A model generated the notes under the pieces. It did not search any database. It saw only the letters and a program-made list of their open reading frames with translations, and was not told where the DNA came from. From positions 96,001-160,000 of the IMG/VR virus record IMGVR_UViG_3300033485_000002: a stretch of 64,000 nt of DNA; one strand, 5' to 3'. The stretch is from a virus. This document shows positions 1 through 64,000 of this stretch, piece by piece (within the stretch, counting starts at the first letter, position 1; each line of letters opens with the position of its first letter). Both the position numbers and the translations under genes were made by a program.

Positions 1-1
1 C

Positions 2-259
2 GTGACCAACCTGCTGGCCGCTGCTGGCCTGATGCGGGGTATTGGTGGTTGGCGTCCGCAGAAGGGGGCTGGTGACTTCGGGCAGTTCACGCTCGTTGAC
101 CAGGACAACCCCGAGTTCTTGGACATCGTTGCCACTGGTGGGCGTGAGCCGCAGGATCTGGCGCTGGCCGATCCTGAGTGTTTCGATAGCGAGACGGTGA
201 ACATGCTGTCGTGGTTCATGGCGGAAACCAAGCGGCGTGGTCTCAAGGTTGTGAGCTAG
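2..259 (+). CDS. 5'-truncated RAMP/Cas7-like protein (C-terminal G-rich loop); putative effector of the adjacent pentamer array (Vipr-like)
   Basis: Open from window edge; LLAAAGLMRGIGGWRPQKGAGDFGQF resembles the RAMP glycine-rich loop (GIGxWRPxxxGxFGxF); two genes upstream of the array. Confidence 0.7.
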   Translation: MTNLLAAAGLMRGIGGWRPQKGAGDFGQFTLVDQDNPEFLDIVATGGREPQDLALADPECFDSETVNMLSWFMAETKRRGLKVVS

Positions 260-267
260 GAGGAATA

Positions 268-747
268 ATGGAACACGAGCGGACGAAGATCATTCGGGAA
301 GAGCTGATCCGCCTTGAGAACTCGCTGGGGACGTTGACCCCGGACAAGGTGGTCGAAGCAGCTACTCCTGTGAAGAGTCCAATCCACCCTTGCTTCGATT
401 GGGACAATACCTCGGCAGGGCACAAGTACCGATTGGAGCAGGCGCGTGGTCTTATCCAGTCGGTGAAGTACCGGGTTACGACCGAGAAGAAGGTGTTTAC
501 GGTGGCTCGGTATGTGCGTGACCCGAGGGTGGACCCTCAAACGCAGGGGTATGTCTCGGTGCCGAAGCTGAAGGAAGATCCTGCTGCGGCCCTGAAGGCG
601 GTACAGTGGGAGTTTTCCAGAGTGCAGCAGGCACTGGAGCGTTTGGAGATCTTGGCCACGGTGCTGGAAGCCAAGTCGGTGGTTACGGCAGCCCGTAAGC
701 ACATGAAGCGGGTGCAGGCTAAGGTGGAAAAGTCTTTTGCGATCTAG
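268..747 (+). CDS. Conserved phage protein (LTPxxVVEAA...HxxFxWD...YRLxQAR family), accessory gene between RAMP-like gene and array
   Basis: AGGAGG SD then ATG at 268; LTPDKVVEAATPVKSPIHPCFDWDNTSAGHKYRLEQARGLI; stop at 747 abuts the array. Confidence 0.75.
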   Translation: MEHERTKIIREELIRLENSLGTLTPDKVVEAATPVKSPIHPCFDWDNTSAGHKYRLEQARGLIQSVKYRVTTEKKVFTVARYVRDPRVDPQTQGYVSVPKLKEDPAAALKAVQWEFSRVQQALERLEILATVLEAKSVVTAARKHMKRVQAKVEKSFAI

Positions 748-751
748 CCGA

Positions 752-1408
752 CATTGTCACGGTTTAGCTGTCAAGGTACGATCGGGATTGTTCGGGTTTG
801 TCAAGGAAAGTCAAGATCTGGCGCGGTCGGGTGAGGCTGTCGTGGTTCGGTCAGATCCGTTCAGGGATGTTAGGGAAAGATATGGTGTGTTCTGGTGGGG
901 GAAGATTCGGATGGGCAAGGTGAGGCTGTCCAGGTAAGGTTCGGTGGGATGGGGCGTGTTACGGCGACTTAGGGTTAGTCATGGGCAGGTTCGGCTGTCA
1001 CGGTATGGCACGTTAGTTTCGGGTTAGTCAAGGACGGGAACGGTGCGATCAGGTCTGATCCGGTCTGACTGTCACGGTACGTGTCGTAGGGTAGGAAAAG
1101 GCAAGGCTCAGCATGTTAGGGTTCGGTGAGGCTAGGCTGTCACGGTGTCGTGAGGATGGGACCGGCAGGGCCGGGTTCGTTGCTGGCGTGGCATATTTTG
1201 GCGGGGCTTGGCTGTCATGGTGATTTTTGCGTTCAGGCGTGATTGGGCCTGACAGGATTCGATTAGGCAGGGCCGGGTAAGGTTTGGCTGTCACGGTGGG
1301 ATATGGACGGATCCGGAAGGGAGAGATGCGTTCTGGCGGGGTCTGGTGGGGCTGGGTGAGACCGGGTGGGACGAGATTTGGTAAGATCCGGTCAGGTCTG
1401 ACTGGTAT
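752..1408 (+). ncRNA. Array of 8 putative gapped guide RNAs: tandem G-[GAT]-N + NN pentamers separated by a G(G/A)CTGTCAC-like linker (VIPR-type RNA array)
   Basis: Linkers at ~766, 835, 924, 993, 1067, 1135, 1210, 1286, degenerate at 1400; units of ~12-21 pentamers; in the 5 indel-free units 72 of 74 pentamers start with G and none has C at position 2; no credible ORF. Confidence 0.85.
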
Positions 1409-1411
1409 GTT

Positions 1412-1487
1412 GGGGGAGTAGCCCAACGGTAGAGGCGGAGGACTTAAAATCCTTTCAGTGTGGGTTCGAATCCCACCTTCCCCACCA
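1412..1487 (+). tRNA. tRNA-Leu(TAA), short variable loop, encoded CCA
   Basis: Acceptor GGGGGAG/CTTCCCC, anticodon arm GAGGA-CTTAAAA-TCCTT, T-loop GTTCGAAT, 3' ACCA. Confidence 0.93.
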
Positions 1488-1497
1488 ATGTGCTAAG

Positions 1498-1568
1498 GGG
1501 GGTATCACTCAGTGGCCGAGTAGCGGGCTTTTAACCCGCCTACCAGGGTTCGATTCCCTGTGCCCCCA
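1498..1568 (+). tRNA. tRNA-Lys(TTT)
   Basis: Acceptor GGGGGTA/TGCCCCC, anticodon arm GCGGG-CTTTTAA-CCCGC, T-loop GTTCGATT; no encoded CCA. Confidence 0.9.
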
Positions 1569-1582
1569 CTTTTGGAGCTAAT

Positions 1583-1699
1583 ATGGACGAGCTTAATCAA
1601 AATGTTGAACGGTTGCTGTGGATCTGGAGTCTGCTCTGCCTCAGCGTAACTGTAGTGGGTTTGTTTATTTGGTGGATAGGGAGATATCGTGATAAGTAG
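1583..1699 (+). CDS. 38-aa single-pass membrane peptide (below ORF-track cutoff)
   Basis: GGAG SD; MDELNQNVERLLWIWSLLCLSVTVVGLFIWWIGRYRDK. Confidence 0.55.
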   Translation: MDELNQNVERLLWIWSLLCLSVTVVGLFIWWIGRYRDK

Positions 1700-1708
1700 G
1701 AGATAGGA

Positions 1709-1912
1709 ATGGCTTCGACTACGGCACTGGATAAGCGACTCACGGAGCTGGAGAACCTCATGAAGGAGGTTATCCGTGCCTCTGAGACAGCGACTCGTGT
1801 TTATGCTGAGAATCAAGAGCCGATCGAGCGCCGCTTCCATACTTTGGAAGCGAGAGTCAGTGCCGAGATCAACGGGGTCATTGAGCGACTGAATAAGTTA
1901 GAGGGCCGTTGA
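1709..1912 (+). CDS. Small coiled-coil hypothetical protein
   Basis: SD; heptad pattern; TGATG overlap with next gene. Confidence 0.65.
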   Translation: MASTTALDKRLTELENLMKEVIRASETATRVYAENQEPIERRFHTLEARVSAEINGVIERLNKLEGR

Positions 1913-4155
1913 TGGCTACATACTACATGCGGGCTGATGGTAGCGCGACGAAAGCTAATGCTACTGGGCCGTCTTCTGATCCCACCAAGTGCATGAACAA
2001 GACCACGCATGACGCGGCCACGTTTTCCCCTGATGACTTCATCATATGCTCCGGGCTGGGTGGGATCTATCGAGGCTACTTCAGACCACCGTCAAGCGGG
2101 ACGGATGGGCATCCCATCACGTACATCGGAAGCGATTCTCCCCATTTTACGGCGAAAGAGTTAGCGACTGGGTGGACGCTCCATGCCGGGAATGTCTGGA
2201 AAGTAGCGTGGACACGGGGCGGTGATGTTAATGCCCAACACCTTTTTATCGACGGGGTAGATCAGGGATTAGGTCAGTCTGCGCTGGTGAATGTTGATGC
2301 CGAGGGTGAGTGGTTTCTTGATGACCCCGGCAACATGTTGTACTTATATGACAGCGGTGGAGATCCTGACGGGCACGTTGCTCCAGGGATTGAGATTAAC
2401 TCCGTTGAGCGCATCATAGAAGCCGGTAAGTCCTATACCATCTTCGATGGTTTGCACTTATCATGGGCGTCCTACGCACAGATCAGGTCGGATAACGCAG
2501 GAAGTCATGTCACTATCCGGAACTGTACTTGTGAGTACGGTAACCGTGGAATCAGTGCAACGACTACTGCGGGTACTTATACTGACTGGGAAATCTATGA
2601 TAATACGCTGCGTTACTTCTGGAACTCTGGGATTGAGTTTCTTCACGGAGGACGAGAGTCGCGCATCTACAGGAATCACATCCATGACGTTGACCATGAC
2701 TCGTTCGCCATTGGTTCAACTTATACGAACGGGATCAAGCTGTGGGATGACGGTGCCCTCACTGGATCTGTCGAAATCTTTGAAAATCTGATTTATGACA
2801 TTGGCCCAGGTGGTGCAGCGTCTGGCCCTGGTCAAGGATCTGGTATCTGGTTTGACCGTATCCAACCTGAAGCTGGTGACGAGTGTGTGGCGTACCACAA
2901 CTTCCTCTACAACTGCTCGGGGACCGGGGTCTTCATCGAGATCTCAAGGCATTGCATTGCCTACTCCAACGTGATGTACAACTGCGGTTATCACTCTGGA
3001 GGAACCGATGAGTTCAGTCCTTCCGGCATGAGAATCGATACTAGGACCGGGTACAATAGTGAATACAATTATGTGTATAACAACACCGTGTATGGGGGCC
3101 GTTGTGGGATGGTTGTGGCCGGTTACTATGATCATACTGCCGTCATTAGCTATAACGAGGTGAAGAACAACATCTTCATCGGCTGGACGGAGCACGGTCT
3201 TATCGCTCGTAACGGTGGGGATAACACTACGCTTCACGGGACCGGGGTTGGCAACGTCTACGAGCACAATTGCCTGGGGCCGGAATCCAATGCGCTTGTG
3301 CAGTGGAACTACCATCATGTTGGAACCCATGATGGGTGGGAAGCGATTGCTGACACTGCACATCATGTCGTTTTGCAGGATTACTGGCTGGATAATACAT
3401 CTCAGCCAGTTGACGGTAGTGGTGGCTATTGGTGGGGCATTGAAGTCCCGCTGAGTGGTACAGGTACAGTCAATGTTAAGCGGATATTTGCAAGGTTGTG
3501 TCGCGTTGGTACTCCTTCGAACAGCACCGCGAGGATGAGGATCTATGACAACAATGCCGGTGCGCCAGGGACCAGCATTGCGGAGACGACGCTTAATATT
3601 TCTGCCGTCACAACCGACAGCGTTGATGGTGATTGGTATGAGTTCGTCTTCTCTAGTTCGGTTACCCTGACCAAAGGTAGTACTTACTACTTTGTGATGG
3701 TTGGAGACTGGACTCACGATAACAACAACTGCGTTAAGATGTTTGGCAGAACCAGTGGTTACACCGGGGTTCATCATTCTTGGCGCTATAGTGGAACCTG
3801 GACAGAGACGACTGCGGCCACATTTGCTTTTATTGCTTTAGACGATACTTATGTCCCTGGGTGGATGCATAACGTCGAAGGAGATCCGCTTCTTGCAGAT
3901 GTTGAGGCCCACCAGTTCTGGCTCACAGAAACCTCTCCCTGCCTTGAAGCTGGAGTGGACCTTGGAGCGGATTACCGGTCTGGACTTCATCCATCGAGCG
4001 TTTGGCCAGATGGTGTAGTGACGGCCAATCAGAGTGGGGATTGGGATATGGGGGCATATATCTTTCCCTCTTCCGGGGGGCATTCAGCACTCCCACTCGG
4101 TCAAGCTTTTGACCAGGATGTCTTTTTCCCATCGTCAATAACTTGGATCGTATGA
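1912..4155 (+). CDS. Right-handed beta-helix (pectate-lyase-like) protein with inserted beta-sandwich domain; putative tail spike/depolymerase or virion glycan-binding protein
   Basis: Parallel beta-helix repeats (VTIRNCTCE, IYDNTLRY, IYRNHIHD, IFENLIYD, VYNNTVY, VKNNIF); C-terminal DPLLAD..FWLTETSPCLEAG..WDMGAY cap. Confidence 0.8.
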   Translation: MATYYMRADGSATKANATGPSSDPTKCMNKTTHDAATFSPDDFIICSGLGGIYRGYFRPPSSGTDGHPITYIGSDSPHFTAKELATGWTLHAGNVWKVAWTRGGDVNAQHLFIDGVDQGLGQSALVNVDAEGEWFLDDPGNMLYLYDSGGDPDGHVAPGIEINSVERIIEAGKSYTIFDGLHLSWASYAQIRSDNAGSHVTIRNCTCEYGNRGISATTTAGTYTDWEIYDNTLRYFWNSGIEFLHGGRESRIYRNHIHDVDHDSFAIGSTYTNGIKLWDDGALTGSVEIFENLIYDIGPGGAASGPGQGSGIWFDRIQPEAGDECVAYHNFLYNCSGTGVFIEISRHCIAYSNVMYNCGYHSGGTDEFSPSGMRIDTRTGYNSEYNYVYNNTVYGGRCGMVVAGYYDHTAVISYNEVKNNIFIGWTEHGLIARNGGDNTTLHGTGVGNVYEHNCLGPESNALVQWNYHHVGTHDGWEAIADTAHHVVLQDYWLDNTSQPVDGSGGYWWGIEVPLSGTGTVNVKRIFARLCRVGTPSNSTARMRIYDNNAGAPGTSIAETTLNISAVTTDSVDGDWYEFVFSSSVTLTKGSTYYFVMVGDWTHDNNNCVKMFGRTSGYTGVHHSWRYSGTWTETTAATFAFIALDDTYVPGWMHNVEGDPLLADVEAHQFWLTETSPCLEAGVDLGADYRSGLHPSSVWPDGVVTANQSGDWDMGAYIFPSSGGHSALPLGQAFDQDVFFPSSITWIV

Positions 4156-4292
4156 CACTAATTCATAAGGAGCCGTTGATGTGTCCTCGGGATTGATCAC
4201 TGCCTTGGCGATTATTGGAATATGGCTCGCAGCGGGTGGGCTATTCGCTTTGGCAGTGGGTTGGGTCATTCAACGAGAAAGAGAGAAGTGAC

Positions 4293-4598
4293 ATGGGTGA
4301 CATGACCGTAGCCAATGACGCTAGCGTGATTTTCTCCAACAACAGTAACGACACGTACTCCATCAGCGACTCCACGACATGGCCGGGAACGACAGGGAGC
4401 TGTTGCCCGGACTGCGGGATGTCCCAGTCAAACGGGTACGGGATCCACTACGCCGGGTGCCCACGGTTGAACCCTGCGTGGCAGCCGTATGGCACCTACA
4501 TCAACTCTCCCTCCAACTATGAGCAAAAGCTCGATGAGATCCATGCGACACTGAAGGAACTTCTGGTAACGGTTCAACGACTCGTGCGCGAACTCTAG
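4293..4598 (+). CDS. Hypothetical protein with CPDC...HxxGC zinc-binding motif
   Basis: ORF track, likely ATG 4293. Confidence 0.55.
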   Translation: MGDMTVANDASVIFSNNSNDTYSISDSTTWPGTTGSCCPDCGMSQSNGYGIHYAGCPRLNPAWQPYGTYINSPSNYEQKLDEIHATLKELLVTVQRLVREL

Positions 4599-4613
4599 AA
4601 GGGAGCAAGGAGC

Positions 4614-4811
4614 ATGACCGTTGGTGATCTGAAGCGGGAGCTATTACGGTGGGACGACGAGGACAAGGTGATGGTTAGGACAGCGTTTCGTCCGTACAGG
4701 ACATACAAGACGCAGCGGGTGGAGATGGCTGACTATCACAAAGATAAACACACTGTCAGGCCACGAAGGGTGTTAGTCTTGGTTGGAGAAGAGGAGTCAC
4801 GCAATGTCTGA
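4614..4811 (+). CDS. Hypothetical phage protein (MTVGDLK..L...D.. type)
   Basis: AGGAG SD; common small phage protein N-terminus. Confidence 0.65.
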   Translation: MTVGDLKRELLRWDDEDKVMVRTAFRPYRTYKTQRVEMADYHKDKHTVRPRRVLVLVGEEESRNV

Positions 4812-5277
4812 GGACACGCTCGCAATGCACCCAGGACCGGATCTGATCATCCGGCACTATCGCACTCCCGATGTCCAGGGGCTGTTCCAATACGGCTTCG
4901 TCCCGTGCTCCGAGAAGGAAGCGCACTTCATGCTCGAAAAGATCGGGAAGCTGGGACGCAGGAACCGGGAGAGTTATGGCGGATTTACACTTGTCATCGA
5001 CACCAAGCGCCGGGTGATGGGTATTGCCCTCTGCTCCCTCAAGGACCAGTACAACAAGAAGAAGGGCATTCAGCAGGCGATGGAGAAGCTCCTGGCCGCG
5101 TGCTCGGATACTACTGCTGTGTTGGTGCCCGAGGCGAAGAGCCGGGTTGCCAAGGGGCTGTGCAAGGCGGCGGTGTGGGCGGCATGGTCTGAGTACATGA
5201 AGCGGGACTGGCCGCTGGACGAGTTTCACATTGACACCATCAATAACTGTTGGACGCTAACTGAGGTGGTGGAGTAG
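4804..5277 (+). CDS. Hypothetical phage protein (GGFT...GIALCSxKDxYNKKKG motif)
   Basis: GAGGAG SD; motif frequent in phage proteins. Confidence 0.7.
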   Translation: MSEDTLAMHPGPDLIIRHYRTPDVQGLFQYGFVPCSEKEAHFMLEKIGKLGRRNRESYGGFTLVIDTKRRVMGIALCSLKDQYNKKKGIQQAMEKLLAACSDTTAVLVPEAKSRVAKGLCKAAVWAAWSEYMKRDWPLDEFHIDTINNCWTLTEVVE

Positions 5278-5306
5278 CTTAGGGCTTTATTGAGCGTGGG
5301 GAGAGT

Positions 5307-5702
5307 ATGGCTGAAGTAGATCCGTTTCCGACTTGCTATCTGGAGTTCATGGGGCATACCATCACCGTGATGTTCACCCCGGAACGGCCTATCAGGGATA
5401 ACAAGCCGGGAGAGCTGCTGGACGGTTACCTCGATCCAGGCTCGGAGATCATCTTCATCTACAACGAGCTGCCGGAAGACAGGAAACGCGAGGTGCTCGC
5501 CCATGAGCTGACGCACCTCGTGGACATCGACACCTCCCCCACCAAGCACCTCACCGAGAATCAGATTGGGCGGATCAGTCGTGGGTTCCAGGGTATCTTG
5601 GCAGATAACCCTGATCTGGCCATGTACTTTGCCCGTAAGCTCAAGACAGGCACGCTTATCAAAAGATTGGAGAAGCGCCGCTATGCTGAAACTGACGTTT
5701 GA
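5307..5702 (+). CDS. HExxH zinc metallopeptidase-like protein (ImmA/IrrE-like fold)
   Basis: LDGY...IFIYNEL....REVLAHELTH. Confidence 0.7.
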   Translation: MAEVDPFPTCYLEFMGHTITVMFTPERPIRDNKPGELLDGYLDPGSEIIFIYNELPEDRKREVLAHELTHLVDIDTSPTKHLTENQIGRISRGFQGILADNPDLAMYFARKLKTGTLIKRLEKRRYAETDV

Positions 5703-5913
5703 GTTCGAGACCCCACAGGAAGCGGTTGTCGTACTCAAGGCGCAGGAAATGGCTTCGGCGCTCTATGACTTTGATACCTACCTGCGTAACATGTTGAAGT
5801 ATCACCTGGATGAAGCCTCACCAGAGATCGTGGCGAAAGTGGAAGAGATCCGTAAGGAGTTGGCGGAACTTATGAACGACGCGGGCATTATCGAGGTAGT
5901 CTTCAATACATGA
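5683..5913 (+). CDS. Hypothetical phage protein
   Basis: GGAG SD; MLKLTFEF...ALYDFDTYLRNMLKY. Confidence 0.65.
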   Translation: MLKLTFEFETPQEAVVVLKAQEMASALYDFDTYLRNMLKYHLDEASPEIVAKVEEIRKELAELMNDAGIIEVVFNT

Positions 5914-6092
5914 ACATGAGCAAGTGGTACGTGACGCATCCCCATGACAAAAAAGAAGTACCCGAGACACGCGGCAAGTCCAAGCAGGAGTCGCAAGAAT
6001 TATTTCTGCTCAGGATGTCGATGCTCAAGGGAGTTCACCAGCCGTGGGTCTGGTGGGAGAAGCAGGGGTATAAGGTCCGACGAAGTACTTGA
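5910..6092 (+). CDS. Hypothetical protein
   Basis: ATGA overlap with previous gene. Confidence 0.5.
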   Translation: MNMSKWYVTHPHDKKEVPETRGKSKQESQELFLLRMSMLKGVHQPWVWWEKQGYKVRRST

Positions 6093-6117
6093 CACGGACG
6101 GCAATTCCACCTATTTT
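6089..6117 (+). promoter_or_regulatory. Sigma70-type promoter
   Basis: TTGACA-17 bp-TATTTT upstream of SD/ATG 6148. Confidence 0.6.
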
Positions 6118-6147
6118 GGGTATGGGGATAGGAAAGGAGAGTCAATC

Positions 6148-6537
6148 ATGGCCGTGAAGCAGATGAAGCAGCAGAAGTTCAAGAAGGGCCAGAAGGTTGC
6201 CTGGGGATCACAGGCGGGGGGCATCCGTACCACCAAGAAGGGCACGGTTGTCGCGGTAGTGAATACGCCGATGATTGATTTGCCCAAGACCGAGAAGCTG
6301 GCGATCCTTCGAGAGCTTCACCCGGAGTTGTCGAAGAAGGAGCTTGAGCGGAAGGCGATGTTCGTCACCACGGAGCAGGCGTTGAGTGAACAGTACCATC
6401 TGAAGTTTTCTCCGCTTGAGGGCTGGCGGGATAAGAGGAAGGAGCCGGTCCACTATCTGGTGGCTGTGGACCGAGGGCCGAAGCGCAAGAAGGCGCTGTA
6501 CCATCCGGTGACCAAGCATCTGACTCCGATCAAGTAA
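6148..6537 (+). CDS. Basic hypothetical phage protein (SH3-like)
   Basis: AAGGAG SD; FKKGQKVAWGSQAGG..KKGTVVAVV...YLVAV...LYHP. Confidence 0.75.
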   Translation: MAVKQMKQQKFKKGQKVAWGSQAGGIRTTKKGTVVAVVNTPMIDLPKTEKLAILRELHPELSKKELERKAMFVTTEQALSEQYHLKFSPLEGWRDKRKEPVHYLVAVDRGPKRKKALYHPVTKHLTPIK

Positions 6538-6560
6538 CTGGAAGAGGGAGAGTGTGGTGC

Positions 6561-6595
6561 GCCCCCATGGTTTCGGCCATGGGGGCTTTGTCTTT
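6561..6595 (+). terminator. Rho-independent terminator
   Basis: GCCCCCATGG-tttcgg-CCATGGGGGC then TTTGTCTTT. Confidence 0.85.
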
Positions 6596-6771
6596 CAAGG
6601 GTGCATAGTTAATTGTGGATAGAATGGGTTTTATTTAAGGAGTCTATTCGCCAGGATAACCTATTAGTAGGTGAGTTATATCACGCAATATAAATCATAA
6701 GTGCATCATATGTCGCCACCATGTATATGAGATAACATAACGCAGCATTGACAGATGGGGTGAGACGCAAT

Positions 6772-7239
6772 ATGAGCCAGTATGATAGACGATATGACGG
6801 CCCCCCTGCTGGTGAGCTGCGCCGGTATCCGACGCCTCCCATGCCCCAGGACTTCCATGTAAATCTGCCTTCTCCCAAGGGGGCAGTGCATCCGAAGCAG
6901 CTATATTCTTTAACTAGAGGGAAATGGGACGCCAAATCGTACTCTCCGTTCGTTGGGAGAGCGTTGAGGCTGTGGACTCGGGAGTTCGCTGCGGATCACG
7001 TTATCAAAAGACTTAAAGCGTTATTGATGATCGATGATCGGACGGGTGTGGTGTGGGTGGAGGAGCAGGCAACCAAATGTCAACTTAGCCCCGAGTTTTC
7101 CAACCCCTGGTGCTTATTGAACTGGTTGGAGTATGTGGGGCTGACCCGAGGGTGGCTGATGGTCCACTCGTGGGAGAACCGTTATAAGGAACGAGGCGAG
7201 GAAGTTACTCGCCGTGTATTTGAACTTCGGAGGATTTGA
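6772..7239 (+). CDS. Hypothetical protein
   Basis: ORF track; overlaps start of next gene. Confidence 0.55.
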   Translation: MSQYDRRYDGPPAGELRRYPTPPMPQDFHVNLPSPKGAVHPKQLYSLTRGKWDAKSYSPFVGRALRLWTREFAADHVIKRLKALLMIDDRTGVVWVEEQATKCQLSPEFSNPWCLLNWLEYVGLTRGWLMVHSWENRYKERGEEVTRRVFELRRI

Positions 7240-8078
7240 TGTCTAAAGTGATCCATCTCAGTGACTTGCATGTCGGAAAGGAGGATAAGGATTACCGTAA
7301 GTGGCGCAAAGTCATGTATTACATCCAGGAGATGCATCCGCATGTCCCGGTGCTTATTACTGGCGATATCACTGATAGTGGCTCGGAGTTCCAGTTCGAG
7401 ATGGCGCGGGAGTGGGTGGGTGAGTTGGCGGTTTCAAACCCGGTGCTGATGGTTCCCGGCAACCATGACTATGCCTTCAAAGGCATGTTTCCCTTCCACT
7501 GTGCAGCTACCAACTTCGACAAGTGGTACAAGTACTGCGGCGATCCGCTCGGGTTTCGGTATGCCCCCGACATCCTGAACATGTGGAGGCCCGCAGAGCC
7601 TGCTTTTGAGGGCTATGGCTGCTTTCAGCTTGACGACCACATGATGGCCTTCTATGTGGACTCGGGCGATCCTAGACGGCGTGCAGGCTGTGCCAAGGGG
7701 TGGATTAGCCCCGGCATGTGCAGCACGCTGGCAAATGAGCTGCCCCAGTACGTGTCCTACACCCGGATCGTGATGCTGCACCATCACCCGTTCAGCCACA
7801 CCTTTTATCGTGGGCTGGAGGGATGGGCTAACTTCATGCAGGTGTTACGGGGCAATTGTGAGCTGTTGCTGTTTGGTCATGAGCATCGTTTCGGTGTGTG
7901 GCAGCAGTCGTATCTGCAAAATTATGAAGATTGGGGTATCGAGTGTATTGTCTCGTCCCATCGCACTTTGAACAAGGTATCCGGCACTTTCGGGGTGATC
8001 ACGGTCATCGAGATTGACAACCCCGGTACCCCGCATGTGAAGTTCCGCCCGGTGCTCGAAACGGTAGATTTCAGCTAA
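7239..8078 (+). CDS. Calcineurin-like metallophosphoesterase (CpdA/Icc-like)
   Basis: HLSDLH, ITGDITD, VPGNHD, LHHHP, FGHEH motifs in canonical order. Confidence 0.92.
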   Translation: MSKVIHLSDLHVGKEDKDYRKWRKVMYYIQEMHPHVPVLITGDITDSGSEFQFEMAREWVGELAVSNPVLMVPGNHDYAFKGMFPFHCAATNFDKWYKYCGDPLGFRYAPDILNMWRPAEPAFEGYGCFQLDDHMMAFYVDSGDPRRRAGCAKGWISPGMCSTLANELPQYVSYTRIVMLHHHPFSHTFYRGLEGWANFMQVLRGNCELLLFGHEHRFGVWQQSYLQNYEDWGIECIVSSHRTLNKVSGTFGVITVIEIDNPGTPHVKFRPVLETVDFS

Positions 8079-8090
8079 TGGTGTGAACTA

Positions 8091-8119
8091 TTGACAACAT
8101 CGATATGTTCATTGACAAT
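8091..8119 (+). promoter_or_regulatory. Sigma70-type promoter
   Basis: TTGACA-17 bp-GACAAT. Confidence 0.55.
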
Positions 8120-8155
8120 AGGAGAAGGAGAGCTAGTGCGGGAAAAGAGGCCACC

Positions 8156-8404
8156 ATGCCGTTAAAGGGAAAGCTAGTTGTAGCTATGCGTTTCGAGGTG
8201 CCGGTGAGCGAGCGGATGTACGCTGCCACACTGCGGGACAAGGGTGCCGTGACGGTGGAGGACATTCTGTCGGTGGAAGAGCAGAACTACCTCGCGGACA
8301 ATGACACCTACCTGTCGGCGATCCTGGAGCATGTGACCGAAGTGTCGTTCAGCTTCGAGCCTACAAAGGAGCGGTGGGATGATAGACCTTCAAGCGAACG
8401 GTGA
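8156..8404 (+). CDS. Hypothetical protein
   Basis: GAGG SD, ATG 8156. Confidence 0.6.
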   Translation: MPLKGKLVVAMRFEVPVSERMYAATLRDKGAVTVEDILSVEEQNYLADNDTYLSAILEHVTEVSFSFEPTKERWDDRPSSER

Positions 8405-8762
8405 CATCATCATGATGGACGACATCGAGGAGGATAGCGCGGCTGCTCGGGTGGCTACCCTGCTGAAGCAGGTGAACGATCTGGAACGCAGGATGGAGAA
8501 CATGACCCTGCTGCACCAGCAAGCGATGCAACGTCAGGAGCTGGAGCACAAGAAGCAGATCGGGGAGCTGTACGATGAGTTGCTGGCGAAGACCAAGCAC
8601 TTGAGCAGGGTGCAAGAGAGCGTGTTCGCGCTGCGGCGGAAGATCACCGAGTTGTTCGGTGAGGTGTTCAATACTTTGGAGATCCCGACTCCTCCCGCTA
8701 CAAACAACATGAATACATTTACTGTAGAGACAACTAAAGATATCCGGTTAGATGACCGATAG
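8379..8762 (+). CDS. Coiled-coil hypothetical protein
   Basis: ORF track; heptad repeats. Confidence 0.65.
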   Translation: MIDLQANGDIIMMDDIEEDSAAARVATLLKQVNDLERRMENMTLLHQQAMQRQELEHKKQIGELYDELLAKTKHLSRVQESVFALRRKITELFGEVFNTLEIPTPPATNNMNTFTVETTKDIRLDDR

Positions 8763-8790
8763 GTGTTTCTGCATCTAATAGGAGTATTGG

Positions 8791-9090
8791 GTGGTATACC
8801 ATGTATTGTTCATTTACACTCCTTACAAAGAGCCGGAACGTTGGGTGCAGGGGCACAAATCCTTTGAGTGGGACACTCGGCCTGTAACATGGGAGGAGAT
8901 GCAACTTGTGTATCGCTTTCTAAAGTTACATAAGCAAGCGAGTCATGTGTACATCTATGGCATCAAGACAGATGCAGAGTACCAAGCACATCCACATAGG
9001 TGCGTATACAGCAAAGGACCACGTAAGCTGAATAAGGAGGAGGAAGGGGAATATGGCGACGTTGCGTGCGGCTCAGGTTCAGAAAATTAG
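8791..9090 (+). CDS. Hypothetical protein
   Basis: AGGAG SD, GTG start. Confidence 0.55.
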   Translation: MVYHVLFIYTPYKEPERWVQGHKSFEWDTRPVTWEEMQLVYRFLKLHKQASHVYIYGIKTDAEYQAHPHRCVYSKGPRKLNKEEEGEYGDVACGSGSEN

Positions 9091-9262
9091 GAGCCAATGG
9101 CGAGGCAACGGAGGGGATAAGACACTGTATGAGCTTAAGCAACTTTACGAGATGACGGTCAACGAGATGTATTGCATTCTGTCCACATGTGATTTCGAGG
9201 CGATGCGGCGAGCGAACAGTAGGCACGGGTGGAAGGTCCACTCGTACCGAGAGGTGGCATAA
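9053..9262 (+). CDS. Hypothetical protein (possible HTH)
   Basis: Strong SD; TAATG coupling to next gene. Confidence 0.55.
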   Translation: MATLRAAQVQKIRSQWRGNGGDKTLYELKQLYEMTVNEMYCILSTCDFEAMRRANSRHGWKVHSYREVA

Positions 9263-9672
9263 TGGTCCGATTCCGTGGTGTTCCACGTACGAGGGTCAAG
9301 TATGAGCCTCGTTACAAGACGAAGCGGCAACCAGTAGGTGCAGCAACAAAGTCAACAGTGCTGGCCAGATCGGTGAGAAGAGCCATGGACGCATATCAGA
9401 AGTTGCATTCAGACCCGGACAAGATGCCTATGCGCGGGCGGACTCTTTGGACCGCCTATTACGGGGGGCAACAGGTCTCCATTCGGGCGTCGGCAGTGTC
9501 GCCCCATCAGACCATTCGCCGGATGCTGATCGAGCACCTGGGCTACAATCCGGGGGAGATTATGCTCGTGCAGGCTGGTGGCCTGGGGCAGTACTACGAC
9601 GAGGCCGATAGCCAGTGTGAGGTGGATATCGACCTGTTGCATGAGGACGAGCAGACAGAAAGTTCTCCGTGA
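9262..9672 (+). CDS. Hypothetical protein
   Basis: GAGGTG SD, ATG 9262. Confidence 0.6.
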   Translation: MVRFRGVPRTRVKYEPRYKTKRQPVGAATKSTVLARSVRRAMDAYQKLHSDPDKMPMRGRTLWTAYYGGQQVSIRASAVSPHQTIRRMLIEHLGYNPGEIMLVQAGGLGQYYDEADSQCEVDIDLLHEDEQTESSP

Positions 9673-9731
9673 TTTAGGCTGTCTTGTAAAGTTTTGCGCA
9701 GCTACCTCTTTATTTCTTAGAGGTGCGCAAT

Positions 9732-9851
9732 ATGAGCCTTTATGCGTTAACTCAAAATGGTAATCGTGCTCTACTCTTCAGTTTCCTAAAAACCGCTGTA
9801 GTCATCGTTGTTTTCGGTATGATCGTCATAGGGTTTTTAGGAACGCTTTAG
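9732..9851 (+). CDS. 39-aa hydrophobic peptide inside a long RNA hairpin (type I toxin-like architecture)
   Basis: GAGGTG SD; MSLYALTQNGNRALLFSFLKTAVVIVVFGMIVIGFLGTL. Confidence 0.5.
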   Translation: MSLYALTQNGNRALLFSFLKTAVVIVVFGMIVIGFLGTL

Positions 9852-10076
9852 TTCCTCTCATGCTTCGCACCTATCCTTTTTCTACAGGGTGCGCCCACCT
9901 ACAAGCGTGAGCTTTACTCCGTTTCAACATAGTCCTTGATCTTGACACCCTTGCCCTTTATTGGTGTGGAAAGGGTGCGTTGAGTTCCGGAAAAAGAAAG
10001 GGCAGTAGCCGACCACGGTTAAGGTCGAGGGTTTTGTCCAAGTTATGTAGTAACAAGCTCCTTTATTTCCTGGAGG

Positions 10077-11945
10077 ATGACCGCCAGGATGGCTAAGCGT
10101 CTAACCGAAATTGCCGTAGACCGCATCACCCCGGCTATGGAGAAGACTGTCAAAATGCTTGACCGCATTATGCGGAACAAGGTCAAGAAGTATGGTGCTT
10201 CTCAGCTTGTGACAAAGAGTAAGCGGTTTGGTAAGGATGCCTTTTTCAACGAGTATAAGGGTAGGGTCATTCGTTTAGGCGGGGGCACTGGCCCGACTGT
10301 TCATGTAACTCGTCTTAGAAAGCCAGCTAAGCTGCGTAAGCATAGGGAAATCCCCGGAGGACAGTTTGACGATTTGAACAATGCGGTAACTATCAATCCG
10401 TCAATTTTTCGGGGCAGCCCAGAGTCGTCACAAAATACTATTGCTCATGAGCTATTTCATAGTACAGATCCTGGTGCTTTGATATCAAGAAGTTACAAAT
10501 TAGGGTCAAAGGGGTACTATCAAGACCCTGCGGAAGTCTCAGCCATAGCTGCAACTGGTTCATTAAGAACTGTTCGCCATTTTCATCAAAACGATATACC
10601 TGACAAAGTTGCCAGGATGAAGATTTCCAGTCGGAACCGAGACGATTGGAGAGATCCCCATCTGTGGATGCTAATGCAGAAGAATAGTGGAAGTTCTAAA
10701 GTAGAGAGGAAGATCCGTCAAAAGGTGGGGAAGAACCTTCATCGAGCTTATGAGCGGGTATACCGCCCCGAGACGTATGTGCCTCGGGCGGTTAAACGGG
10801 CGAAGCTGCCCGAGGGGTTGGCTGAAGCCGTTTCCAAGTGGACTCGGCAGGGGTTGCGTCAGAAGTGGAGCATTTCTCCGACTGTTGATACCCATGTTCC
10901 TAATCCGGAATTCGATCAAGTGTTCTCCTTGTGGCAGATGCAGCACCCTCACAAGAAGGTTGTGGGGAATACTTTGAAGATGGCTAACGAACGTCGTGCG
11001 GCTGTGAGTAAACGTAAGAAACTACCGGAGGATATGAACATGCCCGAGCGTGAAGAGCTGTTAGAGCGTGCCCATGCTTTCTTGAACGAGGGACCAGGAG
11101 CCTATGTGAACTCATTGATTGGTATGGCTCCTCATCAGGAGAATCGGGGGCCAACGTATGAGAAAGCCTACAAAACGTACCAGCACCGGGCAAGAAAAGG
11201 AGCGGTGATCGGGGCTGTGACTGGTGCCGCTGCGGGGTTTGCTGGTGGGGCGCTTGCTGGTGGGATAACTGCGCCTTTTGGAGCTGTGGTTGGGGCACTC
11301 GGTGGTGGTGCTGCTGGGAGTGCAATGGGGCAATATTCTGCTTATCGGAAGATAAAAAAAGCTTCTTACCCGAAACCCGTTAAGCCCACTACCGAAGAGC
11401 TTCTCGACCGTGCCGCTGAGTTTTTGAATGAGGTTGTATCTCGGAAGACTAGAGCCGAGTTGAGTGGGCCGTGGGATGAGCCAGAGGGCAATTACTCATC
11501 TCGGGACCATTTGGCATTGTTAGCTAGTAACCCAGGGGACTGGATGGGGTCAAGGGAGCAACAAGCGGCTCAGAACACCTTACAGATGAACAAAGAACGA
11601 ATGGACGCTTATTCTGCTCAGACTGACGCTGCTATTAAGGGTGATTGGTTTAAGGAGCGTCTTTCGGGTAAAACTCGTAAAGAGATAAAGAATGCTTTTA
11701 AACGTTCGGGAGTAGCTTATCCCCATGGACGGCATCCTCGTAAAGATCGTAGAGGTGGTAGTCTTGACACGCTTATGACCCAATGGCGGAAAGAGCATCC
11801 AACGGAAGAGCTATTAACCCAAGCTCGTGCTTTCTTGGATGAAATTGTTGCCCCTCAACCATCTCTTTCGCAAAGGGTGGAACGGGCAAAAAAGAAGGGG
11901 CCATTGGGTCAGATGTTGGACCCCTACGCCCATGTTAAGTTTTAA
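10077..11945 (+). CDS. Modular basic protein, putative internal head/ejected polyprotein (HExxH module, glycine zipper, 3x EELLxRAxxFLxE linker)
   Basis: TIAHELFH; GAVIGAVTGAAAGFAGGALAGG; linkers at ~11052, 11394, 11805. Confidence 0.75.
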   Translation: MTARMAKRLTEIAVDRITPAMEKTVKMLDRIMRNKVKKYGASQLVTKSKRFGKDAFFNEYKGRVIRLGGGTGPTVHVTRLRKPAKLRKHREIPGGQFDDLNNAVTINPSIFRGSPESSQNTIAHELFHSTDPGALISRSYKLGSKGYYQDPAEVSAIAATGSLRTVRHFHQNDIPDKVARMKISSRNRDDWRDPHLWMLMQKNSGSSKVERKIRQKVGKNLHRAYERVYRPETYVPRAVKRAKLPEGLAEAVSKWTRQGLRQKWSISPTVDTHVPNPEFDQVFSLWQMQHPHKKVVGNTLKMANERRAAVSKRKKLPEDMNMPEREELLERAHAFLNEGPGAYVNSLIGMAPHQENRGPTYEKAYKTYQHRARKGAVIGAVTGAAAGFAGGALAGGITAPFGAVVGALGGGAAGSAMGQYSAYRKIKKASYPKPVKPTTEELLDRAAEFLNEVVSRKTRAELSGPWDEPEGNYSSRDHLALLASNPGDWMGSREQQAAQNTLQMNKERMDAYSAQTDAAIKGDWFKERLSGKTRKEIKNAFKRSGVAYPHGRHPRKDRRGGSLDTLMTQWRKEHPTEELLTQARAFLDEIVAPQPSLSQRVERAKKKGPLGQMLDPYAHVKF

Positions 11946-11960
11946 TGAGGTAATAAGAAG

Positions 11961-12557
11961 ATGAACCCGAACATCGTTAGAGCCGCAGTGACTGCCGTGA
12001 AGTCGGGTTCGCATACGCCGAATCATGTGATTGCCCTGCGTAAGGCGCATACCTTCTTGTCGGCTAACAAGTCCCACGCTTGGAACAAAAGTCCCTCACT
12101 CCATCAGGCTTTCAACAAGGTTGGGTTAGGCATAAAGACGGAGAGTGCTATGAGCAAGGATAAGGCATTGTTTGCCCAGGTTGTTAACCATCTGATTGAG
12201 GAAGAGGGCAAGAAGAAAGCCCGTAAGCCTTGGCCGATCCGGCCCAGTGAGTTGAGCGGGATGATCAAAGCCAGCCGTGATAAGAAATGGGGTTATGGGC
12301 TTTCGGTGGCGGTGAACCATCCAGAGGTGGGGCAGGTGACCTTCGACAAGTTCTTCAATAAGCCGAACCAAGTGGGGCACCGGTTGGATACGCGCTCCTT
12401 CAGTGATCAGGAGCGGCTTGTGAACTTTCTCAGACGGTATGGAGTGGAGCCTACGATCAAGGGGCCATCCGCAGGTGGGGAAGCTGCTCCGGTCGGCAAG
12501 AAGACCAAGAAGACCAAGAAGCTGAAGGAAACGCTTGATGAGGACCGCGAGTTCTAA
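11961..12557 (+). CDS. Basic putative internal head protein (VVNHLIEE linker)
   Basis: GAGG SD; C-terminal FSDQERLVNFLRRYGV resembles FANRDKLIAFLGEHGV of next gene. Confidence 0.7.
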   Translation: MNPNIVRAAVTAVKSGSHTPNHVIALRKAHTFLSANKSHAWNKSPSLHQAFNKVGLGIKTESAMSKDKALFAQVVNHLIEEEGKKKARKPWPIRPSELSGMIKASRDKKWGYGLSVAVNHPEVGQVTFDKFFNKPNQVGHRLDTRSFSDQERLVNFLRRYGVEPTIKGPSAGGEAAPVGKKTKKTKKLKETLDEDREF

Positions 12558-12559
12558 GC

Positions 12560-15238
12560 ATGGGCAAGTGGTCGCTTCTTGAGGTTCGAGGCTTCCCGAG
12601 CATCACCGGGGAGGAGCTGTTGCAGCTTGTCCAGGATGCTCGGTTCAGGGGCGGGAACACACTCAGCTTCAGGGTGGACATCGATGACCCGGTCAAGGGT
12701 TTGTTGTCCTTTCGGCGTTTCCTTGGTAACGGTACCAGTCGAGTCGAGATCCGATCTTTTGCTAACCGGGACAAGCTGATCGCGTTCCTCGGTGAGCATG
12801 GCGTACGTTATAACGTACGGCACCATGTACATGAGGATGTGGGCCACACCTTTACCAGACAGGCTACTGGGATTCCTTTCTACGTTAACGGCAACTTTGA
12901 AGTTTGTATCGGAAAGCCGGGGCAGTTCCACGCCACGATGAAGGGCTATGAAGCTGATGAGCGTACCAAGGGCGTGTTCGCCCGTGGTTACTATCATTCG
13001 GCAAGGCCGATTCAGGATGTGCCATCTGCGTTGCAGTGGTGGACAGAACATCTGCATGATGCCGCAACAATGCAGGAGTTAGAGAGAATAGCGACAGAGG
13101 CTTTTGAGAAAAAGGGATACAGGGTGGAAGAGCCTAACTGGTCCAAGTGGTTGAAGAGGCGCAAAGAGCAAGAGTTTGTGGCACTGCGCAGAGCGGGGAA
13201 GGTCATGCAGCGAGAGGGAGCTATCGAACGAGCTGTTGACCAGCTACTCCATGAACATGAAGCAAAATATACCGGTTATTCTCCATTTGGTGGGGGGATT
13301 AGATCTAAAGAAGCACAATCTCATATGAAAAGACTTGGAGGAGAACTTCGTAAGGAGAAGGGGTTATCATATCTTTTATACCCTGAGTATTACGGCCACT
13401 GTGCTCACTGTCGTCAAGATGACAGTAAAATGTGGTTAACGTCGCATAGACAGTGGAGTAAACTTCCTTTAGAACATCGAGATAAAGTGTTATGTGTGAA
13501 TTGTTTTCGCAAATTAAGTAATCTAAAAGAAGTACATGATATTACCCAAAAGGTTTATAGCGAAGCGGTTGACCATTTGCTTGAGGGGGTTCAGGTGACA
13601 TCAGGTCAAGCTCGACGAGTGGCTGAGCGTATCGGGGCGAATAAGGTTGACCTGGAGCAGCTCCGTCGAGGGCTTGAGGTTGAGCAGGAGCACGGGGACA
13701 AGGACAAGCAGACGGATGTGGTCCCTGGCAAAGATGCTAAAAACCTTGACACCTTCGGCAAGATCGCCTTGGCTCACCTGAAAGAGATTCCGGACTACTA
13801 CACCCGGCTCGCCAAGATGGAGAAGGTAGGCAAGAAGGCGGTCAAGGAAGCGGTAGAGCATCTGCTTCGTGAAGATTCTATAGCTGACACTCTTCAGACT
13901 ATGCTTGCGAAACATCGTAGTACAAAGGTTCGGATCAAAAATCGTCCACCGGTACGAGTAGTTGTCCGTCATAAAGCAACATCTAGATCTCTTACAGGGG
14001 CTTATTATCACCCTGGGGAGCAACAGGTATACGTTGGTAAAAAGGGGAAGAAATTTTCGCCTTTTGAGCGAACAATTTTAGCGCATGAGCTGGGACATCA
14101 CCGGAATTGGAGCCATGTCCCACTTTCTCCGCAGGGGAAAATGAAAATGGCATCAACTGCTCAGGCAGCGTACCAAGCTGGGGCGCTTGCAGGTACGGTA
14201 GGAGCGCTTGGTGCAAAGACTGATAAACAGGCGAAGGCAGCGGCGACTATTGGCACGGTGGCGGCATTACCTCGTTATGGGGATGAGGCGTTGGCTAATG
14301 CACGTGCGCTTGGGCGTACTGTAGCGAAACACGGAGCGCGGGGGCTTTTAGCAGGTAAAGCAGGCCCATTACGTGCTGTTGGTGTGAGTATGGCTAGTTA
14401 TAGCATGTTGCCTGCTATGCCTTGGTTAGCTTATGCCCATCGTCGAGCAATTAGAAAGTCGGCAAACTATCATGCTCTTCAATCAAGAACCCGGAAACAA
14501 ATTCAACATGCTGTTCAACATGGGGAGAGCACAAGGCGTTTAGCTAAAAAGTATGATGTGACGCGGCGGTCTGTGCGGGCGATGGGCAAGAGTACTCGGA
14601 CACCTAAGCCATCGTGGCATAGTCATTCTCCTTACTATGGTTATTTTCTTCAAACAGCTAAAAAGCAACGTCATGGGGTCAAGGAAGCGGTAGAGCATCT
14701 GCTTCGTGAAGGCAGGTTCGATTACAAGTCCTCGGTGGGGGTACAGAGTCAGTTTGCCCCGCAGCAGAAGATGACGTTGCAGAGAGCGGTTAACACGAAT
14801 AAGTATTCGGCACCGAAGGCTTCACAGCAAGCGGTTAAGCCGCAGGTATCGAAGCAACAGGAAGTCAAAGAAGCTGCGGATCAGATGCTTGCCGAGGGGT
14901 TCTTCAAAGATATGTTGTTCTACGACCTGTCCCGACATCACCCTCGTGCCGGTAGGCGGGCTGAGCACATGCGTCCAGCGTCTTCAAAGCCTAAGCCAGC
15001 TTATGAGCCTATGGGGCGGTATAACCCGGCTACGGTGTATCCGGAAGGGCACCCGATGCATCCAGGTACGGTGAAGGCTCCTAGCCCGATAGCAACAACG
15101 GCAAGTAGTTCAGCAAAAGCAGGTACGGCAAAGAAGCTTTTTACGCGACGGAGTGCAGCGGTTTTGGCAGTTCCGCTATTAGCTGTAGGCGGCACGAAAG
15201 CGTATGAGGCATGGGCGACTCGTCGTAAGAAAAAGTAG
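12560..15238 (+). CDS. 892-aa modular basic polyprotein: CxxC zinc finger, DUF5661-like domain, HExxH+glycine-zipper module, HTH-like module; 5x EA[VA]xxLLxE-type linker
   Basis: CAHC...CVNC; EQLRRGLEVEQEH...KIALAHLKEIPDYYTRLAKME; TILAHELGH...DEALANARAL. Confidence 0.78.
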   Translation: MGKWSLLEVRGFPSITGEELLQLVQDARFRGGNTLSFRVDIDDPVKGLLSFRRFLGNGTSRVEIRSFANRDKLIAFLGEHGVRYNVRHHVHEDVGHTFTRQATGIPFYVNGNFEVCIGKPGQFHATMKGYEADERTKGVFARGYYHSARPIQDVPSALQWWTEHLHDAATMQELERIATEAFEKKGYRVEEPNWSKWLKRRKEQEFVALRRAGKVMQREGAIERAVDQLLHEHEAKYTGYSPFGGGIRSKEAQSHMKRLGGELRKEKGLSYLLYPEYYGHCAHCRQDDSKMWLTSHRQWSKLPLEHRDKVLCVNCFRKLSNLKEVHDITQKVYSEAVDHLLEGVQVTSGQARRVAERIGANKVDLEQLRRGLEVEQEHGDKDKQTDVVPGKDAKNLDTFGKIALAHLKEIPDYYTRLAKMEKVGKKAVKEAVEHLLREDSIADTLQTMLAKHRSTKVRIKNRPPVRVVVRHKATSRSLTGAYYHPGEQQVYVGKKGKKFSPFERTILAHELGHHRNWSHVPLSPQGKMKMASTAQAAYQAGALAGTVGALGAKTDKQAKAAATIGTVAALPRYGDEALANARALGRTVAKHGARGLLAGKAGPLRAVGVSMASYSMLPAMPWLAYAHRRAIRKSANYHALQSRTRKQIQHAVQHGESTRRLAKKYDVTRRSVRAMGKSTRTPKPSWHSHSPYYGYFLQTAKKQRHGVKEAVEHLLREGRFDYKSSVGVQSQFAPQQKMTLQRAVNTNKYSAPKASQQAVKPQVSKQQEVKEAADQMLAEGFFKDMLFYDLSRHHPRAGRRAEHMRPASSKPKPAYEPMGRYNPATVYPEGHPMHPGTVKAPSPIATTASSSAKAGTAKKLFTRRSAAVLAVPLLAVGGTKAYEAWATRRKKK
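13840..14711 (+). repeat. Perfect 35-bp direct repeat (13840-13874 and 14677-14711) encoding VKEAVEHLLRE
   Basis: GGTCAAGGAAGCGGTAGAGCATCTGCTTCGTGAAG occurs twice in frame. Confidence 0.95.
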
Positions 15239-15295
15239 TTTATCTTGTTGGGACTAGCGATGTAGCTTTATTCTAGGGAGTATAGGAGACTTAAA

Positions 15296-16099
15296 ATGGC
15301 TAAGCAAAAAACTGTATCCTCTAAAGAACATGCAGCGCAAAGTAGAAGGTGGTTAGCCCAAGTTGGAACAGGGGGACTTGGTGGCTATATGGGGGGGCGT
15401 GCTATTGGGTCTGCTATCCCTACTAGTAGTATGACTGCGAAAGCTGCACTTATGACTGCTGGTGGAGTTGGTGGGGCAGTTGGTGGGTATTATGCTGCCA
15501 AATCTCATTTAGGACAGGACTTAAAGCAAATGGAGCGAAGTCCTAATAAGCCAAAGGCAGCTAAAGCTTTTGCTGCTAATCATCCGGTTGCAGCGGTAAT
15601 GATCCTGCCGAAGAATAAGTTTCAACAGCAAAAGTTAGCTTCTCGTGGTACTGGTGGGCACATAGGGCATGCTCTCCTCCGAAATATGGGGGGCGGCCCA
15701 ATGAATATTATCCGGTATGGGGCAAAATCCCATTACGCTAAAGCCGGATATTATCGAGAGGAAGATATGCTTAGAGATGAGCTGATTGAGCAGATTCTAG
15801 TAGCTGCTTTAGACGAAGGTAAGCTCCAGGATCTCGATCAAGCGCTTCATCGTCAGCGGAAGTTTAAGAGCAGGGGGCTTCAGAAGGCTGACAAGTTCTT
15901 ACACCGCCGCCCAGCACAGGATGTTGGACGAGCTGCCCGTCGTGTGAAGCGTGTTGCTAGTGGTGCGGCGCATAAGGCTGTCCGTGGGCTGAAACGAACG
16001 GATCGTAAGCTGCACCGTTCTTATCAATTTAAGAATAAGGGATTGAAGAAGGTGGACAGGTTCCTGCATCGGAAGATTGCCGAGGCTGAACTTGCATGA
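15296..16099 (+). CDS. Basic glycine-zipper protein with C-terminal [GK]LxxxDxxLHR repeats; putative internal head protein
   Basis: AGGAG SD; VGTGGLGGYMGG..AGGVGGAVGG; RDELIEQILVAALDE linker. Confidence 0.7.
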   Translation: MAKQKTVSSKEHAAQSRRWLAQVGTGGLGGYMGGRAIGSAIPTSSMTAKAALMTAGGVGGAVGGYYAAKSHLGQDLKQMERSPNKPKAAKAFAANHPVAAVMILPKNKFQQQKLASRGTGGHIGHALLRNMGGGPMNIIRYGAKSHYAKAGYYREEDMLRDELIEQILVAALDEGKLQDLDQALHRQRKFKSRGLQKADKFLHRRPAQDVGRAARRVKRVASGAAHKAVRGLKRTDRKLHRSYQFKNKGLKKVDRFLHRKIAEAELA

Positions 16100-16158
16100 G
16101 CGGTAAAGAGTAGTATATTACCTTTTGAAGGTAAGGCAGGTGGGTGTTGGCACAACTG

Positions 16159-16209
16159 CCACCCCGGCCCCCCATATCACCAACACGGGGACCGGGGCCT
16201 TCTTTTTTT
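16159..16209 (+). terminator. Probable terminator hairpin before tRNA-Gln
   Basis: CCCCGG(C)CCC...GGGGACCGGGG followed by TCTTTTTTT. Confidence 0.5.
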
Positions 16210-16281
16210 AGGGGCATGGTGTAATCGGTAGCACGCAACACTTTGGATGTTGTGGTTGGGGTTCAAGTCCCTGTGCCCCTG
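16210..16281 (+). tRNA. tRNA-Gln(TTG)
   Basis: Acceptor AGGGGCA/TGCCCCT, anticodon arm CAACA-CTTTGGA-TGTTG, T-loop GTTCAAGT, G discriminator. Confidence 0.88.
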
Positions 16282-16310
16282 TTTCGGATTTAGTGTGGGG
16301 GTCTTTTACT

Positions 16311-16514
16311 ATGGAAAGTGGCAAGATGCTTTACCTTCTTGTGCAACGCACGGAAGTTCTTCATGGGCATAATGATATCTACGCTGGTGTTTTCGAACTG
16401 CGCTCAGATGCGGAAGCGGCTATTGCCCAACAACCTATCAACTTGCGTTGGCAGTTCGTGATCTATCCGGTCATGTTTAAGCGGCTACGTACTCCGGAGT
16501 ATTCGCCTCCGTAG
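16311..16514 (+). CDS. Hypothetical protein
   Basis: ORF track; IYAGVF...AEAAI motif of small phage proteins. Confidence 0.55.
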   Translation: MESGKMLYLLVQRTEVLHGHNDIYAGVFELRSDAEAAIAQQPINLRWQFVIYPVMFKRLRTPEYSPP

Positions 16515-16534
16515 TCTTTATTGCATGGGGTGGG

Positions 16535-16729
16535 ATGACCAGTTTACTGTACCTCGGGGCGCTGTTGTTGCTGCTGCTGGTCTGTATCGCTGTCACGAAT
16601 ACCCGCTCCAGTGTTCGTTGCCCTGCTTGTGGGACAATGATGCGGCGGATGGCGAATGCTGGATGGGGCATGACGCTGTATATCTGTCCTATTTGCAAGA
16701 AGTACTTCTATGAAGACGAGGTTGGATAG
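16535..16729 (+). CDS. Membrane-anchored zinc-ribbon protein
   Basis: N-terminal TM helix; CPACG...CPIC. Confidence 0.6.
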   Translation: MTSLLYLGALLLLLLVCIAVTNTRSSVRCPACGTMMRRMANAGWGMTLYICPICKKYFYEDEVG

Positions 16730-16745
16730 TTGCGGTTGCACGGGC

Positions 16746-16774
16746 TTGACAAAGATGCTCACGTCATCTACGAT
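16746..16774 (+). promoter_or_regulatory. Sigma70-type promoter
   Basis: TTGACA-17 bp-TACGAT. Confidence 0.65.
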
Positions 16775-16863
16775 TTAGGGGTCATGGGGATGCCCGTTAA
16801 CGCAGCTAAGAGACCTTGAACCGGCCCGCCGTCAGGCGGGTCTTATCATGAAAGGATGACATT

Positions 16864-17223
16864 ATGAATGTTTATGTGTTGTTTGCGCAACGGAAAGAAC
16901 GTTTCCCTGGGCAGTACGCCCCGGAAGCCTTGGCAGTGGTGGACGAGTACGTGTTGAACGATGACGGGGTCTCTCTCGAAGAGATTCAGAAGCGCACGCT
17001 CGAACAGGACAACCCGGATGACTTCGTGTCGGTGAAGTGGGTGATGGTGAAGCTGACGGCTACTCCCGCTGATATCCGGGAGATGTTGGTCGGCATGCCG
17101 ACTATCACGGGGGATGTGCCGGTGCCCCCGGAGCACAAAGGGAACCACCCCTCCTATCAGGGGATGACCGTGACTCAGGGGCGCAAGGGCGGAAAGATCG
17201 AAGATTCCGAGATCATTGACTAG
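16864..17223 (+). CDS. Hypothetical phage protein
   Basis: AAGGA SD; VLFAQRKERFPGQYAPEALAVVDEY. Confidence 0.7.
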   Translation: MNVYVLFAQRKERFPGQYAPEALAVVDEYVLNDDGVSLEEIQKRTLEQDNPDDFVSVKWVMVKLTATPADIREMLVGMPTITGDVPVPPEHKGNHPSYQGMTVTQGRKGGKIEDSEIID

Positions 17224-17231
17224 GTATCGCT

Positions 17232-17534
17232 ATGGCACAGTATCGACGATATGGCTATGTGACGACTGTTCGGGTTGAAAGAGATGGGGAATTGGTCGAG
17301 GATGCAAACATTGCATTTGACCTCAATCCGGGCTTAGCGAACGATAAGCTTGATGCCGTCATCAACAACCGAGTGCATGCAGATGCACACAATAAAGTAC
17401 TCGAAAATAACATACTTAAGCCTAATGGCGATCTTCAAGGCCAGGAGATTCGTACCGTCTTAATTCGATGTGCGGATGGTGTGACCCTCCGGTTTTCCAT
17501 CCAGAGATGGTACGTGGTTGTCGGGAGGGAGTAA
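17232..17534 (+). CDS. Hypothetical protein
   Basis: ORF track, operon-like spacing. Confidence 0.6.
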   Translation: MAQYRRYGYVTTVRVERDGELVEDANIAFDLNPGLANDKLDAVINNRVHADAHNKVLENNILKPNGDLQGQEIRTVLIRCADGVTLRFSIQRWYVVVGRE

Positions 17535-17538
17535 CACC

Positions 17539-17934
17539 ATGGGGAGCGGGTACTATGAGAGTGCTTTGCTACGCCTCCGCCGCATCGTGACGTATCTGAA
17601 CGCGAGGTACAATGATGTTTTCGAGGGGCAAGACATCACGCCAACTCAATTCGAAATTCTCCTGTTCGTCGAATCCAATGCGCCATGCAGCGTGTCTGCC
17701 ATAGCGGAGTTCATGCTCGTGGATAAGTCTACCTCGTCGCGAGTTCTCGGGGGCATCCAGGACAAAGGGCTGGTTCAGATAGAGCGGGATACGGTGGACC
17801 GTCGCCGGAATCGAGTGAGTCTGACCCATATGGGGCAGGATGCCGTCACGAGCTTCAAAGCTGCATGGTTCGAGGTGGAAAAGGGCGTCAAGGGCCAGTA
17901 CGATAAGGCAATTGAGCATTTGGAACGTTTCTGA
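17539..17934 (+). CDS. MarR-family winged-helix transcription regulator
   Basis: ITPTQFEILLFV...SVSAIAEFMLVDKSTSSRVL..IQDKGLV....DTVDRRRNRVSLT..G. Confidence 0.9.
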   Translation: MGSGYYESALLRLRRIVTYLNARYNDVFEGQDITPTQFEILLFVESNAPCSVSAIAEFMLVDKSTSSRVLGGIQDKGLVQIERDTVDRRRNRVSLTHMGQDAVTSFKAAWFEVEKGVKGQYDKAIEHLERF

Positions 17935-17950
17935 CCGATAGGAGGCTACT

Positions 17951-18175
17951 GTGTCCGTACCGATTGATGTGGTATTCGAGAAGCAGGTGGATAATCATTG
18001 GCAACCAGTTCGGAGCGCAGAGTTACGGCCAGGGGACATAGCCAGGATGCGGATGCTCAGTGGCGAGGTTCTACGGGATGACGCAGGGCGGGAGACGTTT
18101 CAAGTAGCCGGGGTGAATGGTCGGGATCCAGATTCTAAGTCACAATTCGATGTCAGTCTCGAACCAATGGTATAG
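17951..18175 (+). CDS. Hypothetical protein
   Basis: AGGAGG SD, GTG start. Confidence 0.6.
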   Translation: MSVPIDVVFEKQVDNHWQPVRSAELRPGDIARMRMLSGEVLRDDAGRETFQVAGVNGRDPDSKSQFDVSLEPMV

Positions 18176-18183
18176 GGGGCACA

Positions 18184-18438
18184 ATGGTAGTTGATCCAAT
18201 AGAGCGTATCCGGGAGCTGTATGGGGACGAAATAGCTGAACGGATGCAGGTGTTCGCTGAGCGTGCTGAAAAAGAGAAGGCTGTAAAAGGTGCCTCGTTC
18301 TCGATTGACCCTCGCCCCATCTTTGTAATCATGACAACAACGGCTCTTTTGTGGGGTAAAGATCCTCGGCAAATACTTACCGCTGAAGTGTACGGTAAGG
18401 TGATGGACCTCATGAATATGTTCTTCAAAGATAAGTAA
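18184..18438 (+). CDS. Hypothetical protein
   Basis: ORF track, followed by terminator. Confidence 0.6.
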   Translation: MVVDPIERIRELYGDEIAERMQVFAERAEKEKAVKGASFSIDPRPIFVIMTTTALLWGKDPRQILTAEVYGKVMDLMNMFFKDK

Positions 18439-18460
18439 CCACTCCCAAGATGGGATTTAG

Positions 18461-18492
18461 GGCCGAGTCTTTTGACTCGGCTTCTTTATTTT
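18461..18492 (+). terminator. Rho-independent terminator overlapping a CTTTATT motif
   Basis: GCCGAGTC-tttt-GACTCGGC then TTCTTTATTTT. Confidence 0.7.
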
Positions 18493-18512
18493 GCGATGGG
18501 AGGCGGCTTTAG

Positions 18513-19961
18513 ATGTCTCTGACCAAAGATGAGCTGCTTGCTTATGTTAGGAATCGTCAGCGGCCAGGGCATCGAGCCGCCGTGTTGAAGAAATATCAGT
18601 CAATGGCACTTTCACCTGCGATGTTGGAACGGGGGAAGAAAGCTAAAGAAGTGGCTGATAAACTTCGTGATAACGTTTTAGTCCGTGCTGCTGTGAAGAA
18701 AACATTTGAAACTGGAGAAGAAGATATGCCCATGAATAGGCTAGATGAGCTACATTTCGATTTAACTAAAACGCGCCAAAGAGAACGGTTAGTTCGTGGC
18801 TCAAGTGATGCTCAAGATGCCTATAAGCGGCGTTATAAGGTAGCCCGAGTCGGACAGGCTGCAACACGACTTGCTGCTCATACGGGAGTAGGATTAGCGG
18901 TTGGGGGTACTGTTGGTGGCCCAATTGGGGCAACTATTGGCGGCGGGCTTGGGTTAGCGTCGGGACTTCATTCAATTAAGTACCCGAGTATGCATCTGAT
19001 GAAACTGCGGCATAAGTATGCGTTGAAGAAGGGGCTTCGGGATGTGAAAAAGAGTGAGAGGCTCCAGCGATGGGGTGAGCGTCGAATGGAAAAGTTTCGG
19101 CGGCAGGGAGAGCGGCAGCAGGCTATTCAGAATTATAAGCGAGAATTTCGTGAGGGGTTGTATGAAGCTCCGATTGTGACTGGACCTGCTGCTGCGGCAA
19201 TTTCTGCTCTTGAGCGGAGTGTTGCTAAGAAAGGCGCTGCCTCGGCTGTTCAGAAAGTTGGTAGACTTGCTGCGGCTAAGAATAAGTTTTTAGCCTCGAA
19301 GTTTGGGCAGTCAAAGTACGTACAGTCGAGTCTTCCGCGTCTTAAGAAGACAGGTGAGTTTTTCGGTGATGTTCGGCATATGCCTAAAACCGCTCGGGAT
19401 CTTGTGTTTGCCCCGAAAGGACCGAAGGGGTTTCGTAGTGGTCTTGCAAAGCGGTTAGGAAGACAGGCGCTGGCCGGTGAGGTGATGCTGACTGGTGGAG
19501 TTATGGCCCATCATAAGATTAAAAAGATGGCCGATCAACATTACGCTCATAAGGCGTATCAGCAGCAAGCAGAGTCTGATGAGTTGTTTAACGCAATTGT
19601 GCCAGGGTTAGATCTGCAAGAATTAGCTATGCGCCGAGACTTGATCAATGAGGCTTGGGGTGCAGCTATCGGTGGTGCTGTTAAGTCTGCTGGTAGTTGG
19701 CTTGGTAGGTCAACGGGTGTGTTTACTGGTGCTGCAAATGTTGTAAGATCAGGTGGTATTAAGGACGTTATGAGAGCACGTGGTATGGCAAAAATTAACC
19801 ACCCGATAGCTGGCCGAGTAAGACAAATTGGTTTAAATAAGATGGCTCCTGGTTTGGCACAGATTAAAGGTGGTTTGGCTCCTGCGGCTACGATAGCTGG
19901 AGCTGCGGGGGCTTATAAACTTGGTCAGCGATCTGGTCGTCGATCGCAGCAAAACTACTGA
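18513..19961 (+). CDS. Modular basic glycine-zipper protein; putative internal head polyprotein
   Basis: GGAGG SD; GVGLAVGGTVGGPIGATIGGGLG; L/I-x-E junctions (NRLDE, GLYE, DLINE). Confidence 0.72.
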   Translation: MSLTKDELLAYVRNRQRPGHRAAVLKKYQSMALSPAMLERGKKAKEVADKLRDNVLVRAAVKKTFETGEEDMPMNRLDELHFDLTKTRQRERLVRGSSDAQDAYKRRYKVARVGQAATRLAAHTGVGLAVGGTVGGPIGATIGGGLGLASGLHSIKYPSMHLMKLRHKYALKKGLRDVKKSERLQRWGERRMEKFRRQGERQQAIQNYKREFREGLYEAPIVTGPAAAAISALERSVAKKGAASAVQKVGRLAAAKNKFLASKFGQSKYVQSSLPRLKKTGEFFGDVRHMPKTARDLVFAPKGPKGFRSGLAKRLGRQALAGEVMLTGGVMAHHKIKKMADQHYAHKAYQQQAESDELFNAIVPGLDLQELAMRRDLINEAWGAAIGGAVKSAGSWLGRSTGVFTGAANVVRSGGIKDVMRARGMAKINHPIAGRVRQIGLNKMAPGLAQIKGGLAPAATIAGAAGAYKLGQRSGRRSQQNY

Positions 19962-19990
19962 AACTAAAGAGATAAGGAGTGAGGTGAACT

Positions 19991-20401
19991 ATGACTCATG
20001 AGGAAATGCGGCAGGAACTGATCGAGGCGATTATTGACGAGGCCCTCAAGGACAAGGCCAAGGCAGCGGCTGGTTGGGTTGGCAGTAAGGCTAAGGCTGG
20101 CGCAAAGGGTGTTGGCCGTGGGGCTAAGTGGGTTAGTCGTAAGACTGGCGCAACTGCTGCCGGTAAGTGGCTTGGTAGCTCCAAGGAAGCGTGGAAGGGA
20201 GCAAAGGGCCTGCGGCGAGCGCGTAAGATGGCGAAGCTTGGTCACCCGGTAGCAGGGGAAGTCCGAGCGGCTGCGATTAAGGCGCTGCGGAAGGGTGCTC
20301 CTCCTGCGGCTGTAGCATCGATGCTTGGTGCCGGTGCTGTTGCTGGTGGGTATGCTGGTGGCAAGAGCCTGCTCCGTCGTCGGCGCGAGGGTAAGTCCTA
20401 G
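19991..20401 (+). CDS. Small basic Ala/Gly/Lys-rich protein with acidic N-terminal leader
   Basis: MTHEEMRQELIEAIIDE then basic body similar to C-terminal module of 18513 gene (HP[IV]AG.VR). Confidence 0.72.
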   Translation: MTHEEMRQELIEAIIDEALKDKAKAAAGWVGSKAKAGAKGVGRGAKWVSRKTGATAAGKWLGSSKEAWKGAKGLRRARKMAKLGHPVAGEVRAAAIKALRKGAPPAAVASMLGAGAVAGGYAGGKSLLRRRREGKS

Positions 20402-20405
20402 TCAC

Positions 20406-21116
20406 ATGGCTTTCTCGTCTTCCACTACCCCAGAGGCGACGTGGAAGCGCATGAAGCGTCACATCGCCAAAAGTGCTCGTCGTCTCGGTAAACGGGGCGA
20501 CGAGTACCGGCGTTATGTCTACGGCGCGTTGAGAGCCAGGGGTTGGAAGCCGAAGCGGGAACGAGTGCATGAGAATGAGCATGCTCGGGTACGTCAAGAT
20601 ATTGACACCGATTATGCTCATCATGCATTGAGGGGTAGCCGGAATCGGGACTTCAAGCACATTGAAAATAGGCGGCGAGGTGTGGTGAAGTTCTCGGTAG
20701 CTACAGAGGGACTTTTAGCTCGGGCTGACCATTGGTTGAACGAAGTGTACGGTGTAGATATTGTTCCTACTTTCCCTCCTGAACCATTAGCGGGGAAGCT
20801 TGCTAAAAACCTTACAAAAAAAGTGCATAAAGAGTTACAGCGTGAAGCTTTTTCTCCTACGCGAAATGTAAAGCGAGCTTTGAGATATCGCCGTAAGGCC
20901 CTGAAAATTAGAAAAACAAATGCCCCTAGAGCAGAAACAATGTTACGTCGAGCGAACGCGGTGTTAAAAAACCGGGTGCCAACATTGGCTGTTACAGGAG
21001 CTGGTTGGGTAGCGGGGCCAGGGTTTGGCACAGGGGAAGTTATGGCCGCGAGTGCTGCAAAAGGAATGAATCGCTACACACGAATGAGACGTGCTCGTTT
21101 TATGAGACGTAAGTAG
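20406..21116 (+). CDS. Modular basic protein with TEGLLARADHWLNE linker
   Basis: GAGG SD, ATG 20406; linker homologous to those in 10077 gene. Confidence 0.7.
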   Translation: MAFSSSTTPEATWKRMKRHIAKSARRLGKRGDEYRRYVYGALRARGWKPKRERVHENEHARVRQDIDTDYAHHALRGSRNRDFKHIENRRRGVVKFSVATEGLLARADHWLNEVYGVDIVPTFPPEPLAGKLAKNLTKKVHKELQREAFSPTRNVKRALRYRRKALKIRKTNAPRAETMLRRANAVLKNRVPTLAVTGAGWVAGPGFGTGEVMAASAAKGMNRYTRMRRARFMRRK

Positions 21117-21125
21117 GAGGGTATA

Positions 21126-21788
21126 ATGCCCGAGCTGAGTTTACCTGCGCCGAGTCTTGTTGTTGGGCGAGATCACTACATGAGCCGTGCGAAAGCATGG
21201 ACTAGCATTCTGAGCGCTCAGTTGACGGTAACGGTTCAAGCCGCAACGCTGCGTTCCTTACTAGAGAGCGTTACGGTTAGCCTTACCGATCAGGCGACTG
21301 GGTGCTACCCGGTTCCGAATAGCTCGGTTAAGAGCTTTTCGGGGACTATCGTTCTGCCAAAGGCGTATACTCAGATTCTTGATGATACCTCTGTGACGTT
21401 CACAGCGACAGTGGGTACAAACCCGGTATCAATCACGGATGACGGGGATGGTGCCCTTACTGGGACGAATGTGACCGGTACGATTGACTATGCGACCGGT
21501 GCGTGGACGTTGGTGTGGTCAACTGGGGCACCGGATACTGGTTCAACCATTACGGTGGACTACACCTACTACTATGTGTTTGGGGCAGAGGATATCCAAG
21601 GAGTTTGGTTATACCCGGCTGGTGACCTTCGAGCCACGTTTGACGGGGTGACGGCACCGACTGCGGGCACAGGTATTGTGCTCAAGGGTGAAGAGGGGCT
21701 TTTCCTGGCGGCACAGCCCGGTCTTATCGGGCAGATGCAGCTTATCGCTGGGGGTAGTGTTCTCCTTGACGTGGAAGTGCTGATGTAA
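21126..21788 (+). CDS. Virion structural beta-protein (ITDDGxGxL...GTIDYATG motif)
   Basis: AGGAGG SD; motif recurrent in tail sheath/baseplate-associated proteins. Confidence 0.65.
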   Translation: MPELSLPAPSLVVGRDHYMSRAKAWTSILSAQLTVTVQAATLRSLLESVTVSLTDQATGCYPVPNSSVKSFSGTIVLPKAYTQILDDTSVTFTATVGTNPVSITDDGDGALTGTNVTGTIDYATGAWTLVWSTGAPDTGSTITVDYTYYYVFGAEDIQGVWLYPAGDLRATFDGVTAPTAGTGIVLKGEEGLFLAAQPGLIGQMQLIAGGSVLLDVEVLM

Positions 21789-23476
21789 TGTGGAGACAGG
21801 ACGAGCTTTATCTGCCTCCTTATCCTGGCGCGGGTGAAACCGGTTTAGCTCCGGCATTCCGACAAGCTGGTTTCTTTGGTGGGGAAGATCTCCCATACGA
21901 GGAAGCGTCGTGGAGTCCGACTACCGTGACTCGCCTCGTGGATGGGAATACCGCAAGTGGGTATATCTGGGATCCAAACTCAAGGCATCAGGGCGGGTAT
22001 CTTGCTCCGAGGATGTGGCGTACGTTCCAATGGTGGATGTTTGTACGCACCAATTGGAACTCTACTCCTGGTTTGCGTTACGTTTATGAACCTTCTAGCA
22101 CAAGTGGAGCGCTGTACATTCAGTACAACGCGAATACTGGAACTGGTGCTGGGACATGGCGCATTGGACGTGTTATTACCATTGCGAGCGGATATGTCGA
22201 GTTCACCCATCTTATTACCCGAGGTGAATGGCACCATATTACCGTTGTTTACGATGATAGCGAGCTTCGCTTCTACGTCGATGGCGAATTGGAGTATACC
22301 AACACGTCACGTCGATGGTTTGCGGAGAACCACGAAGGTAATACGACGCTCGGTAATCAGACGACGGTAGCGGTCCAGGGGCATTCTGCCGGTGGTATCC
22401 AACCTGCGTTTACGCATGGGGGAGTGTTCAGAGCCTTTAGCCAAGCCATGGAAGATGCTGAAGTTGCCTCTACTTGGAACAAGGTTTTGTGGCCCGGTTA
22501 TCCTGGGATGACGTATCAGATTGTCGGTCTCGACAATATTGATAGTAGAAACTCAACTTATCAGGATAACTATTGCTGGAATTCGCGCTACGAAGCAGTA
22601 GCTGTCAGTGAGGCGTTGTTCAACCAGACTCCGCCAGTGGCGTTTCCTGAGATATTACATCAGACCGTGTCTAACGTTTCGATTCCTGAAACAGTCCATA
22701 ATATCAATATCAACACATGGACGACTGGGAATGTCAGTGCATGGCCCGAGAATACGCTGAAGACATTTCCTGGTGTTACAACTGATGCGGTTTTTGGCGC
22801 TGTCGTAGACCCAGGTGGGGGTAACCCGAAGTATATGTCGGTTAAACCGGTGGCATCTGGGTTTAAAGCGATGTATTGCTATATTGACCCAGCCGGTGTT
22901 GAGGAGTGGAATACCCAACATGTTGCCAAGGGCGGGTTGTCCATTATTGTTCTTACAAAGGACTTCTACCAGAGTAACAACAGACTTTACTTGTCTTTCG
23001 GTAAGCGACCTGGGTATGTAGACTTCGGTCATTTTGCTTGGAAAATGTCTGATACCTACACTCTTTACGGACTGGATGCCACTGGTTCCCCGGCAGACTC
23101 ATTGGCGACTGCTACTCCAGGTACCGGGGTTACGCGAAATTGGTACTTCCATGAGTTACAGTGGGTTCCAAGTGTACGAAGAAGGGATGGCTGTAGCACA
23201 GGAACGCTGCGTGCCCGTTGGTGGGCAGAGGCAACCGGTATTGATAATCCTCCTGGTTCATGGAATCTGAGTGTCGATGTTTCGGCTAACTCTACGCATA
23301 AAAGGTATCTCGTCGGTGGTGTTGGCAAAGAGTTCTTGAACGCTAATTATCTGGAATATTCAGGATACGAACAAGTGATTCAGCCAAACTTCTTGTTGGA
23401 TTTCCAGTTGAATAATGGCGAGACCGGGTACATTAAGTATATTCGGGTCAAAGAGCTTGCGTACACTGCTTCGTAA
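21788..23476 (+). CDS. LamG/concanavalin-A-like domain protein (virion adhesin)
   Basis: GEWHHITVVYDDSELRFYVDG. Confidence 0.8.
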   Translation: MWRQDELYLPPYPGAGETGLAPAFRQAGFFGGEDLPYEEASWSPTTVTRLVDGNTASGYIWDPNSRHQGGYLAPRMWRTFQWWMFVRTNWNSTPGLRYVYEPSSTSGALYIQYNANTGTGAGTWRIGRVITIASGYVEFTHLITRGEWHHITVVYDDSELRFYVDGELEYTNTSRRWFAENHEGNTTLGNQTTVAVQGHSAGGIQPAFTHGGVFRAFSQAMEDAEVASTWNKVLWPGYPGMTYQIVGLDNIDSRNSTYQDNYCWNSRYEAVAVSEALFNQTPPVAFPEILHQTVSNVSIPETVHNININTWTTGNVSAWPENTLKTFPGVTTDAVFGAVVDPGGGNPKYMSVKPVASGFKAMYCYIDPAGVEEWNTQHVAKGGLSIIVLTKDFYQSNNRLYLSFGKRPGYVDFGHFAWKMSDTYTLYGLDATGSPADSLATATPGTGVTRNWYFHELQWVPSVRRRDGCSTGTLRARWWAEATGIDNPPGSWNLSVDVSANSTHKRYLVGGVGKEFLNANYLEYSGYEQVIQPNFLLDFQLNNGETGYIKYIRVKELAYTAS

Positions 23477-23479
23477 CCC

Positions 23480-23508
23480 TTGACAAATTCAAAGTCAGTC
23501 TATATATT
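23480..23508 (+). promoter_or_regulatory. Sigma70-type promoter
   Basis: TTGACA-17 bp-TATATT. Confidence 0.6.
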
Positions 23509-23593
23509 GTTTTTATGCGACTCGTTCTAGATGACGTGCAAGTTCACGTTACGGTCATTGACAAAAGTACTGTTATCACGTATCCTTTCTCTG

Positions 23594-24214
23594 ATGAGTA
23601 CACGTCTTTTTTGTCGCTTCCTCATCCTCGTAATTTTGCTCGTAACCTCTCCCGTGTTCGGGCAGTTCTGGGAGGTCACGCCGACACCAACGACACCCAT
23701 ATGGTGGCAGACCCCTACTGCTACCAAAACCCCCACCCCACGGCTCACCAATACTCCCACCCGTCCGCCTTCCACAACTCCCCCGACTCGGACACCAACG
23801 AGAACGCCAACGAGAACGCCAACGAGAACACCTACAAGAACGTCAATAATGACGCCCACAATAACTCCGACACCAACAATAACTCCGACACCAACCCCGT
23901 ATCCATGCAACTCCGAAGTAACTTTCAATGCTGCACCCGAAGGTACCGTACACGTCATGGAGTGGTACAAAGCAACCGGGAGCGCACCGTATCCTACTGC
24001 CCCTAGTGGATACGGTTTTGCGTTCCCGGTTGTCCTAGATCGACATCGGGTACGGGTTCAATATATTGGACGTTACCAACATGAAATAGCCCCCGGAGTC
24101 CTGTACACAGATGAACAGGACTTCGTGCTTTTCACAAAATGCCCAGTAGGCTTTATTTTTGGAGATGGTTTCGAGTCTGGTACAACGTCTGCGTGGTCTA
24201 CGACTAACCCGTAA
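23594..24214 (+). CDS. Secreted protein: signal peptide, Pro/Thr linker, C-terminal IFGDGFESGTTSAWS motif
   Basis: MSTRLFCRFLILVILLVTSPVFG; (TPTR)n; terminal motif. Confidence 0.75.
   Translation: MSTRLFCRFLILVILLVTSPVFGQFWEVTPTPTTPIWWQTPTATKTPTPRLTNTPTRPPSTTPPTRTPTRTPTRTPTRTPTRTSIMTPTITPTPTITPTPTPYPCNSEVTFNAAPEGTVHVMEWYKATGSAPYPTAPSGYGFAFPVVLDRHRVRVQYIGRYQHEIAPGVLYTDEQDFVLFTKCPVGFIFGDGFESGTTSAWSTTNP
23683..23900 (+). repeat. Low-complexity 12-bp coding repeats (CCAACGAGAACG-like) of the PT linker
   Basis: Tandem ccaacgagaacg and acaataactccgacacca units. Confidence 0.8.
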
Positions 24215-24232
24215 CCCAAGGAGGATGGCACT

Positions 24233-24862
24233 ATGGTAAATCTGGAAAGGGAAATCGCTTTAATGCAAGTTGGTGCGACGTTCCTGGAGATGCTTCAGGA
24301 GCGGCTGGATGGCCGTACTTCAATCGGTGCCTCGACGTGGTTCGAGGATATGGCCTGGGGTATCCGGCTGTTCGTGGAGCAGAAGCTCCCCTTCTTTGGT
24401 GGCGGGAATGCGGCAAGCTGGCTGACTGTGGCGGAGCAGTTCGAGCTGCGTGCCGAGTTCTACAAGACCAAGATGAACTTGCTTGTTCCGGTGGAGGAAG
24501 ATGACGAGGCGTCTGCGATTATCGTAGCCCTCAATAACATCGAGCGTTTCAAGCGTCTTGTCGAGTTCATGATCGGCCTGACTCAGACGGAGGCGTCTGA
24601 CCTCAGTGGTCTGTTGCCGTCTGGGGAGAAGGGGATCACTGTGGGCGAGGCGGTGAAGCTTTCGCGGCAGTTCACGGCGAAGTTCTGGAACTACTCGTAT
24701 AACATGAGCAGCAAGAACCCCAATAAGCCGTGGCTGAAGGCGGTGGTGGACGATCTGATGACCGCGCAACAGACGCTTGGTGAGCCGATGCATGCTGGTG
24801 ATCTGGGTGGGCCTGGGACGGGTGGTACTGGTCCGTTCCCCTGGTCGATGCCAGGGCAGTAG
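24233..24862 (+). CDS. Hypothetical protein
   Basis: AGGAGG SD, followed by terminator. Confidence 0.75.
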   Translation: MVNLEREIALMQVGATFLEMLQERLDGRTSIGASTWFEDMAWGIRLFVEQKLPFFGGGNAASWLTVAEQFELRAEFYKTKMNLLVPVEEDDEASAIIVALNNIERFKRLVEFMIGLTQTEASDLSGLLPSGEKGITVGEAVKLSRQFTAKFWNYSYNMSSKNPNKPWLKAVVDDLMTAQQTLGEPMHAGDLGGPGTGGTGPFPWSMPGQ

Positions 24863-24902
24863 GGTTGGATAGAAGCCCCTTCCATGGGGATTTTGTCGGG
24901 CG

Positions 24903-24931
24903 GGGGCGGGGAGAAATCCCGCCCCTTTTTT
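24903..24931 (+). terminator. Rho-independent terminator
   Basis: GGGGCGGG-gagaaat-CCCGCCCC TTTTTT. Confidence 0.8.
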
Positions 24932-24960
24932 GATATACTAGTGAAGACGGGGGCACTGTC

Positions 24961-25206
24961 ATGGAAATCACCCCACAAGTAGCCATCGAACAGTATACGG
25001 ACGCGCTGAAACGTACCGGGGAAAACCCTGATGGGTACCAGTTTCGGTGTGAGTATGGACGGGTTTGTATTGGTGTCCCTAGCCCGCAACTTCCAGGTGG
25101 AGTGCAGTGGGGGATGGACTGGCATACGCCCGAGACTTTGGCTAAAATGGCCAAGATGCGGGTGCTTTTGCACAACTCCCCGGAGTTTGACATCAGAACA
25201 CGGTGA
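24961..25206 (+). CDS. Hypothetical protein
   Basis: ORF track. Confidence 0.55.
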   Translation: MEITPQVAIEQYTDALKRTGENPDGYQFRCEYGRVCIGVPSPQLPGGVQWGMDWHTPETLAKMAKMRVLLHNSPEFDIRTR

Positions 25207-25235
25207 TGTTATCTTTAGTTTCGAAAGGAGGAGAT

Positions 25236-25469
25236 GTGAACACGCGACAGCCGACATCCAAGTTAGAGAAGTTTTATGAGGGGCTGAGGATCATCAAGCA
25301 GCACCAGCCTGCTGCTTCCTTGGCTGCTGCGGAGGGTAAACTCTTCGTAGGGAACACGGAAGACGTGCATATTTCTCCGGGAGCGCGTGAGTATCTCAAG
25401 GGGCTGGGGTTTACTGAGGATAAAGATCGGATGATGTTCGTGTTTTCCACACAGAAAAATGAGCGATAA
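25236..25469 (+). CDS. Hypothetical phage protein
   Basis: AAGGAGG SD, GTG 25236. Confidence 0.6.
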   Translation: MNTRQPTSKLEKFYEGLRIIKQHQPAASLAAAEGKLFVGNTEDVHISPGAREYLKGLGFTEDKDRMMFVFSTQKNER

Positions 25470-25848
25470 GTATCGTGACCTGAAGCGCTTGGCGCAACAG
25501 AAGCACTTCCGCTTGCGGGCACAGGAGCGGCTAGGATATGCACTGCGAGAGGAAGAGATCGCGGAGTTGCTTCGAAAGATCCAAGCTGGGGAAGCGGAGC
25601 TGATAACTCGTCCTTCAGCACGGTTGGTGCTTTGGCGAGTACTGGTGAATGGACGTTCAATGGTTGCTGTCTATGACCTGGAAACGGATGAACTGGTCAC
25701 GCTCATGGGTGAGACGATCTGGCAGAATCAGGAGATGAGCAAGTCCCCCCATGTGCGGGATGACGGTGTTCTTCGTTCTACTTTAGCGGAAACGCAGGCA
25801 GGAAGAGTGCTTGCGGAACTGTTGGAGAAGAAAAATGGGAACAGGTGA
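25459..25848 (+). CDS. Hypothetical phage protein (HFxxRAxER...VAVYD...LVT; RelE-like fold candidate)
   Basis: QKHFRLRAQERLG...MVAVYDLETDELVTLM. Confidence 0.65.
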   Translation: MSDKYRDLKRLAQQKHFRLRAQERLGYALREEEIAELLRKIQAGEAELITRPSARLVLWRVLVNGRSMVAVYDLETDELVTLMGETIWQNQEMSKSPHVRDDGVLRSTLAETQAGRVLAELLEKKNGNR

Positions 25849-26044
25849 TTTGGATGAAGAGGAGAGGCGCTACTGGGGTACGGGAGACTTTGAGCCGACT
25901 GTTTACAATACGGATATTGTGGACAGATCAATAGCGTATTTGCAGCAAGAGTATAAGCGCCCTTATTTGCGCCCAGAGCGAGATCTCGGGCTTGATGAGT
26001 CTTTAGTGGTAAACCTAAAAATGGTTGCGGACACAATGTTTTAG
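25835..26044 (+). CDS. Hypothetical protein
   Basis: GGAG SD. Confidence 0.5.
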   Translation: MGTGDLDEEERRYWGTGDFEPTVYNTDIVDRSIAYLQQEYKRPYLRPERDLGLDESLVVNLKMVADTMF

Positions 26045-26059
26045 GAGAAGGAGAGCGGT

Positions 26060-26560
26060 ATGAAGAGTTCTAGAGAGCTGAAGGACATGATTCTGCGCCG
26101 GATGGAGGAGCGTCAACAGGAACAGGAGCGGGAGGAGCTTGTAGAGCCTTCCTTCGCGGAAGATGAAGTGAAGATCCCGGAGTTAGATGAATTGGACGCA
26201 GAGGAACTGGTTTGGCAGGAAGAAGAGGACGATATTAACCACACCTTGATTGCGATCGAGGAAGAGGGTTTCGCTAGCTATGTAACGGGTAAACAGAGCG
26301 AGGAAAACCCGTACATGGCGGAAAACGAGATCCTGGCTGAAGCCTGGAATGAGGGCTGGATTAGCGCCCATGTGCAGACCTGCACTACGAACATTCTGTT
26401 GACAGCCAAGCGACTGGTGGAAGCAGAAACCCCCGAGGTTGCAGAGCAGGAAATGGCCAATCTCGAAGAGGCGGTTAATCTTGCTAAGGAAGCCCTCGAT
26501 TTCGAAGAGGCCGAGATGTTTTGGAAGGCTGTCCTCGAAGGTGGAGAGACTTCAGAGTGA
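26060..26560 (+). CDS. Acidic protein with RMF-like motif
   Basis: EEGFASYVTGKQSEENPY.......AWNEGW resembles ribosome-modulation-factor-like GxxAxxxG..xxPY...WxxGW. Confidence 0.6.
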   Translation: MKSSRELKDMILRRMEERQQEQEREELVEPSFAEDEVKIPELDELDAEELVWQEEEDDINHTLIAIEEEGFASYVTGKQSEENPYMAENEILAEAWNEGWISAHVQTCTTNILLTAKRLVEAETPEVAEQEMANLEEAVNLAKEALDFEEAEMFWKAVLEGGETSE

Positions 26561-26949
26561 CCAAGTGGAGCCGTTCTGTTGGTCTGAGCATCGTTCTGGC
26601 GATTTGCGCTGCATTTGCGTGGGCTGGAACCCCGCAAAGCCGCATGTATACCGTGACTTCAAAGAGTTCGGTCACGATCCCGGAACAGTATCGCCAGCCA
26701 ACCCCCCTGTGGGATATTCACGTCGGTAGCTGGTTGAATGAGGCCCGTCACCAAACTGGAGACTTGTATCTACACCGAATCGAGAAACTCGGATGGAAAT
26801 ACAAGATAAAGGATGATAGGGGCCGGATTTTCACATTGTACGCGGGACGAGACTGGAATCTCAGTCCCGGTACGATTTTGATTATCAGTGGTGAACCAGA
26901 CCGTACCGGTGTGTTTATTCCACAGGGGGAACGGTATTATGCCAAATAA
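26557..26949 (+). CDS. Secreted/periplasmic hypothetical protein
   Basis: Signal peptide VGLSIVLAICAAFAWA. Confidence 0.6.
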   Translation: MTKWSRSVGLSIVLAICAAFAWAGTPQSRMYTVTSKSSVTIPEQYRQPTPLWDIHVGSWLNEARHQTGDLYLHRIEKLGWKYKIKDDRGRIFTLYAGRDWNLSPGTILIISGEPDRTGVFIPQGERYYAK

Positions 26950-27379
26950 GTTTACTCCCCAAGAGTTACTCCAGCGTGCGCTCGTATTGCTTGGGGAAGA
27001 TTATGATGCAGAGAATGATTCGTTTTTCGTTGTGATTACGAAAGACGGCAAGCTTCCAGAGGCGCTGGTGGGTGACCAGCAGATTATCGGGGAACTGAAT
27101 CTCAAGACCGTTATTGCTTTCATCAACGAAGCTATCACTCAACTGTGTGCGACATTCGGAAGGCACCCTTACACTTTTATCGTGCGGCATATCCTCAGCC
27201 ATTTCATCGACCAAGAGCGGGTAGTACTCAACGAAGTACTAATGTCCCGAGCCACGCTGGGTGACATGTCCCCAGGCGAGGTGCTTGCCTTGCAAGCTCT
27301 AGAAGATGAGGGTGAGGATGTAGATACCGGCGCTAGAGCCTTTATCGTTAACCCGGCTATGGACGAGGTGAACAACTAG
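26939..27379 (+). CDS. Hypothetical protein
   Basis: ORF track; begins QELLQRALVLLGE. Confidence 0.65.
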   Translation: MPNKFTPQELLQRALVLLGEDYDAENDSFFVVITKDGKLPEALVGDQQIIGELNLKTVIAFINEAITQLCATFGRHPYTFIVRHILSHFIDQERVVLNEVLMSRATLGDMSPGEVLALQALEDEGEDVDTGARAFIVNPAMDEVNN

Positions 27380-27458
27380 TCGTAGTCAGCGTAGGACGAT
27401 CCTGGCGTTATCCCTCGGGTTTGCTCCCCCCGAGTAGGTAGCTCCCGCACTTCTATCT

Positions 27459-27487
27459 ACCCCCGGTGGCCACCGGGGGTCTTTTTT
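27459..27487 (+). terminator. Terminator formed by a perfect 22-bp palindrome
   Basis: ACCCCCGGTGGCCACCGGGGGT then CTTTTTT. Confidence 0.8.
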
Positions 27488-27514
27488 GCTATAGTGACCG
27501 GGCAGGAGGAGTAT

Positions 27515-27754
27515 ATGCCTAACGTAACCCTTGATAACGTCGTGGAATGTTTTACTTATCATCCGCCTGACGGTGAACAGCAGGTGCTCTATCACACCAT
27601 CCAGGAAGAGACCGTTCGGTTGGCAAAAACAATCTTGGAGTTGTGCCCGGAGTCCAGGGAAAAGGCACTGGCGATCACGAAGCTGCAAGAGGCTCGGATG
27701 TGGGCGAATGCGTCGATTGCGCTGAAGGGTGTGAAGACTAGCGACCTTAGCTAA
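27515..27754 (+). CDS. Acb2/Tad1-hairpin-like protein (putative immune-signal sponge)
   Basis: AGGAGG SD; FTYHPP...LAxxILELCPESREKALAITKLQEARMWANASIA. Confidence 0.7.
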   Translation: MPNVTLDNVVECFTYHPPDGEQQVLYHTIQEETVRLAKTILELCPESREKALAITKLQEARMWANASIALKGVKTSDLS

Positions 27755-27776
27755 TTAGCACCATCACTTAGCTGAG

Positions 27777-27813
27777 AGCGAGCTGCCGTCATTTATTGGG
27801 TGGCTCGCTTTTT
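27777..27813 (+). terminator. Terminator with TTTATT in loop
   Basis: AGCGAGCTGCC...GGTGGCTCGCT TTTT. Confidence 0.65.
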
Positions 27814-27832
27814 GTGTGCCCGGAGGTTGTGC

Positions 27833-28417
27833 GTGGCGCTAGTCTACCGAAACATCCTTGGCCCCATTGCAGGACCGGATGGGACGGTACTTGCATCGGG
27901 TGAGTTGCGCGTGAAGCCCCTTGCCCCAATCGTTGATGGCACCACCTTTATCTCACCGGATGAGCTGGTACTGTCGATTGTAGACGGGCTGTTTACGCTC
28001 ACGTTGGCCGCTCCTGCAAACTATGAGTTCCTGGTGATCGATCAGTACAATGAGACGCTATGGAACTTTCAGGCGGGGCTGAGCGGGGAGTCGGCAGCCG
28101 ACATTCGGTTGTCGGAATTGTACTTGCTGTCGGGGGTGGAAGTAGATGATGTTGTCGATCTTTCCTTTACTTTCCCCCAGCTTCTCGATGTTCCGGGGAC
28201 GTATGTCGATCAGGCTAATAAGCTGGTAAAGGTCAACGAGGCCGAAGACGGCTTGGTTTTTACGACGCCACTCCCAATTACAACTGGGAGTGGTAGCCCG
28301 GAAGGGGCTGTGACGGCTGCAATTGGTTCTCTGTTTTTGCGTCTTGATGGTGGTGTAGGTACAACTTTGTACGTCAAAGAATCCGGCACGGGGAATACCG
28401 GCTGGGCAGCTAAGTAG
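27833..28417 (+). CDS. Tail-fibre-associated protein (paralog of 33246 and N-terminus of 33876)
   Basis: GGAGG SD, GTG; C-terminal GSGSPEGAVTAAIGSLFLRLDGG.GTTLYVKESGTGNTGW. Confidence 0.75.
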   Translation: MALVYRNILGPIAGPDGTVLASGELRVKPLAPIVDGTTFISPDELVLSIVDGLFTLTLAAPANYEFLVIDQYNETLWNFQAGLSGESAADIRLSELYLLSGVEVDDVVDLSFTFPQLLDVPGTYVDQANKLVKVNEAEDGLVFTTPLPITTGSGSPEGAVTAAIGSLFLRLDGGVGTTLYVKESGTGNTGWAAK

Positions 28418-28428
28418 GAGGTTTTTCT

Positions 28429-30099
28429 ATGGCTATTGGTGACGACTTCAGCGTTTCTGTTGCTGGTGATATCCGGCACGTAAGCGGGGCAACAACTTAC
28501 ACGGTGCTAGAGTTGCACCGATGGCTCCAGAATCTTGCTGATGACCCGGCAGCTTCTGGCAATGATTATCTTGACATCACGAGTGCTACTCCGTCAGAGC
28601 GGTCAACGGATAACATTATTACGCTTAATAGCCCGTATAACATCGACGCGACCGCTGCCGAGTACCTCTACGACGGCTCGATCTCGCAGGGCGGTGGAGC
28701 CGAGATGTACAGCGGGCTGGTCGTCGTGGGATCGCTTGCTGGTACCACCACCCTCCAGGTGGTGCAGGACAACGCGCTCTATGACACCGACACTCCGTTC
28801 TGGGGCACTGGGCTGAATGCCGATGCCACTCAGAACATTCTGATGCGCTGTTTGATCCTGACCCGTACCGGAAGTGCCGACATCGACGGCAAGCGTATCC
28901 GTGTGTATGCCCGTGAATGGGGCGATACCTACGCGGAGTTCTCGGTGACCATGGGTCTCGGCAACTCGGTCGCGGCTATCTTCACCAACGATGACCTGAA
29001 CAACACCACTGGTTCAGGTACGGTTGCCACCTGGACCGAGATCACCAACGTCGAGGGTTACCAGACTATCGACCTGGGTAACGGCAACGGTGCCCGTCCG
29101 TACTACTCGCAGTGGAACAGGGCTTCTTACACCATCAATCAGCTCTATGAGCGTGCCAAGTACATTACTCGCCGTGGAACCAGTGAAACCATCCACGGGA
29201 TGGACGGAGAACTGTTCCGGGGCATCACGCACCAGTGGGCTTATGACGGAGAGACCGGTACTGCATTCGTTGAGGACGAGGAGCTGTCGTGGGGGACGGG
29301 TGCGACGGCTGGTACGGGCACGTTGCTCGCACTCAAGGATGATGGGAACGCCGGTACGGTGTGGATCCAGCTTCTTACCGGTGTTCCACCGACCGACGAT
29401 CTTGCCTTCGCGGGTGCTACCGCGCAAGCGGTGGTCAACGGCACTGTGACTTCCCGCTCCCTCCCGGCTGTGTTCATCGGGCAGTCCACGGGTTCAGCCA
29501 TCATCGGTGGTTTTGGTATCGGTATCGAATCGGGTGATCTGACCGTTAATGACAAGCTTTTCGACCTGACCAACACCCAGCAGACTCCTCCGAACAACGT
29601 CATCTTCTACGTGTACGGGTTAATCAGTGGTCAGGATCGTCTGTTGGTGACCAACGACAACGGTTCCGTGGGTATCGATACGGATCAGATGTTACTGGCT
29701 ACCACTTTGAACGGTGCCACTGAAACGTCAGTGGTTGTGGGTGCCGCGAGTATTCCGGCTGATACCCCCCAGACTGGTACACTTCGGATTGTGTTGGATG
29801 ATGGACGCCACCGAGCTGTTGCCTACACAGCGCACGATAGTGACGATACCTTCACCATTGCCAGTACTGACTTTACTGACCCGAACGACGCAACTGCCGG
29901 AAACGGTGTTTATATCGCGTACCTCGATAAGGAGGCAACGGCTGCGACCGAGTCGTTCACCGTGGTCTACTCCGCTCCCAGAACTCTGTTTGTACGGGTG
30001 CGTGACGGTGGTGCAACTCCAATCAAGACCTTCCAGACTACTGCTGGGTTAGGTGCTGGCGGTGGTTCGGCGACCGCGATTCGTACTCCGGATGCGTAA
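28429..30099 (+). CDS. Virion structural protein (556 aa, acidic beta-rich)
   Basis: AGGAGG SD; Thr/Gly/Asp-rich; tail cluster context. Confidence 0.75.
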   Translation: MAIGDDFSVSVAGDIRHVSGATTYTVLELHRWLQNLADDPAASGNDYLDITSATPSERSTDNIITLNSPYNIDATAAEYLYDGSISQGGGAEMYSGLVVVGSLAGTTTLQVVQDNALYDTDTPFWGTGLNADATQNILMRCLILTRTGSADIDGKRIRVYAREWGDTYAEFSVTMGLGNSVAAIFTNDDLNNTTGSGTVATWTEITNVEGYQTIDLGNGNGARPYYSQWNRASYTINQLYERAKYITRRGTSETIHGMDGELFRGITHQWAYDGETGTAFVEDEELSWGTGATAGTGTLLALKDDGNAGTVWIQLLTGVPPTDDLAFAGATAQAVVNGTVTSRSLPAVFIGQSTGSAIIGGFGIGIESGDLTVNDKLFDLTNTQQTPPNNVIFYVYGLISGQDRLLVTNDNGSVGIDTDQMLLATTLNGATETSVVVGAASIPADTPQTGTLRIVLDDGRHRAVAYTAHDSDDTFTIASTDFTDPNDATAGNGVYIAYLDKEATAATESFTVVYSAPRTLFVRVRDGGATPIKTFQTTAGLGAGGGSATAIRTPDA

Positions 30100-30107
30100 G
30101 GTGAGTA

Positions 30108-30596
30108 ATGACAGATGATGCGGTTAATCGTTGTGGAGGTTGTACTTTATGCTGTGACCTGTTAGAGGTCAAAGCCTTAGACAAACCTACACATACGGCA
30201 TGTAAATACTGTAGCTATGGCGTGGGGTGTTCCATCTATGGAGATGAGCAACGCCCCATCGCCTGCTCAGCCTATCAATGTGCCTACCTTTTCAATAAGA
30301 GTTGGCCGGAGTCCTTACGCCCTGATCGTTGTGGGGTTGTTTTCGAACCATTTAACGAAGATGAAAAACTCTGCTTCACAGCCTGTGTTTCTTTAGATTG
30401 GCCGAATGCTTGGCAGGAGGGGGCTGCGGCGGCTGCCATTGACCGCATGATGCGGGAAGATTGCGCTGTGATCGTTGTAGTTGGAGAAAAAAACCACGTT
30501 CTACTGCCCCCAGGTCAAACCCCAGAAATGGTTTGGGCGAGGTATGAACGTGTCGTGAGGCAGCTATGGCCGCACCGACTTACGCAACCGACTTAG
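30108..30596 (+). CDS. YkgJ-like cysteine-cluster (Zn/Fe-S) protein
   Basis: CGGCTLCC...CKYC...GCSIY...RPIACSAYQC...LRPDRCGVV. Confidence 0.8.
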   Translation: MTDDAVNRCGGCTLCCDLLEVKALDKPTHTACKYCSYGVGCSIYGDEQRPIACSAYQCAYLFNKSWPESLRPDRCGVVFEPFNEDEKLCFTACVSLDWPNAWQEGAAAAAIDRMMREDCAVIVVVGEKNHVLLPPGQTPEMVWARYERVVRQLWPHRLTQPT

Positions 30597-32395
30597 CCGA
30601 TATCACACTGTGTGAGTCGGGGAGTTTTACCGAGTTTACTGGCTATACGGCTGGTACTATCCAGACCGTACCTGAAACCGACTACTTCATCCAAGGTTCT
30701 GGTTGCGTCAGTTCTACTTGCAAAACTACCCTTAACAGCATTGCTTTCAACTATGGTAGTGGGGTAACCGTTCCATCCAATGGGGCTGTCCTCTACTGGC
30801 AAGCTTGCTGGGTGCCCAACTCGATGAACACGTTCACCAGTGGTGGTCAACGTTGTTTCATTGGTACAGATGTTAGTAATTTCAAAGCATGGATATCCGG
30901 TGGTAGCGATTTTCCGCCAAACCCGTATGGTGGTTGGAAGAACGTTGCTATTGACCCAACTGTAACAAATGATTACTCAGCAGGGACACTTACCACCTAT
31001 CAGTACTTCGGGGTTGGGCTTAACCTGCCAACCACCTACCCTGGCAAAGGTGCGATGTTCGGCATGGATGCCATCAGATATGGCCGTGCTGAATTTCGAG
31101 TCTATAACGGTGAGAGTGGAACCCCCGCAACTTTTGCGGGGATGGCGTCCAAGAACGACGCAAATGATGCGACGAATGGCTACAATCGATGGGGGCTGTT
31201 CCAGTCCGTTGCTGGTGGTTATCTGTGGAAAGGGCTGATCACATTAGGCTATTCCGCTGCTGTTTACTTCAGCGATTCGAACAAGACCATCCTGATTGAC
31301 GACTGCCCACGGGTGGGGTCAGCGTTTACCACGTTGGATATCAAGCAGTCGGGCAGTACGGTCATCATGACCAACTGTTCGTTCACAGCGTTAGGGACCA
31401 CTACTCGGGGCACCTGGACGACGACTGATAACGCAACGGTGACGCTGACGAACTGCGTGTTCACCGATATGGGCACCTTCGGTTTCTTGTCGAACACAAC
31501 GGCCACCGGTTGCACCTTCCGTCGTACCGACCAGATCACAGCTCCAGGATCGGATCTGACCGCTTCTAGAGTTGAGCTTAGCCGAGTTGCGGCTGATACA
31601 TCAGCGGTCGTGTGGAACGTAAACACGGATACTGATGGCTATCTAGATGACATGTACTTCAGCAAGGGTACGAATGCCCACCATGCTATCGAATTGGGTA
31701 CATCCAGCCCAACTGAAGTAACCCTTCGTGGCATCACGTTTTCCGGATTCAATGGTTCGAATGCGCAAAATGACTCGGTAATTCATGTTAAACGAACGAC
31801 TGGTGCAGTAGTCATTAACGCATCAGGGTGCAACGGCACCGTCAGCTACAAGACGGATGGTGCTACGGTTTCCGTTGTCAGTGATCCGGTCACTATTACG
31901 ATCACCGTGCAGGAAGTAGACGGCACCAAGATCCAGAGCGCTCGGGTACTGTTAACAGCCTCTGACGGTACCGGGCCTTTCCCCTTTGAAGAGACGGTGA
32001 CTATCGATAACACTGGGACTACCGCAACTGTAACCCACACCGGGCACGGGATGACTACCAATGACAAGGTGCTCATCGAAGGGGCTAGCCTCGCACTGAA
32101 TAACGGAGTGTTTTCGATTACTTATGTCTCTGATAATAGCTATACTTACACTATGTCGTCCGATCCTGGTGGAGACCCCACAGGCACCATCAAGGCAACC
32201 TTTGTCGCGGTGTCCGGGGAAACCAACAGTAGTGGAATTGCTACTGCAAGTCGTGTCTATTCGGCAGACCAGCCAGTTGTTGGTTGGGCGCGAAAAGCTT
32301 CGTCAGCACCTTATTACAAAACAGGACTAATCTCTGGAGTTGTTGATAGTACCACTGGTTACTCAGCAACCGTGCTTATGATTGAGGACGTATAA
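30566..32395 (+). CDS. Virion structural/tail protein with beta-helix segment
   Basis: MTNCSFT/LTNCVFT/ATGCTF repeats; ATVTHTGHGMTTNDKVLIEGA...NG.F.IT beta-barrel motif. Confidence 0.75.
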   Translation: MAAPTYATDLADITLCESGSFTEFTGYTAGTIQTVPETDYFIQGSGCVSSTCKTTLNSIAFNYGSGVTVPSNGAVLYWQACWVPNSMNTFTSGGQRCFIGTDVSNFKAWISGGSDFPPNPYGGWKNVAIDPTVTNDYSAGTLTTYQYFGVGLNLPTTYPGKGAMFGMDAIRYGRAEFRVYNGESGTPATFAGMASKNDANDATNGYNRWGLFQSVAGGYLWKGLITLGYSAAVYFSDSNKTILIDDCPRVGSAFTTLDIKQSGSTVIMTNCSFTALGTTTRGTWTTTDNATVTLTNCVFTDMGTFGFLSNTTATGCTFRRTDQITAPGSDLTASRVELSRVAADTSAVVWNVNTDTDGYLDDMYFSKGTNAHHAIELGTSSPTEVTLRGITFSGFNGSNAQNDSVIHVKRTTGAVVINASGCNGTVSYKTDGATVSVVSDPVTITITVQEVDGTKIQSARVLLTASDGTGPFPFEETVTIDNTGTTATVTHTGHGMTTNDKVLIEGASLALNNGVFSITYVSDNSYTYTMSSDPGGDPTGTIKATFVAVSGETNSSGIATASRVYSADQPVVGWARKASSAPYYKTGLISGVVDSTTGYSATVLMIEDV

Positions 32396-32649
32396 TGGAA
32401 AAAAGTGACTGGCAAAAACTGTATGAGGCTCTTGCAAATAGAACCGAAATGCTAGAGCGTGAAAACGCTTGGTTGAAGACGCAACTTTTAGTCGCTGGTG
32501 CTCAGAGTAAAACGTGGGAGAACGATAAGGAGCAACAGCAGACGATCATTCAACGAGAACTCACTCGACTCAATACCATGCACCAAGAACAAGCTGAAGA
32601 AATTGTTCGTCTGAAGACAGAATTAAGGAAATACCACGATGCAGATTGA
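32395..32649 (+). CDS. Coiled-coil hypothetical protein
   Basis: TAATG coupling. Confidence 0.6.
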   Translation: MEKSDWQKLYEALANRTEMLERENAWLKTQLLVAGAQSKTWENDKEQQQTIIQRELTRLNTMHQEQAEEIVRLKTELRKYHDAD

Positions 32650-33244
32650 CTGGGGCACCAAGGTTATCTATGTCTATAAAGCAGATGACTTTATGACAGA
32701 CCTTGGTGGGAATCTGTACGAGATGGACACCAATGCCTTTCGCCTTGCATTGAAGAATGCGGAAGACGATGAGGAAGGTATTCCTCATGACGACACCCAT
32801 AGCCACAATACTCAGGTTCTGCTTGGTGGCGTGATCTATGCCCGAGTGATCGAGATGATCAATGGCTACACCATCACTTTTGAGGATGGCCAGTACGCAG
32901 TTAACCTTAAGGGTTCGAATAACAATATTGCTGATGTCACCAATGTAAACCAAGTTTCCCTTCGAGTTTTCAACTCAGCGGGTCTCCAGGTCGTAGAGAC
33001 CGGGATTACTGGTTTAACGGATGAGGAAGCAGAAAATCTGGCGATAGCCGCAGGGCAGGCTACGTTTGCCCATCTTGCAGCAACGACAGCGGCAGAAGAG
33101 GCCGAGATTAGCCGGAAGCTCAGTACGAACAAGGCAGTGATCAGCCCAGATGATCTGCTTGTCACCGTTTATGACGACGATGGGACAACGGTACTTTACC
33201 AGTTCGATATTTCTTCGGATAAAAGGGTGAGAATACCACGATAA
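32639..33244 (+). CDS. Virion structural protein
   Basis: INGYTITFEDGQYAVNL.GSNNNI..V; C-terminal TVYDDDGTTVL. Confidence 0.7.
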   Translation: MQIDWGTKVIYVYKADDFMTDLGGNLYEMDTNAFRLALKNAEDDEEGIPHDDTHSHNTQVLLGGVIYARVIEMINGYTITFEDGQYAVNLKGSNNNIADVTNVNQVSLRVFNSAGLQVVETGITGLTDEEAENLAIAAGQATFAHLAATTAAEEAEISRKLSTNKAVISPDDLLVTVYDDDGTTVLYQFDISSDKRVRIPR

Positions 33245-33245
33245 C

Positions 33246-33875
33246 ATGGATATCTTCCCGGATTGGCTCGGTCAGTATGGAAGCAATGTCGTAGGCATTG
33301 CCGGATATCGTACTGTAACCGGCCCAATCAAGAATACCCAAGGGGGAAACCTTGCGAGTGGTATTTTACGGGTCAAACTCCGGGATCCAGTTATCGAGGG
33401 GACGATGTTCATTGTTCCGCAAGAGCTAGATGCTGAAATTGAAAATGGTATCGTTGCCATTAACCTTGCCGCACCCGGTCATTACGAATTCCTTGTCCTA
33501 AACCAGGACCACGATGCTCTGTGGGATTTCCAGTCTTACCTGTCGGATGACACAGATGCCCCGATCTCGTTGGCGGAGCTGTATATCTCCCAGACCGACG
33601 TAGAGCAGGATCTGACAACCATCCCCAGGACGTTTGTGGGGCTGCTGGACACGCCTAACAGCCTGTTAGGGGCCGGTGGCAAGCTCCTACAGATCGGGGA
33701 GGACGAGGCAGGGGTCCAGGTCACCTCTAAGATCCTATGGGGCACAGGAAGCCCACAGGGGGTCATTGTGGCCACTATTGGCACCATCTACATCCGGGAG
33801 GATGGTGGTGCCGGAACAACGATGTACGTTAAAGAATCTGGCAATGGTACGGCGAATGGATGGGTGGCGAAGTAA
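33246..33875 (+). CDS. Tail-fibre-associated protein (paralog of 27833)
   Basis: Collinear similarity incl. GTGSPQGVIVATIGTIYIREDGGAGTTMYVKESG. Confidence 0.75.
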   Translation: MDIFPDWLGQYGSNVVGIAGYRTVTGPIKNTQGGNLASGILRVKLRDPVIEGTMFIVPQELDAEIENGIVAINLAAPGHYEFLVLNQDHDALWDFQSYLSDDTDAPISLAELYISQTDVEQDLTTIPRTFVGLLDTPNSLLGAGGKLLQIGEDEAGVQVTSKILWGTGSPQGVIVATIGTIYIREDGGAGTTMYVKESGNGTANGWVAK

Positions 33876-34877
33876 ATGGCGCTTCAAACGCGACAGATTA
33901 CAGGTCCGATCGAGACCCCTGAGCATGAGGTTGTAGCTCAGGGTTTCTTGCGGATACAACTGTTATACCCAATTGCTGATGAAGACACCTTAGTTGCCCC
34001 GTTCAAGCTCGAATACAACATCACGAATGGTACACTTCCGGTAAGTTGTAAGCTCGCTGTACCGGGGTCATACCAGTTCCAGATTCTCGATATCGAGGAA
34101 GAGCGGGTGTGGACCTTCCAGGTCGAGGTGTTCCCGAACTCTGGAACCCCGATCTCGGTTGCTGAGTTATGGCTCTTGTCGAGGTTATTAGACGGGATAG
34201 GGGATGACGAAAATCCCGAGAATTTTGATGCCTCCCTCCTCGGGTCCAATGGCGCAACTGATGGGCAAGTCCTGACGGCTGATGGTGTTGGTGGGGCTGC
34301 CTGGGAGTTTGTGTCTGGATCCGGGTTAGGCGACATGCTCAAAATTGTCTACGACACCAATGACGATGGTCGAGTAGACGCCGCTGATCAGGCCACCGCA
34401 GCCGATTTGGCAGATGACTCAACTCGTTTTGGGGGGCTGCTACCAGCCGATTTTCAAGAGGCGCTTCAGGATGCCACAACGGAAGGAACGCTTCTTACCT
34501 GGGACACGACGTTAGAGGCGTATACCCCAAATGGGAATGCGCAACTTACAGATGGGGGCACGCTATACGTCACTGGGCTGCATGTCACGGGAGCGACATT
34601 CGGCAACGTGTTCGTGATGAATCAGGTTTATTATTCGATAGGGGGCGAGACGCATGTGCTCGTCATAATGGAAGATGACGTGGAAGTCCGGTTACCGGAC
34701 CCTATCGAAAGCAATGGACGTGTGATTGAGATCAAGAAGGGGTCAGCGGACGGGAAATTGGTCATGATCTCATCGGCTGGAACTGGGAAAATCGACGGTG
34801 AGGCCAACTATTACTTGAACTATAAGTATGAAGCAATCACCTGCGTGGCTATGAACAACGGGTGGTTCATCTTCTAA
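33876..34877 (+). CDS. Tail-fibre-like protein
   Basis: Shared N-terminal domain; GQVLTADG.GG..W; GDMLKIVYDTNDDGRVDAAD; C-terminal VRLP...GRVIEIKK...IDG...YEAIT..NGWFI. Confidence 0.75.
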   Translation: MALQTRQITGPIETPEHEVVAQGFLRIQLLYPIADEDTLVAPFKLEYNITNGTLPVSCKLAVPGSYQFQILDIEEERVWTFQVEVFPNSGTPISVAELWLLSRLLDGIGDDENPENFDASLLGSNGATDGQVLTADGVGGAAWEFVSGSGLGDMLKIVYDTNDDGRVDAADQATAADLADDSTRFGGLLPADFQEALQDATTEGTLLTWDTTLEAYTPNGNAQLTDGGTLYVTGLHVTGATFGNVFVMNQVYYSIGGETHVLVIMEDDVEVRLPDPIESNGRVIEIKKGSADGKLVMISSAGTGKIDGEANYYLNYKYEAITCVAMNNGWFIF

Positions 34878-34889
34878 GGAGATTGAGAT

Positions 34890-36617
34890 ATGTCGCACAT
34901 TCGCAAAGTCCCGTCGCCGTGGGATGATTTCCTTTCGTTAGTAGACACTCCGGATACGTATGCCGCGCAGGGGGGCAAGTTTGTCCGGGTGAACTCCACG
35001 CCAGATGCGTTGGAATTCACTGATGATGTCGTACCTAAGTCTGGCGCGACAATGACAGGGTATCTGACCCTGCATGCTGACCCGACGAACGCGATGCATG
35101 CTGTCACCAAGCAGTATGTGGACGGCGTGTCGATCGGACTCGACTTCAAGGAGTCAGTACGGCTCGCTACCACCGTAACTGATGGAAACCTCGATCTGAA
35201 CGGTGCTGAAACCATTGACGGTAAGGCTACCGCAGTTGGTAACCGTATTCTTGTTAAGAATCAGAGTACAGCATCGGCAAACGGTATCTATGTTGTAGCC
35301 GCAGGGGCGTGGTCTCGTGCTACGGATGCTGATTCCAGTGCAGAAGTTACTGCGGGCATGTTCTGCTTCGTTGAAGATGGTGATACTTACGCCGATACCG
35401 GCTGGGTATTGACCACTAACAACCCGATTACCCTTGGCGCTACGGGTTTAACCTTCACTCAGTTTTCTGGACCGGGGTCATACACTGAAGGTAATGGTAT
35501 TGACATTACCAATCAGGTTATCTCCGCTGATTTCGAGAACACCGATGGTGAGATTCTTGCGATCGGTACGCAGGATGCGGGTGATAGTAACAAGGTAGCC
35601 CGTGCGGACCACGTTCACGCCCATGGTGATCAACTTGGTGGTTCCTTGCACGCGGATGCCGTGGCTGGTGTATCTGATGGTTTCATGACTTCCGCAATGG
35701 CTACAAAGCTTGATGGGATTGAGGCAGGAGCCGAAGTCAACCAGTATGCCTTCTCGAACGTGGATGTGAATGGGGCAGAAGTTGTAGTTGCCGCAGACGC
35801 TAAGACCGATACTTTGTACCTTATCGAAGCAAACGTTATCAATATCACTGGTAATGCTACTGCTGATTCGGTAACCATTGGTCTCTCGAACGGTACTGAA
35901 GGCCAAGTCATTCGGATGGGTTCATCTGCTCCGGAATGGTACACCCTCGGGGTTGGTGCCACCACGTTCCTCACCCTGACTGACACCCCGGATGACTACA
36001 CGGATGATGGTGGCAAGCGTGTTGTTGTCAACGCTACCCCGGATGCGCTGATCTTTGAAGCTAACACCTTCGTGAACATGGATGACACGCCAGCTAACTA
36101 CACTGATGCGGCGAATAAAATCCTGAAGGTAAACAGTGGTGGAACCGCTGTCGAGTTCGTGACTGCTGGTACCGTCCCGAGCACTTCGACTACTGGGTAC
36201 ACCCTCTATTGGAATGGCACCACCTGGACGGCATCGAACATCCTCTTTAACGAGCATGCGAGTGCCGAGGTCGGCATCAACTCCCAGGCTCCGAACTCGA
36301 CGCTGCATGTCGAGGGGTCTTACTCGGGTAAGGTCTATACCACGACTGCTTCGTATGACCTTGGATCCGGTTCTAACGGTGCTATCAACACCCTGTTGTG
36401 CAATAACACGAGTGGTTCGATCACTATCACGCTTCCGGCTGTGTCCGGTTTAGGTGGTCGGACGTACCACATTAAGAAGATTGGTGCAGCAGGAAATGAT
36501 GTCGTGATTGACGGTGCAAGTTCAGAAACCATCGATGGTGCCACTACCTTCACGATGGACATTCAGTATGAGTCGGTCACGCTCGTTTGCAACGGATCAG
36601 CTTGGTTCATCGTGTAA
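34890..36617 (+). CDS. Tail fibre / decoration protein
   Basis: HAVTKQYVD; KESVRLATT...RILVKNQ....NGIY......WSRATDAD; 3x xxDTPxxY repeats; same C-terminal domain as 33876. Confidence 0.8.
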   Translation: MSHIRKVPSPWDDFLSLVDTPDTYAAQGGKFVRVNSTPDALEFTDDVVPKSGATMTGYLTLHADPTNAMHAVTKQYVDGVSIGLDFKESVRLATTVTDGNLDLNGAETIDGKATAVGNRILVKNQSTASANGIYVVAAGAWSRATDADSSAEVTAGMFCFVEDGDTYADTGWVLTTNNPITLGATGLTFTQFSGPGSYTEGNGIDITNQVISADFENTDGEILAIGTQDAGDSNKVARADHVHAHGDQLGGSLHADAVAGVSDGFMTSAMATKLDGIEAGAEVNQYAFSNVDVNGAEVVVAADAKTDTLYLIEANVINITGNATADSVTIGLSNGTEGQVIRMGSSAPEWYTLGVGATTFLTLTDTPDDYTDDGGKRVVVNATPDALIFEANTFVNMDDTPANYTDAANKILKVNSGGTAVEFVTAGTVPSTSTTGYTLYWNGTTWTASNILFNEHASAEVGINSQAPNSTLHVEGSYSGKVYTTTASYDLGSGSNGAINTLLCNNTSGSITITLPAVSGLGGRTYHIKKIGAAGNDVVIDGASSETIDGATTFTMDIQYESVTLVCNGSAWFIV

Positions 36618-36629
36618 CCGGGAGGTTAC

Positions 36630-39368
36630 TTGAGTCATATTCTGGAGTTCCTCGATCTTGTTGACACTCCAGATACTTTTGGTGCGTCCGGAAGTATCTT
36701 AGTAGTCAATGGCACTGGAACTGCGCTGGAATTCGTCACGGGCGTCAACGCCAGTTCCATTGGTGGGTCAGCCGTTGGTACTTTAGCCCCATCAGATGGG
36801 CAAGTTATTGTTTTTGAGGGTGTAACGAATGACCAGTGGGAGGCTGTAACTCCGGTTTGGTTGCGTAAAGACGGGGATAGCATGACGGCAGGTGATCTGA
36901 CGTTATTTCAGAATCCGTCCAACAATATGCATGCGGCCAATAAGAAGTGGATCGAGGACAATTTCTCTGCCGGAAGTCATGCTCACGATTCTACTTATTT
37001 GAAGCTCGATGCCAGCAATGACCCGATGACGGGTACTTTAGAGTGGACCAATGCTGCTGGCCCGAGCATCATGAATGAGGCAGCAGACAGTACAAATCCT
37101 ACGCTCGTTCCTAACAAAGCTGACCCGGATACTGGAGTTGGCTGGAGTACTACAAATATCCTTTCCCTGGTTGCTGGAGGGGCAGAATCGCTTTCTGTTG
37201 CCGCTGGTACTGTTTCTATTGTAGCTAGTGATTTAGTACTAGCTAAAGCTCAGGAGTTACAAGGATTAGATTCTGAAGGTACCGCTCGTTCTCTAGTTTC
37301 TTTAAATGACTCAACGAATGTTGTTTACTTTGGGGATATACACAATAGTGCCGTTATCTCTGTTCTTGATACGTTAACTATTACAGGTGGGGATGTTTTA
37401 CTTGATAATAATGAAACGTATCAAGGAAAACTAGTAGGGGGTACCGTTGTTGGGTTTGCCGGGATAAACACTTCGGACCAAGTACAACTTGGGAACTCAT
37501 CTTACCCGCTAGATCTTATTGGGACTAAAACTGTAGCATTTCCCGCACTAGTGAATGCTGTTGCATTACAATGGCGAGATGCGACTGATACTGGTACAAT
37601 TACCGCACTTACTGTTAATTCGTCTAATGGTGTGGATGTTGGAACTACCTCATTTTTAACAACACTTAAAGGAACTTATATTGTTGCTGACGGGGATATT
37701 CGTGTTACTACTGGTGATGCAATTCAGTTCCAAAATGTTAGTGAAACTTGGTTAGATGCTTTATCGGTTACGAGTAGTGTTTTATACTTAGGAAGTTCTT
37801 TTGCTAGCATTGTTATCGATGACCCGATTTCAGCTAATGTTGTGTTAAATAATGCCATCGTGCTTCAGGGTAAAGAAGTTGGTGGTACTGCCCGAAACCT
37901 CATCCTGTTAAATGATAGTGACGAAGTTGAGGTCGGGTCTAGCTCCGTTGAGCTGAATTTTATGGGGACGCAAATTGATGCTGTCCCGATTCTTACGTGT
38001 GATCTAGTATTTAAGGATTCCGCAGGACCAACTATTTTAAACGAAGCCGCCACAGCTACAAATCCTACTCTTATTCCGAATAGGGCTGATCCTGACACAG
38101 GTGTAGGTTGGGGGACAACGAATGAAGCTACACTTATTGCTGGTGGTACAGAGGTTGTCCGAGTAGCGGGTGGTACAGTTACTGTAACTGCTAGTAATGT
38201 TGTACTAAGTAATGCTAAAGCGATACAAGGTAAAACAACCTCAGCGGCTGTACGAGAGTTAATTGGAGTTGATTCTAGTGATATAGTTGAAGTAGGATCT
38301 ACTTTTCTAGCCACTCTTATCAATGGTACAAGTGTTACATCCAACACGGATATTCGTGTGGATGGAGCAAACGCTTATCAGCTCAACCTTGGTGGAACAA
38401 GTGGTGTTTTCTCCGATGCTCTGAGTGTTGACAGCACGGGGTCTGATTTCGTTGTCCTTGGCAACACTAGTTACGAGACGAAGATCAAAACATCAGGTGG
38501 GGTAATTCTCGACAACGCAAAAGCGCTTCAAGGTACTGCTCTTATTACAGGTACCTTTTACGACCTTATCCAACTTAATGCTTCCAATGAAGTTGCTGTA
38601 GGCAATACAAGCGTAGCTTTGAATCTTCTAGGGACGCAAATTGATTCTATCACTGCTCTTGCGAATACTGTGTACCTTCAGGCGGAAGAGTCGGGAGGAA
38701 CTGCTCGTAACCTTATCGGGATGGACAGTTCTAATGATGTTGCTGTTGGTAGCACATCTAATACGCTTGACCTAAAGTGTACTGATTATGTAACTTTAGA
38801 TAATATGGGGGTTGTTAGAGTCGGTAATATTTCTGGGGGTAACTACACCGATATATCTGGTACTGCTGGGAGTCTGTACCAGTACGGAACTTCTATTGTT
38901 GATACGGAGAACTATGTAACAGCAGATGAGGGAGTACGCTCCAAATTATTTGAAACAAACAAGGTGCAAACTCTTGCCAATGATACTGCTGTAAACCCGT
39001 TTACGTGGAACGCAACGACTACTGGGGATCACATCTTCGTGATGATTCCTTATTCATTTTTCTGTTCGTATACTGAATCTTCCACGACAAAATACTTCCA
39101 ACAATCTGGGGTTTACTACTGGATGGGGTTCCATGACGGCACGAATATCAACTTGACCAGCATGTCAGGTTCTATCCCGACCCCGGTTACGGTTAATACG
39201 GGCACAGGAACAGTTGCCGTCACGATTAACGCTGGAGCAGATGGTACTCCTCCGAAAGGGCCGAACTGGAAGATTGCCGTTAGCGGGACAGGTACTTTCG
39301 TTTCCGGGAACGTTCAGTACTGCGTTATCTCTTGTGACTCTGACCATCGTGGGTTTAACACCCTTTAG
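36630..39368 (+). CDS. Long tail fibre protein with internal repeats (912 aa)
   Basis: GGAGG SD, TTG start; duplicated GPxIxNEAAxxTNPTLxPNxADPDTGVGW; repeated GGTARNLI/VxVGSTS units. Confidence 0.8.
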   Translation: MSHILEFLDLVDTPDTFGASGSILVVNGTGTALEFVTGVNASSIGGSAVGTLAPSDGQVIVFEGVTNDQWEAVTPVWLRKDGDSMTAGDLTLFQNPSNNMHAANKKWIEDNFSAGSHAHDSTYLKLDASNDPMTGTLEWTNAAGPSIMNEAADSTNPTLVPNKADPDTGVGWSTTNILSLVAGGAESLSVAAGTVSIVASDLVLAKAQELQGLDSEGTARSLVSLNDSTNVVYFGDIHNSAVISVLDTLTITGGDVLLDNNETYQGKLVGGTVVGFAGINTSDQVQLGNSSYPLDLIGTKTVAFPALVNAVALQWRDATDTGTITALTVNSSNGVDVGTTSFLTTLKGTYIVADGDIRVTTGDAIQFQNVSETWLDALSVTSSVLYLGSSFASIVIDDPISANVVLNNAIVLQGKEVGGTARNLILLNDSDEVEVGSSSVELNFMGTQIDAVPILTCDLVFKDSAGPTILNEAATATNPTLIPNRADPDTGVGWGTTNEATLIAGGTEVVRVAGGTVTVTASNVVLSNAKAIQGKTTSAAVRELIGVDSSDIVEVGSTFLATLINGTSVTSNTDIRVDGANAYQLNLGGTSGVFSDALSVDSTGSDFVVLGNTSYETKIKTSGGVILDNAKALQGTALITGTFYDLIQLNASNEVAVGNTSVALNLLGTQIDSITALANTVYLQAEESGGTARNLIGMDSSNDVAVGSTSNTLDLKCTDYVTLDNMGVVRVGNISGGNYTDISGTAGSLYQYGTSIVDTENYVTADEGVRSKLFETNKVQTLANDTAVNPFTWNATTTGDHIFVMIPYSFFCSYTESSTTKYFQQSGVYYWMGFHDGTNINLTSMSGSIPTPVTVNTGTGTVAVTINAGADGTPPKGPNWKIAVSGTGTFVSGNVQYCVISCDSDHRGFNTL

Positions 39369-39376
39369 GAGATCAG

Positions 39377-39628
39377 ATGCCAGTTACACTTTGGCCGACA
39401 GGACTTGAAATTACTGACGAGCAAGCAACACGGCTCGATAATTTTGTAGTTGCTATGATGTTATCTCGATATCGTGACCTACATAATGGAGAAGATCCTC
39501 CAGGTTGGCCGAGTCAGCTTGCACATCGGACACTTGCGGAGTGGTCGATTGAGCATTTGACCATTTCCCGTGTACGTGCATGGGAAAGAGATATATTGGA
39601 AAACTCTGTAACGGTACCGGAGTGGTAA
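39377..39628 (+). CDS. Hypothetical protein (possible fibre chaperone)
   Basis: AGGAG SD; follows fibre gene. Confidence 0.55.
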   Translation: MPVTLWPTGLEITDEQATRLDNFVVAMMLSRYRDLHNGEDPPGWPSQLAHRTLAEWSIEHLTISRVRAWERDILENSVTVPEW

Positions 39629-39631
39629 TAG

Positions 39632-39660
39632 TTGACGATACCTCTATCTTTAGCTATAAT
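39632..39660 (+). promoter_or_regulatory. Sigma70-type promoter
   Basis: TTGACG-17 bp-TATAAT. Confidence 0.7.
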
Positions 39661-39682
39661 GTAAAGACAGGAGGTAGGAGAA

Positions 39683-39973
39683 ATGTCGTTGACTTTTCAA
39701 TGGCAGCATCCAGAAGGGTACGTTTCCCCCGAAGCCTACCTGGGTTTTACCGCGATCACAGTCCGTACTCCGAACGCCGAGGTTATCGCTGAAGTGGGTA
39801 TCTGGGAGAATAGGCGGGCTTACGAAATTCAGAGCCAGCCGTTGAAGCAGGATACCCTGCACGTGGCACTTGAAGACCTCGGGTTGACAGTGGAAGCTTT
39901 AACCTTCATCGATCTTCAAACCGCGCTGATGGAGATCCTGAAGCGCAAATACAACATTGGAGGAAGTGTGTAA
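39683..39973 (+). CDS. Hypothetical protein
   Basis: AGGAG SD. Confidence 0.65.
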   Translation: MSLTFQWQHPEGYVSPEAYLGFTAITVRTPNAEVIAEVGIWENRRAYEIQSQPLKQDTLHVALEDLGLTVEALTFIDLQTALMEILKRKYNIGGSV

Positions 39974-40404
39974 TGAGTCACAATGTGGATAAGACGAAGG
40001 CCCAGATCCCGCAAGCAGAGACGCAGGAAGCCCCCAAGGTGATCCCGTTGGCCACAGATCCGGGTACTCTGGTGGACGAGTGGCGGAAGTATCAGGGCTT
40101 TGTCGCTCAGGTCAATGTGAAGATCCGGGAGCAGCAGCAAATCGTGGCTAATGCCCAGCAAGTCATTGAAGAACTGAAAACTCAGGGTTTGCAGGTAGTC
40201 GGGCAGGCGAACACCATCTACCGGATTCTGACCGGAATGGGCGTAGACCCCAATAAATACGGCTTTTCCGAGGAACCACAGCCCGCTTCTTTTTCTCCCG
40301 AGGAAGTGACCCCCCCGGTGATGAAAGCTGTGGAAGCGCCTGTAACTAAAGAGGTTGCGCGGAATCCGAAGGTCGAAGCGATCAAAAAGCGTTTTTTACG
40401 CTAG
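39973..40404 (+). CDS. Hypothetical coiled-coil protein
   Basis: GGAGG SD, TAATG coupling. Confidence 0.65.
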   Translation: MSHNVDKTKAQIPQAETQEAPKVIPLATDPGTLVDEWRKYQGFVAQVNVKIREQQQIVANAQQVIEELKTQGLQVVGQANTIYRILTGMGVDPNKYGFSEEPQPASFSPEEVTPPVMKAVEAPVTKEVARNPKVEAIKKRFLR

Positions 40405-40476
40405 TGAGTTGAATCTCGCTTTATTGGGTGTGTGAAGGTAATTGCCCTCCCGAGAGGGCAACCCAGGAGAACACCC

Positions 40477-41283
40477 GTGGGCGAGTTTGATTACACTTAT
40501 GCGGAACGCCAGCGTGATATGAACTCTGAGCACTATCAGAAGTTCTATATCAAAACCCCTGCTGACACCGTCGAGTTCACCGTTGGTGACGAAACGGCTG
40601 AAGTTATCAACGTTGGGCTTCAGGTTGTGGACCCTAATGGGGTACCTGTCGAAGCAGTCACTGCGTTAGAGTGCATTGTCTGTAGTGACGCTGAAGGAAC
40701 AACTCCTGCGGCGATCTCCGATGTTACTGTGGCAGTGGGTACTGATGGCACCATCCTTGAGACCTATACTGCTAACGCTCGTTTCAAGTTATTGACGGAT
40801 GACGAGGGTAAGGCGGATCTCGATTTCACGGATGCTGAAGATGCTGCCGAGACGGGATATCTTGCCGTTAAGCTGGCTAACGGTAATTACGCCGTGTCCG
40901 ATGCTTTGACCTGGGGCATTGAGTACGACGTTACGTTCACTATCGGTGCTGAAGCAGGTGAAGTAATCAACGTTGGTATCCAGGTTGTTAACGCAAATGC
41001 TGATCCTGTTGCCGCTGTGATTCCGTTACTGTGCTTTGTGTGCAGTGATGCCCTGGGGGAGACTGTTGAAGCTATCCCCGATGTAACTGTGGCGGTTGGA
41101 ACAGACGGAGAGATTACCGCAACTCGTATTGCCAACGTGGACTTCACTTTGACAACGGAAGCTACAGGGGCGGCGGATCTCGACTTCACGGATGCTGGAG
41201 CTGGGGCAGAGACTGGCTATCTTGCCATCAGGCTGCCTAATGGTACGTATGTAGTGTCTAACGCATTAACCTGGACGGCATAA
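40477..41283 (+). CDS. Acidic structural protein with two tandem Ig-like domains (capsid decoration candidate)
   Basis: AGGAG SD, GTG 40477; duplicated FTxGxExxEVINVGxQVV...ADLDFTD...ETGYLA domain. Confidence 0.75.
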   Translation: MGEFDYTYAERQRDMNSEHYQKFYIKTPADTVEFTVGDETAEVINVGLQVVDPNGVPVEAVTALECIVCSDAEGTTPAAISDVTVAVGTDGTILETYTANARFKLLTDDEGKADLDFTDAEDAAETGYLAVKLANGNYAVSDALTWGIEYDVTFTIGAEAGEVINVGIQVVNANADPVAAVIPLLCFVCSDALGETVEAIPDVTVAVGTDGEITATRIANVDFTLTTEATGAADLDFTDAGAGAETGYLAIRLPNGTYVVSNALTWTA

Positions 41284-41323
41284 GCTTTATTGTCAGGACG
41301 GATAAGGACTTCAGGAGGATATT

Positions 41324-41779
41324 ATGGGAAGCACGTTTGATTACACTCAACTGGAACGGTGGAACCGGGACATCACCGCTGGCCATTACCAGAAGTTTTA
41401 CATCGAGACCCCGGTCGAGGACGTGGAATTCACCATTGGTGCAGAGCAGACGAATGTCATCAATGTGGCTTTTCAGGTGGTAGACCCGGCAGGGGACGCT
41501 ATCAATGAGCAGGTGGTTCTGCAACTGTTCATTTGTAGCGATGATGCAGGCACGACTCCCGCAGCCGGGAATGTTACTGTGGCTGAGGGAACGGATGGCT
41601 CTATCCTCGTAGATGGCACCTCTGGTGCGGGTGAGGGAGCTATCGTTGTGCTTACTGATGACGAGGGTAAGGCGGATCTCGACTTTACTGAGGCGGTTGG
41701 TGCCGCTACTAAGTATATCGGTTGCATCCTCCCGAACGGTAAGTATCAGGTTTCTACTATTCTGACTTGGGGTGCGTAA
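41324..41779 (+). CDS. Single-domain paralog of 40477 protein
   Basis: Same FDYT...HYQKFYI.TP leader and domain; shares GACGAGGGTAAGGCGGATCTCGA DNA with 40801. Confidence 0.78.
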   Translation: MGSTFDYTQLERWNRDITAGHYQKFYIETPVEDVEFTIGAEQTNVINVAFQVVDPAGDAINEQVVLQLFICSDDAGTTPAAGNVTVAEGTDGSILVDGTSGAGEGAIVVLTDDEGKADLDFTEAVGAATKYIGCILPNGKYQVSTILTWGA

Positions 41780-41807
41780 ACCTCCTGGCTTTCCCTAGCG
41801 TGTATTC

Positions 41808-41839
41808 TCGGGGGCCTCTTGGCCCCCGATTTGTTTATT
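41808..41839 (+). terminator. Rho-independent terminator
   Basis: TCGGGGGCC-tctt-GGCCCCCGA then TTTGTTTATT. Confidence 0.75.
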
Positions 41840-41884
41840 GACTGGGGCATGGGTTGATGCCTAATAGTTGTATGGAGGGAGCGC

Positions 41885-42316
41885 GTGGGTACCTCAGCTA
41901 TATTAGAACTTGGTGTAGGTGCAGCCGTTGCCCTGCTCATGATCGAGCGGGTGTATGTTTTGGTGAAGATGATTCTTGACCATAGCAAGAAAAACCCTGT
42001 TGATGAAACCATCAAGGTCATGGGGGAGCAACTGCACGATTTATATTCTTGGCACGATATCAATGACGATGAAGGGGTTAAGATTTGGTATAACCGCCGC
42101 TCAGTCGAACGTGCCGTAGAAAAGATTGCCGATTCCCAGGCGACACAGACAGAGATTCTGAAGAACCTTACCCGGTTAGCGGAGACTCAAACCGAGCTGA
42201 CCAAGGAGATTCATAAGAATTCAGCTAATTTGTTCATGAACCTGACGCAATATCGGGAGACGACATGTCCGTTTCGGGGATCATTAGAGAAGTTAAAAAA
42301 CGGGGAGTCAAAGTAA
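41885..42316 (+). CDS. Single-TM membrane protein, holin-like candidate
   Basis: GGAGG SD; N-terminal TM then coiled coil; LYSWH...D.EGVKIWY. Confidence 0.55.
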   Translation: MGTSAILELGVGAAVALLMIERVYVLVKMILDHSKKNPVDETIKVMGEQLHDLYSWHDINDDEGVKIWYNRRSVERAVEKIADSQATQTEILKNLTRLAETQTELTKEIHKNSANLFMNLTQYRETTCPFRGSLEKLKNGESK

Positions 42317-42549
42317 CCCTCGCAGATATCCCGATAGGACGGCAGCCTTCGCCACAAATTCCTCGGGTGCATGAAGCCATAGAGCGTGAAATCCTGATAC
42401 AATTTCTCGATAAAATGTTAACTTGGTTTAACGCACTCGCCCTCCAAAACTACGAAAACCCTGATGTTAACGAAGTGAATGAATTTAGGCGCGAACTCTG
42501 CGCCCAGATCAACATGTTAAAAAAGTACAAATCGGCGGACGCGCCGTAA
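42265..42549 (+). CDS. Hypothetical protein (start uncertain)
   Basis: ORF track. Confidence 0.4.
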   Translation: MSVSGIIREVKKRGVKVTLADIPIGRQPSPQIPRVHEAIEREILIQFLDKMLTWFNALALQNYENPDVNEVNEFRRELCAQINMLKKYKSADAP

Positions 42550-42553
42550 TGTA

Positions 42554-42583
42554 TTGACAAGGCAAGGACTTAGGACATATACT
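42554..42583 (+). promoter_or_regulatory. Sigma70-type promoter upstream of the sigma-like gene
   Basis: TTGACA-18 bp-TATACT. Confidence 0.6.
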
Positions 42584-42665
42584 ACTTGCTCAGGAGCTGT
42601 AATATGACCTTGGCTATTGGGGAAAGAATACGGGCTAAGAAAGGGGTTTTGGGGAGGGGATAAGC

Positions 42666-43457
42666 GTGGCTACAGGCTGGTTCAGCTCATTGGGGTGGTG
42701 GGATCAGTATGCGGCATACGACGCATTCGATATCTATCGAGCTGAACCAACACGATCACACTTAGACATAGCGATCCAACTTGCACTTCCTATTATACGT
42801 GTTGTGTATTCGACTCAAAAGTTCAAGATAACGTACTCTGGTGACGAAGACGACTTCATTTCCCACGCTGCGTACACGATCACAAAAGCCATCCCTAAGA
42901 TGAGTCAAAAACCACGAGAAAAGCTAGATAATGACAAGAAGTACATGCGCTATTTGTTTACTTGTGTGGTCAACGCTTTTTACCGTGAATACGATATCCT
43001 CCATGGTAAGCACAACAAGCTTCAACGCCGGGTAACCGAGTACCGACCAAATCTCCAACCATCAAGTAGAGGGGAAAAGACCCATCAGTCTCTCGAAGCG
43101 GAGCTAACACTTCGAAGACTGCCTGGGCAGTTGTTTATCATTGCGGTGGATGCTATCCGGTTTGAGGGTAAACCTAAGCGCATTTGTGAATATATCTTGG
43201 GACAAATGATTCATGACCGAGAAATCGCGAAGTCGGTCCTTCAGCTCATGGGTTGCAAGGACCGACTTTTTTATGAGCAGTACTGTAACTCTGTTCTTTT
43301 CCACGCTTTCTTAACGCTTCGGCAGCACAAACCTCAATACGACGAGGAGATGGAGCAAGATATTCAGGAGGAATTCCTGAATGAGGTTGAGGACTTCCTG
43401 CCTGAAGAGGGCTATGACGCTCTCTTTGCGGCGGAAGAAGAAAGTGAGGTGGCCTGA
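42666..43457 (+). CDS. Putative phage late sigma factor (T4 gp55-like, sigma region 2)
   Basis: EDDFISHAAYTITKAI...YMRYLFTCVVNAFYRE parallels gp55 (EDMISD....C...FAYFTQIxxNAF); acidic C-terminal tail. Confidence 0.55.
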   Translation: MATGWFSSLGWWDQYAAYDAFDIYRAEPTRSHLDIAIQLALPIIRVVYSTQKFKITYSGDEDDFISHAAYTITKAIPKMSQKPREKLDNDKKYMRYLFTCVVNAFYREYDILHGKHNKLQRRVTEYRPNLQPSSRGEKTHQSLEAELTLRRLPGQLFIIAVDAIRFEGKPKRICEYILGQMIHDREIAKSVLQLMGCKDRLFYEQYCNSVLFHAFLTLRQHKPQYDEEMEQDIQEEFLNEVEDFLPEEGYDALFAAEEESEVA

Positions 43458-43458
43458 T

Positions 43459-43680
43459 ATGTCATACGCTACTCGGCAGTTTTTGCTGGCTGAAGCTGAG
43501 AAGTGGATTCAGAAGGCGACCGCCAGAATGGAAAAGAAAGGCACGAAAGGATCGTTCAGTGCGGCTGCTTCACGCGCTGGGATGGACACTCGTGCCTATG
43601 CTAGAAAAGTTTTGAATGATCCTAATGCAAGTCCCGCGATGAAGAAAAAGGCGAACTTTGCTCGTAATGTGATGAAGTGA
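43459..43680 (+). CDS. Small basic virion protein (KGxFxAAAxRAGM...ARKVL...ANFARN family) with FLLAE leader
   Basis: GAGGTG SD, ATG 43459. Confidence 0.7.
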   Translation: MSYATRQFLLAEAEKWIQKATARMEKKGTKGSFSAAASRAGMDTRAYARKVLNDPNASPAMKKKANFARNVMK

Positions 43681-43684
43681 TTCC

Positions 43685-43816
43685 GGCGTCCTGAGTGTGG
43701 ACGGCATAGGTGTGTTACTCCGATATTTGGGTTTTCGACTGGTCAGTGTACCAGCCAACTTTTTACCAGTTAGGAGATCCCCCCTATGTCGCTAGCCCGT
43801 TCAGGACGCCTTTTTT
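43685..43816 (+). ncRNA. ~130-nt rod-shaped structured RNA (6S-like architecture) ending in U6
   Basis: GGCGTCCTGA/TCAGGACGCC, CGGCATAGG/CCTATGTCG, CTCC/GGAG, CTGGT/ACCAG nested stems. Confidence 0.55.
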
Positions 43817-43829
43817 GGATGTATAAGCC

Positions 43830-44087
43830 ATGGATGACAGTAACCTTCTCCCTATGGTCTTTGGGGAATTGATAGAAAGGGCCAACAAAATCGAACAGTT
43901 AACTGATGTTGTCATGGCAGAGTATTATGCTGCTATCAACAATGACGAGAGCTTGATCCCAGAAGTGGTATCTATCCTCGGGCCGAACACCTTCGAGTTG
44001 CTCGTGAAGTACTTTGGCGGACATACAATCCGGATCCCTAAGAGCGAGGATATCCTGGCGACTGTGAGGCGTAACAATGGGCAGTGA
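43830..44087 (+). CDS. Mor/C-family-like transcription activator domain protein
   Basis: ILGPNTFELLVKYFGGHTIRIPK. Confidence 0.7.
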   Translation: MDDSNLLPMVFGELIERANKIEQLTDVVMAEYYAAINNDESLIPEVVSILGPNTFELLVKYFGGHTIRIPKSEDILATVRRNNGQ

Positions 44088-44607
44088 CCAATCTTCGTTA
44101 GCGAGGGAGATTGCGAGTCAACTTCTAGAAGCGGTTCAAACTGGTGAAAAGACCGTTGACAAGAAGCTTATCGACATGGCCGAGAATGTGCTGCACGCAC
44201 ATTCGGTATATGTGCAGTTGCTGTATGTGGCCATGGTCGTGGATCAGATCACGCAGCTCACCTACTACTTCGAGACAGTAGATGAGCTGGTCGAGACGGT
44301 GGATATCGAAGATTTTGCCGAAGCATCTACTGCCGAGAAAGTACGCGGTATCGCGGCGATGAACCAGGCGATCAAGATCAAAGTGGACGTAATCAATAGT
44401 ATGATGGCGTCCAAGGATGCGATCGGAATGTTGGTTTCCAGTATGAAGGATACGTTTGGCAGTGGCGAGCTTTCGATCGCCGAAGCTGGTGTGTCGAAGA
44501 CGCTGTTGGACAAGTTGAAGGGCTTACCTGCCGAACAGCGGCAACGGGTGCTGACAACTGCGGTCAATGCTTTACGGACTTCTATGGCTGGAGAAGGCAA
44601 CGTATAA
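44077..44607 (+). CDS. Helical protein, possible terminase small subunit
   Basis: All-alpha, upstream of TerL; positional inference only. Confidence 0.4.
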   Translation: MGSDQSSLAREIASQLLEAVQTGEKTVDKKLIDMAENVLHAHSVYVQLLYVAMVVDQITQLTYYFETVDELVETVDIEDFAEASTAEKVRGIAAMNQAIKIKVDVINSMMASKDAIGMLVSSMKDTFGSGELSIAEAGVSKTLLDKLKGLPAEQRQRVLTTAVNALRTSMAGEGNV

Positions 44608-44655
44608 TGATTGACTCTCAAAAATCAATGGGAAACGGTTGACCCGAGGTGAAGT

Positions 44656-44943
44656 ATGTTTCGTGCCGCAATACCAGTTTTGGTTGTGCTGATTCCTTTG
44701 AATATGGTTGTTCTTATCTTCGGTTTCCGGTGGCTTGGTCGGATCTATAGTGCTCGGTTTGAAGCATTGACCGCTATTGTGACTGAAGCAGTGAACTATC
44801 AGCGGGCAGAGCTAGGGGCGTTTAAGGGACGATTTTTGAAAGAGGTCTTATCCCACGACCAAGCCTTTGATGAACTGGTAAATTTGAATGCCGAAGAGCT
44901 AGAAAGTGAAGGCAATGCCAATGGACATGAAAGCGATTCTTAA
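44656..44943 (+). CDS. Membrane-anchored hypothetical protein
   Basis: GAGGTG SD; N-terminal TM. Confidence 0.6.
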   Translation: MFRAAIPVLVVLIPLNMVVLIFGFRWLGRIYSARFEALTAIVTEAVNYQRAELGAFKGRFLKEVLSHDQAFDELVNLNAEELESEGNANGHESDS

Positions 44944-45763
44944 AAAGGAGTTGAACGACTTTTTGTTCGCCATAGCTGAAAGCTATGACGGGTTGGTAAT
45001 GTCAAACATCCCGGATGCAAGGTTCGAAAAGGTTGTTACGGAAATTCAAGCTGCACAGGATAAAACGCTAAATAAACTGATAGAGGTGTCCCGTCAGCTT
45101 GCAGACGAATCAGCGAAAGCGGTTATCTACCAGACTCATATGTCTGAGACCCCGAAAGAGTTAAAGGAAGTTGTGGAGGATATCGTGCCTAAACCAACGT
45201 TTCTAGGCCCTGCGCCTGCTCCTCCACGACAGGTGGCTGAGGACACCCCTCCTCAGATGAAACAGCTCTTAGAGGCAGCGGATAGGGTTTCTACCGGGGT
45301 GGGCGAGGCTCTTTTAGACTTTGGTGACGACGGGGAACTTGACCACGAACCGCCGACAATGACTCTGGCTGAAGAAAAACGAATTGAGGCAGGACTTCCT
45401 CGAAAGCTCTACCGGCCTCATATCCATGTGGACCACACTGGTCGTCAAGAAGTTTCTCCTAGTGGAAAAGGGTTAATCACGGCTCCTCCGCTGGCATCCT
45501 CTTCAGGAGCGGCTACACTTCCTGAAGTTTCATTACGCGCTCCATTGGCAGCTCGGGAACTCTTTGAACAGATTCGAGCCGTAGCAGGTCCACTGCTTCA
45601 GGAGCGGAATAACAAGTTTCGAGAGATCGGGTTTAAAATCATAGCTTTAACTGCACAGGGGTTAGCTTTAGATTATGCACTTCCTAGTTCTAGAGAGGTT
45701 ATAACCGAGGATATGGAGGTGACTGTAGAGCCGGTCCCTTTCGCGGAGAAGATCAATGCTTGA
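44906..45763 (+). CDS. Hypothetical protein (start uncertain)
   Basis: ORF track. Confidence 0.65.
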   Translation: MKAMPMDMKAILKKELNDFLFAIAESYDGLVMSNIPDARFEKVVTEIQAAQDKTLNKLIEVSRQLADESAKAVIYQTHMSETPKELKEVVEDIVPKPTFLGPAPAPPRQVAEDTPPQMKQLLEAADRVSTGVGEALLDFGDDGELDHEPPTMTLAEEKRIEAGLPRKLYRPHIHVDHTGRQEVSPSGKGLITAPPLASSSGAATLPEVSLRAPLAARELFEQIRAVAGPLLQERNNKFREIGFKIIALTAQGLALDYALPSSREVITEDMEVTVEPVPFAEKINA

Positions 45764-46070
45764 AGAGCGAATTTATCTCGTGGCAGTACTGGTGCATTTA
45801 TTGGGTGGACAAGATGTTGTGGCCATTGACGCAATTGAGGCGCTATCTCCGGAAACGGCTTCCAATACCGCTTACAATATGTTTCTACGAGCTGAAGGCC
45901 AAAGCATCGTTTTTGGGAGACAGGCTTTTTTCTCGGAAACAGTAGCCTCTTTTCAGGTTGAGGTACTTGCAGTAATTGACATCGAGGAAGAGGCTAATAA
46001 AGTGTGGAGACGCTCTATAGAAGTCTCGCGGGAGTTTTTCAAGAGAACAGAAGATGGCGAAAGAGACTGA
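45756..46070 (+). CDS. Hypothetical protein
   Basis: GGAG SD; overlaps both neighbours. Confidence 0.6.
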   Translation: MLEERIYLVAVLVHLLGGQDVVAIDAIEALSPETASNTAYNMFLRAEGQSIVFGRQAFFSETVASFQVEVLAVIDIEEEANKVWRRSIEVSREFFKRTEDGERD

Positions 46071-48129
46071 TATTTTCAAGGTTTTACCTTCTATCGACAT
46101 CAATCAGTTGATGTACGATGGGGGGGATAACGCGATTGTTTCCGAGCTGCTGACCTACCTTCAGCAGACCGGGGATACAGATATCTTGGATAGCATCTTC
46201 TATGAGGACTACGACGAGAAACCAGTATCCCCGCGTGAGTTTCTGAACTCCACCTACTATCTCGGGCCGTTTTGCTATTCGCTCTATCCCAGGTGGAAAG
46301 AAGAGCTGTTACGAGTGCTTGACCCGAGGAACGGTATTAACGAGTGGATCTTATACGGAAGTATCGGTACTGGGAAAACCTCGGCAGCATGCGTGGCTCA
46401 GCTTTATAAGCTCTATCTGTTGAGCTGCATGAAGTCTCCTCAGAAGCTATTTGGTTTGGCAGAGCACTTCCCGGTGTACTTTGCCTTCTTCTCGGTGACT
46501 AAGGGCAAAGCTGAGGATGCCATCAACGCCAAGTTCCAGAGCATGATGAACATGTCCCCGTACTTCCGGGAGAAGCTCGAAAAGAACCCGCGTAAGGTCT
46601 TCCTCCAGGGTGCGGCGAACCTGTTTGGCGCAGGATATCGAGAACACCCTAAAAAAGACGATCTGTTCGAGTTGACCCTTCCCCATAACCTGCACCTGCT
46701 CTTTGGCTCTCAGACGCAGCACGCGCTCTCCCTGGACGTGTTTTCGGCCACTCTGGATGAGATGAACTTCCGTGCCAAAAAGTCGATTCGTGAAGAAGAG
46801 GACGAGAACTCGGCGAAATCGCTGTACCATCAAGTCCGGACCCGTATCGAGTCTCGGTTCAAGCAAGCAGGGTTCAATGCGGGGCTGCTGATCAATATTT
46901 CATCGGCACGTTCTTCTGACTCTTTCGTCGAGATGCGGATGCAAGAAGTCCGGGATCGGGCTGTCAATAACGTCCATATCTCTGACTTTGCCTTGTGGGA
47001 TGTGAAACCCGGACGGTATGGAGCTAAGCGGTTTCGGGTTTTCGTAAGTTCTGGGTTCCGTTCTTCCCGGATCTTGGATAAGAATGAGGCTGTCCCAGAT
47101 TTACGCGAGGGGGAGCGGATCATCGAGGTGCCTGAAACGTTTCGAGAGTCGTTCGAAACTAGTCTGGATGCATCAATTCGTGATCTTGCCGGAGTGGCAA
47201 CCGCAGCCGTCAACAAGCTGTTCCGTCGTCGAGAAGTTATCAAATTGGCCGATGGTGTCTATCCAAACCCCATCCAACCAGAAACTATCGAGATCGGGCT
47301 GCGGACTGGGCTGGAGATCTCCGATTTCTTCGATGTGGATGAAGTCAGCCGGTACGATAACATTCAACGGCACCTACACCATTACCCTCGGGCAGGACGG
47401 TTTGTACACGTAGACTTGGCTCGTCGTGGAGACTGTGTCGGGATCACATCGTTATGTGTCCCATTCTATTATGAGAAACATTCTCCACATACCGACAACA
47501 ACGTTGAAGATGTTGTACTGAAGCTCCCATTTGTCTTTGTAGACTTCGTGTGCCGGATCAAAGCTCCGAAGATGGACGAGATCAGCTTCGAGAAGGTACG
47601 ACAGTTCCTCGTTTGGCTGAGGGATAACGTGGGGTATCCGGTTGTGCGGATTTCCTATGACTCTTGGCAGTCGATCCACTCGATTCAGCTTCTCCAGGAA
47701 AATGGTTTCGAAACTGAAACAATCTCGGTGGACAAGACGGATGAACCGTATATGGAGCTGTTGAACGCTTTTACGGAACACCGGCTCATGAAACCGCCAC
47801 ACTCTATTTTGGACGAGGAGTTGAAGAACCTGGAGCACGACATCTTGGCTGCAAAGGGGCAGGTAGACCACCCAGTTGGCCAATCGAAAGACGTGGCTGA
47901 CTCATTAGCGGGGGCCTACCAGAACGCCCTAGAGTACATCCATAAGAACGGGTTTGGCGCGATCGGTTCCCAACTTGTTCAGGAAGCGATTCTTCCGGGG
48001 TTGTTTGCTAAGCACCCGAAGGAAATCAAAGCTGCTAAGCTATCGAAAGAGATGGGGTATTCAGAACCGGTGTACTTCGAAGATAATTATGATGGAAGGT
48101 TTTACGGAACAGGTCGAACCATCCGTTGA
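46054..48129 (+). CDS. terL: Terminase large subunit
   Basis: Walker A GSIGTGKT, Walker B ATLDE, motif III ISSA, RNase H-like nuclease VHVDLA..GD, SYDSWQS, VDHP..QSKDVADSLAGA. Confidence 0.93.
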   Translation: MAKETDIFKVLPSIDINQLMYDGGDNAIVSELLTYLQQTGDTDILDSIFYEDYDEKPVSPREFLNSTYYLGPFCYSLYPRWKEELLRVLDPRNGINEWILYGSIGTGKTSAACVAQLYKLYLLSCMKSPQKLFGLAEHFPVYFAFFSVTKGKAEDAINAKFQSMMNMSPYFREKLEKNPRKVFLQGAANLFGAGYREHPKKDDLFELTLPHNLHLLFGSQTQHALSLDVFSATLDEMNFRAKKSIREEEDENSAKSLYHQVRTRIESRFKQAGFNAGLLINISSARSSDSFVEMRMQEVRDRAVNNVHISDFALWDVKPGRYGAKRFRVFVSSGFRSSRILDKNEAVPDLREGERIIEVPETFRESFETSLDASIRDLAGVATAAVNKLFRRREVIKLADGVYPNPIQPETIEIGLRTGLEISDFFDVDEVSRYDNIQRHLHHYPRAGRFVHVDLARRGDCVGITSLCVPFYYEKHSPHTDNNVEDVVLKLPFVFVDFVCRIKAPKMDEISFEKVRQFLVWLRDNVGYPVVRISYDSWQSIHSIQLLQENGFETETISVDKTDEPYMELLNAFTEHRLMKPPHSILDEELKNLEHDILAAKGQVDHPVGQSKDVADSLAGAYQNALEYIHKNGFGAIGSQLVQEAILPGLFAKHPKEIKAAKLSKEMGYSEPVYFEDNYDGRFYGTGRTIR

Positions 48130-48180
48130 TATTGGAACAATGCTTTATTGGAGTGACTCGTAAGAGTTGGAGGTTTGATT

Positions 48181-48531
48181 ATGAGCTTTCGTGATGAGGT
48201 GGCCACATATATCGAGCAGATGCTTGTCGAGGGGGTTCTTCCGGATTCCGACTTTGTGTTGGAGATGGAAGTCCCTGGTCAACAGCCTGGACCGCAAGCG
48301 AGTGGTGATGAGGGTGGGCCGAAGAGTGCTCCATCGGCCACTTTTCCGTGGATGGGGTCAGATCGCCCTCCGGTATTTAATGCCCCTGGACGAGTGATCC
48401 CCCCGGCAGCGTTTTCACAGCAGAACGCTCAGCATCCTCCGGCCATGTTCAGCGGAGCGTCTCAGGGCATGAAGGAAGAGGCGATTGCTGCTGTCCTGGC
48501 TGACCTGGAAGCTCTTCAGGCTGATGAATAG
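48181..48531 (+). CDS. Acidic/Pro-rich hypothetical head-region protein
   Basis: GGAGG SD; IEQMLVE leader. Confidence 0.65.
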   Translation: MSFRDEVATYIEQMLVEGVLPDSDFVLEMEVPGQQPGPQASGDEGGPKSAPSATFPWMGSDRPPVFNAPGRVIPPAAFSQQNAQHPPAMFSGASQGMKEEAIAAVLADLEALQADE

Positions 48532-48543
48532 GGAGGTTGCCTC

Positions 48544-49638
48544 ATGGCAACCTTAAAGAGCCGCGCTCAGCATAAGCTGTTCGCTATGCGGGAGAAGGTG
48601 CGCTTAGACCCTTTGAGTATTGGTGACGCTTATTCTGTAGCGTTGACCGTGATGCGTTCCTTGTGCCCCCAGTTATTACGGGCAGCGGAAGAGTCCAAAA
48701 AGGCAAAGAAAACAGCGCCTACTCATGATGTGGCAACCTTCACGAGTACTGTGTTGTCTGTTATCGAGCATCGAGATGGCAGCATTTATGCTGCTTTTGT
48801 TACTGCCGTGGACTCAAAGCGGATCTTCCATGGGGATCGGTTTGCTGTGTCCTTGGCTCGTTTAGGCATTACGGACGAGCTACAGAGCAAGCTTCATACG
48901 AATGGATTCCCGGATATTGCTGAAATAGTAGCTTACAAGGCTCCTTGGTTCTGGGCACAGTATACCGCACAGGAGCTGCTCACGGTTCGCAATGAAGTTA
49001 GCACTGTGGTAACGCGGGTAATATCGCGCTTTACTGAGTCTATCACTACAGAAGATATCAATGAGCTGTTAGAGGCTCAGCTTTTTCCACAAGTAGGGGT
49101 AACCAACTCTTACAGAGTCAAACTTGCTACAGCCGCTGATGCGCTTGATGTTACAGGTAGCCCAGAAGCTGCGTATCTACATCTTTTCCGGCAGTTGGCC
49201 CGTTCTCCGCGTGTTGTCTTACTGGACCAAAGTAGCAGCTTAGACGGTGTGTTTGAAACCTTTCATCAGCATTTGATGACGGATGTAGTGGCGCTACAGC
49301 GGTTGCTCCCTGGGGCCAAGTTTGGGGGGAAGCAGATTACCCCTTCTAAGCTCCAACAGATGTTCAAAGATCCGCAGTTTACTCGGCGTTTGAAGCAAGC
49401 GTTCGAGAATGCCTATGACGTGACTCAGCATGATATCTCGATGGATAAGCTCTACCGGTCTATGCAGAAGTATAGTGTCTATACTGAGCTGGCACGAGCT
49501 GCTCGGGTCAAGGCAAACATCAAGCTCGATAGTAGTGCTGTTGATGCCATAGTTGGGGGTATTGTCGGCCTTTTCTTTGCTTTTGCAGGTGACATGAAGG
49601 GGCAATCTTTCCCACTTATGAAGACGTTTAAGGGGTAG
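48544..49638 (+). CDS. Hypothetical head-region protein (contains INELLEA motif)
   Basis: GGAGG SD; between TerL and portal. Confidence 0.7.
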   Translation: MATLKSRAQHKLFAMREKVRLDPLSIGDAYSVALTVMRSLCPQLLRAAEESKKAKKTAPTHDVATFTSTVLSVIEHRDGSIYAAFVTAVDSKRIFHGDRFAVSLARLGITDELQSKLHTNGFPDIAEIVAYKAPWFWAQYTAQELLTVRNEVSTVVTRVISRFTESITTEDINELLEAQLFPQVGVTNSYRVKLATAADALDVTGSPEAAYLHLFRQLARSPRVVLLDQSSSLDGVFETFHQHLMTDVVALQRLLPGAKFGGKQITPSKLQQMFKDPQFTRRLKQAFENAYDVTQHDISMDKLYRSMQKYSVYTELARAARVKANIKLDSSAVDAIVGGIVGLFFAFAGDMKGQSFPLMKTFKG

Positions 49639-49641
49639 CTA

Positions 49642-51414
49642 ATGGCTTCGCCGCTTGTAAATGGTTTGATGCGTCTGACTCGGTTGGACAAGATTCTCCA
49701 GCAGGAGATGGCGGTACGCGCCCAACTTGGCGGTATCCCCACGCAGATGGCAGGGAGCGATGATCTAGTTGGCGATTTGGCTGTTATTGAGGAAGCCCTC
49801 AGCCAGTTCAACATGATCACCCGCATGCACCGTGAACGACGGTTGCGGTACCAAGATTATGACGCCATGGACAACTATGGTGATGTGTCGGTTGCCTTGG
49901 ATATCTATGCGGAAGAAGCTACCCAAACTGATCTGATGCAAGAGACCAATCTGTGGATTACCGGGGAACAGCGAGATGATGTCGAGGAGATGGTTCAGCG
50001 GTTGCACCTGCGGACCATGGTCCAAGGGTTTGCTCGACAGCTTGCCAAGTATGGAGATGTGTTTCAAAGCTTACGGTACAACTATGAAGGGTTGGACCGG
50101 ATTCTGTATCTTCCCCCACAGTATGTCCATCGGATCGGTCCTAGCATTGACCTTGTGAAGTTCTTCAAGATTGACTCCCAGTTAGGCAAGGTTTCTCCCC
50201 GAGGGGATAACCTCCTTCTGCCGTGGGAGTGTGCTCACTTCCGCATCCTGTCTTTTGGGTTTTCGGTTCTGTATGGTCGCTCGATGTTGGAGCCTGCCCG
50301 TAAGCGGTGGCTTCATCTTAAACTGCTTGAAGATGCCGTTGCTATCTATCGTTTGAATCGGGCTGTTGAGCGGTTGATTTTCTATGTGGACGTTGGTGCG
50401 GCTTCGCCGCAGGAAGCGCTCCGCATGGTTAACCAGTACAAGCGGAAGTTCGGGAACAAGCGGTCGTACATCGATCCTTCGACGAGCACGTTCGAGCAGC
50501 AGTATGATCCGACCAACATGTTGGAGAACATCTTCTGGCCGGTGAACAGTGCTACGGAGCGTTCTCGGATCGAAAAGCTCGCTCCTCCTCCGGACCAAGG
50601 ACAGCTCCAGGATCTAGCCCACTTTAACGAGAAGCTCTACGTTGCGCTCGGTATCCCGCGTGACTTTCTAACAGGGGAAACGACTGGTACCTGGAATAGC
50701 CGGGAGTCTCTGGCTCTTCAGGACATTCGGTTCTCTCGTAAGCTGCACCGGTTGCAAACGGCGTTACTAGAGGGGCTGGAGATGTTGGCCCGGTTCCACC
50801 TTGCTGTGAAGTACGGTAGTGCGGAGCAAGCTCAGGAAGCTGATTTCCAGATTCATCTTGCCGACGTATCCAAGATTGCCCGTCAGCAGTATGACCAGAT
50901 TGTCCTGAACCGAGTACAGATGATGACCATGTTGAATGACATGGGCACTCAGATGAACTTCAATCGGGAAGTGTGGGTGAAGTGGATCCTGGCGAACTAC
51001 TTCCCGGATCTCCCGAAGGAGATGATCGAGCAGTTGGTTGTGCCGGATGCCGCTTTGGCACAAGCGCATCAAGAGATGGCTGATATGGCACGGCCAGTTA
51101 TGGCTCCTCCGCAGGCTGCGTCAGCGAAATCTAAACCTAAACCTAAAGCGAAGACAGCCAAAAAGAAGACCCATGAGGAGATTATCGAGGGTGTAGTTGA
51201 TAGGCTGCTTCAGCGAAATGTAGTTGAGGAAGATATCAATAGCATCGGGGATATCCTCGCTAATTGGCAGCCTGCGGATTTATCTATGACTTTGTTAGAG
51301 TCTGAGCGGCATCAGATCCCGGTTGAATGGCTCGAAGGTGCAGCGCAGCAATATAGTCGTTCATCTAATGCCCCCATCAAGAAGATCACAGAGACTGAAC
51401 TTCTCGTGGAGTAG
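49642..51414 (+). CDS. Portal protein, T4 gp20-like
   Basis: RYQDYDAMD...ALDIYAEE; HFR...YGRSMLEPARK.W..LKLLEDA..IYRL.RA.ERLIFYVDVG; LY.ALGIP; LALQDIRFSR. Confidence 0.93.
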   Translation: MASPLVNGLMRLTRLDKILQQEMAVRAQLGGIPTQMAGSDDLVGDLAVIEEALSQFNMITRMHRERRLRYQDYDAMDNYGDVSVALDIYAEEATQTDLMQETNLWITGEQRDDVEEMVQRLHLRTMVQGFARQLAKYGDVFQSLRYNYEGLDRILYLPPQYVHRIGPSIDLVKFFKIDSQLGKVSPRGDNLLLPWECAHFRILSFGFSVLYGRSMLEPARKRWLHLKLLEDAVAIYRLNRAVERLIFYVDVGAASPQEALRMVNQYKRKFGNKRSYIDPSTSTFEQQYDPTNMLENIFWPVNSATERSRIEKLAPPPDQGQLQDLAHFNEKLYVALGIPRDFLTGETTGTWNSRESLALQDIRFSRKLHRLQTALLEGLEMLARFHLAVKYGSAEQAQEADFQIHLADVSKIARQQYDQIVLNRVQMMTMLNDMGTQMNFNREVWVKWILANYFPDLPKEMIEQLVVPDAALAQAHQEMADMARPVMAPPQAASAKSKPKPKAKTAKKKTHEEIIEGVVDRLLQRNVVEEDINSIGDILANWQPADLSMTLLESERHQIPVEWLEGAAQQYSRSSNAPIKKITETELLVE

Positions 51415-51429
51415 TTCCAATGGAGGATA

Positions 51430-51783
51430 GTGGTGTCCGTTACCTTTCAGAAGTTGGCTACTCGTATCCAAGCTGACGTTGAGAACAACCCGGCTATTCC
51501 CCGTCTTACCCAAGCTCAAATCATGCTGTTGATGAATCGGATGTTCGAACAAGTCAGCATAGCTTTGGCGAATGGTGAAGATGTTTATTTAGAGGGGTTT
51601 GGTCGTTTTTACCCGGATTGTAAGCCACCGCGTAAAGTGCGCTCAGGGCTGACTTCCGAAGTACATACAACACGATTCAAGATTTTTGTTCGCTTTAACC
51701 CATTCAAGGAGCTGAACCACCGGGTTCAAAAGTTCCTGGAGCAACTTGGTATCACTGAGGAGGACTTTAATGGACAACCCTAA
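51430..51783 (+). CDS. HU/IHF-family DNA-binding protein
   Basis: ALANGEDVYLEGFGRF.....PRKVR...T.E.......VRFNPFKEL. Confidence 0.85.
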   Translation: MVSVTFQKLATRIQADVENNPAIPRLTQAQIMLLMNRMFEQVSIALANGEDVYLEGFGRFYPDCKPPRKVRSGLTSEVHTTRFKIFVRFNPFKELNHRVQKFLEQLGITEEDFNGQP

Positions 51784-51952
51784 GCTCCCGCATCTCCGAA
51801 CTCCCCCGGAAGAGGATGAGCCGTTCGAGAACATGGATCGCGAGATGGCGAAGCATTTTAAGCACACGCATCCTCACTACAACGAGAACGACTGGTACGG
51901 CAACAAGGCCCCAGAGACGGATGACGACAAGGACGATGCAGACGCTTCTTGA
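51770..51952 (+). CDS. Small acidic hypothetical protein
   Basis: GAGGAGG SD, ATG 51770. Confidence 0.55.
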   Translation: MDNPKLPHLRTPPEEDEPFENMDREMAKHFKHTHPHYNENDWYGNKAPETDDDKDDADAS

Positions 51953-52703
51953 AGCCAAGAACATCGGTGACCATGCTAGGGCACAGAACCCCTGGCGGCA
52001 CCATGCTCTGGTTTCAACGATTCAAGCTGCCTTACGTCCAGGCCATCAGCAGACGCTACAGGACGTAGGGCAGCGTTTCGTTTATCCGGAGTTTGCCCGT
52101 CTTGAGGCACAGTTTCGTCGTGAATTGCTCGATGTCTTCACGAATATTAGCCAAAATCAAGAGTTGACGAACCGGCGTATGAAGGGCATCTTCCGCCGCT
52201 TCTACACCCAAGCCTTTCAGCTCGGGATGAAGGCTATGAAGGGGCATACGCTCACAACCACCTTACCCAAGATGAACGATGAGGACAAACGGTGGTTAGA
52301 GACGTTTCTCCAGAAGGAGTTCAACTTCTGGAAGAACTTCATGGACGCGGTACGCAAAGGGACCACCAAGATGGACCCTAAGCGTCGGGTGGAGATGTAT
52401 GTGCAGAGCCTGAAGGCGATGTACAACACATCCCGAGTGCTTGTGACGGCTCCTTCTACGTTGTTCTACTGGGAGACGACTCCGTCTGAGCACTGTAAAC
52501 ATTGCTTGTACCTCGCGTCGAAAAGTCCGTTCACCAAAGCGAATTTACCGACAATCCCTGCGAGTGGCGATACCCAATGTAGGAGCAATTGCCGTTGTCA
52601 TCTGAGGATTGCCCAGACTTCGGTGCTTGACTATCAACGTGTGAAGAAAAATGCTCCAACTCGGGAGGAACTGCTCCGAGGGTTGCAGGCCCTAAAAGGG
52701 TAA
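51936..52703 (+). CDS. Head morphogenesis protein, MuF/SPP1 gp7-like
   Basis: MQTLLEA leader; W.....EHCKHCL.LA..SPFT..NLPTIP.SGDTQCRSNCRCHL. Confidence 0.75.
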   Translation: MQTLLEAKNIGDHARAQNPWRHHALVSTIQAALRPGHQQTLQDVGQRFVYPEFARLEAQFRRELLDVFTNISQNQELTNRRMKGIFRRFYTQAFQLGMKAMKGHTLTTTLPKMNDEDKRWLETFLQKEFNFWKNFMDAVRKGTTKMDPKRRVEMYVQSLKAMYNTSRVLVTAPSTLFYWETTPSEHCKHCLYLASKSPFTKANLPTIPASGDTQCRSNCRCHLRIAQTSVLDYQRVKKNAPTREELLRGLQALKG

Positions 52704-52737
52704 GCTTTGGGATTCATTAGATGATAGGAGTCGGAAT

Positions 52738-53112
52738 ATGGACTTTCTACACATATTAGACGAATTTATCGAAGATACCTTGACCTCGGGGTTCACCGAG
52801 GAACAGATCGCGAAGATGCTTTTGGAGGAAGACCGTTTACTCCAAGAAGGGGATAAGTTCCTCCCGATCATTGAAGCAGTTCATCGTGTTCGGCGTACGA
52901 TTAGTGGGGTTCGAATTACTACTCGTAAATTTGGGCGGAAAGATCCTCGGCGCTCTCAGCTTATGAAACGTGTTGCACGGACACATCGAGCAAGTCGATT
53001 GATGGCAGCACGGAAATATCAGCGTTCTCCCAAGGCTAAGAGAGTACGGCGTATTGTGATGCAACGACGACGGACAATGCACCCTATGCCTTCTCGTTAC
53101 GGGCGGCGGTGA
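52738..53112 (+). CDS. Prohead core protein, T4 gp68-like architecture
   Basis: Acidic N-half with L/I-x-E sites (MLLEE, LLQE, IIE), Arg/Lys-rich C-half; downstream of portal. Confidence 0.6.
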   Translation: MDFLHILDEFIEDTLTSGFTEEQIAKMLLEEDRLLQEGDKFLPIIEAVHRVRRTISGVRITTRKFGRKDPRRSQLMKRVARTHRASRLMAARKYQRSPKAKRVRRIVMQRRRTMHPMPSRYGRR

Positions 53113-53115
53113 AGC

Positions 53116-56100
53116 ATGTTTGGACCGTACGCCAATCTCGAAGAGCTGTTGGAGGCTACAAAAACTCCTCCGACAGGGCAAGCAGCAGCAAAAGTCATTG
53201 CGCCTTTCGCTAAGAACAGTAAGCCTAAGATGAATTGGAAACCTTTCGATACTATCGAGGTTTACAAGAAGTTTAGAGAAGCTTACACCCAGGATGAAGA
53301 TCAACTTCGTTCTATCGCTAAGAACAATTTTGTCGCGAAGGCTATATTACAGGCATTTTTAGTCCAGGAGTTTCCATTAAAAGTTTACGTACAGGGAATT
53401 CCTGATGGTAATATGCCTGAGCAAATTTCACGACAATTTGCGTTTGCCTTAACTCGCCAAACATACGAAAAGGTCATTACTTCAGCTATCAGTAGGGGGC
53501 ATTTGGTCCGCTACTTTTATGTCTATCTTGTTGGTGGTTTAGACCGTGCTGCATGGGATACTATTGTAAACCAAGTTTGGACACGGTGTGAAGAATTTAT
53601 TGCGAACAAGTCGAGTAAGGAAACCGTTGCACACTATCTCAAGGAAATAACCTCAGATATTAAGTCTAAGTATTGGAAAGAGCAGATCTTAGGGGTTATC
53701 AAATACCGTGTCCATGAAGCATCTACTCCGGGAGGGCATGCCCCTACCGAGTTGGTTCTGACTGTTGAGCACGAAGACCCCCCGTTCGAGTACGCTAGCG
53801 GTGAGCGTAGGAACGCTTTAACTGCCAGTGACTATCAACACCTAATGCAGACTCCGATCAGGAGCAATCAACCAGATGTTCGGCTTGCGTTACACAAGCT
53901 CTATACCGCCTATGCTTGGGATCTTTTTGACGAGTTTGTGAAAAGAGAGGCCACAGGCCCAGAAAAACTCATTGGGAGTTTGCTCAAACAAGCTCCTTTA
54001 CGCCATCAATATGACGCTGTAGTTCATCCAGATAGAAAGCGTGTAGCTCCTCCGGGTGAAATGAAGAGAGATACGGGGGAACATCCTTTTCGAGGATTTG
54101 CTGAGGGGAGAAGTAAGGTAGTCGGTTCGATCAAAAGTAGTGAGTATCGTTTCGATACTGTAACGGCAGATCCTGCGTACCGAGCATGGTTACAGTCAGA
54201 CGGCTCAGTCAAGAAACCGGAGAAACAACCGGTAGACCAGCGTGATTTTAACACCTTTTTCCCTGTGGCACCGGTTGCTCCGTTATTGGAAAATGCTCAT
54301 TACAAGATTACATTCGGTATCCATTATGACAATCCACTATTGAGTAGGGATTCACGGGGCCAAACTTATTGGTATGCGAATCGGAGTCAGTTTCTTCAAG
54401 CAGCATACCAATACGCGGTAATGACCGGAGATCGGCCTACTATCGCCTTTTTCATTACTAGTAAGCTTGGTAGTAACGCAAACGAAATCATGTCCGAAAA
54501 TGAACTTAGCAAGCATCATGCAGGACCAGAAGCTAGGGATATTATCAAGCAAAAAGATGATCTTGTCCTGGCTTTCTGGCGGCATGCAGATCAGGGACAA
54601 CGAGCTTTCCCAATTCTTATTGCAAAATGGTTCGGTGTCTCTCCGGACAAGTATGTAGTCCCTTACAACCCGAATAAGGACGTACCGGAGAATATCGACC
54701 CGGCTGACTGGCACAAGTATCGGGCATGGGTGCAGAAAACTGCCAGTACCAAACTCGGGTTGAACTTGTCGTCACTGCACGACATGTCGGCCAAAGACAA
54801 AGAGACGATGCTCAAGCTTCAACAGCACCCACCGGGGCGGGATCATATCGCGGGTGCTATGGCGTTGAATCGGACTCGTAAGTTCACAGGTGAGCGGGAT
54901 GAGAAAGGTAACCCGATTGAACCGTGGGGGGTCTATCTCATTCAGTACGCGCTGGCATACGGGATGTCAGATGCGGCAGCTACGCCAACGTTTATGGTTC
55001 CGATCAATGTGATCAAGTCCACCAAGGGAACTATCCCTCCTCATCGGACACTTACGAAGGTTCTTCGTAACGATTTGGAGAAGCTGTTACGGACTCATTG
55101 GCCGGATTACAAGGTCACGAACCCGAGATACTCTACGGGGAAGCGTGCGCCACTGTCAGATTGGAAGTTCATTGCGGGTAACCCGGCGCTGCCGTTTCCT
55201 TACCCTCGGTTAGTTCGGCCTCTTCCTCTGGCCGATGCTGAAGTTCGGGATAAGCTCAATGCTAAGTACCCGAATAACGTTCGCCGCACAACCCATGGCT
55301 TTCAGATTGACGGTGTCACGTACGATGCTTTCGTGATGCTTGTGGCGATGCCGCCATCTGTTGTAGAGAAGGAGTTCAACCTTCTGAAACGGGATGGAAC
55401 TGCCCGTCAACTCATCTCCGATCCTACAATGTTGAGCCGATTGAAGGGAGCTGGTAGCCCTAGAGAGATGTTAAAGCGGGTTAAAAGTAAGGGGCTGCCT
55501 GATGAGCATCCAGAGAATATTAAGGGGGAAGGCACTCTCAAGCAGATGGGGCTGATGCCTCGTTCTATGGGAGTGCAGTTCATGACGAACCCGTACGAGA
55601 AAGCCTCTCAAGAGGTAGATCCGTTCAAGTTATTGAACATGGAGAAAGCGACTCCGCTTGGTCCAGAATATTACTTATCCCAGATCGGTGAACGGTGGAA
55701 ACCAAAGATTACGACGATCCTTACGGATGCGGGAAACGTAGCTTACCGGGCTGTGACTGGATTTGAGCACGAACAAAGCCCGGAGAAGCGTAAGGAGATG
55801 TACGCTAATTGGTTGAAGGCAGTGGCTTTGAACATGGAGAAGTCCGAAGACGCTTTAACCCAGCTCTTAAAGGATGTCGTAGCCGCCGTAGACTTAGAGC
55901 ACCGTACGACGGGTTCGGATATGGCACGGCGTCAACAACTCTATTTGGACTATGTGCGCCGGGAGACGGCAGCAGGTGGAGCGTACAAGGAACCGCAGCT
56001 TATCTACAAGATTAAGATGACTGAGTTCCAGGCTCCGATCGGGTCTACAGGATTTCGGAATATCTTCTTGACGATCAAGGCTCCTTCGGAAGATATCGCC

Positions 56101-56388
56101 AAGCTGATGATCCTGTATCGGCTGCTCCGTCGTTCAGTGTTGAATAAGGAGCTGGGTAAGCAGATGTTGGCGATTTCACCGTTTACCCGGCAACGGGTTT
56201 TCCCTGATCTCAACGCTCGTTTGTTGGCACAGTGGGCAGCGGCTCATTTTATCGTGATCGCACATGAAGGGCCAAAGGGAACTCGATTCCAGCCACCACG
56301 GCACCATCCTACTACTCGTGAGTATGCGGCTCAACGTGCAGCGGTTGGGGGCGAGCATCGGTTTGCCCGGATGCTTGGGTTCAAATAA
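53116..56388 (+). CDS. 1090-aa unknown head-region protein with LEELLEA leader (internal/ejected candidate)
   Basis: ORF track; no family recognised. Confidence 0.7.
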   Translation: MFGPYANLEELLEATKTPPTGQAAAKVIAPFAKNSKPKMNWKPFDTIEVYKKFREAYTQDEDQLRSIAKNNFVAKAILQAFLVQEFPLKVYVQGIPDGNMPEQISRQFAFALTRQTYEKVITSAISRGHLVRYFYVYLVGGLDRAAWDTIVNQVWTRCEEFIANKSSKETVAHYLKEITSDIKSKYWKEQILGVIKYRVHEASTPGGHAPTELVLTVEHEDPPFEYASGERRNALTASDYQHLMQTPIRSNQPDVRLALHKLYTAYAWDLFDEFVKREATGPEKLIGSLLKQAPLRHQYDAVVHPDRKRVAPPGEMKRDTGEHPFRGFAEGRSKVVGSIKSSEYRFDTVTADPAYRAWLQSDGSVKKPEKQPVDQRDFNTFFPVAPVAPLLENAHYKITFGIHYDNPLLSRDSRGQTYWYANRSQFLQAAYQYAVMTGDRPTIAFFITSKLGSNANEIMSENELSKHHAGPEARDIIKQKDDLVLAFWRHADQGQRAFPILIAKWFGVSPDKYVVPYNPNKDVPENIDPADWHKYRAWVQKTASTKLGLNLSSLHDMSAKDKETMLKLQQHPPGRDHIAGAMALNRTRKFTGERDEKGNPIEPWGVYLIQYALAYGMSDAAATPTFMVPINVIKSTKGTIPPHRTLTKVLRNDLEKLLRTHWPDYKVTNPRYSTGKRAPLSDWKFIAGNPALPFPYPRLVRPLPLADAEVRDKLNAKYPNNVRRTTHGFQIDGVTYDAFVMLVAMPPSVVEKEFNLLKRDGTARQLISDPTMLSRLKGAGSPREMLKRVKSKGLPDEHPENIKGEGTLKQMGLMPRSMGVQFMTNPYEKASQEVDPFKLLNMEKATPLGPEYYLSQIGERWKPKITTILTDAGNVAYRAVTGFEHEQSPEKRKEMYANWLKAVALNMEKSEDALTQLLKDVVAAVDLEHRTTGSDMARRQQLYLDYVRRETAAGGAYKEPQLIYKIKMTEFQAPIGSTGFRNIFLTIKAPSEDIAKLMILYRLLRRSVLNKELGKQMLAISPFTRQRVFPDLNARLLAQWAAAHFIVIAHEGPKGTRFQPPRHHPTTREYAAQRAAVGGEHRFARMLGFK

Positions 56389-57548
56389 TGGCTATTGTTG
56401 TTGAGCGGCATGTCTTCTTCCTACGGGCAGTAGGACAGACTATAGACACGCTGAGTTACCCTTCTCCAAAGTCACGAGGAGGACGAGAGTACGTTCGGCT
56501 CATGCTTCGGCTTGAGCATAGGCGGCTGCCTTGGCCGGGGGAAAAGCATCGTAGCCTCGTGTACTTGGACGATAGTCAACTAGGAGCGGTTCCTATTGAA
56601 CAGCTAAAAACTCCCAAAGTAGAGGTTCCCCAGTTTCGTCCTTGGCGATTAGAACTCCAGACGGCTGACACTAATCTTATGCGTAACTTCTTGCTTGGGA
56701 AAGATTTCTCCCATCCGAAGTTACTTGTAGCGGATGTCCCGAATCCTGAGTTATTGATGTCGCGTTCGGCGATGGCGCGGCATCTATTTGATGAGTTCTC
56801 TAAACGACGTAATAAGCAGTGGATATGGCTCCATACTCCACACATGCCCCATGACGTGGCTCGGGAAGTTTGGTTACCTTATGACCCAACTCACCCTGAG
56901 CAACGAGAACCTGATCGGGATCAGTGGTTACGTGAAGCTAAACATTGGCTGGCTAATGGGCCGGAACGTGTTATGGGGCCAAGGGATACTTTTGGGTTGA
57001 GCATGGCAAAAATGGTCAACAACCAGAAAGTCTATGACCCTCATACTATTATCCCCCTTGGTATCGCTTACTGTTTACGATATTACGACAAGCATGCACC
57101 ACTAGAAGCAGGAGTACCTACTGCGCCTAGAGGGGTTGCATCACGACTCCAAGATTATCTGAAACAGGCACAGCCTACAGGGAAACCAGACATATGGTAT
57201 GCCATGGGGGCGGTGTATATCCCTGATCAGGCAATAGGCCGTCAAGGGCTAGAAACTTATCGAAAAGGTCAACGAGTTCCTCTTGCTCCAGGTAAGACGT
57301 TAACCACTCGCCGTCTGTTTAAAGTCATGGGGAGAACAGTTGCAGAAGCCCGTCAGAATGCAGAAGCTTATCTGGCGAAGCTCAAGGAAAACCCAGCTAC
57401 GGAATATATTGGGTACAAGTGGGGGAACGCTTGGGAAAGGAACAAACAGGAACTCATCAATCATCAGGTGTGGGTAAGACAAAAGAAGTCACGTCCTAAA
57501 GTGAATGAAGCATTCTACCGAAGAGATTCGCTTTATAGGGTTTATTAG
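56388..57548 (+). CDS. Basic unknown protein
   Basis: TAATG coupling. Confidence 0.7.
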   Translation: MAIVVERHVFFLRAVGQTIDTLSYPSPKSRGGREYVRLMLRLEHRRLPWPGEKHRSLVYLDDSQLGAVPIEQLKTPKVEVPQFRPWRLELQTADTNLMRNFLLGKDFSHPKLLVADVPNPELLMSRSAMARHLFDEFSKRRNKQWIWLHTPHMPHDVAREVWLPYDPTHPEQREPDRDQWLREAKHWLANGPERVMGPRDTFGLSMAKMVNNQKVYDPHTIIPLGIAYCLRYYDKHAPLEAGVPTAPRGVASRLQDYLKQAQPTGKPDIWYAMGAVYIPDQAIGRQGLETYRKGQRVPLAPGKTLTTRRLFKVMGRTVAEARQNAEAYLAKLKENPATEYIGYKWGNAWERNKQELINHQVWVRQKKSRPKVNEAFYRRDSLYRVY

Positions 57549-57580
57549 GTGTGCGGGTAGGAACTTAGGAGGATTTTACC

Positions 57581-57946
57581 ATGACCCCAATTGACACTTT
57601 GTATTTTCAGTGGGTAGTGACCGAGGAAGAGAAGAAAGAGCCGAGCATCTTCGAGAGTATCGTGGAGCTGCCTGCGGTTGCCAAGGTCAATGACCTGTTA
57701 AACACTTACGCTTCGATGATCAGTGATCTCATCGAGGCGGAAGTGAATCGTCGTGCTGTGATCGATGAGTATGTCGCGAAAGCGAAGGAAGACCCCGAGC
57801 TGGAGGAGATGTCCGATAGCGAGCTGGCTGAGGGTATTCTGGCGCTGGAGGACGTGCAGGAGAACGAAGAGCTGGTGGAAGCTCAGCGCAATGCGCTGGA
57901 CATGTTCCACGAGAACCTCGTGAAGGTACTGGCTAACGAGGAGTAA
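57581..57946 (+). CDS. Highly acidic protein (scaffold/core-like)
   Basis: AGGAGG SD; Glu-rich with many L/I-x-E. Confidence 0.7.
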   Translation: MTPIDTLYFQWVVTEEEKKEPSIFESIVELPAVAKVNDLLNTYASMISDLIEAEVNRRAVIDEYVAKAKEDPELEEMSDSELAEGILALEDVQENEELVEAQRNALDMFHENLVKVLANEE

Positions 57947-57948
57947 TC

Positions 57949-58425
57949 ATGCTGGGGAAGCCATTACAACGCGCTGCTCAGATTACGAATGATGACGCTG
58001 TAGCTTTAGCTGTAGACGCGCTGTTGTATGGTTCGGATGAGGATCCTGATCGGGATACGACAGCACGCGGGTGGGATACCCACCATTATGGCGAAGGAGA
58101 TGACGCTATGAAAATGTGGTATGAGGAACTTCAGGATATCGACGCGGTTATCTCGGAGAACGTCGAGGTGAACCCAACTGCGCTTCCGACTGGTGACTTG
58201 CTGGAGCGGATTGACACGGCTGTCGAAGCACTGAATTCGTGCTATGCGCTGGCTGTGCCAGTTTGGCAGAAGCGGATGCTTCACCTGCATTATAACGAGC
58301 TGGCCGAGGTAGCTGGCGACCTTCGTGCGGGCAAGATCAACGCCGCTGAAGGGGAAGCTCGTTTCGCTACTGTGATGGCTGACGTTAGCGAGATCGTGGA
58401 CTTCTCGAATCTGTTTGGGAGTTAA
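57949..58425 (+). CDS. Acidic hypothetical protein
   Basis: GAGGAG SD. Confidence 0.7.
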   Translation: MLGKPLQRAAQITNDDAVALAVDALLYGSDEDPDRDTTARGWDTHHYGEGDDAMKMWYEELQDIDAVISENVEVNPTALPTGDLLERIDTAVEALNSCYALAVPVWQKRMLHLHYNELAEVAGDLRAGKINAAEGEARFATVMADVSEIVDFSNLFGS

Positions 58426-58428
58426 GCT

Positions 58429-58788
58429 ATGCCGACCCTCTCGTTTGACGGGTCGGTTTACTACTCGACGGCTGTAGATCGACGGGAGTTGGTTCGCATT
58501 GCGCCGTCTCTTTCAGTGACGATGCTGATGAACCGTGCTCAGTCGTCTATCGCTGTTAACAACACCCATGAAGTCAACTTCTCCGACCTTCCTGGAAATA
58601 AGGCTACGGTCATTATGCTGTCCTTGTCGAGCGGTACGATAGCTGTGAATGTTACGGATAATACCTCGCATACAGCTACGTTTAACTTGACCTCAAGCGG
58701 CATGTTGATTCTGATGAACACGCTGGTTACCAACTTGACGATTACTTGCACGGTAGCTGCGGTATATGACTTGATCGCGGGGGCCTGA
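58429..58788 (+). CDS. Small beta-rich structural protein
   Basis: GGAG SD; alternating hydrophobic pattern. Confidence 0.65.
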   Translation: MPTLSFDGSVYYSTAVDRRELVRIAPSLSVTMLMNRAQSSIAVNNTHEVNFSDLPGNKATVIMLSLSSGTIAVNVTDNTSHTATFNLTSSGMLILMNTLVTNLTITCTVAAVYDLIAGA

Positions 58789-61070
58789 TGGCAAAGTTTG
58801 GTGATAACACTACCCCCGATCTGGGTTTGTTTTTCGGGGATCAGGGAGGACCGGGTACGGCTCTCCCGCAAACTGATGCTCAGAAGATGTGCCCCTTTCT
58901 CGACCAGCAACAGGGCGCTTTCTGTTCGCTGGACGGAGCGATGTGTCCTTTTGTCGGGTTCAACTACCGCAAATGCAAGAAGTACATGAACAACCTGACA
59001 AAGGGAGTCTTTGCCAGCACTAACCCGACTGGGATAGTACCGAAGACTAAGCCCCCTCGCCTTGAAGCCCTCACCGAGGGCAAAAAAGGGGGGCGTATTC
59101 AAGCTCTCTTAGAGGCAAAAGGTGGGGCAAAAAAGCCTTCTGAAAAGAAGGCAGCCGCCCCCCCTAAGAAGAAGACGACACCTCCTAAGAAAAAGAATGG
59201 GTCTACTGTTGACACTGAAAAAGAGCTGAACGACTTCCTTAGTGGTAAGGCACAAGCTATAGAAGTAGGTTCTTCTCGTAAAGGTGGCGGAAAAAAGACT
59301 GCCCCGGCACCAGAACCGTCAGCTCCAGATAGAGGCGATCCGCTGCCGCCATTGCCGGTTCGGCAGCAACGAGCTTTACCTGTTGCGAACCAGATAGCCT
59401 TAAATGCTGTCCTTGCTTTACAGAATAAGGATGTGCAGTCAAAGGAAGCGCAGCAGACGTTTGCTGATAGTTTTGAAACTTTCGTTAACATTAAAGCGGC
59501 GATGCCTCCTCCTCCTGCGTCATGGAGTGCTCGTCAAGCAACAGTTGACAAACAACATCAAGAGTTACGTAATCTGCAAGCTCATATTGACGCCTATCTT
59601 CGTCGATCATTAGGACTTAAGATCGAAGGTGGGACTAAGACAGATTACCGTCATGTAACGGATGCAATGTTTGATGCTATGCACCAATACATTGACATGG
59701 GGGAATTCCGGGACTGGCGTACACGAGATGTAGATCTTAAGAATGCTCCTGACTCAGGTTTAGAGCGTGATTTAAGTGAACCGCGTGGAGGGAGCCAAGG
59801 GACTGAACCGGTAGGAGCATCTGCACATGCTGCTCCTGGAGTGGGGCCACATGATGCCGGGTCAGCAGAGCAATCGGCTGCGGGCGCTCCTCCACCGCCT
59901 CCTGGTAGTAAAACAGCGGCACAGCAGGTTGTGACTGATGTAGGGCACCGTATCCAAATGGACACGGATGCTGAAACATCGTCAACTGGAACAACTGGAA
60001 CATCCAAACGAACAAAGCATCCTAGCGGGTTCTCCCAAGCCGCAGGGGATACTCGTAACTATGAACAAACTGTTGGTAGGATTGAAGCAGAGTTCAACAG
60101 CTTAACCCCCGAGGAGAAACGAACTTTCTATCGCGGAGATGGTGAGCTGAATAGCCCCGAAAAACTGATAGCCAAAGCCAAGCAGCTTTGGGCGGTTAAC
60201 GATACTTCTGGTTTAGAGACTCTTACCCGAGAGCTTACAAATCGTGTAAGGGACATCAGAAAAGTTGCTCAAGCCCGAGCTGAGTTTGACCTCGCTTGGG
60301 ATAACAACATCGAGTTTCTTAAACGTAATCATCTTGTCGATGACGGAACATTGAAAATGCTCCGTACGGACCCAGCGCGAACCGGCAAAATCGCCGACAT
60401 GATGAACAGGGCGCGTAAGAAGCTCTACACGGTAGAGACCCAGAATATGTCGCTTGGGGACAAGAAGATCACCAAGCTTGTCCGCCAAGCTACGCTTCCA
60501 GTATTAGATCGTACGGACTATGAAGTGATGCGGATGTCCGAGCAGCTCGGGTTGGCTGCGATTCAGAAGCAGCATACGTACGGTCGGGATTATGGTAAGT
60601 TCAATACCTGGAATCTTTTAGTTAAGCAGGTTTTAGCCCCGATCGCGTTATTGTGGACTGGACATGCGGGGTATGTCCGCCCCCTGCTGCATATTTGGCC
60701 GCAGCAGTTCCTGGACTCGCTGTACTTCGCGTATCTCCAAAGTCCGTTACCGAAGTTGCGGGGGAGCAGTATGCCGCAGCTTTCACGGGATACGAAGTTC
60801 GAGTTGAGCCAGAAGATGTCAACTCCTAGCCAGCAAGATCGGCTCATGAAGGGGTTTTACACTGACCCACCTGGGTTAAAAGGATTCGACTCGGCAGGGG
60901 TGGTTATGCCCCCGGATACAGCTATCCTCCACAATCGCATGTATCCAACGACCAAGGAGTCTTGGCCGAAGCGTCGAAAGAATGTACTTGCACAGCGGTA
61001 TCAGGAAGTGAAGGCCCGTTTAGCCAACCCTGCGGATGATTGGCGGCGTGGGTACTTGCGGGGGCATTAA
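58788..61070 (+). CDS. 760-aa unknown head-region protein (N-terminal Cys cluster, LEALTE/ALLE sites, low-complexity linkers)
   Basis: CPFL....FC......CPF.....CKKY; TGATG coupling. Confidence 0.7.
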   Translation: MAKFGDNTTPDLGLFFGDQGGPGTALPQTDAQKMCPFLDQQQGAFCSLDGAMCPFVGFNYRKCKKYMNNLTKGVFASTNPTGIVPKTKPPRLEALTEGKKGGRIQALLEAKGGAKKPSEKKAAAPPKKKTTPPKKKNGSTVDTEKELNDFLSGKAQAIEVGSSRKGGGKKTAPAPEPSAPDRGDPLPPLPVRQQRALPVANQIALNAVLALQNKDVQSKEAQQTFADSFETFVNIKAAMPPPPASWSARQATVDKQHQELRNLQAHIDAYLRRSLGLKIEGGTKTDYRHVTDAMFDAMHQYIDMGEFRDWRTRDVDLKNAPDSGLERDLSEPRGGSQGTEPVGASAHAAPGVGPHDAGSAEQSAAGAPPPPPGSKTAAQQVVTDVGHRIQMDTDAETSSTGTTGTSKRTKHPSGFSQAAGDTRNYEQTVGRIEAEFNSLTPEEKRTFYRGDGELNSPEKLIAKAKQLWAVNDTSGLETLTRELTNRVRDIRKVAQARAEFDLAWDNNIEFLKRNHLVDDGTLKMLRTDPARTGKIADMMNRARKKLYTVETQNMSLGDKKITKLVRQATLPVLDRTDYEVMRMSEQLGLAAIQKQHTYGRDYGKFNTWNLLVKQVLAPIALLWTGHAGYVRPLLHIWPQQFLDSLYFAYLQSPLPKLRGSSMPQLSRDTKFELSQKMSTPSQQDRLMKGFYTDPPGLKGFDSAGVVMPPDTAILHNRMYPTTKESWPKRRKNVLAQRYQEVKARLANPADDWRRGYLRGH

Positions 61071-62521
61071 TGGCACGACTGGCACCACGTAAGACCGTAC
61101 CGAAGAAGCGGACGGCCCTTGAAGCAGCCCGGTTTGCTGAGTTTCAGAATCCGGACATGATGCTCCGTGGGTATTGGATGAATGAGAAGAGTCCAATTAC
61201 AGTCGAAGTGCCGATTTTCCCGCATGGTTACTACCCCAAGCTTGGGGCCACAGAACATGAGGTTCGTGCCAATATCGAGTATCGACGGGTTACAGTACCG
61301 TCTGTGTCCGAGATTCGGCAGCATGGCGTCGATGTCCAACAGGCGTTCTTTGTAGCCGAGGTTGTAGTAGATCGCCGTCATATCAAGAACCACAACTACT
61401 TTCGAGGCGATTTTCCGGCTGCTGTGAAGGCATTGGCCCGCCAGCATGGGATCTTGTTTGTCCTACCGGCAAACGATATGCCGTCTGCCCGTCTTGTCCG
61501 TAAAGAAGTGCTGAACTTTTGGCGGCAGTTGTTCACTCCGCTGTTCATCAAGGGGCACCATTACACCTCGGGGCGGATGACCATGTTCATGGCCGCTCCT
61601 TCAGGATCGTTAACCCGGTTGAAGACGGCGTTGAATTTGGAAGCGAAGGATACTCCAGAGGATAACTTGCAAGAATGGTATCCTCATGCGGGAGTTCCGC
61701 CTCTCCCCCGAAAGCGTCGTCCGCGTGGTCCTCGTCCAAAATTTACGTCTCGGGAAAATTATTTAGCTGATGAAATTGCGAGCCAAACTACTGAACGGAT
61801 GAGAGATCAACTCTTACCGGTTCTTCGGTCTAAGTTGGAGATCCCGAGTAACTCTCATGCGGCTCAAGAGTTAGAAGACTACGTCTCTGATCCGGCTACA
61901 GCACGAAGCTTGATTCGTGAAACGGGGAACGGGAAATCCCCTCAAGCCATTCAAACTTGGGTGAAGCACCGTTTGATCCCCAGGATCAAGGAAATTGTGA
62001 AAGAGGAAGGTGTTCAAGCTGCTGAGGGCGTGTTGCGCTCTAGTGTTCAGTTTGCGTTTCAAGTGACGATCGGGGTTGTGCTGAGTAACATTTTCCAGCA
62101 GATGAAAACTTCAAAATTTGGTCAAAAGAGAATGCAAAACTTCAACTACACTCCGGAAGTTAGTACCTCTTACCCGGTTGGTGGTGGAAGATTTGAACAT
62201 GCTCCTACCAAGAATGTGAACATTGAAGAGAAGTTAGTAAAAGTTGTAGCTTATGCGAGTAAATACACTCGGCAATATGGAGTTCATAATGCTAAAGATG
62301 TTCTGGACTTCCATGTTACCCCTACAAAGGTAACAATTAACTTCAACCAAGAACATTATGAATCAGCGTTGAAGCACCGTCCGAAAGCACTTGGGTCATT
62401 GGTTGACGCTGAAGAACTCAAGGCATTCGAAGGGAACCTGCCCTTGCTTCAAGCGGCTATCAATGATTCTTATCGCCAGTATAACGACTTGTTTCCTGAA
62501 TCAGATATGATGGACATTTAG
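61070..62521 (+). CDS. Unknown head-region protein
   Basis: TAATG coupling, ATG 61070. Confidence 0.7.
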   Translation: MARLAPRKTVPKKRTALEAARFAEFQNPDMMLRGYWMNEKSPITVEVPIFPHGYYPKLGATEHEVRANIEYRRVTVPSVSEIRQHGVDVQQAFFVAEVVVDRRHIKNHNYFRGDFPAAVKALARQHGILFVLPANDMPSARLVRKEVLNFWRQLFTPLFIKGHHYTSGRMTMFMAAPSGSLTRLKTALNLEAKDTPEDNLQEWYPHAGVPPLPRKRRPRGPRPKFTSRENYLADEIASQTTERMRDQLLPVLRSKLEIPSNSHAAQELEDYVSDPATARSLIRETGNGKSPQAIQTWVKHRLIPRIKEIVKEEGVQAAEGVLRSSVQFAFQVTIGVVLSNIFQQMKTSKFGQKRMQNFNYTPEVSTSYPVGGGRFEHAPTKNVNIEEKLVKVVAYASKYTRQYGVHNAKDVLDFHVTPTKVTINFNQEHYESALKHRPKALGSLVDAEELKAFEGNLPLLQAAINDSYRQYNDLFPESDMMDI

Positions 62522-62525
62522 TTTC

Positions 62526-63266
62526 ATGCACCCGGAACAAGTTGAAGCTATCAATGAAGTCGCTGAAAGGGCGGATAGGTTATCCGACCTCATAATGCGA
62601 GTTTGCCATTGTGACGAAGATACAGCCCTTAATATCGTGCATGACCTCCCGCAAGTTGTACAACGGCTACAAGCAAATGACATTCAGGGTCTACTGAAAG
62701 AGGCTGTAGAACGAGTGCCATATCGTTCTATCCCCCCGAAGCCGATGCCGATCCCTGCCCATCAGCTTTACCCAGGGCACCCGAATTTCTTGCCCCCGGT
62801 GACTACGAAATCAGCTTTCAACGCACATGTGGCTCAGGCCATGTCTCCTTACGTGAAAGCGGTTGTGGACCGGGTGGCAAAAGACCGAGAACTGGAACCG
62901 CCTGATCTTAAGACCATCGAAGCTGTACTGGAAAAGACGGATTGGGCGCGGGCAGCTTATGAAGCTAAGAAGATGCCTCCTAAGCCTCCGCCAAGCAAGT
63001 TACGCCAATTCTTCAAGAAGTATGTATTCGGCCCTTTGGACGCCGTAACAGACAAAGTACCTTTGGCCCACTTTTGGGGCTACATCGGAGCTGCTCAGAT
63101 CCTGCTGATTTTGTGGACTGCGCTAGGTGGAACCCTAGCCCGAGTTGAGCGTGCCGGAGCACCTGTTAAGGTGTACGACATGATGTCCCGTAGAAAGCAG
63201 GCTAGGCTATTCCAGAAATACGCCAAGAAGAGCGGTATGAAGTGGCCGGGGGGCGGAGTCTATTAA
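62526..63266 (+). CDS. Unknown protein with GLLKEA site and a TM segment
   Basis: FWGYIGAAQILLILWTALGG. Confidence 0.65.
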   Translation: MHPEQVEAINEVAERADRLSDLIMRVCHCDEDTALNIVHDLPQVVQRLQANDIQGLLKEAVERVPYRSIPPKPMPIPAHQLYPGHPNFLPPVTTKSAFNAHVAQAMSPYVKAVVDRVAKDRELEPPDLKTIEAVLEKTDWARAAYEAKKMPPKPPPSKLRQFFKKYVFGPLDAVTDKVPLAHFWGYIGAAQILLILWTALGGTLARVERAGAPVKVYDMMSRRKQARLFQKYAKKSGMKWPGGGVY

Positions 63267-63670
63267 TGGGTGTTCGCCGACAATGGAAAGTATTGAAACT
63301 ATCTCAGGTTGAGATGGATAGCGATACACGAGTCAAACTTATCGAAGCCATCACCCGCAAAAAGGATATTCAGGTCACTCTTTATGCATGGGACGTTGAC
63401 CCATTGCAGCAAGTAGCACGGGAAGCTTTTTTCACCGAACAAGCTGCTATCAAAGACTGGTTTCTTCAGAAACGGTTGTGGGAAGCTGATACCCCGCCTC
63501 CTGGGGTTACCCTCCGAAAATGGGCAATAGGTGTAGATGACATTATGGGAAACATTCACAACATGAAGTTGCGCAATATCCCATTGTCGTTAAACGCCGA
63601 GATCAGAGTTGGCATCATTCCTTCCTCTCTATACGAGGATCTGCAACGATCCTTGAAAAAGCAGTCGTAA
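63266..63670 (+). CDS. Hypothetical protein
   Basis: TAATG coupling. Confidence 0.6.
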   Translation: MGVRRQWKVLKLSQVEMDSDTRVKLIEAITRKKDIQVTLYAWDVDPLQQVAREAFFTEQAAIKDWFLQKRLWEADTPPPGVTLRKWAIGVDDIMGNIHNMKLRNIPLSLNAEIRVGIIPSSLYEDLQRSLKKQS

Positions 63671-63752
63671 ACTCCCTCTATCTCAACCTGTATCTCCTTA
63701 TTGACTGATTGGGAACTGATGCCCATTTCGGGCAATACCATAGGAGGTACAC

Positions 63753-64000
63753 ATGACTTATCCGAACATGGACCTGCAAAGCCTTCCGGCCACCATTGAG
63801 CTGCGGGTGGGAACGGATCAGGCTGAGCGAACCCTTCAGCTTTCGTATTACCAGATTTGGGCTGGTATTCAGGGCCTGAAGATCATCGACGACCTGGGAA
63901 CTGTTCCCGAGGTTGTCCACAACGCGGGCGACGATGCGGCGTTTGCTACGGCGCTCGATAACCTGCTGACTGACCTTGTCGCCGCGATGGTTCACTACGA
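63753..64000 (+). CDS. 3'-truncated protein running off the window (MTYPNMDLQSLPATIELRVG...)
   Basis: AGGAGG SD at 63742, ATG 63753, open to the end; absent from ORF track because no stop. Confidence 0.7.
   Translation, partial: MTYPNMDLQSLPATIELRVGTDQAERTLQLSYYQIWAGIQGLKIIDDLGTVPEVVHNAGDDAAFATALDNLLTDLVAAMVHY

What the first reader, a model, noticed from the sequence alone, without database searches (positions are those of the whole stretch)
1286..1404. Array unit 8 decodes to a tyrosine-integrase catalytic motif when every third target base is skipped
Seen: the variable dinucleotides at 1295-1399 are (AC) GG AT CG CC AG GA GC CT GG CT GG TG GA CG GG GA TT AA CC CA CT. Read as codon positions 1+2 they give (T)-G-[MI]-R-P-[SR]-[ED]-A-L-G-L-G-[WC]-[ED]-R-G-[DE]-[LF]-[NK]-P-[QH]-L, e.g. 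TGMRPSEALGLGW. Established: TGxRxxExxxLxW is the box I motif of tyrosine recombinases, containing the catalytic Arg. Inference: the guide addresses the most conserved part of an integrase gene of a competing prophage, satellite or ICE. The skipped base falls on the wobble position, so synonymous escape would be ineffective. The leading T comes from the conserved linker and is not independent evidence.
Basis: partly seen in the sequence, partly recalled or inferred. Interest (0 to 1): 0.96.

Follow-up and report, generated by a model that had tools for sequence, protein, structure and literature searches.

The report
Phage VIPR guide against tyrosine integrases
The last unit of this phage's five-base repeat array is a guide RNA of a VIPR system (a CRISPR-related DNA silencer first published in 2026). 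Its two-letter code does spell, codon by codon, the catalytic-arginine motif of a family of tyrosine integrases, so this is a sound new example of a known mechanism, not a new mechanism.

Summary
Observation confirmed.

The locus is a VIPR system. A 260-aa Cas7-fold Vipr gene straddles the window start, followed by a 159-aa accessory gene and an eight-unit vrRNA array (766-1411) that ends at a tRNA-Leu gene. The gapped code, with one target base skipped and aligned to the wobble position, and the targeting of a recombinase active site are already in three 2026 bioRxiv preprints. The mechanism is therefore known.

The target call holds:
- The first 10 dinucleotides of unit 8, searched as an exact gapped pattern, gave 22 hits in three collections. 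Nearly all lie in frame on box I of PF00589 integrases. Two shuffled patterns gave none.
- One Gemmatimonadales integrase matches the first 13 dinucleotides 26/26.
- Units 6 and 7, read antisense, independently hit the same family's LGH and Y/HxxR motifs (88% and 82% of read bases).
- Only the 1-nt skip works.

No full-length target at 80% or more was found for unit 8 (best 73-79%), so the targeted element and the host remain unknown. The scan has already reported VIPR arrays, some aimed at integrases, on other genomes.

The parts
1..259 (+). 3' end (last 86 codons) of the vipr gene. The full 260-aa gene runs from 523 nt upstream of the window (L001:2477-3259) = P0002.
   Evidence: AF2 model pLDDT 93.7. 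Foldseek top PDB hits are all Cas7-type RAMPs (Csm3, type VII Cas7, Cmr4, Cas7-11), prob 1.0, E about 4e-6. The family profile A1 hits the published SUSP1 vipr gene (NC_028808 28474-29061) at E 1.1e-9. The family has 1560 representatives.
268..747 (+). vap-like accessory gene, 159 aa (P0001)
   Evidence: It has the same position, between vipr and the array, as the 153-162-aa genes in related loci L017, L018 and L020 and as vap1 in SUSP1. Similarity to SUSP1 vap1 is weak (23% over 88 aa, pairwise E 6e-4). No Pfam or PADLOC family; phrog_15946, function unknown.
754..782 (+). promoter-like site at the head of the array (TTGTCA-17-TACGAT, 9/12); weak
   Evidence: L001 3754-3782. A better site (10/12) lies just upstream of vipr, outside the window (L001 2428-2456). 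These are consensus matches only.
766..1285 (+). vrRNA units 1-7. Each has a 9-nt handle, (G/A)(G/A)CTGTC plus 2 nt, starting at 766, 835, 924, 993, 1067, 1135 and 1210, followed by 9-16 pentamers.
   Evidence: Unit 6 (1135-1209) and unit 7 (1210-1285), read antisense, match the LGH and Y/HxxR motifs of the same integrase family.
1286..1294 (+). handle of unit 8
1295..1411 (+). unit 8 guide tract: 22 regular pentamers (1295-1404), one degenerate pentamer and 2 nt. The first 13 dinucleotides (1298-1359) are the box I-matching core.
1412..1487 (+). tRNA-Leu(TAA) directly abutting the array. Its RNase P site would set the 3' end of unit 8 (inference).
1498..1569 (+). tRNA-Lys(TTT)

Best explanation
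Window 766-1411 is the guide-RNA (vrRNA) array of a phage-borne VIPR system, encoded downstream of its Cas7-fold Vipr gene and a small accessory gene.

Proposed mechanism, following the published VIPR work:
- The array is transcribed on the + strand and cut into eight vrRNAs.
- Vipr protomers bind one G-led triplet each and present the two following bases.
- These dinucleotides pair with double-stranded target DNA while every third target base is flipped out.
- Binding represses transcription.

Unit 8 is written in the sense of the coding strand, so it would pair with the template strand. It reads codon positions 1-2 across box I (the catalytic-Arg motif) of a tyrosine integrase of the PF14659+PF00589 family. 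Units 7 and 6 are written antisense and read the Y/HxxR box and the LGH box of the same family. The likely biological effect is to silence the integrase of a rival integrative element (prophage, satellite or ICE) in the host, so that it cannot excise or integrate and cannot escape by synonymous mutation.

Shown here: the array anatomy, the RAMP fold and its kinship to the published Vipr, the in-frame matches above shuffled background, and that only a 1-nt skip works. Inferred: transcription and processing, Vipr binding, repression, and the identity of the target element.
For: Anatomy.
Vipr identity: Cas7 fold; profile hit to SUSP1 vipr, whose flanks show the published GGY-NN arrays. In one search, the actinophage homologues found are flanked by GGC-NN arrays. 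In some searches, homologues at 52-56% identity have the same vipr-vap-array layout with 9-nt handles.
Unit 8 target: 22 exact hits of the 10-dinucleotide pattern, almost all in frame on box I of PF00589 genes, against 0 and 0 hits for shuffled patterns. L009 matches the first 13 dinucleotides 26/26. Shuffle tests.
Units 6 and 7 on the same genes, at the right places and on the opposite strand. Best matches are 23/26 and 23/28 read bases.
A 64-aa string of decoded motifs retrieved only PF00589 proteins from 5.8 billion (27 of 27).
Skip rule: only the 1-nt skip beats shuffles for units 6, 7 and 8.
No self-target and no integrase over the Pfam cut-off in the phage genome.
Mechanism and precedent: bioRxiv 10.64898/2026.04.26.720920, 10.64898/2026.04.26.720927, 10.64898/2026.10.15.759431.
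Against: - No sequence matching the whole of unit 8 at 80% or more of read bases was found. The best are 35/48, or 33/42 without handle bases (L035). The second half of the unit fits the family only loosely.
- Unit 8 has 22-24 repeats, more than the 9-16 described for vrRNAs.
- The constant triplet is relaxed (G, then G/A/T, then T/C/A) and there is no long 3' tail with a pseudoknot. The biochemistry shown for type II systems is therefore assumed, not demonstrated, for this clade.
- No expression data exist.
- The integrase set was reached through a unit 8 hit, so one search is partly circular for unit 8. It is not circular for units 6 and 7, and one search is free of this for unit 8.
Confidence: 0.85

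Rival explanations
1. Unit 8 is not one guide. Only its first 13 or so repeats address integrase box I. The remaining 9-11 repeats are a second guide without a recognisable handle, a degenerate remnant, or a 3' tail that is trimmed when the tRNA is processed.
For: The perfect run in L009 stops after dinucleotide 13. The first 13 alone reach 81% in the independent set, while the full unit reaches only 67%. Published vrRNAs have 9-16 repeats. The second half alone is not significant anywhere (14/16 outside an integrase gene; 15 of 300 shuffles do as well).
Against: No handle or phase break separates the halves. In L009 the second half still has 3 of 8 dinucleotides perfect in the same reading frame. 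Its decoded acidic and Leu/Phe positions fall where the family has D and L/F after the Trp. This fits a single guide against a family member not in the databases.
Confidence: 0.25
2. The integrase reading is a chance resemblance produced by the degenerate decoding and by looking through many motifs.
For: Matching only the five canonical positions (G, R, E, L, W) would not be very rare. By my estimate from the array's own base composition it is about 1e-5 per position, over roughly 250 windows, times the many motifs a reader might recognise.
Against: 0 of 3000 and 0 of 300 shuffles reach the observed fit. Shuffled patterns find nothing where the real one finds integrases. Two other units hit other motifs of the same gene family on the expected strand and at the expected spacing.
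Confidence: 0.02
3. The tract is not a guide. It is an RNA or DNA scaffold for a multimeric protein that recognises the periodic triplets (as TRAP binds GAG/UAG repeats, or CsrA sponges), or a DNA-level iteron or packaging signal. The two-base spacers would carry no information.
For: The 5-nt period, a triplet plus a 2-nt spacer, is formally the TRAP-site layout. This was my first reading.
Against: The spacers carry information: they match coding sequence in frame. The adjacent protein is a Cas7-fold RAMP related to Vipr, not a TRAP or CsrA-like protein. No Rfam family matches.
Confidence: 0.03
4. The guides address integrases, but the purpose is not to block a parasite's excision. It could be, for example, blocking integration of co-infecting temperate phages, or manipulating a resident prophage or ICE of the host to the phage's benefit.
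For: Family members in IMG/VR often sit at the ends of 30-60 kb viral contigs, as prophage integrases do. One member lies in a small integrase / HTH_17 / Toprim-primase island, as in satellites. The nearest solved structure is the Tn1549 conjugative-transposon integrase. All three element types therefore remain possible.
Against: Nothing discriminates between them here. The only experimental precedent is satellite immobilisation.
Confidence: 0.3

Closest known systems
Type II VIPR of Escherichia phage SUSP1 (NC_028808: vipr 28474-29061, vap1 28031-28471, vrRNA1-4); bioRxiv 10.64898/2026.04.26.720920, .720927, 10.64898/2026.10.15.759431
   Same: Gene order vipr, small accessory gene, vrRNA array. 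RAMP fold. Pentamers of a G-led constant triplet plus two free bases. 1-nt skip code with the skipped base on the wobble position. Guides on either strand. A recombinase catalytic core as target. Phage-borne.
   Different: Vipr here is 260 aa against 195 aa, and is related only at profile level (E 1e-9 over about 50 residues). The triplet is relaxed to G-(G/A/T)-(T/C/A) instead of GGY. A 9-nt handle lies between units instead of a tail of about 40 nt with a pseudoknot. There are eight guides in one array, the last with 22-24 repeats and abutting a tRNA. The target is a tyrosine integrase (Arg box, Y/HxxR, LGH), not a serine recombinase, and three guides cover one gene family.
Unnamed Vipr homologues with GGC-NN arrays in actinophages (Mycobacterium phage Mattes gp52, Gordonia phage Pipp gp42) and in metagenomic contigs L017, L018, L020
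   Same: Same protein family (27-29% identity to the phages, 52-56% to the metagenomic ones). Arrays lie next to the gene. The metagenomic loci share the vipr / 153-162-aa gene / array layout and the 9-nt phase-shifting handles.
   Different: Different handles and dinucleotides. Their decoded units show no obvious integrase motifs by eye (not tested further). No tRNA at the array end.
Class 1 CRISPR backbone proteins (Cas7: Csm3, Cmr4, type VII Cas7, Cas7-11)
   Same: Best structural matches of the Vipr model. Both form a filament on a guide RNA with periodic disruption of the guide-target duplex.
   Different: No CRISPR repeats, no other cas genes and no adaptation module in the region examined. 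Period of 5 nt on the guide and 3 nt on the target, instead of 6 and 6.
TRAP bound to (G/U)AG-NN repeats in the Bacillus trp leader
   Same: Triplets spaced by two bases, so a period of 5.
   Different: There the spacers carry no information and the protein is an 11-mer beta-wheel. Here the spacers encode a target and the protein is a RAMP. This was considered and rejected.

Membership tests
VIPR system | Vipr protein: a minimal RAMP (RRM core, G-rich loop, thumb) encoded next to the RNA | tested here: met
   AF2 pLDDT 93.7. Foldseek: Cas7-type RAMPs, prob 1.0. Invariant Gly-rich block G184/G188/G190 in the family alignment. Profile hit to SUSP1 vipr at E 1.1e-9.
VIPR system | vrRNA made of tandem pentamers: conserved GGY (or a related consensus) alternating with hypervariable NN | tested here: met
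   124 pentamers: position 1 is G in 92%, position 2 is G 56% / A 20% / T 20%, position 3 is T/C in 82%, positions 4-5 near-uniform. This is a relaxed consensus. The paper allows NNNGG, YNNNG and NNNNG variants.
VIPR system | 9-16 repeats per vrRNA capped by a conserved 3' tail (pseudoknot in the SUSP1 clade) | tested here: not met
   Units 1-7 have about 9-16 repeats, but unit 8 has 22-24. Only a 9-nt handle separates units and no 40-nt tail is present. This defines type II rather than VIPR as a whole: the paper describes other array architectures, including staggered arrays, which I could not compare because the figures are not held.
VIPR system | Targets follow the 1-nt skip rule (NNx) | tested here: met
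   Skips of 0, 2 and 3 nt stay at shuffle level. A skip of 1 gives 22/26, 22/28 and 33/42 for units 6, 7 and 8.
VIPR system | Natural target with at least 80% of NN bases matched and no gaps (criterion of the paper) | tested here: inconclusive
   Met for unit 6 (23/26, L062), unit 7 (23/28, L041) and the first 13 dinucleotides of unit 8 (26/26 in L009; 21/26 in L038). Not met for full-length unit 8 (best 33/42 = 79%, or 35/48 = 73% with handle bases)..
VIPR system | Accessory vap gene | tested here: inconclusive
   A 159-aa gene lies in the vap position, and the synteny is conserved. Similarity to SUSP1 vap1 is weak (E 6e-4). It has no family name.
VIPR system | vrRNAs are expressed, bound by Vipr, and repress matching DNA | not testable with these tools
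   No RNA or biochemical data are available for this uncultivated phage.
Target: tyrosine recombinase (PF00589), box I | The matched codons lie in a PF00589 gene, in frame, on the motif that contains the first catalytic Arg | tested here: met
   Nine of 10 tested open frames carrying the pattern are over the PF00589 cut-off. L009's integrase P0003 carries PF14659, PF22022 and PF00589. Its box I aligns with box I of the Tn1549 integrase 6EN0, and its Y-x-x-R-H, G-H-S and Tyr motifs align with the corresponding motifs there. Which Arg is catalytic is taken from established knowledge of the family.

The most novel reading that the evidence does not exclude
The array is built as a broad-spectrum weapon. 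Three guides are written against family-invariant codons (the Arg box, the family-specific Y-D-L-R-H box and the LGH box) of one widespread class of tyrosine integrases. A single lytic phage could then immobilise many unrelated prophages, satellites or ICEs at once. This clade would also represent a distinct VIPR architecture: 9-nt handles, no pseudoknot tail, a relaxed triplet, and a last guide of more than 20 repeats whose 3' end is made by tRNA processing.
Probability: 0.3. Interest if true: 0.55.

Novelty: new member of a known kind. Interest (0 to 1): 0.4.

Why it matters
It extends a finding so far shown experimentally for one E. coli phage: VIPR guides aimed at the catalytic core of a rival element's recombinase, in wobble register. 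The extension is to a distant Vipr clade, an uncultivated 168-kb phage, and the other great recombinase superfamily (tyrosine rather than serine). Three guides tile one catalytic domain. This supports the view that silencing integrases is a general strategy in conflicts between mobile elements. It also gives a concrete, testable guide-target pair for a VIPR clade that differs from the characterised type II in triplet consensus and RNA architecture. It does not reveal a new mechanism.

Tried and rejected
- First reading, a TRAP- or CsrA-like protein-binding repeat: dropped once the spacers proved informative and the neighbouring protein proved to be a RAMP.
- Rfam: no family for the array.
- DNA similarity of the first 8 kb to known phages: only the tRNA matches.
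- PHROGs on ten large ORFs: only a portal and a tail-fibre-like protein, so no host clue.
- Relatives cannot be drawn for a virus record.
- Exact 12- and 13-dinucleotide patterns of unit 8: none in viral contigs or metagenome contigs.
- Exact 10-dinucleotide patterns for unit 6 antisense, unit 7 antisense and the second half of unit 8: none in viral contigs.
- Full 21-dinucleotide pattern with up to 3 mismatches: none in the 401 Gemmatimonadota genomes searched.
- Self-targeting: all eight units are at shuffle level on the phage's own 168 kb. The phage has no integrase over the Pfam cut-off; one 13.8-bit fragment only.
- Units 1, 2, 3 and 5 show no signal against this integrase family.
- Unit 4 fits the K-T-x-x-S-x-R hairpin motif only marginally at protein level (148 of 3000 shuffles do as well), and not at DNA level.
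- Supplementary tables of the VIPR paper are not held, so the VIPR type of this locus could not be assigned.

Full report
WHAT IS THERE. The window is bases 96001-160000 of a single 168,260-bp IMG/VR virus record (GC 52.5%, CheckV completeness 77%). Positions 747-1411 are non-coding and G-rich on the + strand, with a strict 5-nt period. Over 124 pentamers, position 1 is G in 92%. Position 2 is G 56% / A 20% / T 20%. Position 3 is T or C in 82%. Positions 4 and 5 are close to uniform. Eight 9-nt handles start at 766, 835, 924, 993, 1067, 1135, 1210 and 1286. Each shifts the phase by one base and divides the tract into eight units.

Unit 8 (1286-1411) is the longest. After its handle come 22 regular pentamers (1295-1404): G 22/22, G/A 21/22, non-G 22/22. 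One degenerate pentamer and two bases follow, then tRNA-Leu(TAA) starts at 1412, followed by tRNA-Lys(TTT).

WHAT KIND OF THING IT IS. My first guess was a protein-binding repeat of the TRAP kind. Earlier notes of this scan on the same stretch used the word VIPR, and the paper library holds three 2026 preprints on it. Viral Interference Programmable Repeat systems consist of a minimal RAMP protein (Vipr), an accessory gene (vap) and vrRNAs made of GGY/NN pentamers. The NN bases pair with double-stranded DNA while one target base per repeat is skipped. In natural targets the skipped base falls overwhelmingly on the codon wobble position, and binding represses transcription.

The locus fits:
- Just upstream of the array lie a 260-aa gene (window -523 to 259; P0002) and a 159-aa gene (268-747; P0001).
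- P0002 folds with pLDDT 93.7, and its best PDB matches are all Cas7-type RAMPs at probability 1.0.
- It belongs to a family of 1560 representatives at 50% clustering.
- A profile of that family hits the published SUSP1 vipr gene at E 1.1e-9. The flanks of that gene show the published GGY-NN arrays.
- Named homologues in Mycobacterium phage Mattes and Gordonia phage Pipp are flanked by GGC-NN arrays.
- Metagenomic homologues at 52-56% identity have the same vipr / small gene / array layout with 9-nt handles.
- P0001 resembles SUSP1 vap1 only weakly.

IS THE INTEGRASE READING REAL? I ran four independent lines.

(1) Pattern scans. The first ten dinucleotides of unit 8, written as an exact NNx pattern, gave 8 hits in one-genome-per-species contigs, 4 in IMG/VR and 10 in JGI metagenomes. 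These are 15 distinct sequences. In 12 the pattern lies in frame in an integrase gene, on the motif G-M/I-R-P-S-E-A-L-G-L. Ten of these are verified over the PF00589 cut-off. The other three are short or broken frames. Two seeded shuffles of the same ten dinucleotides found nothing in IMG/VR. The integrase of a Gemmatimonadales MAG (L009, P0003) matches the first 13 dinucleotides 26/26, including the unusual Gly before the Trp.

(2) Other units. In L009, and again in L027, L034 and L035, units 7 and 6 find their best matches on the opposite strand of the same gene, 110-145 codons downstream. These fall on the Y-D-L-R-H-T-C-A box and the P-K-x-x-x-E-R-L-G-H-S-T box. The Tyr in place of the first His of HxxR is invariant in this family, and unit 7 encodes it.

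(3) Shuffle statistics:
- Against 120 family members, unit 8 sense fits 15/24 (z 8.4). Unit 6 antisense fits 12/14 (z 9.0). Unit 7 antisense fits 11/15 (z 6.2). Each has 0 of 3000 shuffles as good. All wrong orientations, and units 1, 2, 3 and 5, sit at background.
- That set was reached through a unit 8 hit, so I repeated the test on 80 IMG/VR integrases retrieved with motifs that do not involve box I.
- There unit 8 still beats all 300 shuffles (28/42; first 13 dinucleotides 21/26), unit 6 reaches 23/26 (88%) and unit 7 reaches 23/28 (82%).

(4) A 64-residue string of the decoded motifs pulled only PF00589 proteins out of 5.8 billion (27 of 27).

Repeating the paper's own test, skips of 0, 2 or 3 bases give nothing, and only the 1-nt skip works. 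P0003 aligns with the solved Tn1549 integrase 6EN0. The alignment places the unit 8 footprint on box I with its Arg, unit 7 on HxxR and unit 6 on the second His region.

WHAT REMAINS OPEN. No sequence matches the whole of unit 8 at the 80% used in the literature. The best are L035 (35/48, or 33/42 without handle-derived bases) and L009 (34/48). Longer exact patterns, patterns for the second half, and a search of 401 Gemmatimonadota genomes with up to 3 mismatches all found nothing.

The second half of unit 8 keeps the reading frame of the family. In L009, 3 of 8 dinucleotides are perfect, with acidic and Leu/Phe positions where expected. I therefore favour one long guide against a family member that is not in the databases. 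A split or partly vestigial unit cannot be excluded.

The target element is unknown. Family members occur at prophage ends and in a small integrase / HTH_17 / primase island. Their nearest solved relative is a conjugative-transposon integrase. The phage has no integrase of its own over the cut-off, and no guide matches its own genome.

HOW IT MOST LIKELY WORKS. Inferred by homology with the characterised type II systems:
- The operon is transcribed from a promoter-like site upstream of vipr, and possibly a second one at 754-782.
- The precursor is cut at or near the handles, and the 3' end of unit 8 is made by RNase P at tRNA-Leu.
- Vipr polymerises on the G-led triplets.
- The filament invades integrase genes at three catalytic motifs, on both strands, and blocks their transcription.
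- A rival integrative element is thereby locked in place or prevented from establishing itself, and wobble-position mutations give it no escape.

COMPARISON AND NOVELTY. The code, the wobble register and the targeting of a recombinase active site are published. The third preprint shows SUSP1 VIPR silencing a satellite's serine recombinase next to its catalytic Ser. New here:
- a distant Vipr clade, related to SUSP1 Vipr only at profile level;
- a relaxed triplet;
- short handles instead of a pseudoknotted tail;
- a guide of more than 20 repeats ending at a tRNA;
- tyrosine integrases as the target, with three guides on one catalytic domain.

The words 'integrase' and 'tyrosine' do not occur in the target descriptions I read. 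This scan has already reported VIPR arrays on other genomes, two of them with integrase-directed guides. I class the finding as a new member of a known kind, of moderate interest.

Noticed in passing
G000:C1:70196-70264 (same phage, 25.7 kb upstream of the window start): A stand-alone vrRNA-like unit. A handle-like TTGTCAT is followed by 12 strict GGY-NN pentamers in an intergenic stretch, far from vipr. It has no match above shuffles in the phage's own genome, and its decoding is not obviously an integrase motif.
   Followed up: partly
window 1135-1209 (unit 6): One linker has 4 bases instead of 3 (an extra T after the eighth dinucleotide), yet the target register in integrase genes runs on without a gap. 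The extra base seems to be tolerated on the RNA side.
   Followed up: partly
window 1076-1090 and 1219-1232: Units 5 and 7 begin with irregular, out-of-phase stretches (including a T5 run in unit 7) before the regular pentamers resume. In all family members the first two dinucleotides of unit 7 do not match.
   Followed up: no
window 993-1066 (unit 4): The sense decoding resembles the K-T-x-x-S-x-R-x-x-x-L-P hairpin motif of the same integrases (8/14). This is only marginal at protein level (148 of 3000 shuffles) and at background at DNA level.
   Followed up: yes
window 766-992 and 1067-1134 (units 1, 2, 3, 5): No signal against the integrase family, so their targets are unknown. Unit 2 has a weak best hit (22/32; 10 of 300 shuffles) in L103.
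   Followed up: partly
L011:3159-3374 (Gordonia phage Pipp) and L012:2161-2367 (Mycobacterium phage Mattes): Clear GGC-NN arrays lie next to the Vipr homologues of cultured actinophages. In Pipp the array lies under an annotated 'hypothetical protein' CDS (gene 43), probably a mis-annotation. In Mattes each 12-repeat block (11 in the last) ends in GGCAG.
   Followed up: partly
L004:4025-4096 (Pseudomonas fulva NBRC 16637) and L024:3314-3385: The unit 8 pattern also occurs in an identical 24-codon open frame that looks like an isolated box I remnant, not a full integrase gene. Its meaning is unknown.
   Followed up: no
window 10077-48129: Eight of ten large ORFs tested have no PHROG family, and the first 8 kb of the window matches known phages only at its tRNA-Leu gene. 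This is a very poorly charted phage lineage. A third tRNA (Gln, TTG) lies at 16209-16282.
   Followed up: no

What the first reader, a model, noticed from the sequence alone, without database searches (positions are those of the whole stretch)
775..923. Units 1 and 2 decode to consecutive parts of a phage HTH motif
Seen: unit 1 NN = AC CG TT CG TT AA AA AA CT GC CG GA, which reads T-R-[FL]-R-[FL]-[KN]-[KN]-[KN]-L-A-R-[ED]. Unit 2 NN = (GT) TC CA CC CA AT AG AA AT GT CT GG AA TC TG AA GA, which reads (V)-S-[QH]-P-[QH]-[IM]-[SR]-[NK]-[IM]-V-L-G-[KN]-S-[WC]-[KN]-[ED]. Joined: ...LARE-[xx]-VSQPQISNIVLGKSWK. Established: LAxx[YF]GVSxxxIxxIxxGKxW is a helix-turn-helix commonly appended to phage HNH/homing endonucleases. 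Inference: two adjacent guides tile one gene with a two-codon gap at the linker. This is a second example of the wobble-skipping code and may hint at how guides are acquired. The linker before unit 2 ends in GT rather than the usual AC, exactly what Val requires, so the linker's last 2 nt may also pair.
Basis: partly seen in the sequence, partly recalled or inferred. Interest (0 to 1): 0.88.

Follow-up and report, generated by a model that had tools for sequence, protein, structure and literature searches.

The report
Two VIPR guides spelling one HTH
These 150 bases are two neighbouring guide RNAs of a phage-borne VIPR system, a CRISPR-like DNA silencer first described in 2026; the second guide spells a helix-turn-helix motif of homing-endonuclease-type genes and the first may continue it, but no real target gene was found.

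Summary
Window 746-1411 is an eight-unit array of NN-G[G/A/T][T/C/A] pentamers split by (G)GCTGTC linkers. It lies behind a Cas7-like gene and a small accessory gene in a 168-kb T4-like uncultivated phage.

The "wobble-skipping code" is not new. It is the published 1-nt-skip rule of VIPR systems (bioRxiv 10.64898/2026.04.26.720920). This scan has already met VIPR guides on other genomes and elsewhere in this one.

Unit 2 scores 23 bits against a profile of the C-terminal HTH of HNH_3 endonucleases. The profile members were chosen by their HNH motif, not by the HTH. None of 1.2 million shuffled or random guides reached that score.

Relaxed pattern scans hit only in-frame HTH genes, at 23/34 and 27/34 read bases.

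Only the last four codons of unit 1 (L-A-R-E) fit the motif. They fit exactly at the claimed two-codon gap (p about 0.002 at that gap, about 0.01 over gaps 0-5).

Units 7 and 6, read antisense, likewise tile one tyrosine integrase (tblastn E 4e-5).

No near-exact target for units 1 or 2 turned up in any collection searched (searches listed in the full report). The tiling is therefore suggestive, not shown. Verdict: a new member of a known kind.

The parts
1..258 (+). 3' end of the vipr-like gene. The whole gene is G000 95477-96259, 260 aa, and starts 523 bases before the window.
   Evidence: ORF. AlphaFold model with pLDDT 89.8. Best PDB matches are Csm3/Cas7 backbone subunits of type III and VII CRISPR complexes, E about 2e-6. 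Large family: 1560 representatives at E<=1e-3. PHROG 4652, unknown function.
268..746 (+). Accessory gene (vap-like), 159 aa.
   Evidence: ORF. No Pfam family. PHROG 15946. A gene of 153-162 aa follows the vipr homologue in relatives L093-L096.
754..782 (+). Weak sigma-70-like promoter match at the head of the array.
   Evidence: TTGTCA-17-TACGAT, 9 of 12. A consensus match only.
768..772 (+). CTGTC linker before unit 1.
773..836 (+). Guide unit 1: 13 pentamers. Its last four dinucleotides, CT GC CG GA, read L-A-R-E/D.
837..841 (+). CTGTC linker between units 1 and 2. Each regular unit is 5n-1 bases long, so the pentamer register slips by one at every linker.
842..925 (+). Guide unit 2: 17 pentamers. 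It decodes to V-S-Q/H-P-Q/H-I-S/R-N/K-I-V-L-G-K-S-W-K-E/D.
926..1411 (+). Guide units 3-8 of the same array. Units 6 and 7 carry small indels. Units 3, 6, 7 and 8 decode to tyrosine-integrase motifs.
   Evidence: Units 7 and 6 joined and read antisense hit integrases at E 4e-5.
1412..1569 (+). tRNA-Leu(TAA) at 1412-1487 and tRNA-Lys(TTT) at 1498-1569, directly after the array.

Best explanation
Window 775-923 holds the first two guide units (vrRNAs) of a VIPR system carried by an uncultivated 168-kb T4-like phage. By analogy with the published systems, the Cas7-like Vipr protein is expected to polymerise along each RNA with one protomer per pentamer. It would bury the G-led triplet and present the two variable bases, which pair with double-stranded target DNA while every third target base (usually the codon wobble base) is skipped. 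The outcome would be transcriptional silencing of a rival element.

Unit 2 is most likely aimed at the turn and recognition helix, (F/Y)(G/N)-VS...I..IV.GKSWK, of a small helix-turn-helix module. That module occurs at the C-terminus of HNH and GIY-YIG homing endonucleases and also as a stand-alone protein of about 55 aa in phage-like elements.

The 3' end of unit 1 probably covers the preceding helix (L-A-R-E) of the same gene, leaving two unread codons under the linker. Two filaments would then sit side by side on one gene.

The rest of the array points at tyrosine integrases. The likely prey is therefore an integrating rival: a satellite or a temperate phage.

Shown here: the array anatomy, the Cas7 fold, the family-level match of unit 2 and the absence of self-targets. 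Inferred: binding, silencing, the identity of the target and the tiling.
For: - System: pentamers NN-G[GAT][TCA], with 74 of 76 G at the fixed position. The array follows a Cas7-like gene and a small partner gene. Relatives have the same gene pair followed by NNGGC arrays.
- RNA and self-targets: the array RNA folds less well than shuffles, z +1.76. There is no self-target under any skip rule.
- Published rule: read two bases, skip one, wobble-aligned, either strand.
- Unit 2 profile test: 23.0 bits at the expected register against an independently chosen HTH profile. 0 of 3 x 400,000 null guides reach it.
- Unit 2 pattern scans: the only exact hits to an 11-dinucleotide relaxed pattern in the JGI metagenome contigs and the 185,579 species genomes are in-frame HTH genes. 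These are L012 '...YNVSTETIRCIVVGKSWN' and L097 '...FGVSATMIRLIVLGKSWKE', the latter at 27/34 read bases.
- Unit 2 other searches: the top tblastn hits are HNH/NUMOD4 proteins. The only Pfam hit of the joined peptide is HTH_3, and it spans the junction.
- Unit 1: its best register on the profile is the one predicted by a 2-codon gap. Suffix score 7.9 bits, p 0.001-0.0025 at that gap and 0.007-0.015 over gaps 0-5.
- Precedent in the same array: units 7 and 6, read antisense and joined with a 5-codon gap, align ungapped to phage integrases at E 4e-5.
Against: - No near-exact target for unit 1 or 2: exact 10-dinucleotide halves gave nothing in IMG/VR. In family genes the match at read bases is only 21-23 of 34, no better than shuffled guides reach.
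- The 27/34 hit does not extend significantly beyond the 22 bases fixed by the pattern, and the other units do not converge on that contig.
- A word search of 5.8 billion proteins with the decoded peptide found nothing. tblastn E-values are 4-9 and the Pfam E-value is 0.06.
- The HTH family was chosen after seeing the decoding. The profile p-value of about 1e-5 must therefore be discounted for the many motifs a reader could have recognised.
- Nine of the 13 codons of unit 1 match nothing in the family.
- The fixed triplet here is looser than the published GGY. The 1-nt-skip rule has not been shown experimentally for this clade.
Confidence: 0.6

Rival explanations
1. Unit 2 is an HTH-gene guide, but unit 1 is an independent guide against some other, unidentified gene. 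On this reading the L-A at the right spacing is coincidence.
For: The whole of unit 1 scores only 1.5 bits and its first nine codons score -6 bits against the family. Only two conserved residues (L, A) carry the signal. Unit 1 has no hit of its own. The terminal GA is shared with unit 2 (both end GGTGAGG-CTGTC) and may belong to the linker.
Against: The suffix fits only at the predicted 2-codon gap, p about 0.01 after allowing gaps 0-5. The columns upstream of L-A are poorly conserved in the family, so a mismatch there is expected even for a true target. Units 7 and 6 show the same neighbour-tiling habit.
Confidence: 0.28
2. Both readings are chance resemblances. The guides have other targets, possibly not codon-aligned or read by another skip rule in this clade.
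For: No target was found. The pairwise and Pfam E-values are not significant. The motif was chosen post hoc. The scaffold triplet differs from GGY, so the rule could differ.
Against: 23 bits against a profile chosen through a different domain, with none of 1.2 million nulls reaching it. Every top DNA match of unit 2 in 81 loci lies in frame on the same motif. Other units of the array decode to integrase motifs with a significant tblastn hit, which validates the read-two-skip-one reading for this array.
Confidence: 0.07
3. Units 1 and 2 are one long guide. The GGCTGTC linker is an internal spacer that a continuous Vipr filament bridges while skipping two codons.
For: The decoded text runs on across the linker. 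The dinucleotide after CTGTC behaves as guide: V, +3.0 bits.
Against: The same linker between units 7 and 6 corresponds to about five unread codons, not two, so it has no fixed length on the target. The register slips by one base at each linker. That resembles the published staggered arrays, in which the end of one vrRNA is the start of the next. Published vrRNAs have 9-16 repeats, as each unit here does.
Confidence: 0.05

Closest known systems
VIPR systems (Vipr + vap + vrRNA). Exemplar: type II of Escherichia phage SUSP1 and a Pseudomonas fulva prophage. bioRxiv 10.64898/2026.04.26.720920, 10.64898/2026.04.26.720927, 10.64898/2026.10.15.759431.
   Same: Phage-borne. A lone Cas7-like RAMP gene plus a small partner gene. 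Non-coding arrays of five-base repeats with a fixed G-led triplet and two hypervariable bases. The guides decode as codon positions 1-2 of genes of rival elements, integrase/recombinase among them. No self-target.
   Different: The protein is 260 aa rather than about 20 kDa, and tblastn detects no similarity to cultured coliphage records. The fixed triplet is G-[G/A/T]-[T/C/A], not GGY. There is no long structured 3' tail: units are separated by a 7-12-base GGCTGTCAYGGT linker with a one-base register slip, closest to the 'staggered arrays' mentioned in the paper. Which of the seven published types this is was not determined.
C-terminal helix-turn-helix module of phage HNH_3/NUMOD4 and GIY-YIG homing endonucleases, as in Bacillus phage Kioshi gp207 and Escherichia phage Bas94 gp52. 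This is the presumed target, not the element itself.
   Same: The decoded L-A-R-E-xx-V-S-...-I-S-.-I-V-.-G-K-S-W-K has the spacing and the conserved residues of the family consensus LAEKFGVSRSTISRIVSGKIWKHI.
   Different: No family member matches the guide closely: the best are 23/34 and 27/34 read bases. The family usually has H after WK where the guide reads E/D. The nearest gene (L097) is a stand-alone 54-aa protein, not an endonuclease.
Class 1 CRISPR crRNA-Cas7 filaments (type I Cascade, type III Csm/Cmr).
   Same: The same protein fold. A periodic interruption of guide-target pairing by the backbone subunit.
   Different: No CRISPR repeats or cas1/cas2 next to the array. The period is 5 in the RNA and 3 in the target, instead of 6 and 6. 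The guide information is non-contiguous.

Membership tests
VIPR system | Stand-alone RAMP (Cas7-like) Vipr protein with an RRM core, glycine-rich loop and thumb. | tested here: met
   AlphaFold model pLDDT 89.8, pTM 0.84. Foldseek PDB: 104 matches at E<=0.001, led by Csm3, type VII Cas7, Cmr4 and Cas7-11. A conserved glycine-rich stretch G184..G188.G190..R193...G197. Individual thumb and G-loop contacts were not mapped.
VIPR system | Sequence relationship to a published Vipr protein. | tested here: inconclusive
   tblastn of the protein against 50,697 phage records hits only Mycobacterium and Gordonia phages at 27-29% identity. phmmer against PDB sequences finds nothing. Published Viprs are said to be very diverse, so this neither supports nor excludes membership.
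VIPR system | vrRNA: tandem pentanucleotide repeats with a conserved triplet (GGY or a related consensus) alternating with hypervariable NN, 9-16 repeats per RNA. | tested here: met
   Eight units of 12-23 pentamers. G at the fixed position in 74 of 76. Next positions G/A/T then T/C/A. All four bases occur at both NN positions. This is a variant consensus, which the paper allows for (NNNNG-type repeats).
VIPR system | Minimal locus: vipr plus a small vap gene, flanked by long non-coding DNA, mostly in viruses. | tested here: met
   virus record, 260-aa gene, 159-aa gene, then 665 non-coding bases. The same order occurs in relatives. The function of the vap gene is unknown.
VIPR system | Natural targets obey the 1-nt-skip rule, mostly with the skipped base at the codon wobble position. 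| tested here: inconclusive
   No target at 80% or more of read bases for units 1 or 2 (best 27/34 = 79%). In support: the codon-1-2 decoding gives an HTH motif at 23 bits and an integrase segment at tblastn E 4e-5.
VIPR system | No self-targeting by the guides. | tested here: met
   The best matches of units 1-4 and 8 in the phage's own 168 kb equal the shuffled-guide expectation under skips 0-3.
VIPR system | vrRNAs are expressed, bound by Vipr and repress a matching DNA target. | not testable with these tools
   Needs small-RNA sequencing, pull-down and a reporter assay.
Target: homing-endonuclease-type C-terminal HTH | Spacing and conserved residues [LIV]A..[FY][GN]VS...I..I..G..W. | tested here: met
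   All testable conserved positions are met by the decoded units at one ungapped register, with columns 16-17 left unread.
Target: homing-endonuclease-type C-terminal HTH | An actual gene of the family matching both guides. | tested here: not met
   None found in the collections searched.

The most novel reading that the evidence does not exclude
Neighbouring units of a VIPR array are written from neighbouring stretches of one target gene, on the same strand and in the same order. Units 1 and 2 do this in sense, with about 2 unread codons. Units 7 and 6 do it in antisense, with about 5 unread codons. If this reflects how guides arise rather than selection for conserved motifs, it would be the first footprint of guide acquisition in VIPR. 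One route would be recoding a contiguous piece of a rival gene into pentamers. Another would be an older long guide split by a linker. Guide acquisition is not explained in the three VIPR preprints read here.
Probability: 0.15. Interest if true: 0.8.

Novelty: new member of a known kind. Interest (0 to 1): 0.33.

Why it matters
On its own this is one more VIPR array, from an unusual clade with a looser scaffold triplet and short linkers, in an uncultivated freshwater-type T4-like phage.

It adds a possible new class of prey to the recombinases, regulators and polymerases already reported: an HTH module typical of homing endonucleases or small phage regulators. If the prey is a homing endonuclease, the phage would be using RNA-guided silencing to block gene invasion by co-infecting relatives.

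The more interesting point is that two pairs of neighbouring guides in one array seem to tile one gene each. A systematic survey of arrays with known targets could turn this into a testable clue to how vrRNA guides are made. That question is still open.

Tried and rejected
Unit 2 searches:
- Exact read-two-skip-one patterns, dinucleotides 1-10 and 8-17, in IMG/VR: 0 hits.
- Relaxed 11-dinucleotide pattern: 0 hits in IMG/VR, 1 in the JGI metagenome contigs, 1 in the species genomes. Both hits are family members, not targets.
- Full pattern with up to 3 mismatches: nothing in 401 Thermodesulfobacteriota genomes.

Other guide searches:
- Unit 1, dinucleotides 4-13, in IMG/VR: 0 hits.
- Unit 8 relaxed pattern in IMG/VR: 0 hits.
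- The remaining units were scanned over the L097 contig: no convergence.

Protein-level searches:
- The decoded peptide as a protein query. It was too short at first. Padded to length, it found no candidate.
- Word searches with the Kioshi HTH region and with the 54-aa L097 protein returned only the queries themselves.
- tblastn of the decoded peptide in phages and plasmids: E 4-9 only.

Relatives and own genome:
- Own genome: no self-target under skips 0-3 and no HTH of this family.
- Close relatives via Vipr: none by the single-protein route.
- Close relatives via portal: four short contigs, with no HTH homologue.
- Relatives cannot be drawn for a virus record.

Other:
- Rfam: only the two tRNAs.
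- A TRAP-like or Csr-like protein-binding RNA was considered before the VIPR papers were found. It was dropped because the periodic triplets are not (G/U)AG or GGA and a Cas7-like gene sits upstream.

Exact-pattern scans cannot see targets with several mismatches, so 'not found' here excludes only perfect and nearly all one-mismatch targets of unit 2 in IMG/VR.

Full report
WHAT IS THERE

The window is bases 96001-160000 of a single 168,260-bp IMG/VR virus record with a T4-type portal gene.

Between the stop of a 159-aa ORF (268-746) and tRNA-Leu(TAA) (1412-1487) lie 665 non-coding bases. CTGTC occurs eight times in them, at 768, 837, 926, 995, 1069, 1137, 1212 and 1288. Between these sites the sequence is a run of five-base units.

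In the indel-free units 1-4 and 8, the third base of the pentamer is G in 74 of 76 cases. The fourth is G/A/T (46/16/14) and the fifth is mostly T/C/A (49/14/10, with 3 G). The first two bases use all four letters.

Regular units are 5n-1 bases long, so the register slips by one at each linker. As RNA the region folds worse than its shuffles (z +1.76). A weak promoter-like match sits at 754-782. Rfam sees only the two tRNAs.

THE SYSTEM

The gene that runs into the window start is 260 aa (G000 95477-96259).

- It has no Pfam family, but it has a large family of homologues: 1560 representatives at E<=1e-3.
- A confident AlphaFold model (pLDDT 89.8) finds its best solved-structure matches in the Cas7-type backbone subunits of type III and VII CRISPR complexes (E about 2e-6, probability 1.00).
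- Its closest homologues on metagenomic contigs are likewise followed by a 153-162-aa gene and a non-coding run of NNGGC pentamers with short GGCAGAC or GGCAGTAG separators.

They describe Viral Interference Programmable Repeat systems:

- A lone RAMP protein (Vipr), an accessory gene (vap) and vrRNAs made of GGY/NN pentamers, or a related consensus.
- The NN bases pair with double-stranded DNA while every third target base is skipped. The skipped base usually falls on the codon wobble position.
- Targets lie on either strand, there is no PAM, and the outcome is transcriptional silencing of rival phages and satellites.

The 'wobble-skipping code' of the finding is therefore the published 1-nt-skip rule. 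This locus meets the structural criteria of the family with a looser scaffold triplet. It shows no BLAST-level similarity to cultured coliphage records. This scan has reported VIPR guides before, on other genomes and at another place in this genome.

THE OBSERVATION

The remark that the dinucleotide after the linker is GT in unit 2, against AC in most units, is also right.

IS THE HTH READING MORE THAN CHANCE?

tblastn of the decoded peptide gave only weak hits (E 4-9), but they lay in the C-termini of HNH/NUMOD4 endonucleases. Across Pfam, the only hit of the joined peptide was HTH_3 (E 0.06), spanning the junction.

To get a test that does not lean on the decoding, 80 IMG/VR loci of the HNH_3 family were fetched through their HNH motif.

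- 41 of 79 ORFs carry the motif [LIV]A..[FY][GN]VS...I..I..G..W.
- From 38 distinct copies a position-specific profile was built and converted to dinucleotide log-odds.
- Unit 2 scores 23.0 bits at exactly the expected register. The other units reach at most 6.4 bits.
- None of 400,000 shuffles of unit 2, 400,000 draws from the array's own dinucleotides or 400,000 uniform draws reached it. The nulls were searched over all offsets and both orientations, and their maxima were 19-21 bits.
- A fair per-motif p-value is about 1e-5. It must be discounted because the family was chosen after the decoding was seen. Allowing a thousand recognisable motifs and eight units, it is no longer overwhelming by itself.

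Independent support comes from pattern scans. A pattern fixing 11 of the 17 dinucleotides had no hit in IMG/VR, one hit in the metagenome collection and one in the species genomes. At most a few tenths of a chance hit would be expected in each, on my rough estimate of the collection sizes.

- The first hit is in frame on the HTH of a GIY-YIG/AP2-type ORF.
- The second is in frame on the HTH of a 54-aa stand-alone protein in a phage-like region of a Thermodesulfobacteriota MAG. It matches 27/34 read bases, including the nine residues IVLGKSWKE.
- In the 81 family loci, every top DNA match of unit 2 lies in frame on this motif.

NO TARGET WAS FOUND

- Both 10-dinucleotide halves of unit 2 and the 3' ten of unit 1 have no exact hit in IMG/VR.
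- Identities at read bases in family members (21-23 of 34) are no better than shuffled guides reach.
- The 27/34 hit does not extend significantly beyond the 22 fixed bases, and the other units do not converge on its contig.
- The decoded peptide shares no word set with any of 5.8 billion protein clusters.
- The phage has no self-target and no HTH of this family.
- At the 80% threshold used in the literature, chance hits are expected in databases of this size for a 17-unit guide (my calculation). A convincing target would need about 31/34 or better.

THE TILING CLAIM

With unit 2 anchored on the profile, unit 1 was placed upstream at gaps of 0-5 codons.

- Only the 2-codon gap gives a positive score. 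The last four dinucleotides (L, A, R, E/D) give 7.5 bits and the best suffix gives 7.9 bits.
- The p-value is 0.001-0.0025 at that gap and 0.007-0.015 over all six gaps.
- The first nine codons score -6 bits, close to what random sequence gives in these weakly conserved columns.
- Over all offsets, unit 1's best register is also the predicted one, but with a total of only 1.5 bits.

A second case exists in the same array. Units 7 and 6, read antisense and joined with the five-residue spacing usual between the HxLRH and LGH boxes, align ungapped over all 34 positions to phage tyrosine integrases (E 4e-5). Neighbouring units aimed at neighbouring stretches of one gene, on the same strand and in the same order, thus occur at least once more.

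The unread stretch differs between the two pairs (about 5 codons against 2). This argues against the linker acting as a fixed bridge within one long guide.

VERDICT

- The stretch is two guides of a VIPR array, an already described kind of system.
- Unit 2 very probably (about 0.85) spells the recognition region of a homing-endonuclease-type HTH module of a rival element.
- That unit 1 continues the same gene is more likely than not (about 0.6), but rests on two conserved residues at the right spacing and on one analogy.
- The acquisition idea is open speculation.

Noticed in passing
window 1137-1287 (units 6 and 7): Read antisense and joined with five unread codons, units 7 and 6 spell KLRLYDLRHTCA.SM.....NPKITSERLGHSTV. 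This aligns ungapped to tyrosine integrases of Bacillus phages (E 4e-5). It is a second pair of neighbouring guides tiling one gene. Both units carry small indels (+1 and +2 bases).
   Followed up: partly
window 768-1411: Regular units are 5n-1 bases long (69, 89, 69, 74), so the pentamer register slips by one base at every GGCTGTC linker. This may correspond to the 'staggered arrays with 1-nt overlapping vrRNAs' mentioned in the VIPR preprint.
   Followed up: no
L108:2120-2375 (Mycobacterium phage Mattes, MH155871.1 about 36710-36965): The 'intergenic' DNA upstream of gene 52, a 27.7%-identical homologue of this Vipr-like protein, is a clean NNGGC pentamer array. A one-base unit (ATGGC-A-GGC) divides it into units of about 11 pentamers. 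This looks like an unannotated VIPR in well-sequenced Cheoctovirus mycobacteriophages, and would be a good place to test guide-target rules.
   Followed up: partly
L093:5300-5680 and L096:1600-1840: The closest homologues of the Vipr-like gene (50-56% identity) carry NNGGC arrays with different short separators (GGCAGAC/GGCAAGTC, GGCGGTAG/GGCAGTAG). The separator therefore evolves with the clade.
   Followed up: no
L097:5444-5932 (Thermodesulfobacteriota MAG contig JBMORA010000066.1): Two paralogous small ORFs (82 and 54 aa) share the motif W.KV.EIRKMY..GGYK..A..FGVS...IR.IV.G.S. They sit next to a 159-aa HTH protein in what looks like a phage-like region. This shows that the HTH module also exists as a stand-alone protein.
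   Followed up: partly
window 1412-1569: Two tRNA genes, Leu(TAA) and Lys(TTT), follow the guide array directly on the same strand with no terminator-like site between. They may be co-transcribed with the array.
   Followed up: no
whole genome G000: Strong strand asymmetry: G 29.2% against C 23.3% on the strand that carries nearly all long ORFs of the window.
   Followed up: no

Follow-up and report, generated by a model that had tools for sequence, protein, structure and literature searches.

Very basic modular proteins of a distant T4-like phage resemble internal head proteins joined into putative polyproteins

A classic element of phage assembly, the capsid-targeting sequence of phage T4 also underlies tools for protein packaging and delivery. 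To our knowledge, it is known solely as an N-terminal tag on single proteins. [quoted passage not shown] In the giant phages phiKZ, 201phi2-1 and SPN3US, inner-body or ejection proteins are cut after Glu by gp21-like proteases, and several cuts per head precursor have been documented (PMC5694885, PMC9026906). Polyvalent proteins, a class of multi-domain phage or plasmid proteins, combine 2 to 15 unrelated domains (PMC5512222).

The locus described here consists of seven plus-strand open reading frames, p1–p7, within a 64,000-nucleotide stretch (the window) of the 168-kb genome of an uncultured phage; positions refer to the window unless given as genome positions, and all cluster features lie on the plus strand. 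An ORF check on the window confirmed the seven frames as first described. p1 (10077–11945; 622 aa, pI 10.2) comprises a short N-terminal leader ending in L-T-E at residue 11, a HExxH-containing module, a glycine-zipper module (residues 374–423) and two more modules, with three type A helices in all. In p2 (11961–12557; 198 aa), an N-terminal module (residues 1–60) is followed by a type B helix and a module paralogous to the N-terminus of p3. Five type B helices join the six modules of p3 (12560–15238; 892 aa): an N-terminal module, a Cys4 zinc-ribbon-like module, a DUF5661 module, a module combining HExGH with a Gly/Ala-rich hairpin and an HTH-like end, a 62-aa module, and a C-terminal module with a hydrophobic tail. 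p4 (15296–16099; 267 aa) is built of a glycine-zipper module, a type C helix and a very basic C-terminal module (pI 11.7), and p5 (18513–19961; 482 aa) of a glycine-zipper-containing N-terminal part, a degenerate type C helix and a C-terminal paralogue of p6. The single-module form is p6 (19991–20401; 136 aa, pI 11.1), a type C leader on a basic body (+25), while p7 (20406–21116; 236 aa, pI 11.6) divides into sub-modules a (residues 1–56), b (57–113, with a type A helix at its end) and c (114–236) at the joints VHE/N and LNE/V, the slash marking the joint here and below.

Combined, the seven genes encode about twenty small and very basic modules. The original prediction had described the proteins as Lys/Arg-rich, which is borne out by their pI (10.06–11.59 against a proteome median of 5.8), their Lys plus Arg content (17–25%) and a net charge of +271 summed over the seven. 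It had also called the modules unrelated; this does not hold for two paralogous pairs, p5 residues 382–473 with p6 (E 7e-10) and p2 residues 116–167 with p3 residues 39–87 (E 2e-4). The heptamer CTTTATT, a candidate late-promoter element, lies 16 nt upstream of the p1 start (10061–10067) and recurs 30 nt before p4 (15266) and 29 nt before p5 (18484); it occurs 15 times on the plus strand and four times on the minus strand, with eight of the 15 no more than 60 nt upstream of a plus-strand start. The T4 late promoter TATAAATA was not found in the 64-kb window. Structural genes of fibre or baseplate-like type lie directly downstream of the cluster. Two large ORFs at genome 26.5–33.8 kb were considered as further members and rejected, as neither has helices; one of them, with NHL repeats, is probably a fibre or baseplate protein.

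The recurring helices fall into three types. Type A helices are found in p1 at 11052–11090 (EELLERAHAFLNE/G), 11394–11432 (EELLDRAAEFLNE/V) and 11805–11843 (EELLTQARAFLDE/I), with a fourth copy in p7 at 20706–20744. Type B helices are found in p2 at 12177–12203 (QVVNHLIEE/E) and in p3 at 13226–13255 (ERAVDQLLHE/H), 13562–13585 (EAVDHLLE/G), 13847–13873 (EAVEHLLRE/D), 14684–14710 (EAVEHLLRE/G) and 14870–14896 (EAADQMLAE/G). Type C is represented by a helix in p4 (15773–15817, preceded by a retained Met at 15767) and by the 17-residue N-terminal leader of p6 (19991–20041, motif at 20009), which ends I-D-E/A. These four type A, six type B and two type C copies had all been predicted and each was located in its place; we add a third, degenerate type C helix in p5 (19632–19661, MRRDLINE/AWG), which precedes the paralogue of the p6 protein. 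All 13 helices end in [LI]-x-E.

A search of linkers over the whole proteome, using patterns on a rough translation of the 168-kb genome, found the helices confined to the p1–p7 cluster, with about 0.003 matches per pattern expected in a shuffled proteome. A pooled 12-position matrix of helix ends set the cluster apart, scoring 17.7–30.7 bits within the cluster and at most 15.5 in the remaining proteome. [LI]-x-E sites are twofold enriched in p1–p7 (31, against 15.8 ± 3.7 in shuffles of the same proteins), and 17 of the 31 lie in the helices. The helix copies vary at synonymous sites, which indicates selection on the peptide; the exception is the type B pair at 13847 and 14684, which shares 34 identical bases. 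An N-terminal [LI]-x-E alone is not diagnostic, since 41 ORFs of this proteome have one. Apart from p6, leader candidates occur in p1 (11 residues) and p3 (8 residues, MGKWSLLE/V). p2, p4, p5 and p7 have internal copies only, which speaks against a role as head cargo: to enter the head, these four would have to be targeted by internal helices.

The head-assembly genes of this phage are of T4 type. The gp21-like protease sought in the genome is present as a Peptidase_S77 match (PF03420, E 3e-20, above the Pfam cut-off) at genome 160468–160872, within an ORF of 531 aa, and aligns to T4 gp21 (5JBL, E 6e-9) with the catalytic His and Ser and with GELDHP and SSRG retained. The C-terminal 350 residues of this ORF have a pI of 4.05, a net charge of −67 and 14 [LI]-x-E sites; judged by its sequence, the ORF is a protease fused to an acidic scaffold. 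A gp23-type major capsid protein (MCP) gene follows (E 1e-68), and the portal is of gp20 type. In the MCP, the L-x-E sites E41 and E52 lie around the position aligned to the N-terminus of T4 gp23*. By analogy with T4, we assume that this S77 protease cuts after the Glu of [LI]-x-E.

Relatives of the cluster proteins allowed module boundaries to be placed by homology. Across 13 joints, [LIV]-x-E precedes every homology-defined module start, against a site density of 1.4% per residue. Modules were duplicated, deleted, permuted and recombined among the metagenomic relatives, many of which share the N-terminal module of p2 (residues 1–60). Members of the p7 family are arranged as a-b-A-c, a-b-A-c-c′, a-c-b-A-c′, a-A-c-c′ or leader-b-A-c, and [LV]-x-E precedes nine of nine module starts in six different upstream contexts. 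The last module of p3, which follows its fifth type B helix, begins at P1′ in four relatives (P0002, P0003, P0100 and P0142), where homology starts at residue 1–2 after their own [LI]-x-E. An exhaustive phmmer search with p3 yielded no full-length relative, only separate matches to three of its modules. The DUF5661 module of p3 (13586–13846; Pfam E 9e-15) has its edges exactly at type B helices 2 and 3, and its database relatives, about 1000, are mostly stand-alone small proteins; its model (pLDDT 90.5) had no PDB match by Foldseek (best E 2.2).

The conserved part of the helices, 10–13 residues, is far longer than a three-residue protease motif. This raises the alternative that the helices are never cut and serve as amphipathic interaction or spacer elements, docking for instance to the scaffold, the portal or each other, in multi-domain virion proteins that stay intact. 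Helix-like copies that lack the final Glu at extreme C-termini (P0002, P0142, P0004 and the ORF upstream in the metagenome locus L004) fit such a use without cleavage. However, the Glu is missing only where there is no downstream part to release, and relatives in which the helix has decayed keep a bare [LIV]-x-E right before the module start (ISE/G, LKE/G, VTE/V, LQE/V and LKE/S), so that we regard uncut spacers as unlikely. The helix-free joints also show that some joints can do without a helix, and the claim that every linker serves as a tag for both packaging and cleavage is unsupported as worded. The pooled matrix did not carry over to relatives, scoring in nine of 18 with some matches inside DUF5661, and lends no support to a helix in every polypeptide. 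A targeting role for the helices is suggested solely by analogy with the T4 capsid-targeting sequence.

The sister phage G002 provides the unfused state. Its MCP is 81% identical to that of this phage, and it also encodes the S77 protease, as do all five sister records; co-occurrence of cluster and protease was checked in G000 and G002, and G001, whose contig ends at the region edge, was left out of the locus comparison. G002 carries two variable slots between conserved flanks, syntenic with the cluster and entirely different in content. The slots hold seven small tandem genes whose near-identical type C leaders of 12–14 residues end in [IVLT]-x-E and whose bodies are otherwise unrelated, with net charges of +11 to +64. 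Two of these bodies correspond to the last p3 module and to the p7 a module; both are separate, leader-headed genes in G002 and internal fused modules here. p6 has the same leader form. One helix serving as N-terminal leader on seven unrelated proteins is a poor fit to a spacer.

Other searches returned little. Against 50,697 phage records, tblastn found nothing for p1 and p5 and, for p3, no more than a weak DUF5661 match. In IMG/VR, searches for related loci with p1, p3, alignments A1 and A2 and a flanking 562-aa protein found no match, and only the MCP query recovered the sister phages; p1–p7 are far more divergent than the capsid protein. One short true relative (L004) came from a scan of a JGI metagenome, which otherwise turned up an unrelated phage (L003), and word-indexed homology searches with the p1 HExxH and type A regions returned nothing or p1 itself.

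Two of the modules carry HExxH motifs (HELFH in p1, HELGH in p3), which suggests peptidase activity and brings the polyvalent proteins into consideration. In the p3 module (13874–14683, motif at 14084–14098), a Gly/Ala-rich helical hairpin and a small HTH-like end accompany the motif, and HExGH together with a Glu about 65 residues downstream is invariant in all five homologues; stand-alone homologues are P0005, P0032, P0072 and P0087. The precursors might accordingly be polyvalent proteins (Iyer et al. 2017) that are cut before packaging or after injection by their own zincin-like modules rather than by the prohead protease, as a zincin-like HExxH...E hub has been proposed to free the other domains of such proteins (PMC5512222). 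In the Atlas, the p1 module has M78/IrrE, ArdC-type and LPD-bearing clusters among its neighbours, a weak likeness (TM ~0.3) in which LPD23 or LPD39 is carried by distant neighbours only. A Pfam scan of p1–p7 (E ≤ 1) detected no catalogued effector or LPD family and no peptidase family. A fold search with the p3 module returned generic helical hairpins and a small HTH only, with no zincin among the matches, and is uninformative given the poor model (pLDDT 60, active-site region below 55). Moreover, five of the seven proteins lack a HExxH module, as do all clean-jointed relatives of the p7 and p2 families, and cleavage after a P1 Glu that has an aliphatic residue at P3 is documented for S77 proteases. 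We know of no zincin with that specificity. Self-cleavage by embedded peptidases is thus very improbable in our estimate.

Glycine-zipper hairpins in p1, p4, p5, p6 and p7, which suggest membrane activity of some fragments, match tape-measure and c-ring-like hairpins, with PHROG matches for the tape-measure likeness at E 2e-5. Together with the position of the cluster just upstream of fibre or baseplate-like genes, they would suit proteins that are not head cargo at all: late membrane-active, nucleoid-binding or tail-internal proteins whose joints are recombination scars of module exchange. The 34 bases shared by two type B copies also fit this reading. Outside that pair, however, the synonymous differences indicate that the peptide, not the DNA, is conserved, and scars explain neither the strict P1 Glu nor one leader across seven genes, whereas a shared leader, a basic body and an S77 protease form the T4 head-cargo signature. 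We accord this alternative only a slim chance.

Taken together, p1–p7 probably follow the T4 internal-protein principle in fused, polyprotein form and serve as cargo inside the head of a distant T4-like phage. The core of the original prediction, a polyprotein version of the T4 internal-protein locus with a Glu-specific prohead protease, was favoured by all sequence tests run, a strong though indirect support. Shared with T4 are the gp21-family protease, gp20 portal and gp23 capsid protein, small and very basic proteins, a short acidic N-terminal [LI]-x-E leader on unrelated bodies (p6 and the seven G002 genes), and a content that varies among close relatives. The helices also keep hydrophobic residues at P7, P4 and P3, the spacing of the T4 tag MKTYQEFIAE. 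Neither Pfam nor the PHROG internal-protein families revealed homology to IPI, IPII, IPIII, Alt or the capsid-targeting sequence, and the relation is best described as a design analogy within homologous head-assembly machinery. Unlike in T4, three helix types, mostly internal, join up to six modules in chains of up to 892 residues; one precursor would give several products, each upstream fragment retaining a helix at its C-terminus; protease and scaffold are encoded as one fusion; and the putative cargo is known from genes alone. In the giant phages, the cut motif is S/A/G-x-E, with S, A or G at P3, a position taken by L, I or V at every joint here; their multiple cuts fall mostly inside long discarded propeptides, not between retained modules, and neither repeated helix linkers nor module shuffling at joints has been described. 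With polyvalent proteins, the cluster shares unrelated domains in one polypeptide near virion genes (p3 has six separately distributed modules), predicted delivery with the DNA and splitting into units, and HExxH modules in two of seven proteins. In the polyvalent model, however, embedded zincin peptidases do the cutting and neither a conserved linker nor a conserved cut-site motif is described, and most proteins of the cluster's family lack any peptidase module.

A mechanistic model for these proteins emerges, in which we infer co-expression, packaging, cleavage and ejection of p1–p7 and roles for their fragments. The basic precursors would be made alongside the structural proteins and be taken into the prohead core as it assembles, probably through the short acidic amphipathic helices, by analogy with T4; entry may also be aided if the very acidic scaffold attracts the very basic modules. 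The scaffold-fused gp21-type serine protease would then cut behind the Glu of every [LIV]-x-E joint, giving about 19–20 basic fragments of ~30–380 residues that would be retained with the DNA and ejected along with it. Such polyproteins may have originated by in-frame fusion of tandem leader-plus-body genes like those still unfused in G002, and fusion, fission and shuffling at the joints would be tolerated because each unit brings its own cut site. More tentatively, and at not quite an even chance, the helices could be portable cassettes of address and cut site that let cargo genes fuse, split, duplicate and permute freely, internal tags sufficing for targeting. In the literature searched on the capsid-targeting sequence, on DUF5661 and on polyproteins with prohead protease or internal proteins, no description of internal tags was found.

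With a fused version here and an unfused one in G002, the hypothesis is open to direct tests. If it is true, basic modules, [LIV]-x-E joints and an S77 protease would together form a search rule for metagenomes, and several proteins could be loaded into a capsid from one construct. The injected protein sets of T4-like phages probably include counter-defence factors, and a working internal, repeated tag would explain how these sets diversify, through cassette shuffling. Should the cassettes operate in this way, a T4-like phage could evolve a changeable arsenal of many injected proteins and load it from one transcript or polypeptide, a polyprotein strategy without described precedent among tailed phages.

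All seven ORFs of the original prediction (p1–p7, starting at window positions 10077, 11961, 12560, 15296, 18513, 19991 and 20406) were found on the + strand of the 168,260-bp source contig (uncultured virus; CheckV completeness 77%), of which the window covers bases 96001–160000, with each of their linker helices in the place assigned to it. The encoded proteins have isoelectric points of 10.06–11.59 against a proteome median of 5.8, contain 17–25% Lys plus Arg, and carry a summed net charge of +271. When a rough proteome of the whole genome was searched by pattern, the three acidic helix types (A, B and C, ending in [LI]-x-E) turned up in this cluster alone; ~0.003 occurrences per pattern are expected in a shuffled proteome. 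The [LI]-x-E motif occurs 31 times in p1–p7, twofold over 15.8 ± 3.7 in their own shuffles, and 17 of these 31 sites lie within helices. Because codons differ among helix copies, it is the peptide that is conserved; excepted are two type B copies with 34 identical bases in common, suggestive of recent duplication or conversion. An additional, degenerate type C copy was found in p5, and the C-terminal module that follows it is a paralogue of the entire body of p6 (E = 7e-10), a protein still in the single-gene form of leader plus body.

The gp21-like protease that the prediction called for lies just outside the window. A Peptidase_S77 match above the Pfam cut-off, ~470 bp past the window end, falls within a 531-residue ORF at genome positions 160366–161961 (~370 bp past the window end; positions 1399–2994 of L001, a section of this genome), so the genome does not lack a prohead protease of the Glu-specific type, an absence that had been named as counting against the proposal. 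In alignment with the T4 gp21 chain of known structure, the S77 region retains GELDHP and SSRG; at the very His and Ser positions of these motifs the crystallised chain carries Ala, which we infer to reflect inactivating substitutions. The C-terminal 350 residues of the ORF are acidic (pI 4.05, net charge −67) and hold 14 [LI]-x-E sites, identifying it as a protease–scaffold fusion. Next comes a gp23-type capsid gene (E = 1e-68). The portal protein is distantly related to gp20 (PHROG 213, E = 4e-41), and its best cultured matches, ~30% identical, are from Flavobacterium phage immuto, Microcystis phage Mel-JY01 and Rhodothermus phage RM378. The major capsid protein (MCP) retrieved 10 related IMG/VR contigs at 77–88% identity; in 5/5 sister records searched, S77 resides in a 493–546-residue ORF with the same scaffold fusion. 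T4 gp21 cleaves after Glu in L/I-X-E, and T4 internal proteins bear N-terminal capsid-targeting sequences of 10–19 residues; in the IPIII tag, residues 4 and 7 are needed in targeting, and 8 and 10 in processing (PMC9026906). The hydrophobic P7, P4 and P3 positions of the T4 tag, MKTYQEFIAE (PMC8442874), recur with identical spacing in all three helix types.

The segments between the helices behave independently of one another. Searched exhaustively with phmmer against 1.8 billion representatives, the 892-residue p3 had no full-length relative; matches fell on three separate modules, namely DUF5661 (~1000 matches), bounded exactly by two type B helices, an HExGH module and a C-terminal module. 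Eight of the 149 other matches listed are themselves very basic with the same kinds of helix, and these combine modules that sit in different genes here: the p2 N-module with DUF5661 and the last p3 module (P0002, P0003), with DUF5661 and the first p7 module (P0008), or with the last p3 module (P0142). When p1–p7 were split at helix ends and the pieces run by BLAST, homology to the last p3 module began at query residue 1–2 in all four relatives having it, and opened in each right behind an [LI]-x-E of that relative; decay has left only ISE↓G and LKE↓G (arrow, putative cut) of the helix in two cases. The joints are cleanest in the p7 family. Sub-modules a, b and c of p7 recur in four relatives (35–49% identity), and with A for the type A helix the family's architectures read a-b-A-c (p7), a-b-A-c-c′, a-c-b-A-c′, a-A-c-c′ and, behind a leader of six residues, b-A-c. 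An [LV]-x-E precedes 9/9 homology-defined module starts, in six upstream contexts (VHE↓N; LNE↓V with LDE↓M; VTE↓V; LQE↓V; LKE↓S; MSCLSE↓N). At the [LIV]-x-E density of these proteins, 1.4% per residue, the probability that at least eight such coincidences arise independently by chance is below 1e-11. The joints keep P1 Glu and an aliphatic P3, making these the conserved core and the helix optional; by its sequence, this core is a cleavage-site signature with the documented gp21-family specificity.

Two alternative readings bear on these joints. Were they recombination scars in non-virion proteins, which we consider very unlikely, neither the strict P1 Glu nor the synonymous divergence of the helices would be explained. 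The helices might instead be uncleaved interaction elements, and C-terminal helix-like copies without the final Glu do suggest a role for the helix itself, as a targeting function would predict; that bare [LIV]-x-E is retained where the helix is gone, and that the helix occurs as an N-terminal leader, make this reading unlikely. From the sequence evidence, we consider it probable that p1–p7 are head cargo processed by the S77 protease.

Within the cluster proteins, Pfam detected no family but DUF5661. The confident AlphaFold model of this module (window 13586–13846; pLDDT 90.5) is a bundle of five helices in which the motifs E..EH and H...E.PDYY (E33, E35, H36, H64 and D70-Y71-Y72) are invariant and might form a metal or ligand site; no PDB match to the model was found with Foldseek. 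DUF5661 is common as small stand-alone proteins, and adjoins capsid genes in the sister phages and in an unrelated metagenomic phage (L003). At the start of the L003 head-gene block (L003:1–2376), an ORF has a large insertion opening with Cys and enclosing homing-endonuclease-like sequence, possibly an intein within a portal-like gene. Glycine-zipper hairpins in p1, p4, p5, p6 and p7 resemble tape-measure and c-ring hairpins, suggesting modules that would be membrane-active after ejection. One HExxH motif each is present in p1 and p3; in the p3 HExGH module a downstream Glu is invariant across all homologues, the structure model is of low quality (pLDDT 60), and a fold search returned no zincin match. 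Self-processing by embedded zincins has been proposed for polyvalent proteins (PMC5512222) and could be imagined here, but many family members possess the joints without any HExxH module, rendering this route distinctly improbable relative to cleavage by the S77 protease.

The sequence CTTTATT lies 16, 30 and 29 nt upstream of p1, p4 and p5, respectively. Genome-wide, 15 copies are on the + strand and 4 on the − strand; 8 of the 15 fall within 60 nt of a + strand start, often 13–43 nt upstream, one of these starts being that of an NHL-repeat structural ORF. Sites before + starts, including those of structural-looking genes, are at window 10061, 15266, 18484, 24151, 40419, 41285 and 48143 and at genome 2301 and 28754. 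The T4 late promoter, TATAAATA, is absent from the window, and CTTTATT is a candidate late-promoter element of this lineage. Between p4 and p5, the cluster is interrupted by a non-basic block (window 16100–18512) of small acidic ORFs with a tRNA-Gln (16209–16282) and a MarR-like HTH protein (17518–17934); sigma-70-like boxes precede it, with a TTGACA box upstream of 16864. This layout lends modest support to late co-expression of the cluster with structural genes. The block is conserved and syntenic in G002, a 176-kb sister phage record; in L004, a short metagenomic relative, the gene that opens the block likewise comes after a cluster-type gene.

Further candidate substrates emerge beyond the cluster. 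The mature T4 gp23* N-terminus aligns at about residue 37 of the MCP, flanked by L-x-E sites at E41 and E52. A scoring matrix made from 13 helix ends gave 17.7–30.7 bits in the cluster and at most 15.5 bits elsewhere, the better outside matches including the MCP E52 site, the scaffold C-terminus and the N-terminus of a 118-residue ORF (window 48175–48531, ~1.1 kb upstream of the portal gene), whose MIMSFRDEVATYIEQMLVE↓GV is the top-scoring N-terminal leader outside the cluster. These matches and the gp23* mapping are consistent with, if weak evidence for, further protease substrates. Near the portal, a 1090-residue ORF (53116–56388) has a leader-like N-terminus, MFGPYANLEELLE↓ATK. Between it and the portal region, a 124-residue ORF (52738–53112) joins 45 acidic N-terminal residues holding several [LI]-x-E to an extremely basic tail (pI 11.6), and looks like a further internal-protein candidate.

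The individual parts, comprising a gp21-type protease, a targeting-type leader, basic internal proteins and a variable locus, are known. We found no description in the searchable literature of a tag that is internal, repeated and joins up to six retained modules, nor of three helix types with free shuffling at joints. In G002, homologues (34–57% identity) of window ORFs 5944/6748, the 16864–18184 block and 21126 flank two slots whose content is wholly unlike that of this genome: seven small genes, each opening with a near-identical type C leader of 12–14 residues (MTREELIEAIVE↓ and close variants) ahead of a basic body (+11 to +64). The G002 record holds no further basic-bodied ORF with a type C-style start; its sole other leader-pattern match, at 169379, has an acidic body. 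One leader-borne body is the last p3 module, here behind an internal type B helix, and another is the p7 a module. This design matches that of T4 IPI, IPII and IPIII, with a single tag, many bodies and a variable locus, and the co-occurrence of joint-bearing basic proteins with an S77 protease covers both this genome and G002. Genes of the first slot stand nearly end to end, from an ATGA start/stop overlap to an 11-nt gap, one gap of ~770 nt excepted. Between two leader-bearing genes (G002 coordinates L021:7890–8430), frames read like tRNA-gene sequence (e.g. GFEPRT), and tRNA genes are probably interspersed in the G002 cargo slot too. In all three type C copies here (window 15767, 19632 and 19991), and in several relatives, a Met is retained 2–3 residues ahead of the conserved Arg, at which internal translation may start; GAGGA lies 4 nt upstream of this Met in p4, and none was found upstream in p5. 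The unfused genes of G002 suggest how the polyproteins arose: loss of stop codons would fuse adjacent leader-plus-body genes and turn each leader into a linker, an origin in keeping with the Met retained ahead of every type C copy.
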